Of a stretch of DNA of 40,949 nt, positions 1-40,949 are shown in pieces. The notes beneath the pieces are model-generated. The model worked only from the letters and a program-made list of their open reading frames with translations, did not search any database and was not told the DNA's origin. The translations under genes and the position numbers were made by a program. The DNA comes from Candidatus Woesearchaeota archaeon. GTDB lineage: Archaea; Nanobdellota; Nanobdellia; Pacearchaeales; GW2011-AR1. The stretch covers positions 1-40,949 of the forward strand of contig CAZJDG010000004.1 of NCBI GenBank assembly GCA_964544725.1, in the 5' to 3' direction. The number at the start of each line of letters is the position of its first letter. Within the stretch, counting starts at the first letter, position 1.

Positions 1-1458
1 TACCCATTTGAGATAATTTACATTGTCATCTGTAAGTCCTGTTGAGCCAGAAGAATTTGTATCTACAATCGTTTTATTAGCTTGGTCATAAATTTTTCCT
101 GCTGTCCAAGATATATTTATTCCTCCCTCATCTGTTACAGTGATAGCATCTAAAACCCCCCTATTAAGAGTGTCTTCAAAGATTTGATTGATTGTTTCTG
201 TTCCAAATCCAAAAGTAGTAGATGCTATATTTCCCTGATAAAGACCATTAACTGTTAAATCTCCTATAAAAGTAGAGGAAGCTTGTGCGATTATTCCACC
301 AGAACTATTAACTAAAAATTGGCTTCCAAGGGTTGTTCCTATTGTTAAAAGATGTGAAGGAGTTGATGTTCCGATACCAACATCGCCAGTAGCATCAATA
401 ACCATACTGAATGTATTATTTGTGTAAAAGAGTATGTCTGCGTTTTGGCGGTTAGTAAAAACAATATCATTATCACTACTTGACATACTTCCGAGATACC
501 AAAGCTGTGTATTTCCATTATAGGCACTATGTCCTGTAATAACTGAATTAGAAAATTCAACTGTGCCGCTACCAGTTACGTGAAACATACCACTTTGAAA
601 ACCGCCGATATTTCCTGCTGGCTTAGCACCTTTAACTTCTAATGGAGCGTTTGGAGAAGCTGTCCCAATCCCCACCTTATTATCGTTATAACTTATAACA
701 AAAGTATTGTTGTCTATATTTAAGTCTTCAGATAAAGCTCCTGTGGTATCACCTACTAACTTAATAAAAGCATCATCAACATCAAATTGAGTTCCGTTCA
801 AAGTTAAATTAGTTCCTCCAGTATAAGTAGTATCGTCATCTGTTTCACAAGCTAAATCATTTCCACTCAAATAATAATGGTTTCCAGACGCACAAGGAGT
901 TGAAAAATTTATTTTACTTTCTGAAATTTCATCAACAGAAATATCAGCGTCAGCATTCCACCAAGCATCTGTCACATCAAATTCAGTTCCGTCCCAAGTA
1001 AGATTAGTTCCTGCTGATTGAGAAAGCAAATATTGAGCAGAAGTAGTAGTCCAATCAGAAGTAATTAAATATCCAGCATCATTTATAAATAAAGAAACAT
1101 TATTTTGTGTCGCCCAATAAGACGCTGAAGTAGTTGTCCAATCAGAAGTAATAATATATCCCGAATCATTAACAAATAATGAAATATTACTTTGAGAAGC
1201 CCAATAGTCTTCAGTAGTTGTTGAAAATGGAGACGTTATAGTAATACTTCCTGAAGAAGTAGCGATTGTGATATTAGTTCCCGCAGTTAAATTAGCAGGA
1301 GTATAAACACCACTATCAGTTCCTATTAAAACTTGGCCACCTGTTGGGGCAGTGCCAGTCCCTGTGCCTCCCATATAAGGAAATATAGCGGCAAAAACCC
1401 CTAAAGCAACAAAGCTTAAAAGTGTAGATATTATTATAATTAGTTTTTTGTTTTTCAT
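1..1458 (-). CDS. Fibre-like virion/surface protein, N-terminal 486 codons of an ORF that continues past the left edge
   Basis: ATG at 1458..1456, one nt after the upstream stop, and open to position 1; absent from the track because it has no stop in the window. N-terminus MKNKKLIIIISTLLSFVALGVFAAIF looks like a signal peptide or anchor. Contains two 29-aa tandem repeats and repeated (V/K)GIGTxxPxxxL motifs typical of phage tail-fibre proteins. Confidence 0.7.
   Translation of the reverse strand, partial: MKNKKLIIIISTLLSFVALGVFAAIFPYMGGTGTGTAPTGGQVLIGTDSGVYTPANLTAGTNITIATSSGSITITSPFSTTTEDYWASQSNISLFVNDSGYIITSDWTTTSASYWATQNNVSLFINDAGYLITSDWTTTSAQYLLSQSAGTNLTWDGTEFDVTDAWWNADADISVDEISESKINFSTPCASGNHYYLSGNDLACETDDDTTYTGGTNLTLNGTQFDVDDAFIKLVGDTTGALSEDLNIDNNTFVISYNDNKVGIGTASPNAPLEVKGAKPAGNIGGFQSGMFHVTGSGTVEFSNSVITGHSAYNGNTQLWYLGSMSSSDNDIVFTNRQNADILFYTNNTFSMVIDATGDVGIGTSTPSHLLTIGTTLGSQFLVNSSGGIIAQASSTFIGDLTVNGLYQGNIASTTFGFGTETINQIFEDTLNRGVLDAITVTDEGGINISWTAGKIYDQANKTIVDTNSSGSTGLTDDNVNYLKWV
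1039..1212. repeat. Two tandem 87-nt (29-aa) repeats in the fibre-like gene
   Basis: EDYWASQSNISLFVNDSGYIITSDWTTTS / ASYWATQNNVSLFINDAGYLITSDWTTTS, followed by a partial third unit. Confidence 0.8.
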
Positions 1459-1459
1459 A

Positions 1460-1849
1460 TTAATAACGATAACTTGCTCTTGGTTTTGCTCCTGTTGGCG
1501 GAGCTGTAATTGTTGTAACCTCGTTTATTGATACAGAATAACCATTTGGTTCTGCGCTATCACGAATCAAGCTTACTCCTTCTATCTTGAAATCAAGAGA
1601 GGCTACGGGATTAGGAGTATGCGCTAACGTAAATACTTTAATTACTCCATTCGGTGTTTCAGATGGAGTCTCATTATCAGCAAAATTAAGAGCAATTGTA
1701 GCCTCAAGTTGCTTTATTTTATAATCGTGACTGTCTTCATCTTCAGAATTATCAATACCAACCTTCTTTTCGAGGTTATTCAAGTGCTTTGCTACAATTT
1801 TTGTAATATTATCTATTGCGTTTGTTAATTGTGTTGGAAAATCTGTCAT
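1460..1849 (-). CDS. Virion-module protein of unknown function (possible decoration or fibre-associated beta-sandwich protein)
   Basis: 129 aa between the capsid and fibre-like genes. C-terminal half (ETPNGVIKVFTLAHTPNPVASL...GYSV...TTITAPPTG) resembles a small domain common in phage structural proteins. Confidence 0.55.
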   Translation of the reverse strand: MTDFPTQLTNAIDNITKIVAKHLNNLEKKVGIDNSEDEDSHDYKIKQLEATIALNFADNETPSETPNGVIKVFTLAHTPNPVASLDFKIEGVSLIRDSAEPNGYSVSINEVTTITAPPTGAKPRASYRY

Positions 1850-1869
1850 ATAGTTGCTCTGCCTACCTA

Positions 1870-1906
1870 CTCCCTTGAATCTCTCGGTAGTGTGAGTTCA
1901 AAGGAG
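1870..1906 (-). promoter_or_regulatory. Hairpin downstream of the capsid gene
   Basis: 10-bp stem CUCCUUUGAA/UUCAAGGGAG with one G-U on the minus strand and a 17-nt loop. No U tract follows. Confidence 0.35.
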
Positions 1907-1953
1907 AAGACCAACTACAAGGAATATTGGCAAACAATCATTTCTAATCTTTA

Positions 1954-2973
1954 TCAGGTGGCTAATCCACCAATTTTATACCAGTAAGGTTCAGCAATAA
2001 GTTTCAATACAGTAGCTTCAACAATAAAGCTTGTTTTGGCAAATGTAGTATTAGGAACATCCATTTTTATCATAGGAATCAAGTCTTCCATCTCAACATA
2101 ATTTTCACCGGCAGGAGATTTCATTGAGCCTAAAATAGCCCAAGCACCCATATATCTGGAGACAATTATCTTAATTGTCGAGCCAGTAGCAGGTGAAACA
2201 ATCTCTGAAACCTTCAACTGAGCAGTAGCGGCTCCTTGGTCGCTGACGATGATTCTATGAATAGCACCACTCGCCTGCAACTCATCAGATAAAGCTCTGC
2301 TTTGTCGAGGACCGATAAATAAATGAGATGAAACTCCTCCTTTTTCAAACAATGTCTGGTCGTAAATACCAATACCTGAAGCAGTTAACAAGGAAGCAGA
2401 ACCACTATTAGTTGTGATTTGTTTTAACAAACCATCAAACGCATTAGCTTCAATCGAACTGTTTCCATTAATAATCAAGTATTCTTCACCAAGCATCACT
2501 TCTAAAGTCTTAATTCTTGTCAATTCATCTTCAACAGGAACGTGGTCTTTAGAGGCAGCAACGTGCAGTAAACCAACCTCTATCTTTCTACCCAATAATT
2601 TATATGCGGCTGTCGTCACAACATAAGTTTGAGTTGTCTCACCAGGCGAACCAGCATCAGCAAAAGAAATCACTGTCCCTGTGCCTCCTGTTCCTGGGTC
2701 TAAGTTTGAAGTTAGACGTTTCCAAGCAGTTGCTTGTCCACTACCTCCTTTTCTTGGCATTAAGCTTCGAATAGGAGTAGCAGTAGGAACAATTAACTTA
2801 ATAACAGGGTCAAGATTTTCTGCAACAAAAATAGAACGACTTGAAGGACTAAAAGTATAACTGGAAGCTGTCACTGCCGCTTTTCTAATCGCTTCTGCAA
2901 TTGAGGCTAAAGTGTTCTGCTCACCAAGTAAACCTTTCAAAAGCTCTGTATCAACTTTTAATTTGTTCATCAA
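1954..2973 (-). CDS. Major capsid protein (HK97-fold type)
   Basis: 339 aa immediately downstream of the protease/scaffold gene; size, position and sequence character fit HK97-like capsid proteins. The track start is TTG; an ATG lies one codon in at 2970. Confidence 0.75.
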   Translation of the reverse strand: MMNKLKVDTELLKGLLGEQNTLASIAEAIRKAAVTASSYTFSPSSRSIFVAENLDPVIKLIVPTATPIRSLMPRKGGSGQATAWKRLTSNLDPGTGGTGTVISFADAGSPGETTQTYVVTTAAYKLLGRKIEVGLLHVAASKDHVPVEDELTRIKTLEVMLGEEYLIINGNSSIEANAFDGLLKQITTNSGSASLLTASGIGIYDQTLFEKGGVSSHLFIGPRQSRALSDELQASGAIHRIIVSDQGAATAQLKVSEIVSPATGSTIKIIVSRYMGAWAILGSMKSPAGENYVEMEDLIPMIKMDVPNTTFAKTSFIVEATVLKLIAEPYWYKIGGLAT

Positions 2974-3016
2974 TTATTATTTATTTAATTTTCAAGACCT
3001 TTAACGAATTTTGTCC

Positions 3017-4570
3017 TTACGGATAAACAGCTTGATTCAATTCTCTCTGTTTCTCAGCAAGTTTCTTACCTAACTTTGCTAATTTGTCTTTCACTTCTTG
3101 CTCCTTTTGGGAGTTTGTTCCTCCAATCAATGTAAGTCCCTCTGAATGAACTTTATCAATATCTTCTGTTATTTTCTGTATTTCTTTCTTAATAGTGAGG
3201 ATGTCTTTAGGCTCGTCACCTCCCTCCCCACCTTTTTCAATTGTGAAAACAGTTTTAGGTCTTTGACCAACAGGTTTGTCTTCAAGTTCTTTAATTCGCT
3301 CTTTCAAAGAAGATACTTCTTTAATTATCTCCTTTGCTTTAGCTAAACCTGAAGCTTCAACCTTCTCGGATATTTCACCTAATTTCTGCTCTAACAATTT
3401 TCCTAAATCGTTGAAATTTTCAATTTTTCCAATCTTTTCAGCTTTTCCAGTATTCTCTCTTTTCGCTTCTACCCTAATTGCCGCCATTACATTCTCTAAA
3501 GCTTTCTCTACATACTTAATAACTTCTTTCGGTCTTTTGTTGTTTTCAAAAGCACTCTTTAACCATTTAAGATGACCAGCAACTTCACTTAATACAACAA
3601 CTTCAGAAACGTCTTTGTTTAAATCTGTCTTTTCTTCTCCTTCTTTTCCCTCTTCAGTCTCTTCGGTTTGTTCAGTTTCTTCAGTTTCTTTTGTTTCTTC
3701 AGCTCCCTTAGTTTCTTCAGTTTCTTCTGCATCTTTTTCTCCTTCTGTTTGTTCACTCTCTTTACTTTCCTCCTCTTTTCCCTCTTCTTTTTCTTCACTG
3801 TCTTCCTCTCCATCTTTCTTCTCTACATTAGGAACAGTCGATTGCTCCCGAGATTCTGTTCCAAACTCTTTATTCTCAACAGTATCCTTTTGTTCCTCCT
3901 TTTCTTTGCCTTCCTCAGGAGGAATCGTCTGGTCCTCAGAAGTCTTAGACTCTTCTGTTCGCTCTTCACTTTTTTTCTTCCCTTCTTCTGTTCCTTCAGA
4001 TTCTTTCTTTTTTCTACGAGCTTTTTCTGTTTTTGTTTCAATTTCTTCTTTCATAAAATTATCCATTGTTTTAACTAATGATTCGACCTTTTGTCCCTCA
4101 CCTAATAAGATTCGAGACTTATTAACTTCTATTAATCCATTTTTACCCCTTTTAATCATATCAAAAATTGCCTCAGGATTTGCCGGTCTATCAACAAGAC
4201 TAATCTCATTCAAAATCAATTCTTTAATTCTCTTGCCAATTTTCTTTAATACCATACCTCCAATAGAAAACCCTTTATAAACTTCTTCTATCACCTTTTC
4301 CCAAGCAACCTTATCAACAATTTTTGCTCCAATCCAAGTTCCTTTCTTGTCGTGCATAAATTCTTTTGTCACTCCTACGGCAGATGGCTGATGCATTTCA
4401 CGAATATTGGCAAACTTCATATAATCTTCCCAAGCTTCTCTAATAGCATTTTTATCTACTATCTCGCCCTGACTATCTTCCATTTCAGTAGAAACATACC
4501 CAAACACCATTTTCTTTTTCTTATCAATCTTTGAAAAAGGAATAAATATTTTTAATTCATTTTTATTCAT
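3017..4570 (-). CDS. Prohead serine protease (HK97/S78-type) fused to a long E/K-rich scaffold-like domain
   Basis: The N-terminal ~140 aa end in NEISLVDRPANPEA, the xSLVxxPAN signature of HK97-type prohead proteases. Residues ~165-320 are E/K/T/G low complexity and the C-terminus looks coiled-coil. ATGA overlap with the upstream gene. Confidence 0.75.
   Translation of the reverse strand: MNKNELKIFIPFSKIDKKKKMVFGYVSTEMEDSQGEIVDKNAIREAWEDYMKFANIREMHQPSAVGVTKEFMHDKKGTWIGAKIVDKVAWEKVIEEVYKGFSIGGMVLKKIGKRIKELILNEISLVDRPANPEAIFDMIKRGKNGLIEVNKSRILLGEGQKVESLVKTMDNFMKEEIETKTEKARRKKKESEGTEEGKKKSEERTEESKTSEDQTIPPEEGKEKEEQKDTVENKEFGTESREQSTVPNVEKKDGEEDSEEKEEGKEEESKESEQTEGEKDAEETEETKGAEETKETEETEQTEETEEGKEGEEKTDLNKDVSEVVVLSEVAGHLKWLKSAFENNKRPKEVIKYVEKALENVMAAIRVEAKRENTGKAEKIGKIENFNDLGKLLEQKLGEISEKVEASGLAKAKEIIKEVSSLKERIKELEDKPVGQRPKTVFTIEKGGEGGDEPKDILTIKKEIQKITEDIDKVHSEGLTLIGGTNSQKEQEVKDKLAKLGKKLAEKQRELNQAVYP
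3610..4075. repeat. Degenerate short tandem repeats encoding the E/K/T-rich scaffold linker
   Basis: Reiterated gtttcttca / ttcttc units on the plus strand. This is the source of all the spurious overlapping ORFs in the track here. Confidence 0.6.
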
Positions 4571-4812
4571 AAATTATAAAATTTCTTAAAGAATTTTTCT
4601 GTCTCCGACCAAGACAGAGCGTATTTCTTTTTTGGAGGTTTCCCTCCGTGAACTCTTCTCCATTGAGTATGACAAACTGCTACTCTTTGTTCTTGTTCAG
4701 GAAACTCCCTTTGCATTGCTTTATTACTCATACATCGAGAAATAAAATCTTTTTTTGATTCTCCTTTTCTCGGTTTTGGCAATGGTTTTTGTAAATCTTT
4801 TGTTTGTTCCAT
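4567..4812 (-). CDS. Small conserved head-module protein (FISRCM...FPEQEQRVAVCxxxW motif)
   Basis: 81 aa, ATGA-coupled to the protease gene. I recognise the motif from proteins in phage head modules; function unknown. Confidence 0.5.
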   Translation of the reverse strand: MEQTKDLQKPLPKPRKGESKKDFISRCMSNKAMQREFPEQEQRVAVCHTQWRRVHGGKPPKKKYALSWSETEKFFKKFYNL

Positions 4813-4814
4813 AT

Positions 4815-5393
4815 TTATTCACCTGCCCAACCACTTTGACCTTCAATGATTAATTTTTATTTCTATAATTTCTTGTTAGTTTATGACAGTCTTGACAAAG
4901 TGTTGTTTCATTATTTTTATCCCACAATTCTTTACAGGTCAAAGCACTCTGAACAGTTTTAATTTTGTTATCTCTAATAATTTTTGTAAGTCGTTTTATA
5001 TGATGAGCTTCTAAATCACCTTTACTCTTTTTATTACAAGTTTGACAAATCCATCTATCTCTCTGAAATACATCTGAACGCCATTGTTTATATTTAATCA
5101 AACCTCTAATTTTATTTATCAAAGGAGTAATCCCACCTTTCCAATTTGGATTCTTTTTACCAATTCTCTGCCCTTTCCAAGTCTCACTCAATTTCTTTTT
5201 GTGTTTCTTTGACTTTTTCTTTCCTTTTGCTTTTTCACTTAATTTATCTTTCCATTTTTTAGAAAACTTCCTTCCCTTAAGAGCTTTTTTAATTCCTCTT
5301 CTATGACTTTTTGATAATTTTTTACCTTTATTCCAAGGTTTACATCCTTTTTTAAACATATTATTCACCTGTCCATCCTCCTTGATTAGTTAT
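4815..5393 (-). mobile_element. HNH endonuclease cassette bounded by a duplicated copy of the MuF gene 3' end
   Basis: 5361..5393 encodes IITNQGGWTGE-stop. 4815..4847, in the gap just after the HNH stop, encodes IEGQSGWAGE-stop. About 24 of 29 nt are identical, including GGTGAATAA before each following ATG. Confidence 0.55.
4850..5368 (-). CDS. HNH homing endonuclease with basic NUMOD-like N-terminal repeats
   Basis: C-terminus NWKGG...WRSDVFQRDRWICQTC...LEAHHI...TLCQDCH is an HNH signature, and the N-terminus has repeated GKKxSxxHKxK units. Probable ATG at 5359 (track start is GTG at 5368). Confidence 0.85.
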   Translation of the reverse strand: MNNMFKKGCKPWNKGKKLSKSHRRGIKKALKGRKFSKKWKDKLSEKAKGKKKSKKHKKKLSETWKGQRIGKKNPNWKGGITPLINKIRGLIKYKQWRSDVFQRDRWICQTCNKKSKGDLEAHHIKRLTKIIRDNKIKTVQSALTCKELWDKNNETTLCQDCHKLTRNYRNKN

Positions 5394-6209
5394 AATTAAT
5401 GGCACATCGAATTCAAGTAAACATTTACAATTTGCGTGGGCAGGAGGTCTTAAATTCCCTGAGTTAAAAGAAGCGCTTATACCCACTAAACCATCTTGCT
5501 CATTCGCTTCACATATCGGACAAATATTCATTCCTGCTGTCCTCCACCTTTTACCAGTCGCTTGATTTCTAATAGCAGTCTCAAATTCCATTCTATTAAC
5601 AATATCAGCGCTTTCTGTTCTGGCGACCTTTTCCGCCCTGTGCTTATATGTAACGGAAATCTTTTCTCTTATATTATTAGCAATCTCAATATCTTTTAAT
5701 TTTTCTTTTTTACCATTTATGATTTGATTCGCCAACCATGCTTTGGTTGTAATATCAACACCATTAATCAATAAATCTGTTTTCTTCCCTAATCCCTCAA
5801 TAACACCAATATCTTTTAAATCAAATTCTCCTTTTATTTTTGCTTTATCTAAAAATGCTTGACCCCCTTTATTCGCTAACCAAATGAAGAAACTCATCCA
5901 AACAATCATTGGCAGAAAATCAAATAAAGATTTAAACTTTTTATCAACTTCATCTCTTATTTGTATTTCATCTGTTTCTGTCCAAATTTCCTCATCTTGT
6001 TTGCCAATCCTGCTTCTAATATTTTCCCAAACGTCAGTCTTTAAAAATTGCAAGGTCTGAATTAAGAAAGATTGATAAATCTCTCTTTCCATTTCCTTAA
6101 ATCTCTTACTCCTCTCAATACTCCATAATATATAATTCCTTCTTCCAACGTCAACCAACTTGTTTAAAAAATCATCTATTTGCTTTTTAAGTGTTAGTAG
6201 GGATTTCAT
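5361..6209 (-). CDS. Phage Mu F-like / SPP1 gp7-like minor head protein
   Basis: ARTESADIVN...RWRTAGMNICPICEANEQDG...PPAHANCKC matches the Mu F head-morphogenesis domain. Lies directly after the portal gene. Confidence 0.85.
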   Translation of the reverse strand: MKSLLTLKKQIDDFLNKLVDVGRRNYILWSIERSKRFKEMEREIYQSFLIQTLQFLKTDVWENIRSRIGKQDEEIWTETDEIQIRDEVDKKFKSLFDFLPMIVWMSFFIWLANKGGQAFLDKAKIKGEFDLKDIGVIEGLGKKTDLLINGVDITTKAWLANQIINGKKEKLKDIEIANNIREKISVTYKHRAEKVARTESADIVNRMEFETAIRNQATGKRWRTAGMNICPICEANEQDGLVGISASFNSGNLRPPAHANCKCLLEFDVPLIITNQGGWTGE

Positions 6210-7815
6210 ATCTCTTCAAAGTATTACTGATATTCTCTTTCAACTTATGTGCTTCTTCGAAAATAAAGTTTTGCTTCGCTACACTTATCTGCTTATCAAA
6301 AATTTTCTTAACTTCTTTTTTTGTCTTAGCAAAACATAACTGAGCTTCAATTAATTTCTTTGTTCCTATACCAATTATTTCACTCTCAAAAGGACGAAAT
6401 TTCCTTTTTTCTTTAATATCGCTTAATGCTTTTCTTTTCCATTTATCTAATTCTTGAATCTCATTCTCATTGCCTTTTTCACTCTTAGGACTTAATAAAT
6501 CTTCAACCAATACAGGACCACTTGGAGTTTTAACGTAATGTCCTAATCCTATTGGTTCCATGTCATTTTGCATTCTAACTTCATCAACTGACACAACTCC
6601 TAAAGGTATTAATTTCTCAAACACTTCTGCATCTCTCAATTCATCCTTTTTATCTAAACTGTGCCATATAAACTCTAAATGCTTTAAACCAAAATCCTCT
6701 TGAATTATCTTGTTAAAAAATTCTTTTAATGTTTCAAGCATTGGTGTAAGTCCAAACTTCATAGCAACTTCTTGCTGAACCTTAGCAGTTGCCAATGGTA
6801 AATTTTCAGTAAATCCAATATCGTGAGGAGGAACATCAAACAAAGCACAAGTTTTTAAAAGAAGCCATTTCTCATATTCCAAAAATCTCATCTCTTCTGG
6901 CTTTTTTGTTGGAGTATAACCAACTCCTTTTCCACCAGGAATAATTCTAATTCTTTGCTGTTGTCTTGGAACACCTGCAATCATGCTGTCAAAATATGTT
7001 TGAAATTCCTGAATCTGCTTAGGAGTCCAAGTGTCAGGAACAGCTAAAAATCCTTCAGGTATATTTCCTTCAGTCAGCATACTTAAATTGTAAAGTTGAG
7101 AACGAAGAGCGGCATCAACTCCTAAAATTAAACATTCCATAGGAGACATTCCGTAAGGAGTATTAGACCTTGGATTCATCATTAAATACATCATTTCATC
7201 AACAGTAAATTCCGCTACTTTTCTTCCTTTAATCCATTGCTGAAAAGCATACTTAGGAGGTTCAGGAGTGCTTCCATCTTCCATAACTCTTAATCTAATT
7301 GTCGAAGCATCAACAGTAACTAATTTTATTATTTTTTTCGCTCCTGTTTTTTCTTTCCAGATTGAAGCGGCATCAAGAACTAATAAATCTTCAATTATTT
7401 CATTTATAAATTCTTTAAACCGAGCAAATCTTCCACCAGGAGCTTTTAAGAAATCTGTTATGGTTTTAATCTGAACTTTATATTTATCTGCTTTTTCAGA
7501 TTTATTGACTGGTTCAATCCACCAATCAACGCCCTCTACTTGTCTCTTTCTTCTATTAATACAAGCTCTTGCAATATCATACCTTTCAGATAAAGCACGT
7601 AAGGTTCCAAAATCAACTACTTTTTTCCATTGACGCATACTCGACCCAGTCAATTCTTGTGAGATACCAGAAGGCACAGCAAAATGCTGGGGACTGTTTG
7701 AAATTTTTTCTTGTTGAACCTTAATTATTTCGTCCTGGACTTCAAGCTTATCTTTAAAGGGCTTTAGTGCAGGTTCAACAAATCTTTTTTTAATAAAGTT
7801 ATCTATAAATGACAT
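6187..7815 (-). CDS. Portal protein
   Basis: 542 aa, followed by the MuF-like gene, protease and capsid gene; size and synteny are typical of portals. A sigma70-like promoter and a ~100-nt leader lie upstream. Confidence 0.8.
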   Translation of the reverse strand: MSFIDNFIKKRFVEPALKPFKDKLEVQDEIIKVQQEKISNSPQHFAVPSGISQELTGSSMRQWKKVVDFGTLRALSERYDIARACINRRKRQVEGVDWWIEPVNKSEKADKYKVQIKTITDFLKAPGGRFARFKEFINEIIEDLLVLDAASIWKEKTGAKKIIKLVTVDASTIRLRVMEDGSTPEPPKYAFQQWIKGRKVAEFTVDEMMYLMMNPRSNTPYGMSPMECLILGVDAALRSQLYNLSMLTEGNIPEGFLAVPDTWTPKQIQEFQTYFDSMIAGVPRQQQRIRIIPGGKGVGYTPTKKPEEMRFLEYEKWLLLKTCALFDVPPHDIGFTENLPLATAKVQQEVAMKFGLTPMLETLKEFFNKIIQEDFGLKHLEFIWHSLDKKDELRDAEVFEKLIPLGVVSVDEVRMQNDMEPIGLGHYVKTPSGPVLVEDLLSPKSEKGNENEIQELDKWKRKALSDIKEKRKFRPFESEIIGIGTKKLIEAQLCFAKTKKEVKKIFDKQISVAKQNFIFEEAHKLKENISNTLKRYEIPTNT

Positions 7816-7934
7816 AAAAAATAGCCCACTTTTTTACTAACACAAATCCAGCCTTTACAGACTTTTATGTTAGTAGAAAACTGAGCCGTCTAAGCAGTCT
7901 CACTCAAAGAGTGTCAGCGAATCTACTTATTTTA

Positions 7935-7964
7935 ATTTTACTAAATACAAAAGACTCTTGTCAA
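7935..7964 (-). promoter_or_regulatory. Sigma70-type promoter upstream of the portal gene (TTGACA-18-TAAAAT)
   Basis: Minus strand has TTGACA at 7964..7959, overlapping the stop of 7961..8212, and TAAAAT at 7940..7935. It leaves a leader of over 100 nt containing an 8-bp hairpin (tactaaca/tgttagta). Confidence 0.55.
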
Positions 7965-8212
7965 GTGTCTCTAATGACTAACCTATGAAAAACTAAAGCC
8001 ATAGAACTTCCACTAATAGTTGTCTTAACACCACATTTGCACTTTCCCTCTCTATATACTTGTTTAGTCACAATCAATTGTCTGTTCTTTGTTTCTAATT
8101 CTAAAAACCCTTCTTTGCTAATATGACCTAATAATCTATTACAAACTGGACATCTCCAAGCATTATTTTTTAACATCACAAATTCTGGAAACTCCATCAG
8201 AGCCTTTAACAA
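7961..8212 (-). CDS. Zinc-ribbon protein, unknown function
   Basis: CPVCN...CKCG cysteine pairs. Overlaps the upstream ORF; the real start is probably the internal MLKNNAW. Confidence 0.45.
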   Translation of the reverse strand: MLKALMEFPEFVMLKNNAWRCPVCNRLLGHISKEGFLELETKNRQLIVTKQVYREGKCKCGVKTTISGSSMALVFHRLVIRDT

Positions 8213-8426
8213 GAACTTTGTCTTTTGGTAATTTCCCTATTATTTTTTTATCGTGTTTTGAGAAATATAAGCTTTGAACAAATCTGCCATCGTGCCAACA
8301 AGCAACTGGTTTTCCACCCTCATATTCGATTTTTATTTGATAATCATAATGCTTATCACAAAATTCACAAATATTCTCATTTATCTTCTTTTCTTTTTTC
8401 GGTATTTTTTGTGGCATTTTTTGCAT
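8163..8426 (-). CDS. Small Cys-containing protein, unknown function
   Basis: 87 aa with a CEFC pair; overlaps the 3' end of the HNH gene. Confidence 0.45.
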   Translation of the reverse strand: MQKMPQKIPKKEKKINENICEFCDKHYDYQIKIEYEGGKPVACWHDGRFVQSLYFSKHDKKIIGKLPKDKVLVKGSDGVSRICDVKK

Positions 8427-8884
8427 AAAGTTTTTCCATTAGAAACTATATATCTTAATTTAGGATATTTAACCCATGATTTTTTATGATGAGCTTGTAG
8501 TTCGCCCCCTCTCTGACCACAATCTTGACAGGTGTAATCATCTCTCTCAAAGACTTTATTTCTCCATTTATTATATCTCCAATCTGTATAATGCTCTCTT
8601 TTCTTTCCTCCTTTCCAATTACAACCCTTACTACCTCTTTTCATCTTGCTCAATTTTTCTTTAGTCGTTTTAGAATGATGCTTACCTAACCAAATCTTAT
8701 GTCCTTTCTGAAAACCCATAATCTTACCAGAACCATACGCCTTTTTAATAGATACTTTATTTGTCCTTCCTATCCTAAATTTATGTAATTTAGTAAGCTT
8801 TCTATCTTTAGAATTAATATTACCTTTAAGAGCTTCTGATATTTTTCTCTTTGTTTCCTCTGAGCGAGGTTTACGCTTTAACAT
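8381..8884 (-). CDS. HNH homing endonuclease
   Basis: NWKGG...WRNKVFERDDYTCQDCG...LQAHH...TLCKKCH. Has its own TTGACT-16-TATAAT promoter. Confidence 0.85.
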   Translation of the reverse strand: MLKRKPRSEETKRKISEALKGNINSKDRKLTKLHKFRIGRTNKVSIKKAYGSGKIMGFQKGHKIWLGKHHSKTTKEKLSKMKRGSKGCNWKGGKKREHYTDWRYNKWRNKVFERDDYTCQDCGQRGGELQAHHKKSWVKYPKLRYIVSNGKTLCKKCHKKYRKKKRR

Positions 8885-8898
8885 AGGTTTATACTATC

Positions 8899-8926
8899 AT
8901 TATAAACCTCTACTCATAGGAGTCAA
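8899..8926 (-). promoter_or_regulatory. Sigma70-type promoter for the HNH gene (TTGACT-16-TATAAT)
   Basis: Minus strand has TTGACT at 8926..8921 and TATAAT at 8904..8899. Only 14 nt separate the -10 from ATG 8884, so the leader is very short. Confidence 0.55.
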
Positions 8927-8929
8927 GTG

Positions 8930-10450
8930 CTACTTTTTCCCTTTAAAAAATTTCGAGAAGAAACCGCCTTTTTTTTCATAATGAGGACAACTTTTATGTT
9001 TAATTTTACAAACAGGACACATAGCGTTTCTTTTTAATTTTGAAAAATCAGTCTTTGCTTCAATTTTTGCAATCTCTCTCTCTTTTATAAGTTGCTCATA
9101 TGCTTTCTCAAACAATAATATCCATTTCTTTCCAATTAATTCTCCACCCCAATGAAGCTCTGAAGCCCACCTATAAGCTCTGTCGACCATTGTTTTAGCC
9201 TTTTCGGGATTTTCTACTGCCCACTCCATCTGCTTTACTAAATCTTCAGTATTAGTCATAGGTCTAACCCTGTTATTGTCGTTAGCTAAAACAATATAAT
9301 CTTGTATAGATTCTCCACTTTTAGCTAATAACCCTCTCTCATTATTTCCAACAATTTCATTCAAAGCAGTATTATCAGGCATTATTACAAGTTTTTTTGT
9401 TGCCATTCCCTCTATTACAGACAAACCAAACCCTTCACCAAGAGAAGAAGAAATTACACAATCAATAGAATTATAAATCTCATTAACTATTTTTATTGAA
9501 TAGCCCTGCCCAGTAGTAAAATTAACAGGATTAGGAAAAGCCCACTCGTCTCCTTGAACAAACTCTAATTGTTGGGACATTGCAATTAAATCTAAACCCG
9601 AAACGTCTTTATATAAACAATGAAAATAAAAATAAACATCATCTTTACCTTTTTCTCTTCTTTTGTCTAACAGAGACTTACAAGCCTTCATACTATTGAA
9701 TAAGTCTTTTCTTGGTTGATTCCTATTCATATTCATAAAAATAAACTTATTTGCATTCTTCTTTCCAAAATATTTCAATCTTAATTTCATTCTCTCCTCA
9801 TCATTCATTTTTATTGAATAAAACTGTCTTGGATTTATTCCGTGATAAATAACATTTAACTTTGCCTTCAATAAAGTCAATTTTATTAAATTCTCCTGCT
9901 TTTCTTTTTCTTCTAATAAACTATCGTCATCAATTGTATAAATTTTTAAACATTCATCATAACCATATTTTGTATAGGCAATTGGGTAATCAGCCATTAA
10001 AACTGAATTATCAATCCATTCTTTCTTAGGAACAGCATCAATCGGAAAATAATACATCCATCTAAATTTTTTGTCAGGTGGTAGCGCTTTATTAGTTTCT
10101 ACAATCTTTTCACCTAAGTCAGCAATAATAAAAGTATCTTGAAGAATCCAAACTAAATCATAATCACCTGTTCCTAATTTATCTAAAAACGTCTGTCTGC
10201 CAAATAAATCTTGATAAAGAGGGTCAGGAACTAAAGAGTTCGAAGCTGGATAGATTCTGTAAGGAAACTTTTTTCTATCATAATAACTACCATCAAAATT
10301 TATACCAACAATATCAATTTCATATTTTCCAGTCTCATAAAGAACTCTTAATATATTTCTCGCCACCTGAGCAAAGCCAGTCGAACAAGTAGGACTGTCT
10401 GCTAATACTAAAATCTTTATCTTTTTTTCTACGCTTTTTGTTTTGTCCAT
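8930..10450 (-). CDS. GT-B fold glycosyltransferase (GT4-like) with a C-terminal zinc knuckle
   Basis: SSSLGEGFGLSVIEGMA carries the E-x7-E motif of retaining GT-B enzymes. The C-terminus has CPVCKIKHKSCPH. Confidence 0.8.
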   Translation of the reverse strand: MDKTKSVEKKIKILVLADSPTCSTGFAQVARNILRVLYETGKYEIDIVGINFDGSYYDRKKFPYRIYPASNSLVPDPLYQDLFGRQTFLDKLGTGDYDLVWILQDTFIIADLGEKIVETNKALPPDKKFRWMYYFPIDAVPKKEWIDNSVLMADYPIAYTKYGYDECLKIYTIDDDSLLEEKEKQENLIKLTLLKAKLNVIYHGINPRQFYSIKMNDEERMKLRLKYFGKKNANKFIFMNMNRNQPRKDLFNSMKACKSLLDKRREKGKDDVYFYFHCLYKDVSGLDLIAMSQQLEFVQGDEWAFPNPVNFTTGQGYSIKIVNEIYNSIDCVISSSLGEGFGLSVIEGMATKKLVIMPDNTALNEIVGNNERGLLAKSGESIQDYIVLANDNNRVRPMTNTEDLVKQMEWAVENPEKAKTMVDRAYRWASELHWGGELIGKKWILLFEKAYEQLIKEREIAKIEAKTDFSKLKRNAMCPVCKIKHKSCPHYEKKGGFFSKFFKGKK

Positions 10451-11337
10451 TTTAAATCTTTGTTTTTATCATTAAAAGGATTAATAAATTTTTCTCGACC
10501 AGGCATTCCGCCCCATTTTTGAATAAAATAACTTTGACATCTCGCAAACTCTTCATTGGAAGTAAAACCACCAGGATATCTCGGGTCTCCTTGTGTCTTT
10601 GAAGCAAAATGATAGAACAATGACTGAGGGCAACAAATCGCTTCTAATCCTGCCAACTTAATTCGATAATGCATATCATTATCTTCAAAATAAGCAGGAT
10701 GAAAACCTGTATCAAATAAACCAACTTTTTCAATTAATTTCTTGTTAATCATAAATGCTGAAAAATTAGGACTTGGACTTTCAGGGACACTATCTTTGTC
10801 TTTGTCATCTTTGCTAAATATATCATTAGGCGTCATGCACTCACCTCTCATATCAAGAGAAGTTAGCATCACCATTTTCTCATCCTTTTTTTCAAATCTT
10901 TCTACTAATCTCTTTACTGCATTTTGATGGAATAAAACATCATTATTAATAACAAAAACATAATCGTAATTTGCTTTAAATCCATATTCAATGCACTTAT
11001 TCCAGATTTTCTGAACTCCCATATTCTCACTATACAAAAAAGCATAAAAATCACTTCTTTCACTAATCAATCTCTCTGCTTCTTTTTTTGTATCATCAAC
11101 CGAACCATTGTCTGCTAATAAAACTTTCATTGAAATATGAATAGGAAGATTTTGTTTAAAAAAAGAATCTAAGCAAGGCCTTGTATAATCTTTCCACAAA
11201 TTAACTGCTGTCACTACTATTAGAACATTTGAGTCTTCAGGCTTAACAAAAACCGACCTTGCTTCTGGTTTAACAGAATAAGAATCAACTTTTACTGGAC
11301 CTGTCCCTGACATTGTTATTGTTTTAGTTTTAACCAT
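10429..11337 (-). CDS. GT-A fold glycosyltransferase (GT2-like)
   Basis: VVTAVN...LLADNGSVDDT and VFVINNDV motifs are typical of family 2 glycosyltransferases. Confidence 0.8.
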   Translation of the reverse strand: MVKTKTITMSGTGPVKVDSYSVKPEARSVFVKPEDSNVLIVVTAVNLWKDYTRPCLDSFFKQNLPIHISMKVLLADNGSVDDTKKEAERLISERSDFYAFLYSENMGVQKIWNKCIEYGFKANYDYVFVINNDVLFHQNAVKRLVERFEKKDEKMVMLTSLDMRGECMTPNDIFSKDDKDKDSVPESPSPNFSAFMINKKLIEKVGLFDTGFHPAYFEDNDMHYRIKLAGLEAICCPQSLFYHFASKTQGDPRYPGGFTSNEEFARCQSYFIQKWGGMPGREKFINPFNDKNKDLKWTKQKA

Positions 11338-11753
11338 TGTTTTTTTAATCTATCTAATAACCACGAACTCGACTGAACTTTTCCTCCACCAACACCAAAT
11401 CTCATCTCAATCCCCAACTCTTCACAAATTACTCTTTCAGGTATATTCCCAAGCGTTCTATCACCACCCTTGGCAAATATGTCTGGCTTAATAGAAGCGA
11501 GAGTCTTAATAACAGTATGGTCTTTATCAATACATTTAACAACTTTATCAATGTCTTTCATGGCTTGAATTATATCCTTTCTTTCCTGATAAGGCATAAA
11601 AATAAACCCCTTTTTGTGTTCTAAAAAATTATCTGAATTTAAAATACAAATAACTCTTCCATCCTTTCCTGCTAATTGCCTTGCACCCTTAAAATACTCA
11701 ATATGACCAAAATGAACTGGGTCAAATCCACCAGATATTACTATTGTCTTCAT
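11316..11753 (-). CDS. Sugar-phosphate nucleotidyltransferase, cytidylyltransferase fold (RfaE domain II / HldC-like)
   Basis: ISGGFDPVHFGHIEYF (HxGH motif), then KGGDRTLGNIPE and a SSS segment, matching the layout of heptose-1-phosphate adenylyltransferases. Confidence 0.7.
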   Translation of the reverse strand: MKTIVISGGFDPVHFGHIEYFKGARQLAGKDGRVICILNSDNFLEHKKGFIFMPYQERKDIIQAMKDIDKVVKCIDKDHTVIKTLASIKPDIFAKGGDRTLGNIPERVICEELGIEMRFGVGGGKVQSSSWLLDRLKKQWLKLKQ

Positions 11754-12301
11754 TTTTTTTGTCCGATTATATACAAATACTGTAATCGACCTTTACTATA
11801 AAATGCTTTAGTTTCAAGAATATGACAAAAATAACGAACCCACTCAAGTCCATTATAAAAACCTGATATTCTTCTTCCTACATCTCTATCTTTCCCATAT
11901 CTTAAAAACCCATTACCAGGCAAACCACAAACAAGAATCCCATCTTTTTTCAAAATTCTTCTCATTCCTTTAAATGCTTCTATTATAACACCCTCTCTTT
12001 CGCTAACATATAAATCATCAACCATTTTTATATACCCTTTTATCTGTTCAAAAACACCATTAAAAATAACCATATCAAATTCATCATTCTTAAATTTCGA
12101 ACAGGTAATATCGTCAACAACATCTGGTTCTAATTTTTCATCAATGTCAGAAATAATATATTCTGAATTTTTAAAATCAACTTTGTAATTCCAAAAACCT
12201 GATTTACCAACATCTAAAACTTTTCCTCCTTTCGGAATCATATCTTCTAAACGAGGAATAATTACTTGATTCAAAAATTCCCTCCATTTACTGACCTTCA
12301 T
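11750..12301 (-). CDS. Class I SAM-dependent methyltransferase
   Basis: GGKVLDVGKSG motif I, then an acidic post-I residue and LKKDGILV. ATGA-type overlaps on both sides. Confidence 0.65.
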   Translation of the reverse strand: MKVSKWREFLNQVIIPRLEDMIPKGGKVLDVGKSGFWNYKVDFKNSEYIISDIDEKLEPDVVDDITCSKFKNDEFDMVIFNGVFEQIKGYIKMVDDLYVSEREGVIIEAFKGMRRILKKDGILVCGLPGNGFLRYGKDRDVGRRISGFYNGLEWVRYFCHILETKAFYSKGRLQYLYIIGQKK

Positions 12302-13281
12302 AAATTTTTTTGTATCTCTGAATACTTAAATGTTATATGATTCTTTTGACCTTTAAGGATTTTAATTAAATCCTCACACCTATTTTTCCAAGTATGATGT
12401 GCTTGAACATACTTAAACGCTTCTCTTCTTATTTTATCTCTCATATCTTTTCTTGACATAAAAAATTTATATAGTTTAATCGCCTCTTCAATAGTATTAA
12501 AATAAACCAAATGTTTGCCTTGTATCAAAATCTCATCTAATCCTTTCGACCTATGAGCCAAACAGAAAGCACCAGTGCCAGTAATAATAAAAGGTCTGTC
12601 TGAACTAAAATGCTTAATATGGTCAACATAATCATAACTTAAACAAATTTTTGAAGAAGCATACACTGGAACATTCATCTTTTGACTGTTTTTACCATAT
12701 GCTTTAGGTTCACAAAAAACCTTTAAAGGCAATCCTGCTTCTTTCAATTTCTCAACACATTTTACTCTTCCTGGATATTGAACAAGATTCATTGACCCAA
12801 AAAAGACAAACTCATTAGAAAAATTACGCTGAAAATAAGGAAGTGAATGATGAGTAAAACTGGCATAAGGAAAAACAATGCATTTTTCTCTCTCTACCTT
12901 CCACAATTTTGCGTGTTCATCTAATTGATAGTCTTGATTAAAAACAATCAAATCAACAAAGTTTAAATCCACCTTTGGTCTTTCAGATACATCTTTATAG
13001 TCTCCTTCTTGATAAACAAACTTAAAATTTAATCTTCCTTTTAACTCACGCATCACTTCAAGAACTCTCTCAACATCGTGATTATGTCCATCAATCAAAC
13101 ACTGACTAAAAACCAAATCAGGTTTTAACATAAAAATCTTTTGTTTTGTTTGTGAAATAGTGTTTTTAACTAATTCAACATTAAAAAAATCGTGTCCTAA
13201 TTTTCTAAAACCTTGCTTGATTCCTTTTGTAATGCTCTTATATGGCTCACTCAAATACTGACCTAATCCAACTACTATCAT
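12298..13281 (-). CDS. CgeB-like / GT-B family glycosyltransferase
   Basis: The C-terminal segment (LVYFNTIEEAIKLYKFF...RDKIRREAFKYVQAHHTWKNR) resembles the CgeB-type glycosyltransferase group 1 domain. Confidence 0.55.
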   Translation of the reverse strand: MIVVGLGQYLSEPYKSITKGIKQGFRKLGHDFFNVELVKNTISQTKQKIFMLKPDLVFSQCLIDGHNHDVERVLEVMRELKGRLNFKFVYQEGDYKDVSERPKVDLNFVDLIVFNQDYQLDEHAKLWKVEREKCIVFPYASFTHHSLPYFQRNFSNEFVFFGSMNLVQYPGRVKCVEKLKEAGLPLKVFCEPKAYGKNSQKMNVPVYASSKICLSYDYVDHIKHFSSDRPFIITGTGAFCLAHRSKGLDEILIQGKHLVYFNTIEEAIKLYKFFMSRKDMRDKIRREAFKYVQAHHTWKNRCEDLIKILKGQKNHITFKYSEIQKNL

Positions 13282-13823
13282 AATGATTTAGCAAATAACG
13301 TATTACCTATTATTTTGTGAACAACCTCTCCTTTTAAAAAACTTAAAAGTTCTTCTTTCGTATATTCCTTAATATGTAATTTTGGTTGAATAGTATTAAC
13401 TAATACCAAATGACCACTTTCTTTTAAAACCCGATAACATTCATCTATCGCTTTCTTAGGGTTTTCAAAATGGTCAAATGTAGAAATGATATAAACTATA
13501 TCAAAAAAATCATCTGGAAAAGGCATCTCTTCAGCAAACCCTACTCTCACCTTTTCGATTCCCTTATCAATTGGGTCTAATCCATAATAATCAACTCCAA
13601 TATCGCCTTTAATAAATTCCTTAAATCTACAATCATAACAACCAACATCTAAAATCTTTCCGAAAGCAGGTTGAAATTCAAGTGTATATTTAAAAATATC
13701 CTTTGTCCCAAAATCATTAAAAACATTATCTTCATAACCTTTAATCATCCTATTTTGCATTTTAATCCACTTAGGACTTTGTTGCTTTCCCAATGAGCTT
13801 GTATTTTTCTTTCCATTCTTCAT
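13278..13823 (-). CDS. Class I SAM-dependent methyltransferase
   Basis: KILDVGCYDC motif I and FDIVYIISTFDHFENP...LKESGHLVLV. The start is probably the internal MQNRMIKGY, which removes the 53-nt overlap. Confidence 0.7.
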   Translation of the reverse strand: MKNGKKNTSSLGKQQSPKWIKMQNRMIKGYEDNVFNDFGTKDIFKYTLEFQPAFGKILDVGCYDCRFKEFIKGDIGVDYYGLDPIDKGIEKVRVGFAEEMPFPDDFFDIVYIISTFDHFENPKKAIDECYRVLKESGHLVLVNTIQPKLHIKEYTKEELLSFLKGEVVHKIIGNTLFAKSL

Positions 13824-14313
13824 ATGCCTTCATATGTTCATTAAATTTAATATCCTTAAAACCGAACCTTTTTAATAAAAGAATTAAGTATTGCTCATTA
13901 AACAATGTTTTATGTAATCTTGCTTCTATTTCTTTCCTATCTTTATAATTTAATTTCAAGTCTTTTTGTCCATAAACATTATTCCAAAGAGAATCAACAT
14001 CACTTCTTTTTTCATTATCCCAATAATAACCAGCAAGTAATAAAGCACATTCCATTCCATTAGGAGTTCCAAATCTAAACACCCCACCTCTTTTTAAAAT
14101 CCTATAAATTTCGTGAAAAACTATCACCATATTAACTTGGTCAAAATGCTCTAAAAATTCTGTGCAACTGACTTCATCAATACTACTATCTTCAAATGGC
14201 AATCCAACCAAAATATCAGCAACAATATCAGGATTCACTTTTTCTCTATTGTCAACATTTATATAATCCTCTAACTTGTAATCTCCACACCCTAAATTTA
14301 CTTTCTTAAACAT
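13771..14313 (-). CDS. Class I SAM-dependent methyltransferase
   Basis: VNLGCGDYKLEDYINVD, FEDSSIDEVSCTEFLEHF and LKRGGVFRF form a Methyltransf_11-like pattern. Confidence 0.7.
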   Translation of the reverse strand: MFKKVNLGCGDYKLEDYINVDNREKVNPDIVADILVGLPFEDSSIDEVSCTEFLEHFDQVNMVIVFHEIYRILKRGGVFRFGTPNGMECALLLAGYYWDNEKRSDVDSLWNNVYGQKDLKLNYKDRKEIEARLHKTLFNEQYLILLLKRFGFKDIKFNEHMKAYEEWKEKYKLIGKATKS

Positions 14314-15131
14314 TTTATATAAATTTCTCTGTATTGTTTAGTTATTTCTTTCCAACTATATTTCTCTAAAATCTGTTTTCTCGCGTAAACCTTTCGAATT
14401 CCTTTCATTAGGCCCTCTACGCTTCTCTCTACCAAGACAACACCATCTAATTCATCTGCTATCCCAGTGTTTGTCGAAATCACTGGTATATTCATCGCCA
14501 GCGCTTCTAAGGTAGGATTATGACAACCCTCACCTAAACTCGCTATTACTAAACAATCAAACTCACTATAAATCTCAGGCATTTTATGGTGAGGAACTAT
14601 TTTATGAGGATACCTATTACCATCGTGTAAAAAATTAACTCCCAGTCTCTTACACGCTTCTTCTATTAAATGAAATCCTTTATATTCATCTCTAATGCCA
14701 ACAAAACCAACATTGAAAGCATAATTAGGTTTAAAGACTCTTTCATCAACACCATTAGGAATATAGACCGACCCTTTAACTAATTTCTGAAGCTTCTTGC
14801 TGAAAGCAATAACTGCCGCAGAATTCTTATAAATAAAATCCATAACTTCTTTCTTGTCCCACCATTCTTCAATTGACCTATGACTTGCAACAGAAGTTAT
14901 AATCTTATTAGGGTTCTTTTTAAAAATATCGTAAAAAATAGACAAGCCTCCACTGTAAAGAATATGAACTATATCATACTGCTTCAATAATTCATCAGCA
15001 TTATTTTTAAACTCTAAATTGGTCACTATACTGACTTCATCTTGAATCAATCTCTTTTTTAAGTTCTCTGCTCTATGAGAAGTTGCCCAGCTTTTATCAT
15101 CATATTTAACTAATAAAATTTTAAGACTCAT
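14298..15131 (-). CDS. GT-B fold glycosyltransferase (GT4-like)
   Basis: ASLGEGCHNPTLEALAMNIPVIST carries the E-x7-E motif. Confidence 0.8.
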   Translation of the reverse strand: MSLKILLVKYDDKSWATSHRAENLKKRLIQDEVSIVTNLEFKNNADELLKQYDIVHILYSGGLSIFYDIFKKNPNKIITSVASHRSIEEWWDKKEVMDFIYKNSAAVIAFSKKLQKLVKGSVYIPNGVDERVFKPNYAFNVGFVGIRDEYKGFHLIEEACKRLGVNFLHDGNRYPHKIVPHHKMPEIYSEFDCLVIASLGEGCHNPTLEALAMNIPVISTNTGIADELDGVVLVERSVEGLMKGIRKVYARKQILEKYSWKEITKQYREIYIKCLRK

Positions 15132-15285
15132 ATTTTTTAAATCTCTTTACATAATTAAAAACTGAATGCCTATCTATTCCTAAAAGTCTTGCTATTTCAT
15201 TTTTATAACAACCTGCTTTATACTGCTCTTGTATTTCTTCTATTAAGACTTTTGGTAATTTAAACCATCTTCTTTCTTTTTTCAT
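15121..15285 (-). CDS. 54-aa helix-turn-helix protein (Hin/resolvase-type HTH), not in the ORF track
   Basis: My translation is MKKERRWFKLPKVLIEEIQEQYKAGCYKNEIARLLGIDRHSVFNYVKRFKKYES. Its ATG overlaps the upstream stop (ATGA at 15282..15285) and its last 11 nt overlap the next start. Confidence 0.55.
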   Translation of the reverse strand: MKKERRWFKLPKVLIEEIQEQYKAGCYKNEIARLLGIDRHSVFNYVKRFKKYES

Positions 15286-15815
15286 AATGAAGTTATTTCA
15301 CCAAATTTAGGTAATACTACATGAAGCTTATCATTTTCAAATCTGTAAGCACTCCACCAATGGAAACTCACAACATCATTCCCTTCCCACTCACCCTGAG
15401 AAACATTACAAAACTTCAATCCTAACTCTTTACATACACTTCTTATTACTTCTGACTCTCTATTCCAAGGAGCAAAGAAAGTGTCAATCCTTTTATTCGC
15501 AGGAAAATCTTCATACTTTTTCTGATACATTCTTGTTAAATTCTCTTTATAGTAATCAAGCGCTTTCTTTAAATCATAATAAACCTCATCTCTTGGCATC
15601 TTGCTATAATCTTTATGCTCCCACCCATGAAGCCCAACAGCAATATTAGGCTCTGAAGCAATGTATTTCCAAATAGCATAATTCTCTCTAAAATCTTTCA
15701 TTAAAATAGCAATCGTGTGAGTCTTATCGACCTTTTTAAAAACCTCATTGATTTGGCGAAAAAGCCAAAAATCAGTATGAACATTTACGTCATCGTCACG
15801 GTATATTGTATTCAT
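15282..15815 (-). CDS. Polysaccharide deacetylase-like (NodB-type) protein
   Basis: RDDDVN near the N-terminus and GLHGWEH resemble the Asp and His motifs of carbohydrate esterase 4 enzymes. Confidence 0.5.
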   Translation of the reverse strand: MNTIYRDDDVNVHTDFWLFRQINEVFKKVDKTHTIAILMKDFRENYAIWKYIASEPNIAVGLHGWEHKDYSKMPRDEVYYDLKKALDYYKENLTRMYQKKYEDFPANKRIDTFFAPWNRESEVIRSVCKELGLKFCNVSQGEWEGNDVVSFHWWSAYRFENDKLHVVLPKFGEITSL

Positions 15816-16750
15816 TTTAAAATGTCTTCATATATTTTTTTAATCTTTTTACAAACAGCTTCCCAAGTGAAATCATTAGAGTTAAGCCAGTTCGACAAAT
15901 CCTGACTATACCCTTTATCCCATTGTTTTGTTATTTTTGCCTTAATGTCATTCATATCCTTAATATTTGCTATTTCAATATGAGGTAAATCTTTTCCTCC
16001 TAATGCTAAATTTGTATAAACTATATTACAACCTGAAGCACCTGCCTCTAATAAAGTATAACTAAATACTTCCCAGTTAGATAAAGAACAAAAAACTCTT
16101 GCGTGTCCATAAAGATAAGGCATCGTCTCTCTCGGCACTTCACCAATACAGATAACTTGTGGATTCACTTTCTTGATTTTTTCAACAAGACCACTCTCGA
16201 ATTTAGGACCAACAATAAGTAAAGGATAACCTAACTCTTTACACGCCTGTGCTAATAAAAGAAATCCTTTACCGCTCATCATTCTACCTGCTCCCATTAC
16301 ATAATTTCTATCAGTCAGTCCAATAACATCATAAAACATCTTATCAATTCCATTTGGAATAATGTGAAATTTCTTATCATCTCTAAAGCTGATTCTCTCG
16401 CCAATCAAATTCTTTTCTGCTTCTGACATACAAATAATTGCAGAAGCATCTTTACACAATTCATTCTGCTCCTGAGAAGTGAATTGAGGGCATTCAACTG
16501 GATGGAAAATAGAATTTACAACAATCTTCTTTCCATATATCTTTGCATTTTGCCAATGCCCCTTTGTCCAAGTCATTGAAAGATGAACTAAATGAACTAT
16601 ATCAACATTCTTTGCCTCTTCTTCATTAATTCTATGAGAAAACCTAACATCAACACCCAGTTCTCTCAAACCTTCAATTATCTTTTGTATTTTAATAGCA
16701 TCACCTCCCATCCAACTGGAGGGGTCTCTATTTTGAAATAAAACTTTCAT
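15812..16750 (-). CDS. GT-B fold glycosyltransferase (GT4-like)
   Basis: SNWEVFSYTLLEAGASGCNIVYT carries the E-x7-E motif. ATGA overlap with the downstream gene. Confidence 0.8.
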   Translation of the reverse strand: MKVLFQNRDPSSWMGGDAIKIQKIIEGLRELGVDVRFSHRINEEEAKNVDIVHLVHLSMTWTKGHWQNAKIYGKKIVVNSIFHPVECPQFTSQEQNELCKDASAIICMSEAEKNLIGERISFRDDKKFHIIPNGIDKMFYDVIGLTDRNYVMGAGRMMSGKGFLLLAQACKELGYPLLIVGPKFESGLVEKIKKVNPQVICIGEVPRETMPYLYGHARVFCSLSNWEVFSYTLLEAGASGCNIVYTNLALGGKDLPHIEIANIKDMNDIKAKITKQWDKGYSQDLSNWLNSNDFTWEAVCKKIKKIYEDILK

Positions 16751-16756
16751 AAATTT

Positions 16757-16948
16757 TTAATAACTAAAAGAAGGATAAGTTAAGCTAACTGCTTTACTTT
16801 CACACTTAGGACACACTAAACTCCGTCTATTAACTTCTCTATTTCCAACCTCTCGTTCTTCAGTCCAAACATTCAAACACCCTCTACATCTAAACTCAAT
16901 CATTATTGTCTTTGGTTCAAGACCCTTTTTTATCTTTATTCTTCTCAT
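16757..16948 (-). CDS. Zinc-ribbon protein
   Basis: 63 aa with CRGC...CPKC. Confidence 0.5.
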   Translation of the reverse strand: MRRIKIKKGLEPKTIMIEFRCRGCLNVWTEEREVGNREVNRRSLVCPKCESKAVSLTYPSFSY

Positions 16949-17189
16949 ACTCGTCTATTGATTCATCTGCTTTCTTAATTATCCCTTCGCTATAAACTAT
17001 CTCTTTGTTCAAATTAGAAATAACACCATCTGCTCTCATATCTTTATTTGTTATTTTTTCTTTAGTCCAAAAAGCAATTTCCAATTCTTTATTAACGATA
17101 TTCTGAATTTCTTTTAATCTTCTTGACACTACTGTATCAAACTCTATTTTATTTCTTTGTTTATTTGACAATGACATAATTTTGACCAA
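16917..17189 (-). CDS. Hypothetical protein (coiled-coil character)
   Basis: 90 aa, overlaps both neighbours within the operon. Confidence 0.45.
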   Translation of the reverse strand: MVKIMSLSNKQRNKIEFDTVVSRRLKEIQNIVNKELEIAFWTKEKITNKDMRADGVISNLNKEIVYSEGIIKKADESIDEYEKNKDKKGS

Positions 17190-18123
17190 CCTTAAGAGGA
17201 ATAAATTTTTTCTCGTATTTATACTCTTTCAAAAATATCCTCTCTGCTTCTCTGTAAATAACTTCGTCCCAGCCTTTAGGAACTTTATTAAAGGCAGGAC
17301 CCGTGCTATCGCTTACCCAATCTTTATTCTTCTCGGCCCAATCTTCAGGCTTCTCAATCCCTAAATGCTTCTTTGACCACTCTTCTGAAACACTATGATG
17401 TTTCTTTTCAGCGTTTACAGTCTGTCCTGATATATGGTCGCACTCAATTCCCATTACACCTACTCTAAACCCTTTTTCCAATACCTGACAAGACATCAAT
17501 CTATCGTAAAAATGATGAAGAGGAAAATTCTCTCTAAATCCTATTTGAAACAAACATTGTCTCTTAAATATCATCGAGCAACCATCAACCAATGCGCCCG
17601 GTTGTAAATCAGTAATCCTTTTTCCGTGAATCTCTGCTTTCGAACCTTTCCAATCTTTCACCTGCCGACCTTGAAAATTAGACATTGTTCCCATTCCTCT
17701 ACCACTCCAATTATCTATTTCATTTGACCCGATAAAGCCAATCAATCCTAATTTCGGGTCTTTCTCAAATTCAGCGATAACTCTCTTATCCCATCCTTTC
17801 TCGTAAATAAAAAAATCACTATGAAAGTAAGCAATAACTTGCCCTTTAGCGATTTTAAATGCCTGCTCATAAATAGGATAACAACCTATATTATGGTCAT
17901 TAGACATAACTTTTAGTTCTTGAAGCTTTCTTGCTTCTTTCCAGTCTATTCCTATACTATTCAAAACGTCTTTTATTTTCTGTCCACCCTCATCACTATC
18001 ATTGTCAATAATAATAAATTCAGTCTCAGCAGAATTCTCTAAGTTCTTAACCATCATATTCAAACTCTCGACAAACAAACGGTATTGGTTTAACACAGGA
18101 ACGACTATTGTTAGTTTTGTCAT
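17161..18123 (-). CDS. GT-A fold glycosyltransferase (GT2-like)
   Basis: TIVVPVLNQ...FIIIDNDSDEG and AYFHSDFF motifs. Confidence 0.8.
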   Translation of the reverse strand: MTKLTIVVPVLNQYRLFVESLNMMVKNLENSAETEFIIIDNDSDEGGQKIKDVLNSIGIDWKEARKLQELKVMSNDHNIGCYPIYEQAFKIAKGQVIAYFHSDFFIYEKGWDKRVIAEFEKDPKLGLIGFIGSNEIDNWSGRGMGTMSNFQGRQVKDWKGSKAEIHGKRITDLQPGALVDGCSMIFKRQCLFQIGFRENFPLHHFYDRLMSCQVLEKGFRVGVMGIECDHISGQTVNAEKKHHSVSEEWSKKHLGIEKPEDWAEKNKDWVSDSTGPAFNKVPKGWDEVIYREAERIFLKEYKYEKKFIPLKVGQNYVIVK

Positions 18124-18124
18124 T

Positions 18125-18406
18125 TTATTTTTTAGTCTCTGCGAAAAATTCTTTTGTTAAATTATTACACTTCTTACAATGGTCAAGAATTTTAAACACT
18201 ACGCTTTTAAATCTCATTAACTCATAAGGAGTTCCTTTTAAAGCAATTTTAAGAAGTTCTTTAATTTCTTCAGGAGTTCTCTCATATGCCACACCACATT
18301 TAATAACTTCATCTTCTCCAATCTGCTCACCGCATTTATCACATTTATATAATCTCATAATTCTGAATGGAAGTCGGTTAGTTACATAATCGCAACAAAC
18401 CAGCAC
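18125..18406 (-). CDS. Zinc-ribbon protein
   Basis: CDKCGEQ...CKKC. The track start is GTG; the more likely ATG is at 18358 (MRLYKCDKCG). Confidence 0.5.
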   Translation of the reverse strand: MLVCCDYVTNRLPFRIMRLYKCDKCGEQIGEDEVIKCGVAYERTPEEIKELLKIALKGTPYELMRFKSVVFKILDHCKKCNNLTKEFFAETKK

Positions 18407-18522
18407 CCATTTTTATCTAATCTTATTATCCTCGACCTTTTAATGACTCAACCTTGGACTAAATTAGCACTCAAAGTCTAACTTATCGACCTTGAAAATA
18501 GTCCAAGATTCAAACATTAATC

Positions 18523-18747
18523 TTACTCTCCTGAACCCTCTTCACTTCCTTCTTCGCCCTCTTTTCCTTCTTCGCCCTCTTTCTTCTCTTCACTATCTTC
18601 TTCCCCTGTTTTTTCTTCCTCTTTCTTTTCAAGTCCCTCTGCATATTCACCTAAAGCTTTATTGATTCCTTCTTTTTTAGATTCTTCGTTCTGTTCTGAA
18701 TCATCTAAAACTTCGTTGATTTTTGTTTTTAATTCTTCAAAATTCAT
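18523..18747 (-). CDS. Very acidic 74-aa protein (E/G/K/S low-complexity tail)
   Basis: Ends GEEDSEEKKEGEEGKEGEEGSEEGSGE. Bracketed by the only two noncoding gaps inside the glycan island. Confidence 0.5.
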   Translation of the reverse strand: MNFEELKTKINEVLDDSEQNEESKKEGINKALGEYAEGLEKKEEEKTGEEDSEEKKEGEEGKEGEEGSEEGSGE

Positions 18748-18791
18748 TTTATTTATTTGATTTTAATTTACAATAATCGACCTTTATCAAA

Positions 18792-19262
18792 TTACAATCT
18801 CTTATGACACTCAACACAATGCTTGACATTATGCTTTAAATAATTTTTAATCAACTTCGACCTTATATTAGAAGCAGAGATAGTCTTTAAATAAGGCAAG
18901 ACAATAGTCTTTCCTCTGATACTTTTCATATACTCTATTTCTTTTTTTTTCGTATCTTTCCATTCTTTACAGATAACATAAACATCTGACTTAAACTTCT
19001 TTAATAGCTTTAAAGGACTAAACCCATCCGCAGGCACGACTTGGTCGACAAAACCAATTGCCCTAACTATCTTGATTCTATACTTATATGGAATCACAGG
19101 AATCTTCTTTTTATACTTCCTATATAGTTTATCAGTATTAACTCCAACAATCAAAAATGTTCCTTGAGACTTAGCTTTCTGTAAAAATCTAATATGCCCA
19201 TAGTGAAATAAGTCAAAACTTCCTTGTGTGAATACTATCTTTTTCTTCATAACCCTAACCAA
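18792..19262 (-). CDS. Cytidylyltransferase (TagD-like glycerol-3-phosphate / alcohol-phosphate cytidylyltransferase family)
   Basis: QGSFDLFHYGHIRFLQKAKSQGTFLIVGVNTD and VDQVVP match the HxGH cytidylyltransferase layout. Confidence 0.75.
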   Translation of the reverse strand: MVRVMKKKIVFTQGSFDLFHYGHIRFLQKAKSQGTFLIVGVNTDKLYRKYKKKIPVIPYKYRIKIVRAIGFVDQVVPADGFSPLKLLKKFKSDVYVICKEWKDTKKKEIEYMKSIRGKTIVLPYLKTISASNIRSKLIKNYLKHNVKHCVECHKRL

Positions 19263-20311
19263 TGTTTATTTTCTTCTTTTATCATCCATTCAACCATTTT
19301 AATAAATGCCTCATCTAACGTTAATTTTGAATGATAACCAAATTTAGCTAATTTCTCACCTGACATAGCATAACGCAAATCATGTCCTGGTCTTGTCTTA
19401 TGAAAATCGACACAATCAAATGGCAAATCATAATCTCTTCCCTCAGCCTTTATAACTCCCTTAATGATTTCAGCTAAATCAACAACACTTCTTTCTTTAC
19501 CAACAATATGATAAATTCCCCAACCTCTATCAAACTGATTTTCTTTATTAATAATCTCTACACTAATACTCTTTGTCAAAAAGATTAAAGCACTCCCTAC
19601 GTTTCTTGCGTGTATCCAGCATCTTGAACTAAAACCAGTCTGAGGCGTCCCGTGAATAGTTATTTTTTCATTCTTAAAAATTGCTCTAACTGTCTTCGGG
19701 ATAAACTTCTCAGGATGTTGTCTTTCTCCAAATACATTCATTGTTCTCGTTATAATAACTGGTAGTTTATGAGAAAAAGCAAATGCCTTTGAAATCGCTT
19801 CTGCACCCTCTTTTGAAGCGGCATAAGGATTAGACGGATTACAAACATCACTCTCTTTGTAAAACACTTTCTCAGGCGCAGGACCAAAAACCTCATCAGT
19901 CGAAAAATAAATATACTTTGTCAAATCTGATTGATATTTTCTCAAATACTCTAACAAATTTGCAGTTCCTACAACATTCGACATAACAAATGGAATTGAG
20001 TCTTCTAAACTCCTATCAACGTGACTCTCTGCGGCTAAATGCCAAACATAATCAATCTTCCCAATATCTTTATGTTTTGTTTCAGGGATTGAAGCCTGTA
20101 AGTCGTGAAAAACAAACTTAACTCTATCTCTTGTTTTATTCCAAATATTAATATCAGCTATATTCTTTGGAATTCCCTTAATTCTGTTTAAATCACCAGC
20201 ATACGTTAAAGCATCTAATATGATTATTTCCCAATCAGTTTCTTTTAAAACGCTTTCAATAACATGATGACCAATAAAACCACACCCTCCTGTTAATAAT
20301 AATCTTTTCAT
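19247..20311 (-). CDS. Extended SDR, RmlB-like NDP-sugar 4,6-dehydratase
   Basis: TGGCGFIGHH Rossmann motif, LDALTYAGDLNRI, STDEVFG, and the YAASK catalytic YxxxK. The start overlaps the terL stop (ATGA). Confidence 0.8.
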   Translation of the reverse strand: MKRLLLTGGCGFIGHHVIESVLKETDWEIIILDALTYAGDLNRIKGIPKNIADINIWNKTRDRVKFVFHDLQASIPETKHKDIGKIDYVWHLAAESHVDRSLEDSIPFVMSNVVGTANLLEYLRKYQSDLTKYIYFSTDEVFGPAPEKVFYKESDVCNPSNPYAASKEGAEAISKAFAFSHKLPVIITRTMNVFGERQHPEKFIPKTVRAIFKNEKITIHGTPQTGFSSRCWIHARNVGSALIFLTKSISVEIINKENQFDRGWGIYHIVGKERSVVDLAEIIKGVIKAEGRDYDLPFDCVDFHKTRPGHDLRYAMSGEKLAKFGYHSKLTLDEAFIKMVEWMIKEENKHWLGL

Positions 20312-21993
20312 AATTCTTTTTTATATTTATCAACCCAATAATCTAATGTTCGACCTTTATCTTTTTCTTCTTCTTTTTTACTTTTCATAAATCCCCAAAA
20401 TCCTCCTGCTCCTTTCTTTTTATCTCTTGGCCCTACTATCATCTCACAAACTCCAGCAACAGCATCAGCGACATCTTTACTTCCACCTGCAGGATGGTCA
20501 ACTTTTCTTCCTTTTATTAATTCAAGTCTCTTGTATTCTTTAATAAACCACTCGAATTTATACATATCAATTCTTCCTGTATGTAGCATCTCTTTTAAAG
20601 TATCATATGCGCTTGTCGTTCTATCAACTGACAAAACATAGGCGTTATAACCTTTCTCTTTTAATATCTGAATTGAATCAACACTTTGCCACCCATCATA
20701 ACTTACCTCAAAAATAGGAAACCCTCTCTCTTGTAAGGTGTAAACAATCTGTCTAACGTCACTAAATTGTATCTCACCACCAGGCGGAGCTTCTATCCTC
20801 ATCATTAAATCAATAGCAATCTTTATTCTCGATTCGCCATCAACTTCTTCTTCACCTGCTACTCTACCCATCGCTAACCCACAAGCATCTTTATTTTTAG
20901 CTAAGTCAATATGAATGTATCTTGGTTCATTATCATCGCATTTAAACCACTCTTTTAGCTGTTCTTTTTCATCAACAGGATTTTCTTTATCATTATGAAT
21001 TCTCGTTACTACATCTGCATCTCTATCAAATGCCTCTAATACAAACGATGGTTTTGCACCAAAATCTCTTAATGCTTTCTCAGGATTACTCTCAAATGCT
21101 TTCTGAAAATCTATTGGAATGTCATCCCATATTTCCAATGGCTTTCCTTTATCATCCTTTGAAACAACGAAACTAAAGGTTTTACTCGACATTCTATTTC
21201 TATCTTTTACTTCCCACGTCTTATATCTTGAAGTATAAATATAAGGAACTTTCAATCCTTTCTCGTAATGTGTATTGATAAAGTCATCTACATATCTTGG
21301 TGCTGAAATAATGAACACAAACCCTCTATCACCAAATCTTGAAATAATCCTATTTTTCATTGTGTGATAAATATCCTCAGCAATTGATTTCTGTTCATTA
21401 TCTAAATACCAGGCCGCTTCATCTAAACCTCCAAAGATTACATTCATTCCTATTGGCATTGTCTCTTGGGAGTTTCCACAATAAAGTGTTATGTTTTTCT
21501 TCTCAAATCTTATCTCTGTCTGCAATATCTCAGGTTTATAGCTCTGAAAGAATTGTGAATTTTCTACGAACTTTCTATTACTCGCAAAAATAACATTTTT
21601 AGCCTGAGTTGCTGTCGGTCCCATATTCACTACTGCTATCGGCTTATCGTTTGTTAATCCAAAATACTTATGAGGACTCTTCAAGCAAAGCAACCAATGA
21701 ACGTATAATAAACCCAATATAGAAGCTAAATAACTCTTACCACTACCAATACCCCATTCTAAAACAGCTTCAGTAATCTCTTTATTTAAAATCCCATTCC
21801 ATATTGTATTGCCTTCTTCTTTTACTTTCTCATAAGTATCTTCTCCTATTCCTAAATAATATGGACTATCAATGAACTCACTAAAGCTCTGACAAGGCAT
21901 TCTTTCAAACTCAGAATTTTTCAATGCAAATAAAAGCGTTCTTCTCGCCTCAGGATTCAATTCCTTGACTATTTGTTTGATTTTCTTTGACAT
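20308..21993 (-). CDS. terL: Terminase large subunit
   Basis: 561 aa with a Walker A-like GIGSGKSY, a Walker B-like FGGLDEAAW and a C-terminal RNaseH-like nuclease region (HIDLAKNKDACGLAMG). Confidence 0.9.
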   Translation of the reverse strand: MSKKIKQIVKELNPEARRTLLFALKNSEFERMPCQSFSEFIDSPYYLGIGEDTYEKVKEEGNTIWNGILNKEITEAVLEWGIGSGKSYLASILGLLYVHWLLCLKSPHKYFGLTNDKPIAVVNMGPTATQAKNVIFASNRKFVENSQFFQSYKPEILQTEIRFEKKNITLYCGNSQETMPIGMNVIFGGLDEAAWYLDNEQKSIAEDIYHTMKNRIISRFGDRGFVFIISAPRYVDDFINTHYEKGLKVPYIYTSRYKTWEVKDRNRMSSKTFSFVVSKDDKGKPLEIWDDIPIDFQKAFESNPEKALRDFGAKPSFVLEAFDRDADVVTRIHNDKENPVDEKEQLKEWFKCDDNEPRYIHIDLAKNKDACGLAMGRVAGEEEVDGESRIKIAIDLMMRIEAPPGGEIQFSDVRQIVYTLQERGFPIFEVSYDGWQSVDSIQILKEKGYNAYVLSVDRTTSAYDTLKEMLHTGRIDMYKFEWFIKEYKRLELIKGRKVDHPAGGSKDVADAVAGVCEMIVGPRDKKKGAGGFWGFMKSKKEEEKDKGRTLDYWVDKYKKEL

Positions 21994-22585
21994 CTACTGC
22001 TTGAGCTTCTTCTGTCTCTTGTAACGCTTTAATTAATTCTAACCTTTTATCTTCAGAAAATTCATTTCTAATCTGTTCTGCCATCTGAAAAAAGTAATTT
22101 TTAATCTCTACTGGTTTTTTCTTTAATGAAAGTATCGCAATCATTCTTGCTGATATATTACTAATTAAGAGAGACAATGCTTTATCTTGCAGTCCACCAG
22201 ACATAGCTTCATAGATTATATTCTTTGCCGCCCTTATTAAATCTACTCTTAACAAATCATTTAACATCGATACTAAATGAGCTTCATCTTGAATATCAAA
22301 ACCTTTCAATGACTCAATAATCTTCTTATATTGTTCTTTAATTTCTCCTTCGCCCAATACCTTTAATGCGTGGTCTCTATCAGGAAACAATAAAGATAAT
22401 CTTGAATATCTTCCATGCTTTAAATTTGCCAATCCTGTTTTTGCCCACTCTAATTGTCTTTCTCTTCTCTTCTTCTCTATCTCTGGGTCCTTCCTAATAT
22501 CTTCAATTTTACCCTTTGTTTCACCTGGCAAAGTATCTTCTTTTTTTTTTGATTCATTAGACATTTTGTTTGATTCATTAGACAT
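21950..22585 (-). CDS. Putative terminase small subunit
   Basis: 211 aa, overlaps the terL start by 44 nt. The call rests on position only. The first 21 nt are tandemly duplicated. Confidence 0.45.
   Translation of the reverse strand: MSNESNKMSNESKKKEDTLPGETKGKIEDIRKDPEIEKKRRERQLEWAKTGLANLKHGRYSRLSLLFPDRDHALKVLGEGEIKEQYKKIIESLKGFDIQDEAHLVSMLNDLLRVDLIRAAKNIIYEAMSGGLQDKALSLLISNISARMIAILSLKKKPVEIKNYFFQMAEQIRNEFSEDKRLELIKALQETEEAQAVDVKENQTNSQGIES
22544..22585. repeat. Tandem 21-nt duplication of the terS start
   Basis: ATGTCTAATGAATCAAACAAA / ATGTCTAATGAATCAAAAAAA, giving MSNESNK-MSNESKK and running into an A10 tract. Confidence 0.8.
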
Positions 22586-22623
22586 TTTTTCTATGACTTT
22601 CTAATGCATTATAATTTTCTAAT

Positions 22624-22710
22624 TCTGTTGGCAGAGCCACGAGGTGAAAACATTAAGAAGACAAGAGAACGCTAAACCAACTTAACTAAAAACCTCAAAC
22701 TGCCAACAGA
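22624..22710 (-). promoter_or_regulatory. Long imperfect hairpin in the gap upstream of terS
   Basis: An 11-bp perfect outer helix (tctgttggcag / ctgccaacaga) encloses GAGGU/ACCUC and UUAAG/CUUAA helices. A TATAAT (minus) at 22608..22613 has no recognisable -35. Confidence 0.4.
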
Positions 22711-22719
22711 GTTAAAAAA

Positions 22720-23184
22720 CTATTGGCATATTAAACTTCCATCACCATCTCTAATTTCTAATACTTCAAAGCTGTCTTCCGGACTAATGAAATTACCATA
22801 AACGGTTTCAACATACACCCCCAACCAAGCGTGTTTCCTGTCTTTGCTAATGAAAACAGCACTTTCAATTCCCAGCTCTTCTAACCTTAATTGTAACTCT
22901 TTGGCGTGGTCGTAGCAATCATAATCTTCACTATAACCCTTTCCTGCTATTTCTGAAACTGCTTTTTGAAATGTATTATATTTCTGACACTCTTCTAACT
23001 TACTTTCTGCCACTATTAAATCAAATTCCAAACCTAATGCTCTCTCGCTTGTGCTTTTATATGCTTCAAAACGCTGAAATGCAATAAATAGCAATAAAGC
23101 AACAACAAAAATTAAAACAAGACAACCAATAACTTCTGCTGTTCTAATTATAGATTTTCTTATTTTTTCTTTTTTTTCTTCCAT
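22720..23184 (-). CDS. Membrane-anchored transglutaminase-like cysteine peptidase (putative)
   Basis: Start moved to ATG 23184 (MEEKKEK...) to remove the 73-nt overlap. Has an N-terminal TM segment (VIGCLVLIFVVALLLFIAF). The C-terminal domain has the ordered DCYDHA (Cys), KHAW (His) and SPED (Asp). Confidence 0.5.
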   Translation of the reverse strand: MEEKKEKIRKSIIRTAEVIGCLVLIFVVALLLFIAFQRFEAYKSTSERALGLEFDLIVAESKLEECQKYNTFQKAVSEIAGKGYSEDYDCYDHAKELQLRLEELGIESAVFISKDRKHAWLGVYVETVYGNFISPEDSFEVLEIRDGDGSLICQ

Positions 23185-23186
23185 AA

Positions 23187-23582
23187 TTAATTTTTTAATA
23201 CATATATCTCTCTTAATTGTCTTCCAAAATTCAGCGCATCTTCTGTCGATGACATCCAAATATCTATTCTATAATCATAACGCCTATTTGTTCTATCTTG
23301 AACTTCAAATTCACCTACGCCCTCTATGATTATTTTTGTTCCAATAGACAACTCATTTGTAGCAACAATTCCATCTCTTACTCTTTGACCAGAAGCAGTG
23401 ATAAAAGGAGTGTCGTCTGTTTCTTCTGGACGAGAAGAATAAGCTGTGATTGTTCTCCAACCCAATAAGTCATTCTTTGATTCTTCATAAGCAAACTTTG
23501 GAGCTTCAACGAAAACAGGTTGAACAAGAAGCGCTAAACACAATCCTATTAAGAAATTAAGTAAAAATTCTCTTTTATTCAT
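23187..23582 (-). CDS. Secreted 3D-domain (MltA/YuiC-like) cell-wall-active protein
   Basis: Signal-peptide-like MNKREFLLNFLIGLCLALLVQPVFVEA, then TITAYSS...DDTPFITASGQRV..GIVATN...IGTKIII...RIDIWM...ALNFG, which matches the 3D domain. The track start is TTG at 23591; ATG at 23582. Confidence 0.7.
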   Translation of the reverse strand: MNKREFLLNFLIGLCLALLVQPVFVEAPKFAYEESKNDLLGWRTITAYSSRPEETDDTPFITASGQRVRDGIVATNELSIGTKIIIEGVGEFEVQDRTNRRYDYRIDIWMSSTEDALNFGRQLREIYVLKN

Positions 23583-23781
23583 CTCTTTCAAATGCCCACT
23601 CTAATAATTTACAAAAAAGACATATACTTCCTACGGCTATTCCAATAAGCACCAAAAGGCTGATAGTTACTAATACAAAACTATGATTATGCTCCTGAGC
23701 AAAATCTCCTACAATCCAACTAAAGTATATCAAAAATACACTTCCTAAAATTATTCTTGCTATTACTTTTTTATAATTCAT
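23575..23781 (-). CDS. Two-TM small membrane protein (holin-like)
   Basis: 68 aa with two hydrophobic helices and a charged C-terminus (EWAFERDE). Immediately upstream of the 3D-domain gene. Confidence 0.5.
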   Translation of the reverse strand: MNYKKVIARIILGSVFLIYFSWIVGDFAQEHNHSFVLVTISLLVLIGIAVGSICLFCKLLEWAFERDE

Positions 23782-24175
23782 ATATATATTTATTGTTATT
23801 TAATCTTAATAATTTATGTTTCTTCAGCCCTTTTTTAAATGCTTCATAAAAAACATCTCCCCCTGTTTTCATACAATCAATACAAATAGGACCACGACAT
23901 TTTCTATTCCTGATAACAAGGAAATCATTGCATCTGCCTATCCCAACTTCGTTTACACAAATTCCACAACACCTGCAATAATGTTCTGGGTTTTTCCCTT
24001 TAGCATCTCTTTCTCTTTCTAAAATTGCATTATGAGAACATTTACCAACTCTAATGTCATCTGTTTTACCTATCATCATGCGCAAGATAGTATCAAAAAT
24101 ACTCATATAGCCATATTCTCCGTGTGGAATAATGCTCTCCAGATATTTACCAACCAATGTTTTCTCTTTATTCAT
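23771..24175 (-). CDS. Cys-rich protein, unknown function
   Basis: 134 aa with a CRCCGIC...C...CRGPICIDC cluster. Confidence 0.5.
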   Translation of the reverse strand: MNKEKTLVGKYLESIIPHGEYGYMSIFDTILRMMIGKTDDIRVGKCSHNAILERERDAKGKNPEHYCRCCGICVNEVGIGRCNDFLVIRNRKCRGPICIDCMKTGGDVFYEAFKKGLKKHKLLRLNNNKYIYEL

Positions 24176-24590
24176 ATTTTTGTTTTATTTGTTTAATTTT
24201 GTTGTTGAGTTTTTTGAAAGCTTCCATATTTTCCGCTGATGCTTTTACTGACCAATCTTCAATTATTTTAACTTTTACCCCATTTAATATCTCTATAAAT
24301 TCTTTATCTTTGGCTTTTAGAGCTTTAACTATTACAGGGCGGAAAATCCAATAAAGGCAGTTGTTAAATTCATCTGTATCATTATGTTGGCAATACTTTT
24401 CGGCTAATACAGATAATTCTTCTTCCCAATTCTCTTGTATGTTATTAAACATTTTTGACGGTTTTGCTTGTAAAGGGATTATCATTTTGTTGCAATACGC
24501 GCAAGCTCGTTCTTTCCCCATCGCTTTTTTATCAATATAATAAGCATTTCCACATTTGGGACATCTTATTAAAGTTATTTTTTTATTCAT
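24168..24590 (-). CDS. Protein with an N-terminal zinc ribbon
   Basis: CPKCGNAYY...CAYCNK. ATGA overlap with the HNH stop. Confidence 0.5.
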   Translation of the reverse strand: MNKKITLIRCPKCGNAYYIDKKAMGKERACAYCNKMIIPLQAKPSKMFNNIQENWEEELSVLAEKYCQHNDTDEFNNCLYWIFRPVIVKALKAKDKEFIEILNGVKVKIIEDWSVKASAENMEAFKKLNNKIKQIKQKYE

Positions 24591-25111
24591 ATAAGTTTAT
24601 TTTCTTTATTAAAATAATTTATCCAATATTTTCTATTATAATTTGTTTTCAAATGGCAAATTCTACAAAGTGTTATCAAGTTATCTGGATTGCAGTTTTT
24701 CTTATTATAATCAATATGGTGAACATCAAATGCTCTATCACTTTGTAATGTTTTACATAATTGACAAGTATATCTATCTCGTTCTCTAATACTTCGTCTT
24801 AAAGTTTTTGTCCAATCAATGGTATAAAGTTCACAAGTTAATCCGCCTTTCCAATTAGGATGTTTCTCTTTCGTTTTTGCTATACTCATTCTTGCTTTTG
24901 TTTCTTGAGAAGGTTTGTGTTTTCCAGCCCAAGGCTTTTTCTTTCCTGTGTGAGCCTTACTTAGATTCTCTTTATGTTTTTTATTAAATTTCTTCCCACG
25001 CCAATGTGTTGGTTTAATAACCTTTCTTCTTCCTTCTTTATAAGCTTTTTTATTTCCTTGACCTATTTTTCCCCTATGTTCTCTGGTTAATTTTTCTCCT
25101 TTTTTGACCAT
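24587..25111 (-). CDS. HNH homing endonuclease
   Basis: NWKGG...RERDRYTCQLC...DVHHIDYN...NLITLCRICH. Confidence 0.85.
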   Translation of the reverse strand: MVKKGEKLTREHRGKIGQGNKKAYKEGRRKVIKPTHWRGKKFNKKHKENLSKAHTGKKKPWAGKHKPSQETKARMSIAKTKEKHPNWKGGLTCELYTIDWTKTLRRSIRERDRYTCQLCKTLQSDRAFDVHHIDYNKKNCNPDNLITLCRICHLKTNYNRKYWINYFNKENKLI

Positions 25112-25491
25112 AAATCATTTTCAATTAAATAACAAAGCATTTTACCCATAGCTTCTGCGAGATTTTTGTCTGCCTGATAATAATGAGATGTCCCTGTAAC
25201 AGGACTATAAAATATCCCAGAAGTATTTTCGCTTTTATCACAAGTCAAAGTAAGAGCTGTATTATCGTTGTTTAACCAAGCAGGTAATATCTTCCATAAT
25301 TCACCAGAGAGGAAGGCGGAGCAAATTTCTAATGCTTCAACATTGGCATCTTTAAAATCAACAAAATAATTTATTTCTGGCAGGTTTGTTCTATCTTCAA
25401 ACCAACTAAAAACTGAATCTTGCGGACAACCCAATTCTTTAAGCTTTTTTGCTAATTCAAGTGATACAACTAATTTTTTAAGGTTTGACAT
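25087..25491 (-). CDS. Hypothetical phage protein
   Basis: Start moved to ATG 25491 (MSNLKKLVVSLELAKKLKELG); the track's N-terminal extension lies inside the upstream HNH gene. Confidence 0.55.
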   Translation of the reverse strand: MSNLKKLVVSLELAKKLKELGCPQDSVFSWFEDRTNLPEINYFVDFKDANVEALEICSAFLSGELWKILPAWLNNDNTALTLTCDKSENTSGIFYSPVTGTSHYYQADKNLAEAMGKMLCYLIENDLWSKKEKN

Positions 25492-26038
25492 ATTGATTAC
25501 TATGAAACTTAAATGTTTTTTTATGGCACTTCCGACATAAAGTGCGACCATCTGCTTCCCATAATTCTTTACACGCCAGAGCACTCTGAACAGATTTAAT
25601 TTTATTTTTATCAAGTATTTCTGAAAAAGAAATCGGATAATGGTCTGCGTTTAATACAACTCTTTTACCTTCTCCAGTTTTCGCTCCACAATCTACACAA
25701 ATATAATTATCCCTTTGAAATATTTTATCTCGCCAATTTTTATATTCTACTAAATGTCTAATGATTGGTTGAAGTCCACTTCTGCCACCTTTCCAGTTGT
25801 AATGTTTATTGCCTCTTGTTTTTAATATCGGTTTTCCACGAAGAGCATTACCAATAGCTATTTTCGCACTCTCTGGCATTTTCTTTCCTTTCATTGAACC
25901 TACTTTGCCTTTATTAGATTTACCTATCTCGTCATTCCACTCTTGACTATGTTTCCTACCAACATTTATTTTATGACCCTTTTTAAATGGAGCAATAGGT
26001 TTATGTCCTTTTATAAATTGTCCTTTTGTATTTCTCAT
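25478..26038 (-). CDS. HNH homing endonuclease, closest paralog of 4850..5368
   Basis: NWKGG...YKNWRDKIFQRDNYICVDCG...LNADH...IKSVQSALACKELW...TLCRKCHKKT is collinear with the 4850 copy. Confidence 0.85.
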   Translation of the reverse strand: MRNTKGQFIKGHKPIAPFKKGHKINVGRKHSQEWNDEIGKSNKGKVGSMKGKKMPESAKIAIGNALRGKPILKTRGNKHYNWKGGRSGLQPIIRHLVEYKNWRDKIFQRDNYICVDCGAKTGEGKRVVLNADHYPISFSEILDKNKIKSVQSALACKELWEADGRTLCRKCHKKTFKFHSNQYVKP

Positions 26039-26046
26039 ATACTACC

Positions 26047-26075
26047 AGTATAACATACTCTCTACCAAACTACAA
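26047..26075 (-). promoter_or_regulatory. Weak candidate promoter (TTGTAG-17-TGtTATACT)
   Basis: Extended -10 only 8 nt from ATG 26038 of the HNH gene; poor -35. Confidence 0.3.
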
Positions 26076-26130
26076 TTTAACCCCAAGCTTTTCTAAAGTC
26101 CTTGATAATTCTAAGGATGTTACGAAATTT

Positions 26131-26544
26131 TTATTCATTGTCTTTTACTAATAATTTAATTAATAATTTGTAAAGTTCATCTGATTGATTATCAAGATTG
26201 TTGTCTTTTAGACTCCAAATTGCAATTACTTTAATAGCTCCCTCTGTTCCTAAACACACTTCTTGAGAAAAAGCTGGTGGGCAGGTTTTAATAATAGCCA
26301 ATAAAACATCGGCAAGACGAATATCTCTACCGTGAATCTCAATTTTTCTTATACCAAGCTCTTTATAAACAATACCAAAACCTTTATGATGATATTCGGC
26401 AACAAATCCCAATGGAGACCTACTAATCATTCTTACAATTAATCCATTGCTTACTCCTTCGCCAGAAAAATAACAACCTTCTTTCAACTCCATTATTTCA
26501 GGATTAGCTTCTTGTATTACTTTTTTTAGTTTGTCTATGTTCAT
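26131..26544 (-). CDS. Hypothetical protein, paralog A of 38749..39201
   Basis: Shares MNI(D/Q)KLKKVIQEANPEIMELK and IRLADVLLA with the 38749 copy. About 55 nt at the 5' end are nearly identical at the DNA level. Confidence 0.6.
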   Translation of the reverse strand: MNIDKLKKVIQEANPEIMELKEGCYFSGEGVSNGLIVRMISRSPLGFVAEYHHKGFGIVYKELGIRKIEIHGRDIRLADVLLAIIKTCPPAFSQEVCLGTEGAIKVIAIWSLKDNNLDNQSDELYKLLIKLLVKDNE

Positions 26545-26546
26545 AT

Positions 26547-26717
26547 TTATTTAGATAAGATTTTAATTTCTATTTTGGCAACTTCTCCTCCCCACATTTT
26601 TTGAGCCATTGTTGCTTGTTTTTTAAACCAATAAATTGGAAGTTGCTTTCCGATTGTTAATGGATACCCATCTTTCCTTTTTGTTTTTATTGCCCACGCT
26701 ATTATTTTTTTACCCAT
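26547..26717 (-). CDS. 56-aa ORF (MGKK...LSK), not in the track
   Basis: My translation. Fills the gap upstream of paralog A; its start (TATATGGGTAAAAAA) and end (LSK-stop) are shared with 39204..39320. Confidence 0.4.
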   Translation of the reverse strand: MGKKIIAWAIKTKRKDGYPLTIGKQLPIYWFKKQATMAQKMWGGEVAKIEIKILSK

Positions 26718-26723
26718 ATATAT

Positions 26724-26966
26724 TTAGTTAGATTTTACTTTTTCCAAATCATATTCTTTTTCCCAATAATCTAAATCTGCCTTATAAACCCTAACTTTAT
26801 GATGAATGCGACAATAATGTTCTGATTTATTATTTTTTAAAATCTTTTCATTCCTGCCATAGATAATTTTACATTTTTGACACTTCCAAAGGAAATCATT
26901 TTGTATTATAATTTCTTCTTTTCTTTCTTTCTCTGGTGGTCTTCTTCTTAATATTTTATATTTCAT
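26724..26966 (-). CDS. Zinc-ribbon-like small protein
   Basis: CQKC...CRIH. Confidence 0.5.
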   Translation of the reverse strand: MKYKILRRRPPEKERKEEIIIQNDFLWKCQKCKIIYGRNEKILKNNKSEHYCRIHHKVRVYKADLDYWEKEYDLEKVKSN

Positions 26967-27005
26967 AATAAATTTAATGTCGCAAAATTAAGTTTGTGAG
27001 ACCTA

Positions 27006-27281
27006 TCACACAAAAACTCTATAATTCTTATTTTTAATATCCTCTTCACTCAAATAAGTAGGGTTTTCTAAATCACTATGGAAATCAATCATTCTTGTTT
27101 CTATTAAAGAAGCTTCATTAGACTTTTCTTCATCTCTTGCTTCTTTTTTTGTCATTCCGCAATTCAAACAATATCTATGCCCTTTATCTTGAGCATATTG
27201 AGTTTTAAAAATATGCTTTGGTAATTTTCTACCCCAAGAAGAGCATACTCCAATATTTATATAAACTTTATATTTACTCAT
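27006..27281 (-). CDS. Small protein with a CLNC pair
   Basis: 91 aa. Shares the upstream leader GCGACATTAAATT with 26724..26966. Confidence 0.5.
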   Translation of the reverse strand: MSKYKVYINIGVCSSWGRKLPKHIFKTQYAQDKGHRYCLNCGMTKKEARDEEKSNEASLIETRMIDFHSDLENPTYLSEEDIKNKNYRVFV

Positions 27282-27330
27282 AATTTAATGTCGCTTTTTG
27301 TCTAATAGTGTAAGCATAATTGTTATTTAT

Positions 27331-27528
27331 TTAGGTTAATTTTAATTCTTTATGCTCTTTATCAATTTCATTTCCAATCATATCTGATACTATTCTTGAT
27401 AATTTTTCTTTAGAAATCTGAAATTCACAACTCGAACTACTACAAAAAATTAAATCACTACCTTTTTGAAATTCTAAATCTTTATTGCATTTTGGACATT
27501 TATTGTTTTTTAAATTGAACCATCTCAT
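27331..27528 (-). CDS. Zinc-ribbon protein
   Basis: CPKCNK...CSSSSC. Confidence 0.5.
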   Translation of the reverse strand: MRWFNLKNNKCPKCNKDLEFQKGSDLIFCSSSSCEFQISKEKLSRIVSDMIGNEIDKEHKELKLT

Positions 27529-27598
27529 ACTTTCTTTTTCTTTTTACGTTGTTTTCTCGTTTCATACCTATGCTCTTTCCTACGCTTTTTTTTAGAAC

Positions 27599-27910
27599 TC
27601 ATTGCTTTAAGTCTTCTATTAATTCATAAGGAAATTTAGTTAATAAAATACTAAAATCTTGCAAACTACATTTCTCTTCTGACCCTTTTTCTATCAACCA
27701 ACAATCTGCTATTCTTGTTTCCTTATCAATAGATATACTCCCTAATACATTTTCTCTCAACCAAAAACCAAAATAATCTTCTGTCGGTGTAATCAGCATC
27801 CAACCATTCTCTGCTGAACCACTAAAAATAAAACCATTTTCATTGTATAAAATCGCCTGAATCGGTGAAGCTATTAATAAAAGTAAAATTGTAATTATTA
27901 TTTTTTTCAT
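27599..27910 (-). CDS. Small secreted protein
   Basis: Signal-peptide-like MKKIIITILLLLIASPIQA. Confidence 0.55.
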   Translation of the reverse strand: MKKIIITILLLLIASPIQAILYNENGFIFSGSAENGWMLITPTEDYFGFWLRENVLGSISIDKETRIADCWLIEKGSEEKCSLQDFSILLTKFPYELIEDLKQ

Positions 27911-27925
27911 ATTGTATATATTTAA

Positions 27926-28027
27926 TGGCTTAGGGCTAACAAGAAGGCACCTTTAAGGAATTGCACCTACTGGCAGAACCTTCCTTGTTAGCAGAATTTG
28001 AATTAACCCTCTGCCAGCCCTAAACCA
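27926..28027 (-). ncRNA. Structured intergenic element related to the tRNA-like element, pseudoknot-capable
   Basis: A 12-bp closing helix (27926..27937 with 28016..28027) has a G-U wobble only on the minus-strand reading. Helices 27970..27977/28010..28017 and 27935..27947/27979..27992 interleave. Shares TAAGGAWTTGCACCT and CTTAGGG with 34983..35009. Confidence 0.4.
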
Positions 28028-28046
28028 TTATTTATTATTATATTCT

Positions 28047-28448
28047 TTATTTTAATATCTTTTTTATTTTAGGGAGCATCTCTTCTAAAAGTTCATTTTC
28101 CATACTTCTTGATGTTTCTAAGCCGTGCCTTTCAATCCATTCATCTAAAATCTCCCACAACTTAACTTTTAATTCTTTTTCTTCTTTATCCATAATTGGT
28201 TCATAAGTCATCTCAAAAATGTCTGATTTACAGGGATAAAATTCTCCTTTAATACCTTTAATAATCCAGTCACCAGCTTGAACGTGCATTTTACCCTCTA
28301 AAGTATCAATATACCCCCAACTCATATCTCTTGGTTCCACTTTTCCCCTTTCCCAAGAAATAACGCATTCTGGCCAAGGCTTATCTTGAGGATTAAATTG
28401 TATAGCTTCAATCACTATTGGTTTCTTTTTAAATTTTTGCCATTTCAT
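28047..28448 (-). CDS. Conserved phage protein of unknown function
   Basis: KKPIVIEAIQF...GDWIIKG..GEFYPCKSDIFEMTYE is a pattern I recognise from many phage hypothetical proteins. Confidence 0.55.
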   Translation of the reverse strand: MKWQKFKKKPIVIEAIQFNPQDKPWPECVISWERGKVEPRDMSWGYIDTLEGKMHVQAGDWIIKGIKGEFYPCKSDIFEMTYEPIMDKEEKELKVKLWEILDEWIERHGLETSRSMENELLEEMLPKIKKILK

Positions 28449-28452
28449 ATAT

Positions 28453-28785
28453 TTAATCTTTATTTAAGTTATTGGATTTAGGTTTTCTGTCCCAACTTAT
28501 AAGGAGATGGAATCTATTATTATATATTCTTCTTGTAGCACCTCTCTCAAACACTTTTCTTATCTCAATATCTACATTATCAAGCATTATTCCGACAAAT
28601 CCACGCTTTTTGCTAATGTGATGTGTTCTTGTTTCTAATCCAATTTCATTTAAAGCTTTTAATAAAGGTATCGCAATTTTATCTGCCACAAATTTCCCCG
28701 AACCAAAATCAACCATTTCTTGTTCTTCTGTTATTTCGCGATGATGATTGCAAAATTTATATTTTTTTGTTCCTTTCTTACTCAT
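28453..28785 (-). CDS. Hypothetical protein
   Basis: 110 aa, tightly packed in the operon. Confidence 0.5.
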   Translation of the reverse strand: MSKKGTKKYKFCNHHREITEEQEMVDFGSGKFVADKIAIPLLKALNEIGLETRTHHISKKRGFVGIMLDNVDIEIRKVFERGATRRIYNNRFHLLISWDRKPKSNNLNKD

Positions 28786-28805
28786 TATAATCTCTTATTC
28801 TTTAT

Positions 28806-29096
28806 TCATCTTATCCTCACTTCTTCTTTTACATAACAAGTCACTTCATCTCTATCTTGTTGACAATAAACTGCATCTTCTACTTCATATCTTGCCCAAT
28901 AAAGACAGGTATGAGAATAATAAGCACCATCCTCCCCATCAATGTATTCCTTATATACTCTTTTACAAAACTCTATTCTTTCTTGAGTTTCATACATTGG
29001 CATATTGTTCCAAATCCATTGCCCTAAAAAGAAAATCGCTATTAAAAAAGTAATTACTATCAACTTATTTTGTGATTTTTGATTTTTAACTGTCAT
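28806..29096 (-). CDS. N-terminally anchored, Cys-containing small protein
   Basis: TM segment LIVITFLIAIFFLGQWIW followed by a domain with four Cys. Confidence 0.5.
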   Translation of the reverse strand: MTVKNQKSQNKLIVITFLIAIFFLGQWIWNNMPMYETQERIEFCKRVYKEYIDGEDGAYYSHTCLYWARYEVEDAVYCQQDRDEVTCYVKEEVRIR

Positions 29097-29293
29097 AATC
29101 GTTTAAAAACTTCTTCAAACTTTTTAATTATTTTATTTCGACATTTTGTTTTTAATCTTTTATATACCAATTTAGCATCAGCATCTCCATGAGTTTTACA
29201 ACGGAACAATATCATTCCTAATTCATTAAGGCCGAAAACCAACTGACATTCTTTTTTAAGTTTTGTTTTTTCTTCTTTGTTTTTAATGCTCAT
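29093..29293 (-). CDS. Hypothetical protein
   Basis: 66 aa; ATGA-type overlap with the downstream gene. Confidence 0.45.
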   Translation of the reverse strand: MSIKNKEEKTKLKKECQLVFGLNELGMILFRCKTHGDADAKLVYKRLKTKCRNKIIKKFEEVFKRL

Positions 29294-29294
29294 A

Positions 29295-29564
29295 TTAAAT
29301 TTTCACATCTCCAAAGCTCTTAGGCGTTTCTTTAAGTCCGCCAGTATTTGTTTTAATTATTCCCTTTTTTTTCTTATCAAGAATTTCTATTTGTTCAATA
29401 TCAATAGATGCTCCATCTGGCATCTTACCTTTCTTAGTAGCTTTTGGTTTTACCTGAATTTGAATACAACCATTTAAGTATTCTATCCTCGCAACAGCAA
29501 TTCCAGTAAAACCAGTTACTTTATCTCTGACTCTTTGCCCTAATTTAACGTTTGGTATTTGCAT
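29295..29564 (-). CDS. Conserved phage protein of unknown function
   Basis: VRDKVTGFTGIAVARIEYLNGCIQIQV is a pattern common in phage hypothetical proteins. Confidence 0.5.
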   Translation of the reverse strand: MQIPNVKLGQRVRDKVTGFTGIAVARIEYLNGCIQIQVKPKATKKGKMPDGASIDIEQIEILDKKKKGIIKTNTGGLKETPKSFGDVKI

Positions 29565-29757
29565 ATTTTCTTAATTTTCTTATTAAACTAATTATAAAAT
29601 TTATTATCCAGTCTAAAACAATATACATTGAAAGCATTGTTCCTATCACACCAGTAATCAAAAATGCTTCATCTGGAATTGGTTTGTAATAACCATATTT
29701 AATAATGACCAATCCCATAAATAATACAATCATCACCATTGCTAAAATATACATCAT
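29545..29757 (-). CDS. Small multi-TM membrane protein
   Basis: 70 aa, almost entirely hydrophobic helices. Confidence 0.5.
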   Translation of the reverse strand: MMYILAMVMIVLFMGLVIIKYGYYKPIPDEAFLITGVIGTMLSMYIVLDWIINFIISLIRKLRKYANTKR

Positions 29758-29985
29758 TTAAACATTCAATTTTTTACTCAAGTCTGCAAGATTTTTTTCT
29801 ACATCTCTTTTTTGTTTCAACCATTTATTTCTCTGTCTTACTTTATAAATCCATTTAGTCGTTCCCCGCACTAAAGCTTTCTCTCCAAATTTTCTTATCA
29901 GAGGCCTTAAAGCTCTTTCTATCACTCTGTATTCTCTCTCAGCAACTCTTTTATTTATTTCTGATTTTGTAAATTTCTTAACCAT
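29758..29985 (-). CDS. Basic hypothetical protein
   Basis: 75 aa, K/R-rich. Confidence 0.5.
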   Translation of the reverse strand: MVKKFTKSEINKRVAEREYRVIERALRPLIRKFGEKALVRGTTKWIYKVRQRNKWLKQKRDVEKNLADLSKKLNV

Positions 29986-30002
29986 AATTTTACTGAATTA
30001 AA

Positions 30003-30152
30003 TTAGTCACTACTAAAAGCCCAAAAAAAACACAGCAAAGCTGTAAACACACCAACTGCTGGAAGAAGACTTGCTTCTTTAGTATAAGCCAACAATATAA
30101 TACCTCCAATCCACAATCCTGTTAAAAAATCTAATAATTTTATTGTTCTCAT
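30003..30152 (-). CDS. 49-aa two-TM membrane protein, not in the track
   Basis: My translation is MRTIKLLDFLTGLWIGGIILLAYTKEASLLPAVGVFTALLCFFWAFSSD. It fills an otherwise empty 198-nt gap. Confidence 0.4.
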   Translation of the reverse strand: MRTIKLLDFLTGLWIGGIILLAYTKEASLLPAVGVFTALLCFFWAFSSD

Positions 30153-30183
30153 AGGTCTTTAAAATATTTAATTAATAATTTTT

Positions 30184-30687
30184 TTACTCATCTTTGTCTT
30201 TAGGAGCCTCTAATAAACTAATATCACTAACTTCACCTTTAAGAATTCTTGGCAACATTTTCTCTTTAAACATCTGCCAAACATTCCCAACTCCCTTTCC
30301 TTTACCTAAAGCAATATGAGGCATAAACTCCTGCTCAAATTCAATTAAACCCGTATCAATGGCTTCAAATTTAGTTTTTAGATACCAATAAAAGATTCTG
30401 TATGCCTGATTTTTTCTTCTATCTTCTTCAGGCACATTTGGAATAATAATCCTAACAGGCACGGTTCCTCCAACTCCACTTGATAAAGTGATTGGTTTAA
30501 AAAATTCAAGCATTATTGCAGATGTATTTTCCTGCATTTCCATACCACCTCTCACAGCAGTCTCATAAGAAATATTAGTAAAGCGTGTTTCTTTAATTCC
30601 TTTTTCTTCTAACAATCTCATTATCTGAGCTTGAGATTTAGCCCAGTTAATGCTTGTATTTTTGTATGATTTTACATTTGTAAACAT
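30184..30687 (-). CDS. Hypothetical protein
   Basis: 167 aa; no motif recognised. Confidence 0.55.
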   Translation of the reverse strand: MFTNVKSYKNTSINWAKSQAQIMRLLEEKGIKETRFTNISYETAVRGGMEMQENTSAIMLEFFKPITLSSGVGGTVPVRIIIPNVPEEDRRKNQAYRIFYWYLKTKFEAIDTGLIEFEQEFMPHIALGKGKGVGNVWQMFKEKMLPRILKGEVSDISLLEAPKDKDE

Positions 30688-30693
30688 AATTTT

Positions 30694-31056
30694 TTATCCT
30701 TTACGAAACTCTTTTGCTTTAGGACAATCAGCAAAATGAGATGTCAGGTCTAAACAAACTGGCATCATACTTCCTTTCTTTGTAGGAAGAAACAAAATAT
30801 CTTTCTCACAACTTTTACACTTTGAAAATTTAATACCCATCTTTCCTAATTTCTCTCTAATAACACCTTCAAATAATTTTAATTTTTTCAATGGATGACC
30901 ATCTTCTCCAAACTCTACTCCTTGAAGCATCATCTCAATATAACTTAACATTACCATTGCTTGTCCTCTTTCTTTGCATTGTTTTTTAGGAAATTGACCA
31001 TCTAAAATATCAGCCATTGTATTCCAGTATTTACTTGTTTTTCTATTATCAACCAT
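30694..31056 (-). CDS. Hypothetical Cys-containing protein
   Basis: CKSCEKD...C...CPK. Confidence 0.5.
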   Translation of the reverse strand: MVDNRKTSKYWNTMADILDGQFPKKQCKERGQAMVMLSYIEMMLQGVEFGEDGHPLKKLKLFEGVIREKLGKMGIKFSKCKSCEKDILFLPTKKGSMMPVCLDLTSHFADCPKAKEFRKG

Positions 31057-31061
31057 AAATT

Positions 31062-31253
31062 TTATTCCTTAAAAAGTAATCCTTGATTTTCATTTATTAA
31101 TTCTTTTCTTCTACACTTAGTGCAAAATCCACCCTCTGCTCTACCATATTTAAAAGTAAAGCGCTTCTTTTCACAACCCTCACAGGTATAAATATGGATT
31201 TTGCGCCATTGTATCCTATTCTTCCTTATGAATTTTTTTATTCCTTCAAACAT
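31062..31253 (-). CDS. Zinc-ribbon protein
   Basis: CEGCEKK...CTKCRRK. Confidence 0.5.
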   Translation of the reverse strand: MFEGIKKFIRKNRIQWRKIHIYTCEGCEKKRFTFKYGRAEGGFCTKCRRKELINENQGLLFKE

Positions 31254-31377
31254 ATTCGACCTTTTTATCTCTTACTTCTCGAAGTCTTTTGCAATATTCA
31301 TCATACGCTTTCTCGTAAATGCAAAACCATTTTTGTTTTTGTTCATTTTTTTCATTCCAGTAAGTCACACAATACAT
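31246..31377 (-). CDS. 43-aa ORF, not in the track
   Basis: My translation is MYCVTYWNEKNEQKQKWFCIYEKAYDEYCKRLREVRDKKVEYV. Overlaps the next start by 8 nt. Confidence 0.3.
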   Translation of the reverse strand: MYCVTYWNEKNEQKQKWFCIYEKAYDEYCKRLREVRDKKVEYV

Positions 31378-31414
31378 ATATTAGCCCTTTTCACAAATTT
31401 AATTCTTGGATTTT

Positions 31415-31897
31415 TCATACTAATTTCTTTTGTATTTTCTCTGCATACTTTTCATTTTTAACAACCATTTCCTCACCGAGCTTTTGCAACTCAGCAATCT
31501 TAACTATGTTTACTCCGTTTCTAATACTAAAATTAATCATCTCAATTAAACCCCTCTTATTCATAATTGTTTTCTTAATTCTCTCAGGATTAAAAAGATA
31601 AAAATAACCACTACTCTTGATATACATTAAAATCTTTTTTCTTCTCATTATTGCTCTATTCCAAACAATTTTGTGAACTGAAACTACATCACCATAAATA
31701 TACTTTTTAGCAACAATAATAAATTCTTTGCTATCTAAACCTATTGTTCCATAACCGTCTCTTACCCAAGAAGCATCAACAATCTCTGGAATGCCATCAA
31801 GACCTCTTCTAAGCCCAGAATAAACTCTCATTGCTTCATCTAATAAACCACTTCTGCTCTTTTTAAATTTTTTGTTCTCTAATTTGTTTTTCCACAT
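31415..31897 (-). CDS. Hypothetical protein
   Basis: 160 aa; no motif recognised. Confidence 0.5.
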   Translation of the reverse strand: MWKNKLENKKFKKSRSGLLDEAMRVYSGLRRGLDGIPEIVDASWVRDGYGTIGLDSKEFIIVAKKYIYGDVVSVHKIVWNRAIMRRKKILMYIKSSGYFYLFNPERIKKTIMNKRGLIEMINFSIRNGVNIVKIAELQKLGEEMVVKNEKYAEKIQKKLV

Positions 31898-31900
31898 ACT

Positions 31901-32194
31901 TCAGGCAATAAGTTTTTTCTTCTTTCTTTCCCAATACTCTTTTGCTTTTTTTCTAAGTTTCTTTCTGTTTTTCTCACGATACCTATTCATATAATTCTTA
32001 AACTTCTCTGGATGCCTTTTCTGCCATTTCATATTGTGTCTAATCATTTTCCGTCTAAAATCTTTATGGTCAACTATCCATCTAATAAGAGTATTTGAGA
32101 CTTCATACTCTTCTGCTAATAACTTTGTGCTTTGATAAGTCCCATCATACTTTCTTTTGATTACTAACTTTTGTCTTTTGGTTAATTTGCTCAT
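31901..32194 (-). CDS. Small HTH protein (sigma region 4-like or terS-like HTH)
   Basis: LTKRQKLVIKRKYDGTYQSTKLLAEEYEVSNTLIRWIV. Confidence 0.45.
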   Translation of the reverse strand: MSKLTKRQKLVIKRKYDGTYQSTKLLAEEYEVSNTLIRWIVDHKDFRRKMIRHNMKWQKRHPEKFKNYMNRYREKNRKKLRKKAKEYWERKKKKLIA

Positions 32195-32588
32195 ATAAAA
32201 ATTCGTTTAACTTTCTAACCTGCTCTTCATACCAAGCTTTTGTCTTATATGAAGGAGGCTGTTTCGTCTTTGCTCTCTTTTCGAGGGATTGATACCACTT
32301 CTCTCCTCTTTTTTTTCTAATAACCGCGTGAATAAAAGGGTCTGAATACTGATGATGCATCATATGATAGTGATAAGTAATAGGAACTCCATTATCTATG
32401 TCAAATTTCAAGTGTCCATATCTTCCTTTTGGAAAATAGTGATGCCTATTGGTCCTTTTTTTCTTCTGTCCAAAAGCAGGAGAAACTTCACACCACACAC
32501 CCCATTTCTTGTCAACCGCCAATCTCCATAATCTTATCGCCTCTTTCTCAAGCTCCTTTTTTGTTCTCTTTTCCTTTGCAATACTCAT
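32145..32588 (-). CDS. Hypothetical protein with a His-rich putative metal/nuclease motif
   Basis: NRHHYFPKG...DNGVPITYHYHMMHH. Any NinG/HNH-like relationship is only a guess. Confidence 0.35.
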   Translation of the reverse strand: MSIAKEKRTKKELEKEAIRLWRLAVDKKWGVWCEVSPAFGQKKKRTNRHHYFPKGRYGHLKFDIDNGVPITYHYHMMHHQYSDPFIHAVIRKKRGEKWYQSLEKRAKTKQPPSYKTKAWYEEQVRKLNEFLYEQINQKTKVSNQKKV

Positions 32589-33057
32589 AAACTTCGTTCA
32601 AATTCATCTCTTTCTCACACTTTACACACCTTAATTTTGAATGAATGCACTCGCCTTCTTTTTTAATCTCTTCTTCTCCTTGTGATTTTTCAATCAAAAA
32701 TTTTTGAGAAAGCTTATACCAACTGATATTTTTTCCTCCAGGCAAAACTTCTTGCACTTTTTCAAACTCTTTAAATTTATATTTATTATAGAATTGAACA
32801 CACTTATAAACGTGAGACAAAGACATATTCAAATCTTCTGCTATTATTCTCATTACGCCCTCACCATAACCTGCTTTTCCAAATCTCAATTCCTCTTCTG
32901 ATATTCTTTTTCCTAATTCCCATTTACCTTTAATCAACTCCATTGCAGAAATAAACATTGATTCAACTTTTATCGCTTGGCATTCTTCAATAAAATGTTG
33001 ATAAAATTCCTCTTTTCTAACTTCTACTGTAATTTTTTTCTTTTCAATTTCTGTCAT
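32548..33057 (-). CDS. Hypothetical protein
   Basis: 169 aa with a C-terminal C..H...CVKC cluster. Confidence 0.5.
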   Translation of the reverse strand: MTEIEKKKITVEVRKEEFYQHFIEECQAIKVESMFISAMELIKGKWELGKRISEEELRFGKAGYGEGVMRIIAEDLNMSLSHVYKCVQFYNKYKFKEFEKVQEVLPGGKNISWYKLSQKFLIEKSQGEEEIKKEGECIHSKLRCVKCEKEMNLNEVYEYCKGKENKKGA

Positions 33058-33305
33058 AAATTTAAGTTTGTTTCTAAAATAAAAGGAATAGGATAAACAT
33101 TGCTCCTACTCCTTTCTTCGAATATTTTTTTTAATTCAAAATTATTTGCATTTCTACAATCAACAGGAGGTTCTCTTCCTGCAATTAAAAACCCAACTTT
33201 ATAACCACCTCTAACGCTATCGAGTAAGCTGTAAACAGGATTATGACAATGATATTCATTCCAATCTCTTTTACTTATAAATTTTACAACCCAAATAAAT
33301 TTCAT
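33054..33305 (-). CDS. Hypothetical protein
   Basis: 83 aa; ATGA overlaps on both sides. Confidence 0.5.
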   Translation of the reverse strand: MKFIWVVKFISKRDWNEYHCHNPVYSLLDSVRGGYKVGFLIAGREPPVDCRNANNFELKKIFEERSRSNVYPIPFILETNLNL

Positions 33306-33616
33306 TGCAATAATTTTGTTTTACTTTTTTCGACTTTCTCTAAATAAATTTTGTGAATTATTTCCTCTCCTTCAGTCAATTCAATCTTTTCTATGCAACT
33401 ATACCATCTCTCTTCAGGAACAATTGAAACAATATCTGATGTGCCTATAAGAACTTTTATTTGTTTATCAGATTCGGTAATTGGTATTATCACAAATTTC
33501 CTTCCTGGATTCTCAACTAATCCAACCATCAAATTTTCAGCTTCAATTCTTGTTAGATAAATCAGTTCTTTCTTATTCCTTATTTGTAGTTCGTAATAAT
33601 AATTCTTGATTTTCAT
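33302..33616 (-). CDS. Hypothetical protein
   Basis: Start taken at ATG 33616 (MKIKNYYYELQ); the track uses an upstream TTG at 33640. Confidence 0.5.
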   Translation of the reverse strand: MKIKNYYYELQIRNKKELIYLTRIEAENLMVGLVENPGRKFVIIPITESDKQIKVLIGTSDIVSIVPEERWYSCIEKIELTEGEEIIHKIYLEKVEKSKTKLLQ

Positions 33617-33769
33617 TTTTTTTGAATTATTTTCAAACAATCTCGTAAGACTTTATTTAATCTAATACATTCTTTTACTAATTGTTCTCTTGTCCATAAG
33701 GCAAAAAACCCTCTGTTATATTTTTTCTTTTTTGTTTTTTTCTTCATAATAATAGTTCTTTATTTTCAT
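33593..33769. repeat. 24-nt direct repeat (21/24 identical) 153 nt apart, duplicating the start MKIKNYYY
   Basis: 33593..33616 and 33746..33769. The upstream copy opens only a 17-codon stub, and the 44-aa basic ORF lies between the copies. Confidence 0.6.
33613..33747 (-). CDS. 44-aa basic ORF, not in the track
   Basis: My translation is MKKKTKKKKYNRGFFALWTREQLVKECIRLNKVLRDCLKIIQKK. ATGA-coupled to 33302..33616 and lies between two copies of the MKIKNYYYE start. Confidence 0.35.
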   Translation of the reverse strand: MKKKTKKKKYNRGFFALWTREQLVKECIRLNKVLRDCLKIIQKK

Positions 33770-33771
33770 AT

Positions 33772-34500
33772 TTATAAAATCGCAACTCCACTTTTTTTAC
33801 TCCTATTTTGTTCTTGCTTTACAAAAATTAATAAATCTCCAAGTTTATTCTCCAGCAACCAAGGAGTGGTGATTCTTGGCGCATAAGGTTTCGAAACAAT
33901 CTTTGGTAGAAACTTAATTATTTTTTCAACCTTCTCTTTTCCGTGCTTCTTAACTAAATTCTCAATTGACTTCCTTTGAGTCTTTATTGCAAATAACCTT
34001 TCCCAGCTCGGATTGACGCTTTTAAACAAATCAATTAAATCATTAACTTCCTTGCCTGTAAGTAAAGATTTATCTTTACTATTATTATTAAGTATTATTG
34101 TATTAGTATTGTTCGTGTGCTTATTTTTAACTGGTCCAGTGTCTTTTTTTAACTGGTCTCCTTCTTTTTTTAACTGGTTAAATTTTTTAACTGGTCTTTC
34201 ATCAATTATCTTTAGAAGACGATATTCACTTACTTTCCCTTGTGTTTTTTTAGACTTGATAAAGTGATATTCTTCCAAAGACTTAATTGCGCCAATAACC
34301 GTAGGTCTGCTCAATCCCAAAAGTTTTGATATTTTTTCAATACTCGGATAAGATTTTTGAGTATTATTATTGGCAAAATAAGCCAATGCTAAATAAACTA
34401 ATTTGGTTGTAGATTGAATGTATGGATGGTCTAACACTAACTTGTTTGCCCAAAACCATCCTCCATTTCTTGCATCTCTTATTTGTATTTTTTCTACCAT
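33772..34500 (-). CDS. HTH replication initiator / replisome-organiser-like protein
   Basis: N-terminal winged-helix pattern (YLALAYFANN...YPSIEKISKLLGLSRPTVIGAIKSLEEYHFI). The central linker is encoded by an AT-rich tract plus four direct DNA repeats. Has its own promoter. Confidence 0.6.
   Translation of the reverse strand: MVEKIQIRDARNGGWFWANKLVLDHPYIQSTTKLVYLALAYFANNNTQKSYPSIEKISKLLGLSRPTVIGAIKSLEEYHFIKSKKTQGKVSEYRLLKIIDERPVKKFNQLKKEGDQLKKDTGPVKNKHTNNTNTIILNNNSKDKSLLTGKEVNDLIDLFKSVNPSWERLFAIKTQRKSIENLVKKHGKEKVEKIIKFLPKIVSKPYAPRITTPWLLENKLGDLLIFVKQEQNRSKKSGVAIL
34124..34196. repeat. Four direct repeats TTTTTAACTGGT(C/T) (iteron-like) inside the initiator gene
   Basis: Copies start at 34124, 34146, 34167 and 34184 (spacing 22, 21 and 17 nt). 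An almost pure A/T tract lies immediately alongside at 34081..34120. Confidence 0.5.
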
Positions 34501-34516
34501 ATATATCTATATATCT

Positions 34517-34544
34517 ATTTTAACTCTGTTAAAATATACGTCAA
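34517..34544 (-). promoter_or_regulatory. Sigma70-type promoter for the initiator gene (TTGACG-16-TAAAAT)
   Basis: Minus strand has TTGACG at 34544..34539 and TAAAAT at 34522..34517, 16 nt before ATG 34500. Confidence 0.55.
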
Positions 34545-34580
34545 TGTGTAAAACTTGTTGATAACTTAATTTTCTAATGA

Positions 34581-34958
34581 TTAGAATTTGTTGAATAGTC
34601 TTTTCAAAAAAGACAAATCCTTAATTTCAGAAATTGTATTTTCTCTAATTGACTGCGTTTCTCTTCTTATTTTTTTCTTCAAAAGAGAATTTGTAATCAC
34701 AATTAATTCTTTAAACAATTCTCTATTATCACTCTTAACAAGATATTTTTTAAGGTTATTATACATATCTTTTATTTCAACAACCAACCATTTTTCTGTT
34801 ATACGAGTCTCTATATCTGTTTCTCTTGGCGTCTCATTCACCTCCATCATTCTAAAATTTTCATTATTCTCTTTGATGAAATTTACAAATGTCTGATTTT
34901 CACCAATCTCTACAATTTCTTTACTAATATTTATTTTTTCAATTTCTATTTTTTCCAT
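34581..34958 (-). CDS. Hypothetical protein
   Basis: 125 aa. Confidence 0.5.
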   Translation of the reverse strand: MEKIEIEKINISKEIVEIGENQTFVNFIKENNENFRMMEVNETPRETDIETRITEKWLVVEIKDMYNNLKKYLVKSDNRELFKELIVITNSLLKKKIRRETQSIRENTISEIKDLSFLKRLFNKF

Positions 34959-34986
34959 AAATTTAATGTTTATTTTAATATACTTA

Positions 34987-35097
34987 GGGACTGATAAGGA
35001 TTTGCACCTTATATGAGCTTCGGCTGTAAGATTAGTTTACCGTTCTCTTATTTTCTGCTTACAGGCAGTTAGCGTCTACCTATTCCGCCACAGTCCC
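34987..35097 (-). ncRNA. tRNA-like element: tRNA-Leu-type acceptor/D arm, near-canonical T arm, aberrant anticodon/variable region
   Basis: Minus strand reads GGGACUG-UG-GCGGAAUAGGUAGACGC ... AUAAGG-UGCAAAU-CCUUAU-CAGUCCC. It has a 7-bp acceptor stem, U8 and G18G19 in place, and a D arm one nt different from the bacterial tRNA-Leu UGGCGGAAUUGGUAGACGC. The T loop is UGCAAAU instead of UUCAAAU. It is 111 nt long with no canonical 5-bp/7-nt anticodon arm. Confidence 0.55.
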
Positions 35098-35126
35098 ATA
35101 AGCCCTACAAAGAAAGGGCTACAATT

Positions 35127-35981
35127 TTAAAAAGGAATTCCATCTACATTAATCTCGTCTTCTTCCAAGCCATCATCACTTTTTTTCTCTCCTTTTTTTT
35201 CTGTTTTCTCTTCTTCTCCTTTATCAGGAATAACTTTATGACCACCCTCGCCATCTTCGTTAATAATAGGAATTCCATCCTTGCTTTCTTCAGATGCTTT
35301 TTTCATTTCTTTAACCCCTGCACTTTCTTCTTTAGTATCTTCTTTAACAAACGAATCTTCTTCTCTCTTGACATTATCAGCAACTTCTGAAACTGCTTTA
35401 GCAATTTCTTCAAGACTTTCTACTTTTTCAACCCTTGCAAATTTCATTTTAAAATAGTCTTTACCTTTGCTTTTTGCCTTATAAGGAGAAATTTCTGTAA
35501 TGAATTCATATGGTCTTCCATCTACTTTAAAACCATTCTGATATTCCCAATAATTCATAAGAGAACTTGGCAAGACTCCCATTTTAGCAATCTTTTTAGT
35601 TCCATCTTCAAGTAGCACTAACACATATGGCAACTGCTTGGTTTTTAAATTGTATTTTGCTTTCAAGTCTTTCCAGGGACCAACATCAATCATTTTTTTT
35701 CTTTTATCTTCTCCTGTTTCATAAAGATTAACAACATCATTTCTATTAGGGACTCCCTCATTTGTGAACATTCCTAAAGTAAATAATTTAAACTTTCCTC
35801 TCTTTAAAAGCACTATTTGAACTTTCTCTCCTAATTCTTTCACTTCACCAAGCTCATTTTTTTCACCTCTCTCTATAAGAGTAAAATTACCTTTCTGTCC
35901 ATTGAATTTTAAATAAGGAGTAATGTAAATAAATCTTTGTTTAAACCCAGACTCCTCATCCATTTTTTTTCTGTCAATCAT
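35127..35981 (-). CDS. Non-canonical SSB-like protein with an acidic tail ending DGIPF
   Basis: The C-terminal ~80 aa are E/K/D-rich and the last residues, EEDEINVDGIPF, mimic the bacterial SSB tip (DDDIPF). The body does not look like a classical OB-fold SSB by eye. Confidence 0.5.
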   Translation of the reverse strand: MIDRKKMDEESGFKQRFIYITPYLKFNGQKGNFTLIERGEKNELGEVKELGEKVQIVLLKRGKFKLFTLGMFTNEGVPNRNDVVNLYETGEDKRKKMIDVGPWKDLKAKYNLKTKQLPYVLVLLEDGTKKIAKMGVLPSSLMNYWEYQNGFKVDGRPYEFITEISPYKAKSKGKDYFKMKFARVEKVESLEEIAKAVSEVADNVKREEDSFVKEDTKEESAGVKEMKKASEESKDGIPIINEDGEGGHKVIPDKGEEEKTEKKGEKKSDDGLEEDEINVDGIPF

Positions 35982-36001
35982 ATTTTAATTTAATTTTTAA
36001 A

Positions 36002-36250
36002 TTAATTAATTCGACTTTTAACTACATTCTTTTGACAATAAGAACAAATAGTAGCTTCCTTCGAAATCAATTCTCTACAAAACTCACAAGGCACTCCACC
36101 TTTTTTACAAAGAAGATAATAAAGAATAGCCAAAAATCCAAACAAGCAACCCATTAAAAAAGCCCACCATTTATCTTTCTCTTTTTTTTCTGCTAAAGAA
36201 TAACATATTGCCGCTTCAACAATCCAAACGAATATAAATACTATCCACAT
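36002..36250 (-). CDS. Two-TM membrane protein with a C-terminal zinc ribbon
   Basis: CEFC...CSYC after two hydrophobic helices. Confidence 0.5.
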   Translation of the reverse strand: MWIVFIFVWIVEAAICYSLAEKKEKDKWWAFLMGCLFGFLAILYYLLCKKGGVPCEFCRELISKEATICSYCQKNVVKSRIN

Positions 36251-36262
36251 AATTTTTGATTT

Positions 36263-36760
36263 TTAATTATTATTTACTTCAACCTTTTTTTGATAATCAC
36301 ACAACGAACAATCATAACCTGCTATCTTTTCCTTTTTAAGTTTTTCTTTGCCTTTACTATTAACAAATCCTGAAACTACTATTTCCAATGAGCCCTCTCC
36401 TTTACACTCAGGGCAATCAGCAAATTTAACTTTTAAATAATGATTGCCCTTATCTATCATTCTTTTTAGTCCTTTCCCATCAACTACTATCATTCCTTCT
36501 CTTATATTAATTTTGTTCGCTCTTTTATCTATTATCTCGTTTAGATAACAAATTAATACTTCTAATTCAGCTTCATCAAGATTAACAGCAATCGCCTTTG
36601 CAACTTTTTCTAAACAGAGTCCAGGATGATTTCTACTTTCACGAATAGAACTTGTAATATCCATTTCAATCATAGCCGTTTCGACTTCAATCTCTTTTTC
36701 TCTTATGTTATTCTTTTTTGCCAGTGTGTTCATAAATCTTTTCAAGAGCTTCGCTGACAT
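36263..36760 (-). CDS. Protein with a DnaJ-type CxxCxGxG zinc finger
   Basis: CPECKGEG ... CSLC. Confidence 0.5.
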   Translation of the reverse strand: MSAKLLKRFMNTLAKKNNIREKEIEVETAMIEMDITSSIRESRNHPGLCLEKVAKAIAVNLDEAELEVLICYLNEIIDKRANKINIREGMIVVDGKGLKRMIDKGNHYLKVKFADCPECKGEGSLEIVVSGFVNSKGKEKLKKEKIAGYDCSLCDYQKKVEVNNN

Positions 36761-36953
36761 TTAAGTCTGCTTCAACGTTGCCAGGAGCAAACCTATCTAT
36801 CATCTTACTTGCTTGTTCAAGGCTTAATTCTCTTAAACTATTAATCTTATGAAACAATCTCAAATATAATCTTTTATTTTCTTTGAAATGTTCATCTAAT
36901 AAAGTATCAAGATATTTGCGTTGTCTTGATGTAATTTTTCTTTTTTCTAACAT
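36708..36953 (-). CDS. Hypothetical protein
   Basis: 81 aa; overlaps the downstream ORF by 53 nt. Confidence 0.45.
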   Translation of the reverse strand: MLEKRKITSRQRKYLDTLLDEHFKENKRLYLRLFHKINSLRELSLEQASKMIDRFAPGNVEADLNVSEALEKIYEHTGKKE

Positions 36954-36955
36954 TC

Positions 36956-37960
36956 TTATTTCTTTAATCCTCCCTTAATTTTCTCTATATCAAACCCATA
37001 CTCTTTCATCTGAACCATTTTCTCTTCATTGTTCTTAGTCATCTCCTTGTTTTCTTTTACCCTACCTAATACTCTATTCCAACTCTCAACAATAGGTTTA
37101 TATTTATCAGTATAATCTCTTGGTTTCTCAAATCCATACAGCTTAGTCAAATAAGCAGAATATTCAATCTTCCAATTCTTAGCAAATTTTCCTTCCTCCT
37201 CATCAAAAACAATGAATTTCTCCAATGGAGGTAAATTGCCTTCTCGATGATATTTCGTTAAAAGCTCAATGTCTTTTTTATATTCATCTTCTACAAAAGA
37301 AGGATTCATAACAATCAATTCTGTCATACGACAATCATCTTTACAGATATAAACTAACGCTCCCATCTCCATATTTTTTGCTTTGAGATAATGAAACAAC
37401 TGTTTTCTGTGATTTACAAGAGGCAGTCCTGTTTTCTCCATCTTATCAAACATAAAAGAAGAAGTGCTTTTTATTTCCAATATCCTGCTTTTGAGTCCAT
37501 TAGGATATTTTTCTTTTAAATGTCTAACAATCTTTTTTCCTGCCTTAATAAAAATTTCAGGCAATCCCATTTCTACCAAACCTTTTTCAGCTTCTTCATA
37601 GTTTGGCATTCCTCCAGCTAAATAATCTAATCTTCCGGTAACTGCCAATAAACCATCATATTGAAACTTAATCCAATCTTGCTGACTTTGAAGTATTCCG
37701 GCTCTTTTAAGAATAATTCCAACTAACCATTCCCAAATATCACCTGCTACGAATTTTCTTCTTGAACGAGCATTTGGAGGATTCGTTGGTTCTTCCCCTC
37801 TCATTTTAAGTAAAATATCAATTGGAGATTTTCCTAATTCTGAGGCCCAAAGATGGTCTCGTTTTTCATATTTTCTATCTTTCTTTTCTTCAAGAATCTC
37901 ATTCCAAACCAGAGCAAGTCCCCATCGATGTTCAGACATTTTTTTTGTTTTTTCTTCCAT
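36956..37960 (-). CDS. PD-(D/E)XK family nuclease (recombination exonuclease-like)
   Basis: GRLDYL (Asp) followed by RILEIKS (E-x-K) at the spacing typical of RecB/Cas4/lambda-Exo-type nucleases. Confidence 0.55.
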   Translation of the reverse strand: MEEKTKKMSEHRWGLALVWNEILEEKKDRKYEKRDHLWASELGKSPIDILLKMRGEEPTNPPNARSRRKFVAGDIWEWLVGIILKRAGILQSQQDWIKFQYDGLLAVTGRLDYLAGGMPNYEEAEKGLVEMGLPEIFIKAGKKIVRHLKEKYPNGLKSRILEIKSTSSFMFDKMEKTGLPLVNHRKQLFHYLKAKNMEMGALVYICKDDCRMTELIVMNPSFVEDEYKKDIELLTKYHREGNLPPLEKFIVFDEEEGKFAKNWKIEYSAYLTKLYGFEKPRDYTDKYKPIVESWNRVLGRVKENKEMTKNNEEKMVQMKEYGFDIEKIKGGLKK

Positions 37961-38041
37961 ACTTTAAGTTAAACTTAATTTTATTATGTTATTTTATCGC
38001 TTTAATTCAACGTTTAAGCGATTTTAGAACGAAAGACGATT

Positions 38042-38287
38042 TTACTTCAGATTGCTCTTCATTAGCTCTAATGCTTCAATAATCATTTCTGCCCTTTCGG
38101 CTCTATTTTTGTAAAAAACTAAATCACTTTCTCTTTCTTCCCTTAGTTTCTTAACCGGTTCTTCTTCTCCAACAAGATGCGCAACTTCTATTTTTGCCTT
38201 CTCAACTCCATCTACATACATTTTCTTATCTCGTTCTAAGTCTTCGATTGTTTCATTAATTCTTTTTATTTTTTCTTGATTATCCAT
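38042..38287 (-). CDS. Coiled-coil hypothetical protein
   Basis: 81 aa; first gene after promoter 38329..38358. Confidence 0.5.
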   Translation of the reverse strand: MDNQEKIKRINETIEDLERDKKMYVDGVEKAKIEVAHLVGEEEPVKKLREERESDLVFYKNRAERAEMIIEALELMKSNLK

Positions 38288-38328
38288 TTTATTTTATGTT
38301 TTACTTTTTAATTATTCGACTTTTACTT

Positions 38329-38358
38329 ATTTTAACATTGTTAAAAGAGCTATGTCAA
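38329..38358 (-). promoter_or_regulatory. Sigma70-type promoter with extended -10 (TTGACA-18-TAAAAT, TGT upstream)
   Basis: Minus strand reads cacTTGACAtagctcttttaacaaTGtTAAAAT. The -35 block (ctatgtcaagtg) and -10 block (tattttaacattgtt) both recur in the 40027..40118 region. Confidence 0.65.
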
Positions 38359-38366
38359 GTGAATAA

Positions 38367-38726
38367 CTAACAAAAAGAACATACAAACATATCTACTGAT
38401 GATATTATAAGCATGACAAGAAAAATAATAATGACTTGTATTGTTGTCTTTAACCTTTTTCTTATTCTTTTTTTCCTTTTGAGGTCTTCAATCGCTTCCC
38501 AATCAACAACACCAGCCATTCTACCTTTCACAAGCAACGTGCTTAACTTGGCATACTCTGACACCTTATTCTCAATAATATCACGAGACACAAGCTGATA
38601 ATAAAGCTGTCGAAGAGTCATTTTATATCCTTCATCTGCATACTCATCAATAATTTTATTGATGTTATGAAGTCGCTCAGTATTTGCCTTATTCAAATGT
38701 AAATTATCTCTGTATGCTATTTTCAT
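38367..38726 (-). CDS. Hypothetical protein, possibly a 3'-truncated remnant
   Basis: The N-terminal 77 aa (MTLRQLYYQLVSRDII...GVVDWEAIED) look like a conserved domain. The remaining 40 aa are a K/R run and a hydrophobic tail that ends in the next promoter. Confidence 0.4.
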   Translation of the reverse strand: MKIAYRDNLHLNKANTERLHNINKIIDEYADEGYKMTLRQLYYQLVSRDIIENKVSEYAKLSTLLVKGRMAGVVDWEAIEDLKRKKRIRKRLKTTIQVIIIFLVMLIISSVDMFVCSFC

Positions 38727-38748
38727 ATTTTTTATTATTTATTAATTG

Positions 38749-39201
38749 TTAATGTAATCCTTCTTTTTCCCAATTTTTTAATTTTCTTTTGAGCAAGATT
38801 TTAACTAAGAGTTCCTTGCACTTATCTGACTGATTGTCAAAGTCTTTTTTTAGATTCCAATACTTAATTATATTTTTTGTTTCTGCCCAAAGATATTCCA
38901 TATTATTAGATAATAATTCAACTTCTCTTTTGCTATCTCTCATATTTATTTTAACTTGTTCTTCTAAAGCCAATAAAACATCGGCAAGACGAATAGGGCG
39001 ACCGAGAATTTCAAGATATTTAGCTTGTGTCAACATTTCATAAGACCATATCTTGCCATCGCCACCTAAATACATATTACCTTTTATTTTTTGCACTATT
39101 CTATGAAGCCTATCTTGATATTTAAATTCACATCCAAACTTCAACTCCATTATTTCAGGATTAGCTTCTTGTATTACTTTTTTTAGTTTTTGTATGTTCA
39201 T
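38749..39201 (-). CDS. Hypothetical protein, paralog B of 26131..26544
   Basis: Shared N-terminus and the GRPIRLADVLLAL motif. Confidence 0.6.
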   Translation of the reverse strand: MNIQKLKKVIQEANPEIMELKFGCEFKYQDRLHRIVQKIKGNMYLGGDGKIWSYEMLTQAKYLEILGRPIRLADVLLALEEQVKINMRDSKREVELLSNNMEYLWAETKNIIKYWNLKKDFDNQSDKCKELLVKILLKRKLKNWEKEGLH

Positions 39202-39203
39202 AG

Positions 39204-39320
39204 TTATTTAGATAGCTTACTTTTAGTTAATTGCATACTACAAGACACACAAAGAAATTTATCTGATTTGATTTTTCTCGGACAATGAACACATTTAACT
39301 TTTTTTGTTTTTTTACCCAT
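39204..39320 (-). CDS. 38-aa zinc-ribbon ORF (MGKK...LSK), not in the track
   Basis: My translation is MGKKTKKVKCVHCPRKIKSDKFLCVSCSMQLTKSKLSK. It is the positional counterpart of 26547..26717. An in-frame ATG also exists at 39344. Confidence 0.4.
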   Translation of the reverse strand: MGKKTKKVKCVHCPRKIKSDKFLCVSCSMQLTKSKLSK

Positions 39321-39383
39321 ATATTGTTTTGTTAATTTTTTCATAATTAAAAGTAATCATATTTTTTTAATAATTCTCTTTTT

Positions 39384-39496
39384 GCTGGACTGGTAAAGTG
39401 TGAAGTATATCTCTACCCCATATTGGTTATGACAGGGGCTTTCACTTTACGACTCTTTTTATTCGCCATTATTCAAAGATTATCATACAGCCCAGC
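39384..39496 (-). ncRNA. Structured intergenic element (nested helices)
   Basis: A 9-bp closing helix GCUGGGCUG/CAGUCCAGC has a G-U wobble on the minus strand (A-C mismatch on plus). Inner helices are GUAAAGUG/CACUUUAC and CCCC/GGGG. GC-richer than its surroundings. Confidence 0.35.
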
Positions 39497-39528
39497 AAGA
39501 AAAGAACTATCAATGATTATCTTCTCAT

Positions 39529-39564
39529 CTTTGAGGACTTACACTACTTAATAAGTCCTCAAAG
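39529..39564 (-). promoter_or_regulatory. Perfect 13-bp hairpin (possible terminator or processing site)
   Basis: ctttgaggactta / taagtcctcaaag with a 10-nt loop, 8 nt after the stop of the 48-aa ORF. No U tract follows. Confidence 0.35.
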
Positions 39565-39571
39565 TCAGTAG

Positions 39572-39718
39572 CTAATCTCTTTTAATCTTCCCTGAAGCAA
39601 TCAAAACTTTCTCATAGTATTTTTTCTTTGCAGTATATTTCTTAATCTGATTCCGTATTCTTTTCAATTTAGAATATTTGTTTTTGAGCAAGTCTATCAC
39701 TCTCAAATATCTTTTCAT
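39572..39718 (-). CDS. 48-aa basic ORF, not in the track
   Basis: Preceded by AAGGTGGA seven nt from the ATG, one of the few clear SD sites here. Followed by a 13-bp perfect hairpin. Confidence 0.4.
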   Translation of the reverse strand: MKRYLRVIDLLKNKYSKLKRIRNQIKKYTAKKKYYEKVLIASGKIKRD

Positions 39719-39798
39719 TCTTATATCCACCTTTACTTCTTTGTTTTTCAACTTGGTTTCAAGAGGAGCAAAGTTAGTAGCTAATCATCAAAGATTAT

Positions 39799-40008
39799 TT
39801 ATTTAACATAAAACTTTGGATTACCATAACCTTCTTTACTATATGATAAATGTCTTTCAATATTAACAATACTTGAGCTTCTTTCTTCCCAACTTAATCT
39901 ATTTAAAATCTTTTTAGCCTCCTTCTTAGCCATCTTTAAATCAGAGGCATTAACCTTTAAACTCCATCTTTTACCATTTTGACGTTTTAAATTGATTTGA
40001 TATTCCAT
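39799..40008 (-). CDS. Hypothetical early protein
   Basis: 69 aa; first ORF downstream of the consensus promoter at 40087..40115. Confidence 0.5.
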   Translation of the reverse strand: MEYQINLKRQNGKRWSLKVNASDLKMAKKEAKKILNRLSWEERSSSIVNIERHLSYSKEGYGNPKFYVK

Positions 40009-40086
40009 CTTTTTTTAAACTTTGATTATTTTAACATTGTTCGACTTTTGAGATAAGAGTTATTAACATCTCATCTTTCTAATTCC

Positions 40087-40115
40087 ATTATAATCCAAAT
40101 AAGACCCTATGTCAA
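40087..40115 (-). promoter_or_regulatory. Consensus sigma70-type promoter (TTGACA-17-TATAAT)
   Basis: Minus strand has TTGACA at 40115..40110 and TATAAT at 40092..40087, directly after the terminator and ~80 nt upstream of ATG 40008. Confidence 0.7.
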
Positions 40116-40127
40116 GTGGATAAAATT

Positions 40128-40157
40128 CAAAACAAAACAGCCCATAAAATGAGCTGT
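40128..40157 (-). terminator. Rho-independent terminator after the holin-like gene
   Basis: Minus strand ACAGCUCAU-UUU-AUGGGCUGU followed by UUUGUUUU. The stem is 9 bp with one G-U. Confidence 0.7.
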
Positions 40158-40249
40158 AAACAATCTATCAATTAGCTTTTATTGGCACAAAACCAACCTG
40201 AGGGCTTAAAAGACCTTATATATATTATGACGAGAAAATTGTAATTATA

Positions 40250-40507
40250 TTACACCTCTTCGTTCTTATTTTCTTGCCATTCTCTCCAAAATTTATCAAT
40301 ACCAAGACCTAAGCCAGTCAATATAGGAATAATAAATGCTTGAACTATCGGTTGGGTAAAAAATCCAAGTAACAATTCAACATTCAAAATAAGACCATTA
40401 ACAAAAGCTCCTAAAAAAGCCAATACCCCACCAACTAATGCTCTTCTTAGTATTCTATGCCAAGGGTTTTCAGAGTTCAAAATTAATAACATTTTTTTGT
40501 TTTCCAT
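40250..40507 (-). CDS. Holin-like membrane protein
   Basis: 85 aa with hydrophobic helices and a charged C-terminus (REWQENKNEEV). Starts 3 nt after the amidase stop and is followed by a terminator. Confidence 0.55.
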   Translation of the reverse strand: MENKKMLLILNSENPWHRILRRALVGGVLAFLGAFVNGLILNVELLLGFFTQPIVQAFIIPILTGLGLGIDKFWREWQENKNEEV

Positions 40508-40510
40508 ACT

Positions 40511-40949
40511 TTATAGTTCCTTAACAAGTTTAATTATTTTACTTTTGATTTCCTCCCGACTAAGAGGAATTTTTTCACTTTCTTTTTCTTTATAAATAAT
40601 ACCATAAATATCACAAATACCTTTGGCAATTCCTTTTGCTATCAATGGAATATTATTTAAAACTTTCTCCATATCAGAATTACTATCAAGAAAAGCACAC
40701 TCAATTAAATTCGCCCAGCAATTAGTTTTTCTTATCCAACTAATCTGTTCGTGGAAAGAAAGTATGTCTGATTTAGCCCCTCTATTTTTAATCCCAGTTG
40801 TTTCACAATAAGCATCTATTAACTGCTTTGCTTTTTTTCTTGATTTACCAAACCATCCAAAATAATAAGCTTCTGCTCCCTCTTTGCCTCCTGTATTAAA
40901 ATGAATATCTAAAGCGTATCCATCATCAATTTTAAATGCTCTTTGATTT
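40511..40949 (-). CDS. N-acetylmuramoyl-L-alanine amidase (Amidase_3 family endolysin), C-terminal 145 codons; N-terminus lies beyond the right edge
   Basis: My translation of the open frame: ...GYALDIHFNTGGKEGAEAYYF...GIKNRGAKSD...NCWANLIECAFLDSNSD...IAKGIAKGI...VKEL-stop. The order DIHFN, E-AYY, RG-K and E-FL-N--D is the Amidase_3 pattern. Confidence 0.85.
   Translation of the reverse strand, partial: NQRAFKIDDGYALDIHFNTGGKEGAEAYYFGWFGKSRKKAKQLIDAYCETTGIKNRGAKSDILSFHEQISWIRKTNCWANLIECAFLDSNSDMEKVLNNIPLIAKGIAKGICDIYGIIYKEKESEKIPLSREEIKSKIIKLVKEL

Follow-up and report, generated by a model that had tools for sequence, protein, structure and literature searches.

A glycan-synthesis island of conserved position and variable content between the terminase and portal genes in an uncultured phage lineage

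The window, i.e. the whole stretch of DNA that was analysed, is 40,949 nt long (contig CAZJDG010000004.1 of GCA_964544725.1, positions 1-40,949). Within it, 18 co-oriented genes lie on the minus strand between terL and an HNH/portal block (8930-20311). A sequence-only reading had counted about 19 genes here; its ORFs, coordinates and co-orientation agree with the gene calls in the public record, but both the ORFs and the record give 18. The gene for the large terminase, terL (20308..21993, minus strand), forms the upstream boundary; in tblastn the protein is 32% identical to terminases of Gordonia phages (E 2e-58), and it matches phrog_2 (PHROG 2). Between the island and the portal gene, an HNH/NUMOD3 endonuclease (167 aa; Pfam HNH, NUMOD3) and two small conserved ORFs (87 and 83 aa) occupy 7961..8884 on the minus strand. 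The small ORFs are kept in the relatives L001, L008, L010 and L011, and L161 and L163 lack the HNH gene. The head module that follows (1954..7815, minus strand), assigned with Pfam, consists of the portal (6187-7815), a MuF-like protein (5361-6209), an HNH protein (4850-5368), an XkdF-type protease/scaffold (3017-4570) and an SU10-type major capsid protein (1954-2973).

The stop codon of terL overlaps the start of the first island gene in the sequence ATGA, and inside the island neighbouring genes overlap at 12 of 17 junctions. Nothing resembling a terminator was found between terL and the island. These observations support the translational coupling proposed earlier. Of the sigma70-like sites on the minus strand, the two that score best (11/12 matches) are one immediately upstream of the HNH gene (8926-8899) and one upstream of the portal gene (7964-7935). 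None of the island proteins reaches the threshold of 1.6 in a 19-residue Kyte-Doolittle window (maximum 1.36); in the rest of the 41-kb window hydrophobic segments occur only in small proteins, one or two in each. Wzx, Wzy, ABC-transporter and priming-transferase families are absent from the window and from eight related islands, and these eight have no membrane component either. The earlier statements that the island has neither membrane-spanning segments nor export components are thus borne out. The further step, from absent membrane segments to a cytoplasmic acceptor, does not follow, since soluble or peripheral enzymes such as PglA and PimA use lipid-linked acceptors.

The island encodes six glycosyltransferases, one RmlB-like 4,6-dehydratase, two cytidylyltransferase-like enzymes, two clear and one weak methyltransferase and a NodB-like deacetylase, all on the minus strand. 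The gene next to terL encodes the NDP-hexose 4,6-dehydratase (354 aa, 19247..20311; Pfam Epimerase/GDP_Man_Dehyd, E 7e-43; motifs TDE and YxxxK). Its top PDB matches are all RmlB (E 7e-44), in keeping with the original assignment, and it scores 223 bits against the NCBIfam dTDP-glucose 4,6-dehydratase model, under the cut-off of 365. No island enzyme reaches an NCBIfam equivalog cut-off. RmlA, RmlC and RmlD partners were not found in the island with Pfam or NCBIfam, so that host sugar nucleotides are needed and the pathway cannot be called self-contained, as it had been. The two nucleotidyltransferases (156 aa, 18792..19262, HYGH, Pfam CTP_transf_like, E 9e-18; and 145 aa, 11316..11753, HFGH, same family, E 4e-15) carry the HxGH motif. 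The proposed HldC-like and TagD-like specificities remain putative: the best NCBIfam match of both is rfaE domain II, under cut-off, and in the PDB the former gives its best matches with cytidylyltransferases for ethanolamine-phosphate and glycerol-3-phosphate, and the latter with the ethanolamine-phosphate enzyme. The latter belongs to the conserved core and is found at the same position, with 44-66% identity, in L008, L011 and L012.

Pfam and motifs support the original assignment of the six glycosyltransferases, with E-x7-E in all three GT4 enzymes. Apart from the large GT4 beside the portal block, described below, they are a GT-A enzyme of the Glyco_tranf_2_5 type (GT2; 320 aa, 17161..18123; PF13712/PF00535), a GT4-type GT-B enzyme (312 aa, 15812..16750; Glycos_transf_1, E 3e-13; E-x7-E at residue 227), a second GT4-type enzyme, specific to the sub-lineage (277 aa, 14298..15131; Glyco_trans_1_4, E 2e-11, and Glycos_transf_1; E-x7-E at residue 201), a CgeB-type glycosyltransferase-like protein (327 aa, 12298..13281; Glyco_trans_1_2, E 2e-17) and a GT2 enzyme of GT-A type (302 aa, 10429..11337; Glycos_transf_2, E 2e-12). 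The Glyco_tranf_2_5 enzyme is kept in many relatives (44-56% identity in L008, L010 and L011) and has 155 metagenomic homologs, with no match among 50,697 phage records; its AF2 model (pLDDT 96.5) has a GT-A fold to which no solved structure is close (best TM <=0.56). The 312 aa GT4 is also sub-lineage-specific, a homolog (68%) being seen only in L083/L163, and L161 and L163 carry homologs of the CgeB-type protein in the corresponding place.

Two of the three methyltransferases that had been proposed are clear SAM-dependent enzymes (181 aa, 13278..13823, Methyltransf_11, E 6e-16, ILDVGC motif; and 180 aa, 13771..14313, Methyltransf_11, E 2e-8). The third (183 aa, 11750..12301, VLDVGK motif) is a possible methyltransferase with marginal matches to Pfam methyltransferase families (E ~4e-3), and its counterpart in L161 has a weak Methyltransf_11 match. 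The NodB-like (polysaccharide) deacetylase (177 aa, 15282..15815) is likewise a weak match (Polysacc_deac_1, E 1.3e-5, 25.6 bits against a cut-off of 23.1) in which the DD and HxxxH (HGWEH) motifs are present. The remaining genes encode a small acidic protein (74 aa, pI 4.2, 18523..18747) and a small Cys-rich protein (18125..18406; 93 aa by ORF and 77 aa in the public record, where it is called), both without a Pfam match, and two small overlapping ORFs (90 and 63 aa, 16757..17189), called in the record, with sub-threshold zinc-ribbon-like Pfam matches only and CxxC...CxxC in the second. Taken together, the data show a real glycan-synthesis island that is tightly packed behind terL.

The gene at the portal end encodes a B736L-like GT4/GT-B glycosyltransferase of 506 aa (8930..10450; Glycos_transf_1; phrog_2170, E 4e-34), which we call the anchor GT4. 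It is the only island gene common to all relatives and always adjoins the portal block. Its best profile match in the PDB is 3oy2, B736L of chlorovirus NY-2A (E 2.5e-21), over the full length and including the acceptor-side domain. The same structure is the best Foldseek match (TM 0.82) of its AF2 model (pLDDT 93.8). PglA, PimA, BshA and MshA are the next neighbours, with sucrose-phosphate synthase also among them. Residues E339 and E347 are invariant. Metagenomes contain 131 homologs, and inteins occur in two homologs; in IMG/VR, relatives of the GT4 are encoded on at least 389 contigs. Distant cellular homologs lie in a cellular neighbourhood of glycan type. The protein ends in a SEC-C-like zinc knuckle followed by a basic/aromatic tail, which could bind membrane or nucleic acid.

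Such islands are common at the terL/portal junction of this uncultured lineage, contrary to the earlier view that the placement is unusual, and the version in L163 is larger than that in the window. The distance from terL to the portal gene in related phages is 3.3, 5.6, 6.2, 10.1, 10.5 or 12.5 kb. The constant part is the anchor GT4, usually with the 302 aa GT2 and a cytidylyltransferase; this GT2 is directly upstream of the GT4 in relatives (35-56% identity) and has a homolog in 54 of the 80 best IMG/VR loci. The variable part differs between relatives, with RGP mutase, DegT aminotransferase, formyltransferase, NTP transferase, radical SAM and extra GT4 genes. The GT4 travels with the portal/MuF/capsid module, which is conserved in order (41-79% identity) in relatives that have the GT4, and not with terL: L002, L003 and L004, in which terL is the only shared gene, lack both the head module and the GT4. 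In 41 of the 80 best IMG/VR loci, the portal is among the first two large ORFs on the same strand within 6 kb downstream, and in 29, from large phages, the GT4 is near baseplate, RecA and helicase genes instead. The island is a locus of conserved position and variable content in an uncultured phage lineage, newly described here, and the family of its anchor GT4 is virus-associated and linked with head modules in many phages.

The phage and its relatives probably attach a glycan, particular to each lineage, to one of their own components, and virion proteins are the likeliest target. Glycosylation of virion proteins is the best reading of the island, although we hold it at slightly less than even confidence. 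The island would be a phage-encoded set of soluble enzymes that assemble a glycan and whose genes are transcribed together with those for packaging and the head; its layout suggests expression late in infection. The anchor GT4 probably adds the first sugar to the acceptor, from a host-made sugar nucleotide, because it is the sole enzyme kept in the minimal version. The GT2 and accessory enzymes would then lengthen and decorate the chain, giving a glycan expected to contain a 6-deoxy or 4-keto-6-deoxyhexose, a de-N-acetylated amino sugar and O-methyl groups, perhaps with phospho-alcohol substituents from CDP-activated donors. The acceptor would most likely be a virion protein made concurrently in the cytoplasm (capsid protein, decoration protein or fibre), and swapping of the variable part may give each lineage its own surface glycan. 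In favour of this reading we counted the family assignments and motifs, the coupling to terL with no internal terminator, the lack of membrane segments and export families, the same position with different content, the GT4 following the head module, the loci with a nearby portal, the intein-bearing homologs, the full-length B736L match, and the viral precedents and phage placements given below. Against it we counted that GT4 enzymes without membrane segments commonly use lipid-linked or small-molecule acceptors, together with the non-portal loci, the basic tail of the GT4, the capsid C-terminus and the lack of mycobacteriophage matches.

A rather unlikely alternative is remodelling of the host envelope: the soluble or peripheral enzymes would act at the inner membrane face on host polyprenyl-phosphate-linked precursors of O-antigen, capsule, teichoic acid or S-layer glycan, with the host's priming enzyme, flippase and ligase completing the rest. 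If so, superinfection would be blocked or progeny kept from sticking to debris. The lipid-linked or membrane acceptors of PglA and PimA, the closest structural neighbours of the GT4 after B736L, are consistent with this, as are its cellular homologs and its tail, which in our own reading resembles a membrane-binding peptide. The weak best NCBIfam matches of the accessory glycosyltransferases are to exopolysaccharide, teichuronic-acid, LTA-anchor, Agl16 and PglJ types, the cytidylyltransferases resemble TagD, ethanolamine-phosphate and choline-phosphate enzymes for envelope polymers, and the dehydratase is closest to environmental or cellular enzymes (64-66% identity, against 41-44% to the dehydratases of related phages). 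The 24 sugar genes of the lytic phage P-SSM2 have also been interpreted as envelope remodelling (PMC1079782), and their number contradicts the earlier statement that the present pathway is much larger than those described for phages. However, none of nine island versions has a priming transferase, flippase, polymerase or transporter, and the position inside the head-assembly module and the coupling to terL would be expected to place expression late in infection, when altering the cell surface would bring little benefit. The 41 kb showed neither an integrase nor a repressor that would mark a temperate phage. Members of the anchor GT4, GT2-302 and GT2_5 families sit mostly on phage-sized contigs. 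The core also keeps company with the portal/capsid module in lineages whose bins point to very different hosts, which is hard to fit to dependence on one host pathway.

Glycosylation of phage DNA, in which sugars would be added and extended on a modified base around packaging as a shield from host nucleases, is improbable. Phage GT-A and GT-B enzymes related to those for LPS and teichoic acid put mono- to trisaccharides, including heptose, on 5hmC, and such clusters can adjoin terminase, epimerase and further glycosyltransferase genes (bioRxiv 10.1101/2023.12.21.572611). The island abuts terL, the zinc knuckle and tail of the GT4 are compatible with a nucleic-acid substrate, and L008 has a DNA methylase between the GT4 and the portal. 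Yet no thymidylate-synthase-like, TET/5mYOX, dCMP-hydroxymethylase or C5-methyltransferase protein is encoded by window ORFs of at least 119 aa, the window being part of a genome in which precursor enzymes could lie elsewhere. The same families are absent within 10 kb in eight relatives, and intact DNA-modification pathways usually cluster; six glycosyltransferases with methyltransferases and a deacetylase also exceed the described DNA glycans, which reach trisaccharides (bioRxiv 10.1101/2023.12.21.572611). The T4 DNA glucosyltransferases are outside the 50 best structural matches of the anchor GT4. Equally doubtful is another soluble target (a free glycoside, host protein or small molecule, e.g. 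in counter-defence or in redirecting host sugar-nucleotide pools): weak precomputed PF20706 ('GT4 in conflict systems') matches on many GT4 homologs and the BshA, MshA and sucrose-phosphate synthase neighbours suggest it, but the GT4 of the window does not match PF20706 at E <0.01, a multi-enzyme, methylating, lineage-variable line is easier to reconcile with a surface glycan than with one counter-defence reaction, and the persistent head-module linkage is left without explanation.

Glycosylation of virion proteins has precedents. The capsid protein of chloroviruses is glycosylated by virus-encoded cytoplasmic enzymes (PMC9614988), but the capsid glycan of NY-2A, the source of B736L, is without mannose, which counts against the analogy. 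For mycobacteriophages it is established that phage enzymes glycosylate the virion (cited in PMC12363180; PMC12619734), with glycans reported at capsid and tail-tube C-termini (PMC12619734); inspection of the capsid sequence of the window showed no Ser/Thr-rich C-terminal extension, and the island enzymes have no match in mycobacteriophage records. Among isolated phages, the GT4 is also present in TJE1, S-CBS4 and S-EIVl. The first two have small clusters of sugar genes close to their head genes: in S-CBS4, a Synechococcus phage, the portal gene is separated from the protease/capsid genes by a GT4-GT2-methyltransferase trio, and the cluster of TJE1 is found 2 kb upstream of terS-terL-portal.

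The main new result concerns the junction between terL and the portal gene, which carries a conserved GT4 core with accessory genes that are exchangeable among relatives. All genes of the window are on the minus strand, and there are 18 genes between terL (20308-21993) and a gene for an HNH endonuclease (8381-8884). The same 18-gene set is called in the public record of the contig (ENA ERZ23499938, scaffold_432, 43.5 kb). The flanks are as the sequence-only reading had described them: terL was identified by tblastn and PHROG, and the portal (6187-7815), MuF-like (5361-6209), XkdF-type protease/scaffold (3017-4570) and SU10-type capsid (1954-2973) genes by Pfam.

Pfam also backs most of the enzyme families that had been named from the sequence. 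On the minus strand of the island (8930-20311) there are an NAD-dependent epimerase/dehydratase (19247-20311), two cytidylyltransferase-like proteins (18792-19262 and 11316-11753), two GT2 enzymes (17161-18123, which is also of the Glyco_tranf_2_5 type and is called GT2_5 here, and 10429-11337, called GT2-302), three Glycos_transf_1 proteins of the GT4 type (PF00534/PF13692; 15812-16750, 14298-15131 and 8930-10450), a CgeB-type protein (Glyco_trans_1_2; 12298-13281) and two clear methyltransferases (13771-14313 and 13278-13823). The assignments are weaker, however, for the deacetylase (15282-15815; E 1.3e-5) and the third methyltransferase (11750-12301; E ~4e-3). The E-x7-E motif is present in all three GT4s, at residue 339 (8930-10450), 201 (14298-15131) and 227 (15812-16750). 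Both nucleotidyltransferases have the HxGH motif, the dehydratase has TDE and YxxxK motifs and the deacetylase has DD and HxxxH. The individual enzyme families are ordinary.

None of the island enzymes reaches an NCBIfam equivalog cut-off. The best NCBIfam model for the dehydratase is dTDP-glucose 4,6-dehydratase (TIGR01181; 222.7 bits against a cut-off of 365.1) and all ten of its ten best PDB matches are RmlB; judged by these similarities, the enzyme is RmlB-like. Pfam finds no RmlA (NTP_transferase), RmlC (cupin epimerase) or separate RmlD in the island, and the pathway therefore depends on host sugar nucleotides. This contradicts the earlier description of the pathway as self-contained. 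For both nucleotidyltransferases the best NCBIfam match is rfaE_dom_II (heptose-1-phosphate adenylyltransferase; 106 and 61 bits against a cut-off of 181.5), and the TagD model gives 75 and 40 bits against a cut-off of 165. The best PDB matches for the two are ethanolamine-phosphate and glycerol-3-phosphate cytidylyltransferases, and Pfam finds no GmhA, HldA, GmhB or TagB/F-type transferase in the island. The substrates that the two enzymes activate may be phospho-alcohols and not sugars. The island has only a single step each of the rhamnose and heptose pathways, and a complete pathway of either kind was therefore rejected.

The AF2 model of GT2_5 has a pLDDT of 96.5 and its Foldseek matches are to generic GT-A enzymes only (TM of 0.56 or less), including polypeptide GalNAc-transferases, TarP and majastridin. 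Matches at this level fail to discriminate between acceptors and a specific assignment from structure was rejected. There are also small proteins in the island without a family match: a very acidic 74-aa protein with a pI of 4.2 (18523-18747, minus strand) and Cys-rich proteins with zinc-ribbon-like motifs (16757-16948 and 18125-18406, minus strand). Relatives have small ORFs at similar spots; in the related contig L008, one such ORF is an 80-aa zinc ribbon behind terL.

The stop codon of terL overlaps the start codon of the dehydratase gene (ATGA), and overlaps occur at 12 of the 17 junctions in the run that begins with terL and ends with the final glycosyltransferase gene, which confirms that the island is coupled to terL, as had been claimed. 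Gaps at these junctions are limited to three, of 44, 116 and 150 nt, the longest of which holds a 54-aa gene in the public record. No terminator-like site separates the island from terL. On the minus strand the two best sigma70-like sites (11/12 matches) are intergenic and lie just 5' of the HNH and portal genes. Promoter-like sites are not in excess in total (69, against 77.7 in shuffled controls), and as promoters these two sites are no more than suggestive. We infer that the island is laid out for co-expression with the packaging and head genes, the timing being read from the gene layout.

The view that no island protein spans a membrane is also borne out, the highest 19-residue hydropathy being 1.36 in comparison with the usual threshold of 1.6. 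There are no multi-pass membrane proteins in the 41-kb window; hydrophobic segments are confined to small proteins that have one or two apiece. Three such proteins are encoded immediately before the gene for the putative small terminase (22720-23781, minus strand) and may be a lysis cassette. The GC content is 0.29-0.35 inside the island and 0.27-0.39 outside, and base composition and GC skew are unbroken at the island. A recent foreign insertion was rejected on these grounds.

Every related contig with the portal-MuF-protease-capsid module has a homolog of the anchor GT4 (the 506-aa enzyme at 8930-10450) just upstream of the portal gene. The contigs behind this rule are the uncultured phage contigs L001, L008, L010, L011, L012, L013, L161 and L163. 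Their capsids are 63-79% identical to that of the window where the capsid gene is within the fetched stretch. Upstream of the GT4 there is usually a GT2 (35-56% identical) and a cytidylyltransferase, and the genes farther upstream vary by contig. L001 has the GT4 alone. The variable genes are a dehydratase, an RGP-family protein and three GT2s in L008; GroES and GroEL, a dehydratase, an RGP, a GT2_5 and a second epimerase in L011; a formyltransferase, a GT2, epimerases, a DegT aminotransferase, an O-methyltransferase and an NTP transferase in L012; and a GT2_5 and two methyltransferases in L010. The set in L163 exceeds even that of the window and includes seven glycosyltransferases plus a radical SAM enzyme. 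In the loci with both ends captured, terL ends 3.3, 5.6, 6.2, 10.1, 10.5 or 12.5 kb from the start of the portal gene. Of the relatives, only L161 and L163/L083, the closest sub-lineage, have counterparts of the window genes at 11750-16750 and 18792-19262.

There is no GT4 in L002, L003 and L004, the relatives that share only terL with the window, so it is the portal/capsid module, and not terL, that the core accompanies. In L002 a large ORF lies straight after terL. The window dehydratase is 64-66% identical to environmental or cellular proteins, but its identity to the sister-phage dehydratases is just 41-44%; the named close homologs are from a Pacearchaeota MAG and a Pacebacteria MAG. Because the enzyme is nearer to the cellular and environmental proteins, the comparison indicates cassette exchange in the island.

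Other features of these loci are as follows. In L011, GroES and GroEL are between terL and the sugar genes (2064-4574), and the radical SAM gene of L163 is within the island (4491-5327). There are three HNH endonuclease-like genes in the window (8381-8884, 4850-5368 and 24587-25111, minus strand), two with NUMOD3 and two in the head module. The one between the glycosyltransferase and the portal gene is missing from the closest relatives, L161 and L163, which fits a mobile homing endonuclease.

A profile of 55 anchor GT4 homologs matches the PDB entry 3OY2 (B736L of chlorovirus NY-2A) with an E-value of 2.5e-21, profile positions 15-430 aligning with residues 6-394. 3OY2 alone gives a full-length match that includes the acceptor-side N-terminal domain; all other PDB matches are to the donor-binding half. 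E339 and E347 are invariant across the 55 homologs. The AF2 model of the enzyme (pLDDT 93.8) also has 3OY2 as its best Foldseek match (target-normalised TM 0.82), ahead of the generic GT4s PglA, BshA, MshA and PimA; the top matches are GT-B/GT4 enzymes without exception. On the predicted structure, the anchor GT4 is a retaining GT4-type enzyme of GT-B fold with both Rossmann domains, and the profile similarity places it in a known viral family (B736L-like / PHROG 2170 'glycosyltransferase'). It had been asked whether the closest homologs of the island enzymes were all host LPS or capsule enzymes. The dehydratase is indeed nearest to cellular proteins, but the core enzymes are nearest to viral ones.

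At the C-terminus of the anchor GT4 (8930-9020, minus strand), a SEC-C-like zinc knuckle (CPVCKIKHKSCPH) precedes a basic/aromatic tail (GGFFSKFFKGKK). There are 131 strong metagenomic homologs, many of which end in a zinc knuckle of the SEC-C type; the tail is present in the closest homologs only. The C-terminus could bind a membrane, nucleic acid or a partner protein. Two homologs, P0055 and P0077, are interrupted by inteins (Intein_splicing and LAGLIDADG), which is unusual for an 'auxiliary' gene.

Relatives of the anchor GT4 are present on at least 389 IMG/VR contigs. Contexts were taken from the best 80, near-duplicates included, and the Pfam counts rest on ORFs picked by size and position. 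A GT2 partner is present in 54 of these best 80 loci, and in 41 of them one of the first two large same-strand ORFs, no more than 6 kb downstream, is a portal. In 29 of the best 80 (19 without near-duplicates) the phages are larger, at 45-130 kb, and the GT4 has other sugar enzymes around it and lies close to genes for baseplate, RecA and helicase proteins. Matches in 50,697 phage records are limited to five records representing three phages (TJE1, S-CBS4 and S-EIVl). The claim that such an island is unusual at this junction holds for characterised phages, where the island is not found and its relatives are small, but not for uncultured viruses, in which it is common. Distant (~25% identity), shorter cellular homologs are conserved across Verrucomicrobia, in L069 and about 45 further loci. 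In L069 (Prosthecobacter fluviatilis, 4921-10220) the homolog adjoins another GT4, a Ser/Thr protein kinase and a polysaccharide pyruvyl transferase, which is not the setting of a prophage.

The island is a soluble multi-enzyme glycan-assembly line with a conserved core and exchangeable accessory genes. We propose that the anchor GT4 would start the glycan on its acceptor, because it is the only enzyme kept in the minimal version of the locus. The remaining enzymes would extend, deacetylate and methylate the glycan and perhaps phospho-substitute it. We favour a virion protein as the acceptor, with slightly less than even confidence, because the locus is persistently tied to the head module across divergent phages, because an export or priming component is missing from all nine island versions, because the anchor enzyme has a chlorovirus relative, and because virion glycosylation by phage enzymes is established in mycobacteriophages. 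After the capsid gene and a 129-aa gene there is a gene (1-1458, minus strand) that runs past the window (stretch L007, 18993-21521) and encodes a 1337-aa Ser/Thr/Asn-rich protein. N-x-S/T triplets are numerous in this protein, which has a hydrophobic segment at its N-terminal end (KKLIIIISTLLSFVALGVFAAIF) and matches nothing in Pfam or PHROG. It is a candidate glycan acceptor and may be a fibre or ejection protein.

Alternatively, the phage enzymes may act on host lipid-linked intermediates. GT4s of the PglA and PimA type are peripheral enzymes, so the lack of membrane segments is compatible with such a role, and the cytidylyltransferases and several weak NCBIfam matches point toward envelope polymers. 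The 24 sugar genes of P-SSM2 have also been interpreted as envelope-directed (PMC1079782). An action on host intermediates seems rather unlikely. Glycosylation of DNA is much less probable. DNA-glycosylation clusters do exist and some are near terminase and epimerase genes, but the enzyme set here far exceeds the needs of any known DNA glycan and there is no hydroxymethyl-pyrimidine pathway gene in the window, which is part of a genome, or in the 10-kb flanks of the relatives. No thymidylate-synthase-like protein, 5-methylpyrimidine dioxygenase or C5-methyltransferase was found among window ORFs of at least 119 aa, again from a partial genome, or within 10 kb in the relatives, so the island would stand apart from phage DNA sugar-hypermodification clusters (5hmC/5hmU plus glycosyltransferase). 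Another soluble target or a counter-defence role, supported to the extent of weak PF20706 hits of homologs, is similarly improbable.

There is no tRNA in the window, and the labels of homologous contigs conflict (Dictyoglomus MAG, Patescibacteria, Woesearchaeota and Pacearchaeota). Shine-Dalgarno-like motifs are almost absent from the gene starts between 1400 and 22600, which have A-rich leaders, for example AAAAAAATTT ATG; a host that does not rely on Shine-Dalgarno-led initiation is suggested. The XkdF-type protease/scaffold (3017-4570, minus strand) has a Glu/Lys/Thr-rich low-complexity stretch of ~200 aa that yields spurious ORFs on both strands (3615-4280, 3668-4078, 3619-3813 and 3823-4041). 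A 334-aa protein (36956-37960, minus strand) matches PHROG Cas4-domain exonuclease families (E ~1e-11). Of the window ORFs that were scanned, none was recognisable as a DNA polymerase, an integrase or an enzyme that modifies DNA bases.

To our knowledge, glycosylation of phage-particle proteins has been shown in mycobacteriophages only, where it involves two to three genes and has a known benefit against mammalian antibodies. If a virion protein is indeed the acceptor here, many environmental phages would carry virion glycans, and these would be under diversifying selection. Possible drivers are adhesion, particle stability, avoidance of re-adsorption and escape from recognition by hosts or grazers. 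A B736L-like GT4 beside a portal gene would then be a bioinformatic marker for virion-glycan phages, and the soluble enzymes, which would assemble a glycan independently of a lipid carrier, would be of interest for glycoengineering. If the target is the host envelope or DNA, the island would still be an unusually large and modular head-module example of that strategy.

In comparison with known cellular and temperate-phage systems, a priming phosphoglycosyltransferase, flippase, polymerase, chain-length regulator and transporter are absent from all nine island versions (the window and eight relatives), and no Wzx/Wzy or ABC-type Pfam families are found in the island, the 41-kb window or the eight related islands. 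The island is not a Wzx/Wzy- or ABC-dependent exported-polysaccharide locus. Similarly, there is no Pfam match to the Gtr membrane proteins (GtrA flippase, GtrB bactoprenol glucosyltransferase and Gtr(type)) and no membrane-spanning protein in the island, which is not a serotype-converting Gtr system of temperate phages. In the crust of Bacillus subtilis spores, soluble enzymes including CgeB and a rhamnose-type pathway glycosylate a protein shell in the mother cell without export. The island has a CgeB-type domain and no other Sps or Cge homologs were identified in it. The resemblance is at the domain level only, an analogy and not membership. The lytic cyanomyovirus P-SSM2 has 24 'LPS' sugar genes (epimerase, transferase and synthase) of unknown target (PMC1079782). 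It is a T4-like myovirus with its clusters away from the terL-portal junction, and it is not among the matches to the GT4 or the GT2s.

Mycobacteriophages show that the proposed mechanism exists in tailed phages. The glycosyltransferases of Che8, Corndog and Myrna are reported to modify capsid and tail-tube proteins in the cytoplasm (Freeman et al. 2023, as cited in PMC12363180 and PMC12619734). However, tblastn against 50,697 phage records gave no mycobacteriophage matches to the anchor GT4, GT2-302 or GT2_5, and a common origin was rejected for that reason; by this lack of homology the island stands outside the mycobacteriophage system. Cluster F1 (Che8-type) phages have two putative glycosyltransferases (PMC11256854) in comparison with the 18 genes of the island. 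Mycobacteriophage glycans are reported on the C-terminal regions of capsid and tail-tube subunits. The capsid here ends in EPYWYKIGGLAT without a Ser/Thr-rich C-terminal extension; tail genes are outside the window, and the 1337-aa Ser/Thr/Asn-rich protein is encoded after the capsid gene. Shielding from mammalian immunity, the benefit in mycobacteriophages, is an implausible selective force for an environmental phage.

TJE1, S-CBS4 and the Synechococcus phage S-EIVl have homologs of the anchor GT4 with 34%, 26% and 25% identity, respectively, over 83-88% of its length. In the Synechococcus phage S-CBS4 there is a GT4-GT2-methyltransferase run between the portal and protease/capsid genes. In the Tetrasphaera phage TJE1 a six-gene sugar cluster, including a nucleotidyl transferase, an epimerase, a methyltransferase and a GT4, is located 2 kb upstream of terS-terL-portal. 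The sets in these phages are of two to six genes in comparison with 18 and lie elsewhere than the terL-portal junction. In the TJE1 and S-CBS4 records they are annotated as glycosyltransferases and nothing further, and we found no publication on the S-CBS4 glycosyltransferase in the literature. The literature searched also did not contain a fixed-position, content-variable head-module locus of up to ~12 kb, the spread of such a locus through an uncultured lineage, or a conserved GT4-GT2 core common to isolated phages.

The glycosylation genes of chloroviruses are scattered and are not known to form a head-module cassette. The anchor GT4 resembles chlorovirus B736L and PBCV-1 A546L (GT4, 3OY2/3OY7) in both its full-length profile match and its best structural match, and both viruses encode a soluble GT-B/GT4 enzyme together with other glycosyltransferases and methyltransferases. 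Chloroviruses make a methylated glycan without ER or export machinery (PMC9614988). The preferred donor of B736L in binding studies is GDP-mannose, and its acceptor is unknown and perhaps not the capsid protein (PMC9614988). In contrast, this is a tailed virus of a prokaryotic host, its GT4 is only ~15% identical to B736L in the structural alignment, and the phage enzyme has the additional C-terminal zinc knuckle and basic tail.

Finally, the island resembles bacterial O-antigen and capsule clusters in its fixed position, conserved flanks and variable content of glycosyltransferase, sugar-nucleotide and methyltransferase genes, but it sits in the head module of a virus. It is possible, although doubtful, that throughout an uncultured tailed-phage lineage, whose possible hosts are small-genome, low-GC Patescibacteria/DPANN, this hypervariable head-module locus works like a bacterial O-antigen cluster. 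The chlorovirus-shared anchor enzyme would start a glycan on the capsid or another virion protein in the cytoplasm, without a lipid carrier or export, and exchangeable cassettes with up to seven glycosyltransferases would give each phage a virion 'serotype' of its own. Among the known systems, we rate the island as falling with the virus-encoded glycosylation systems.
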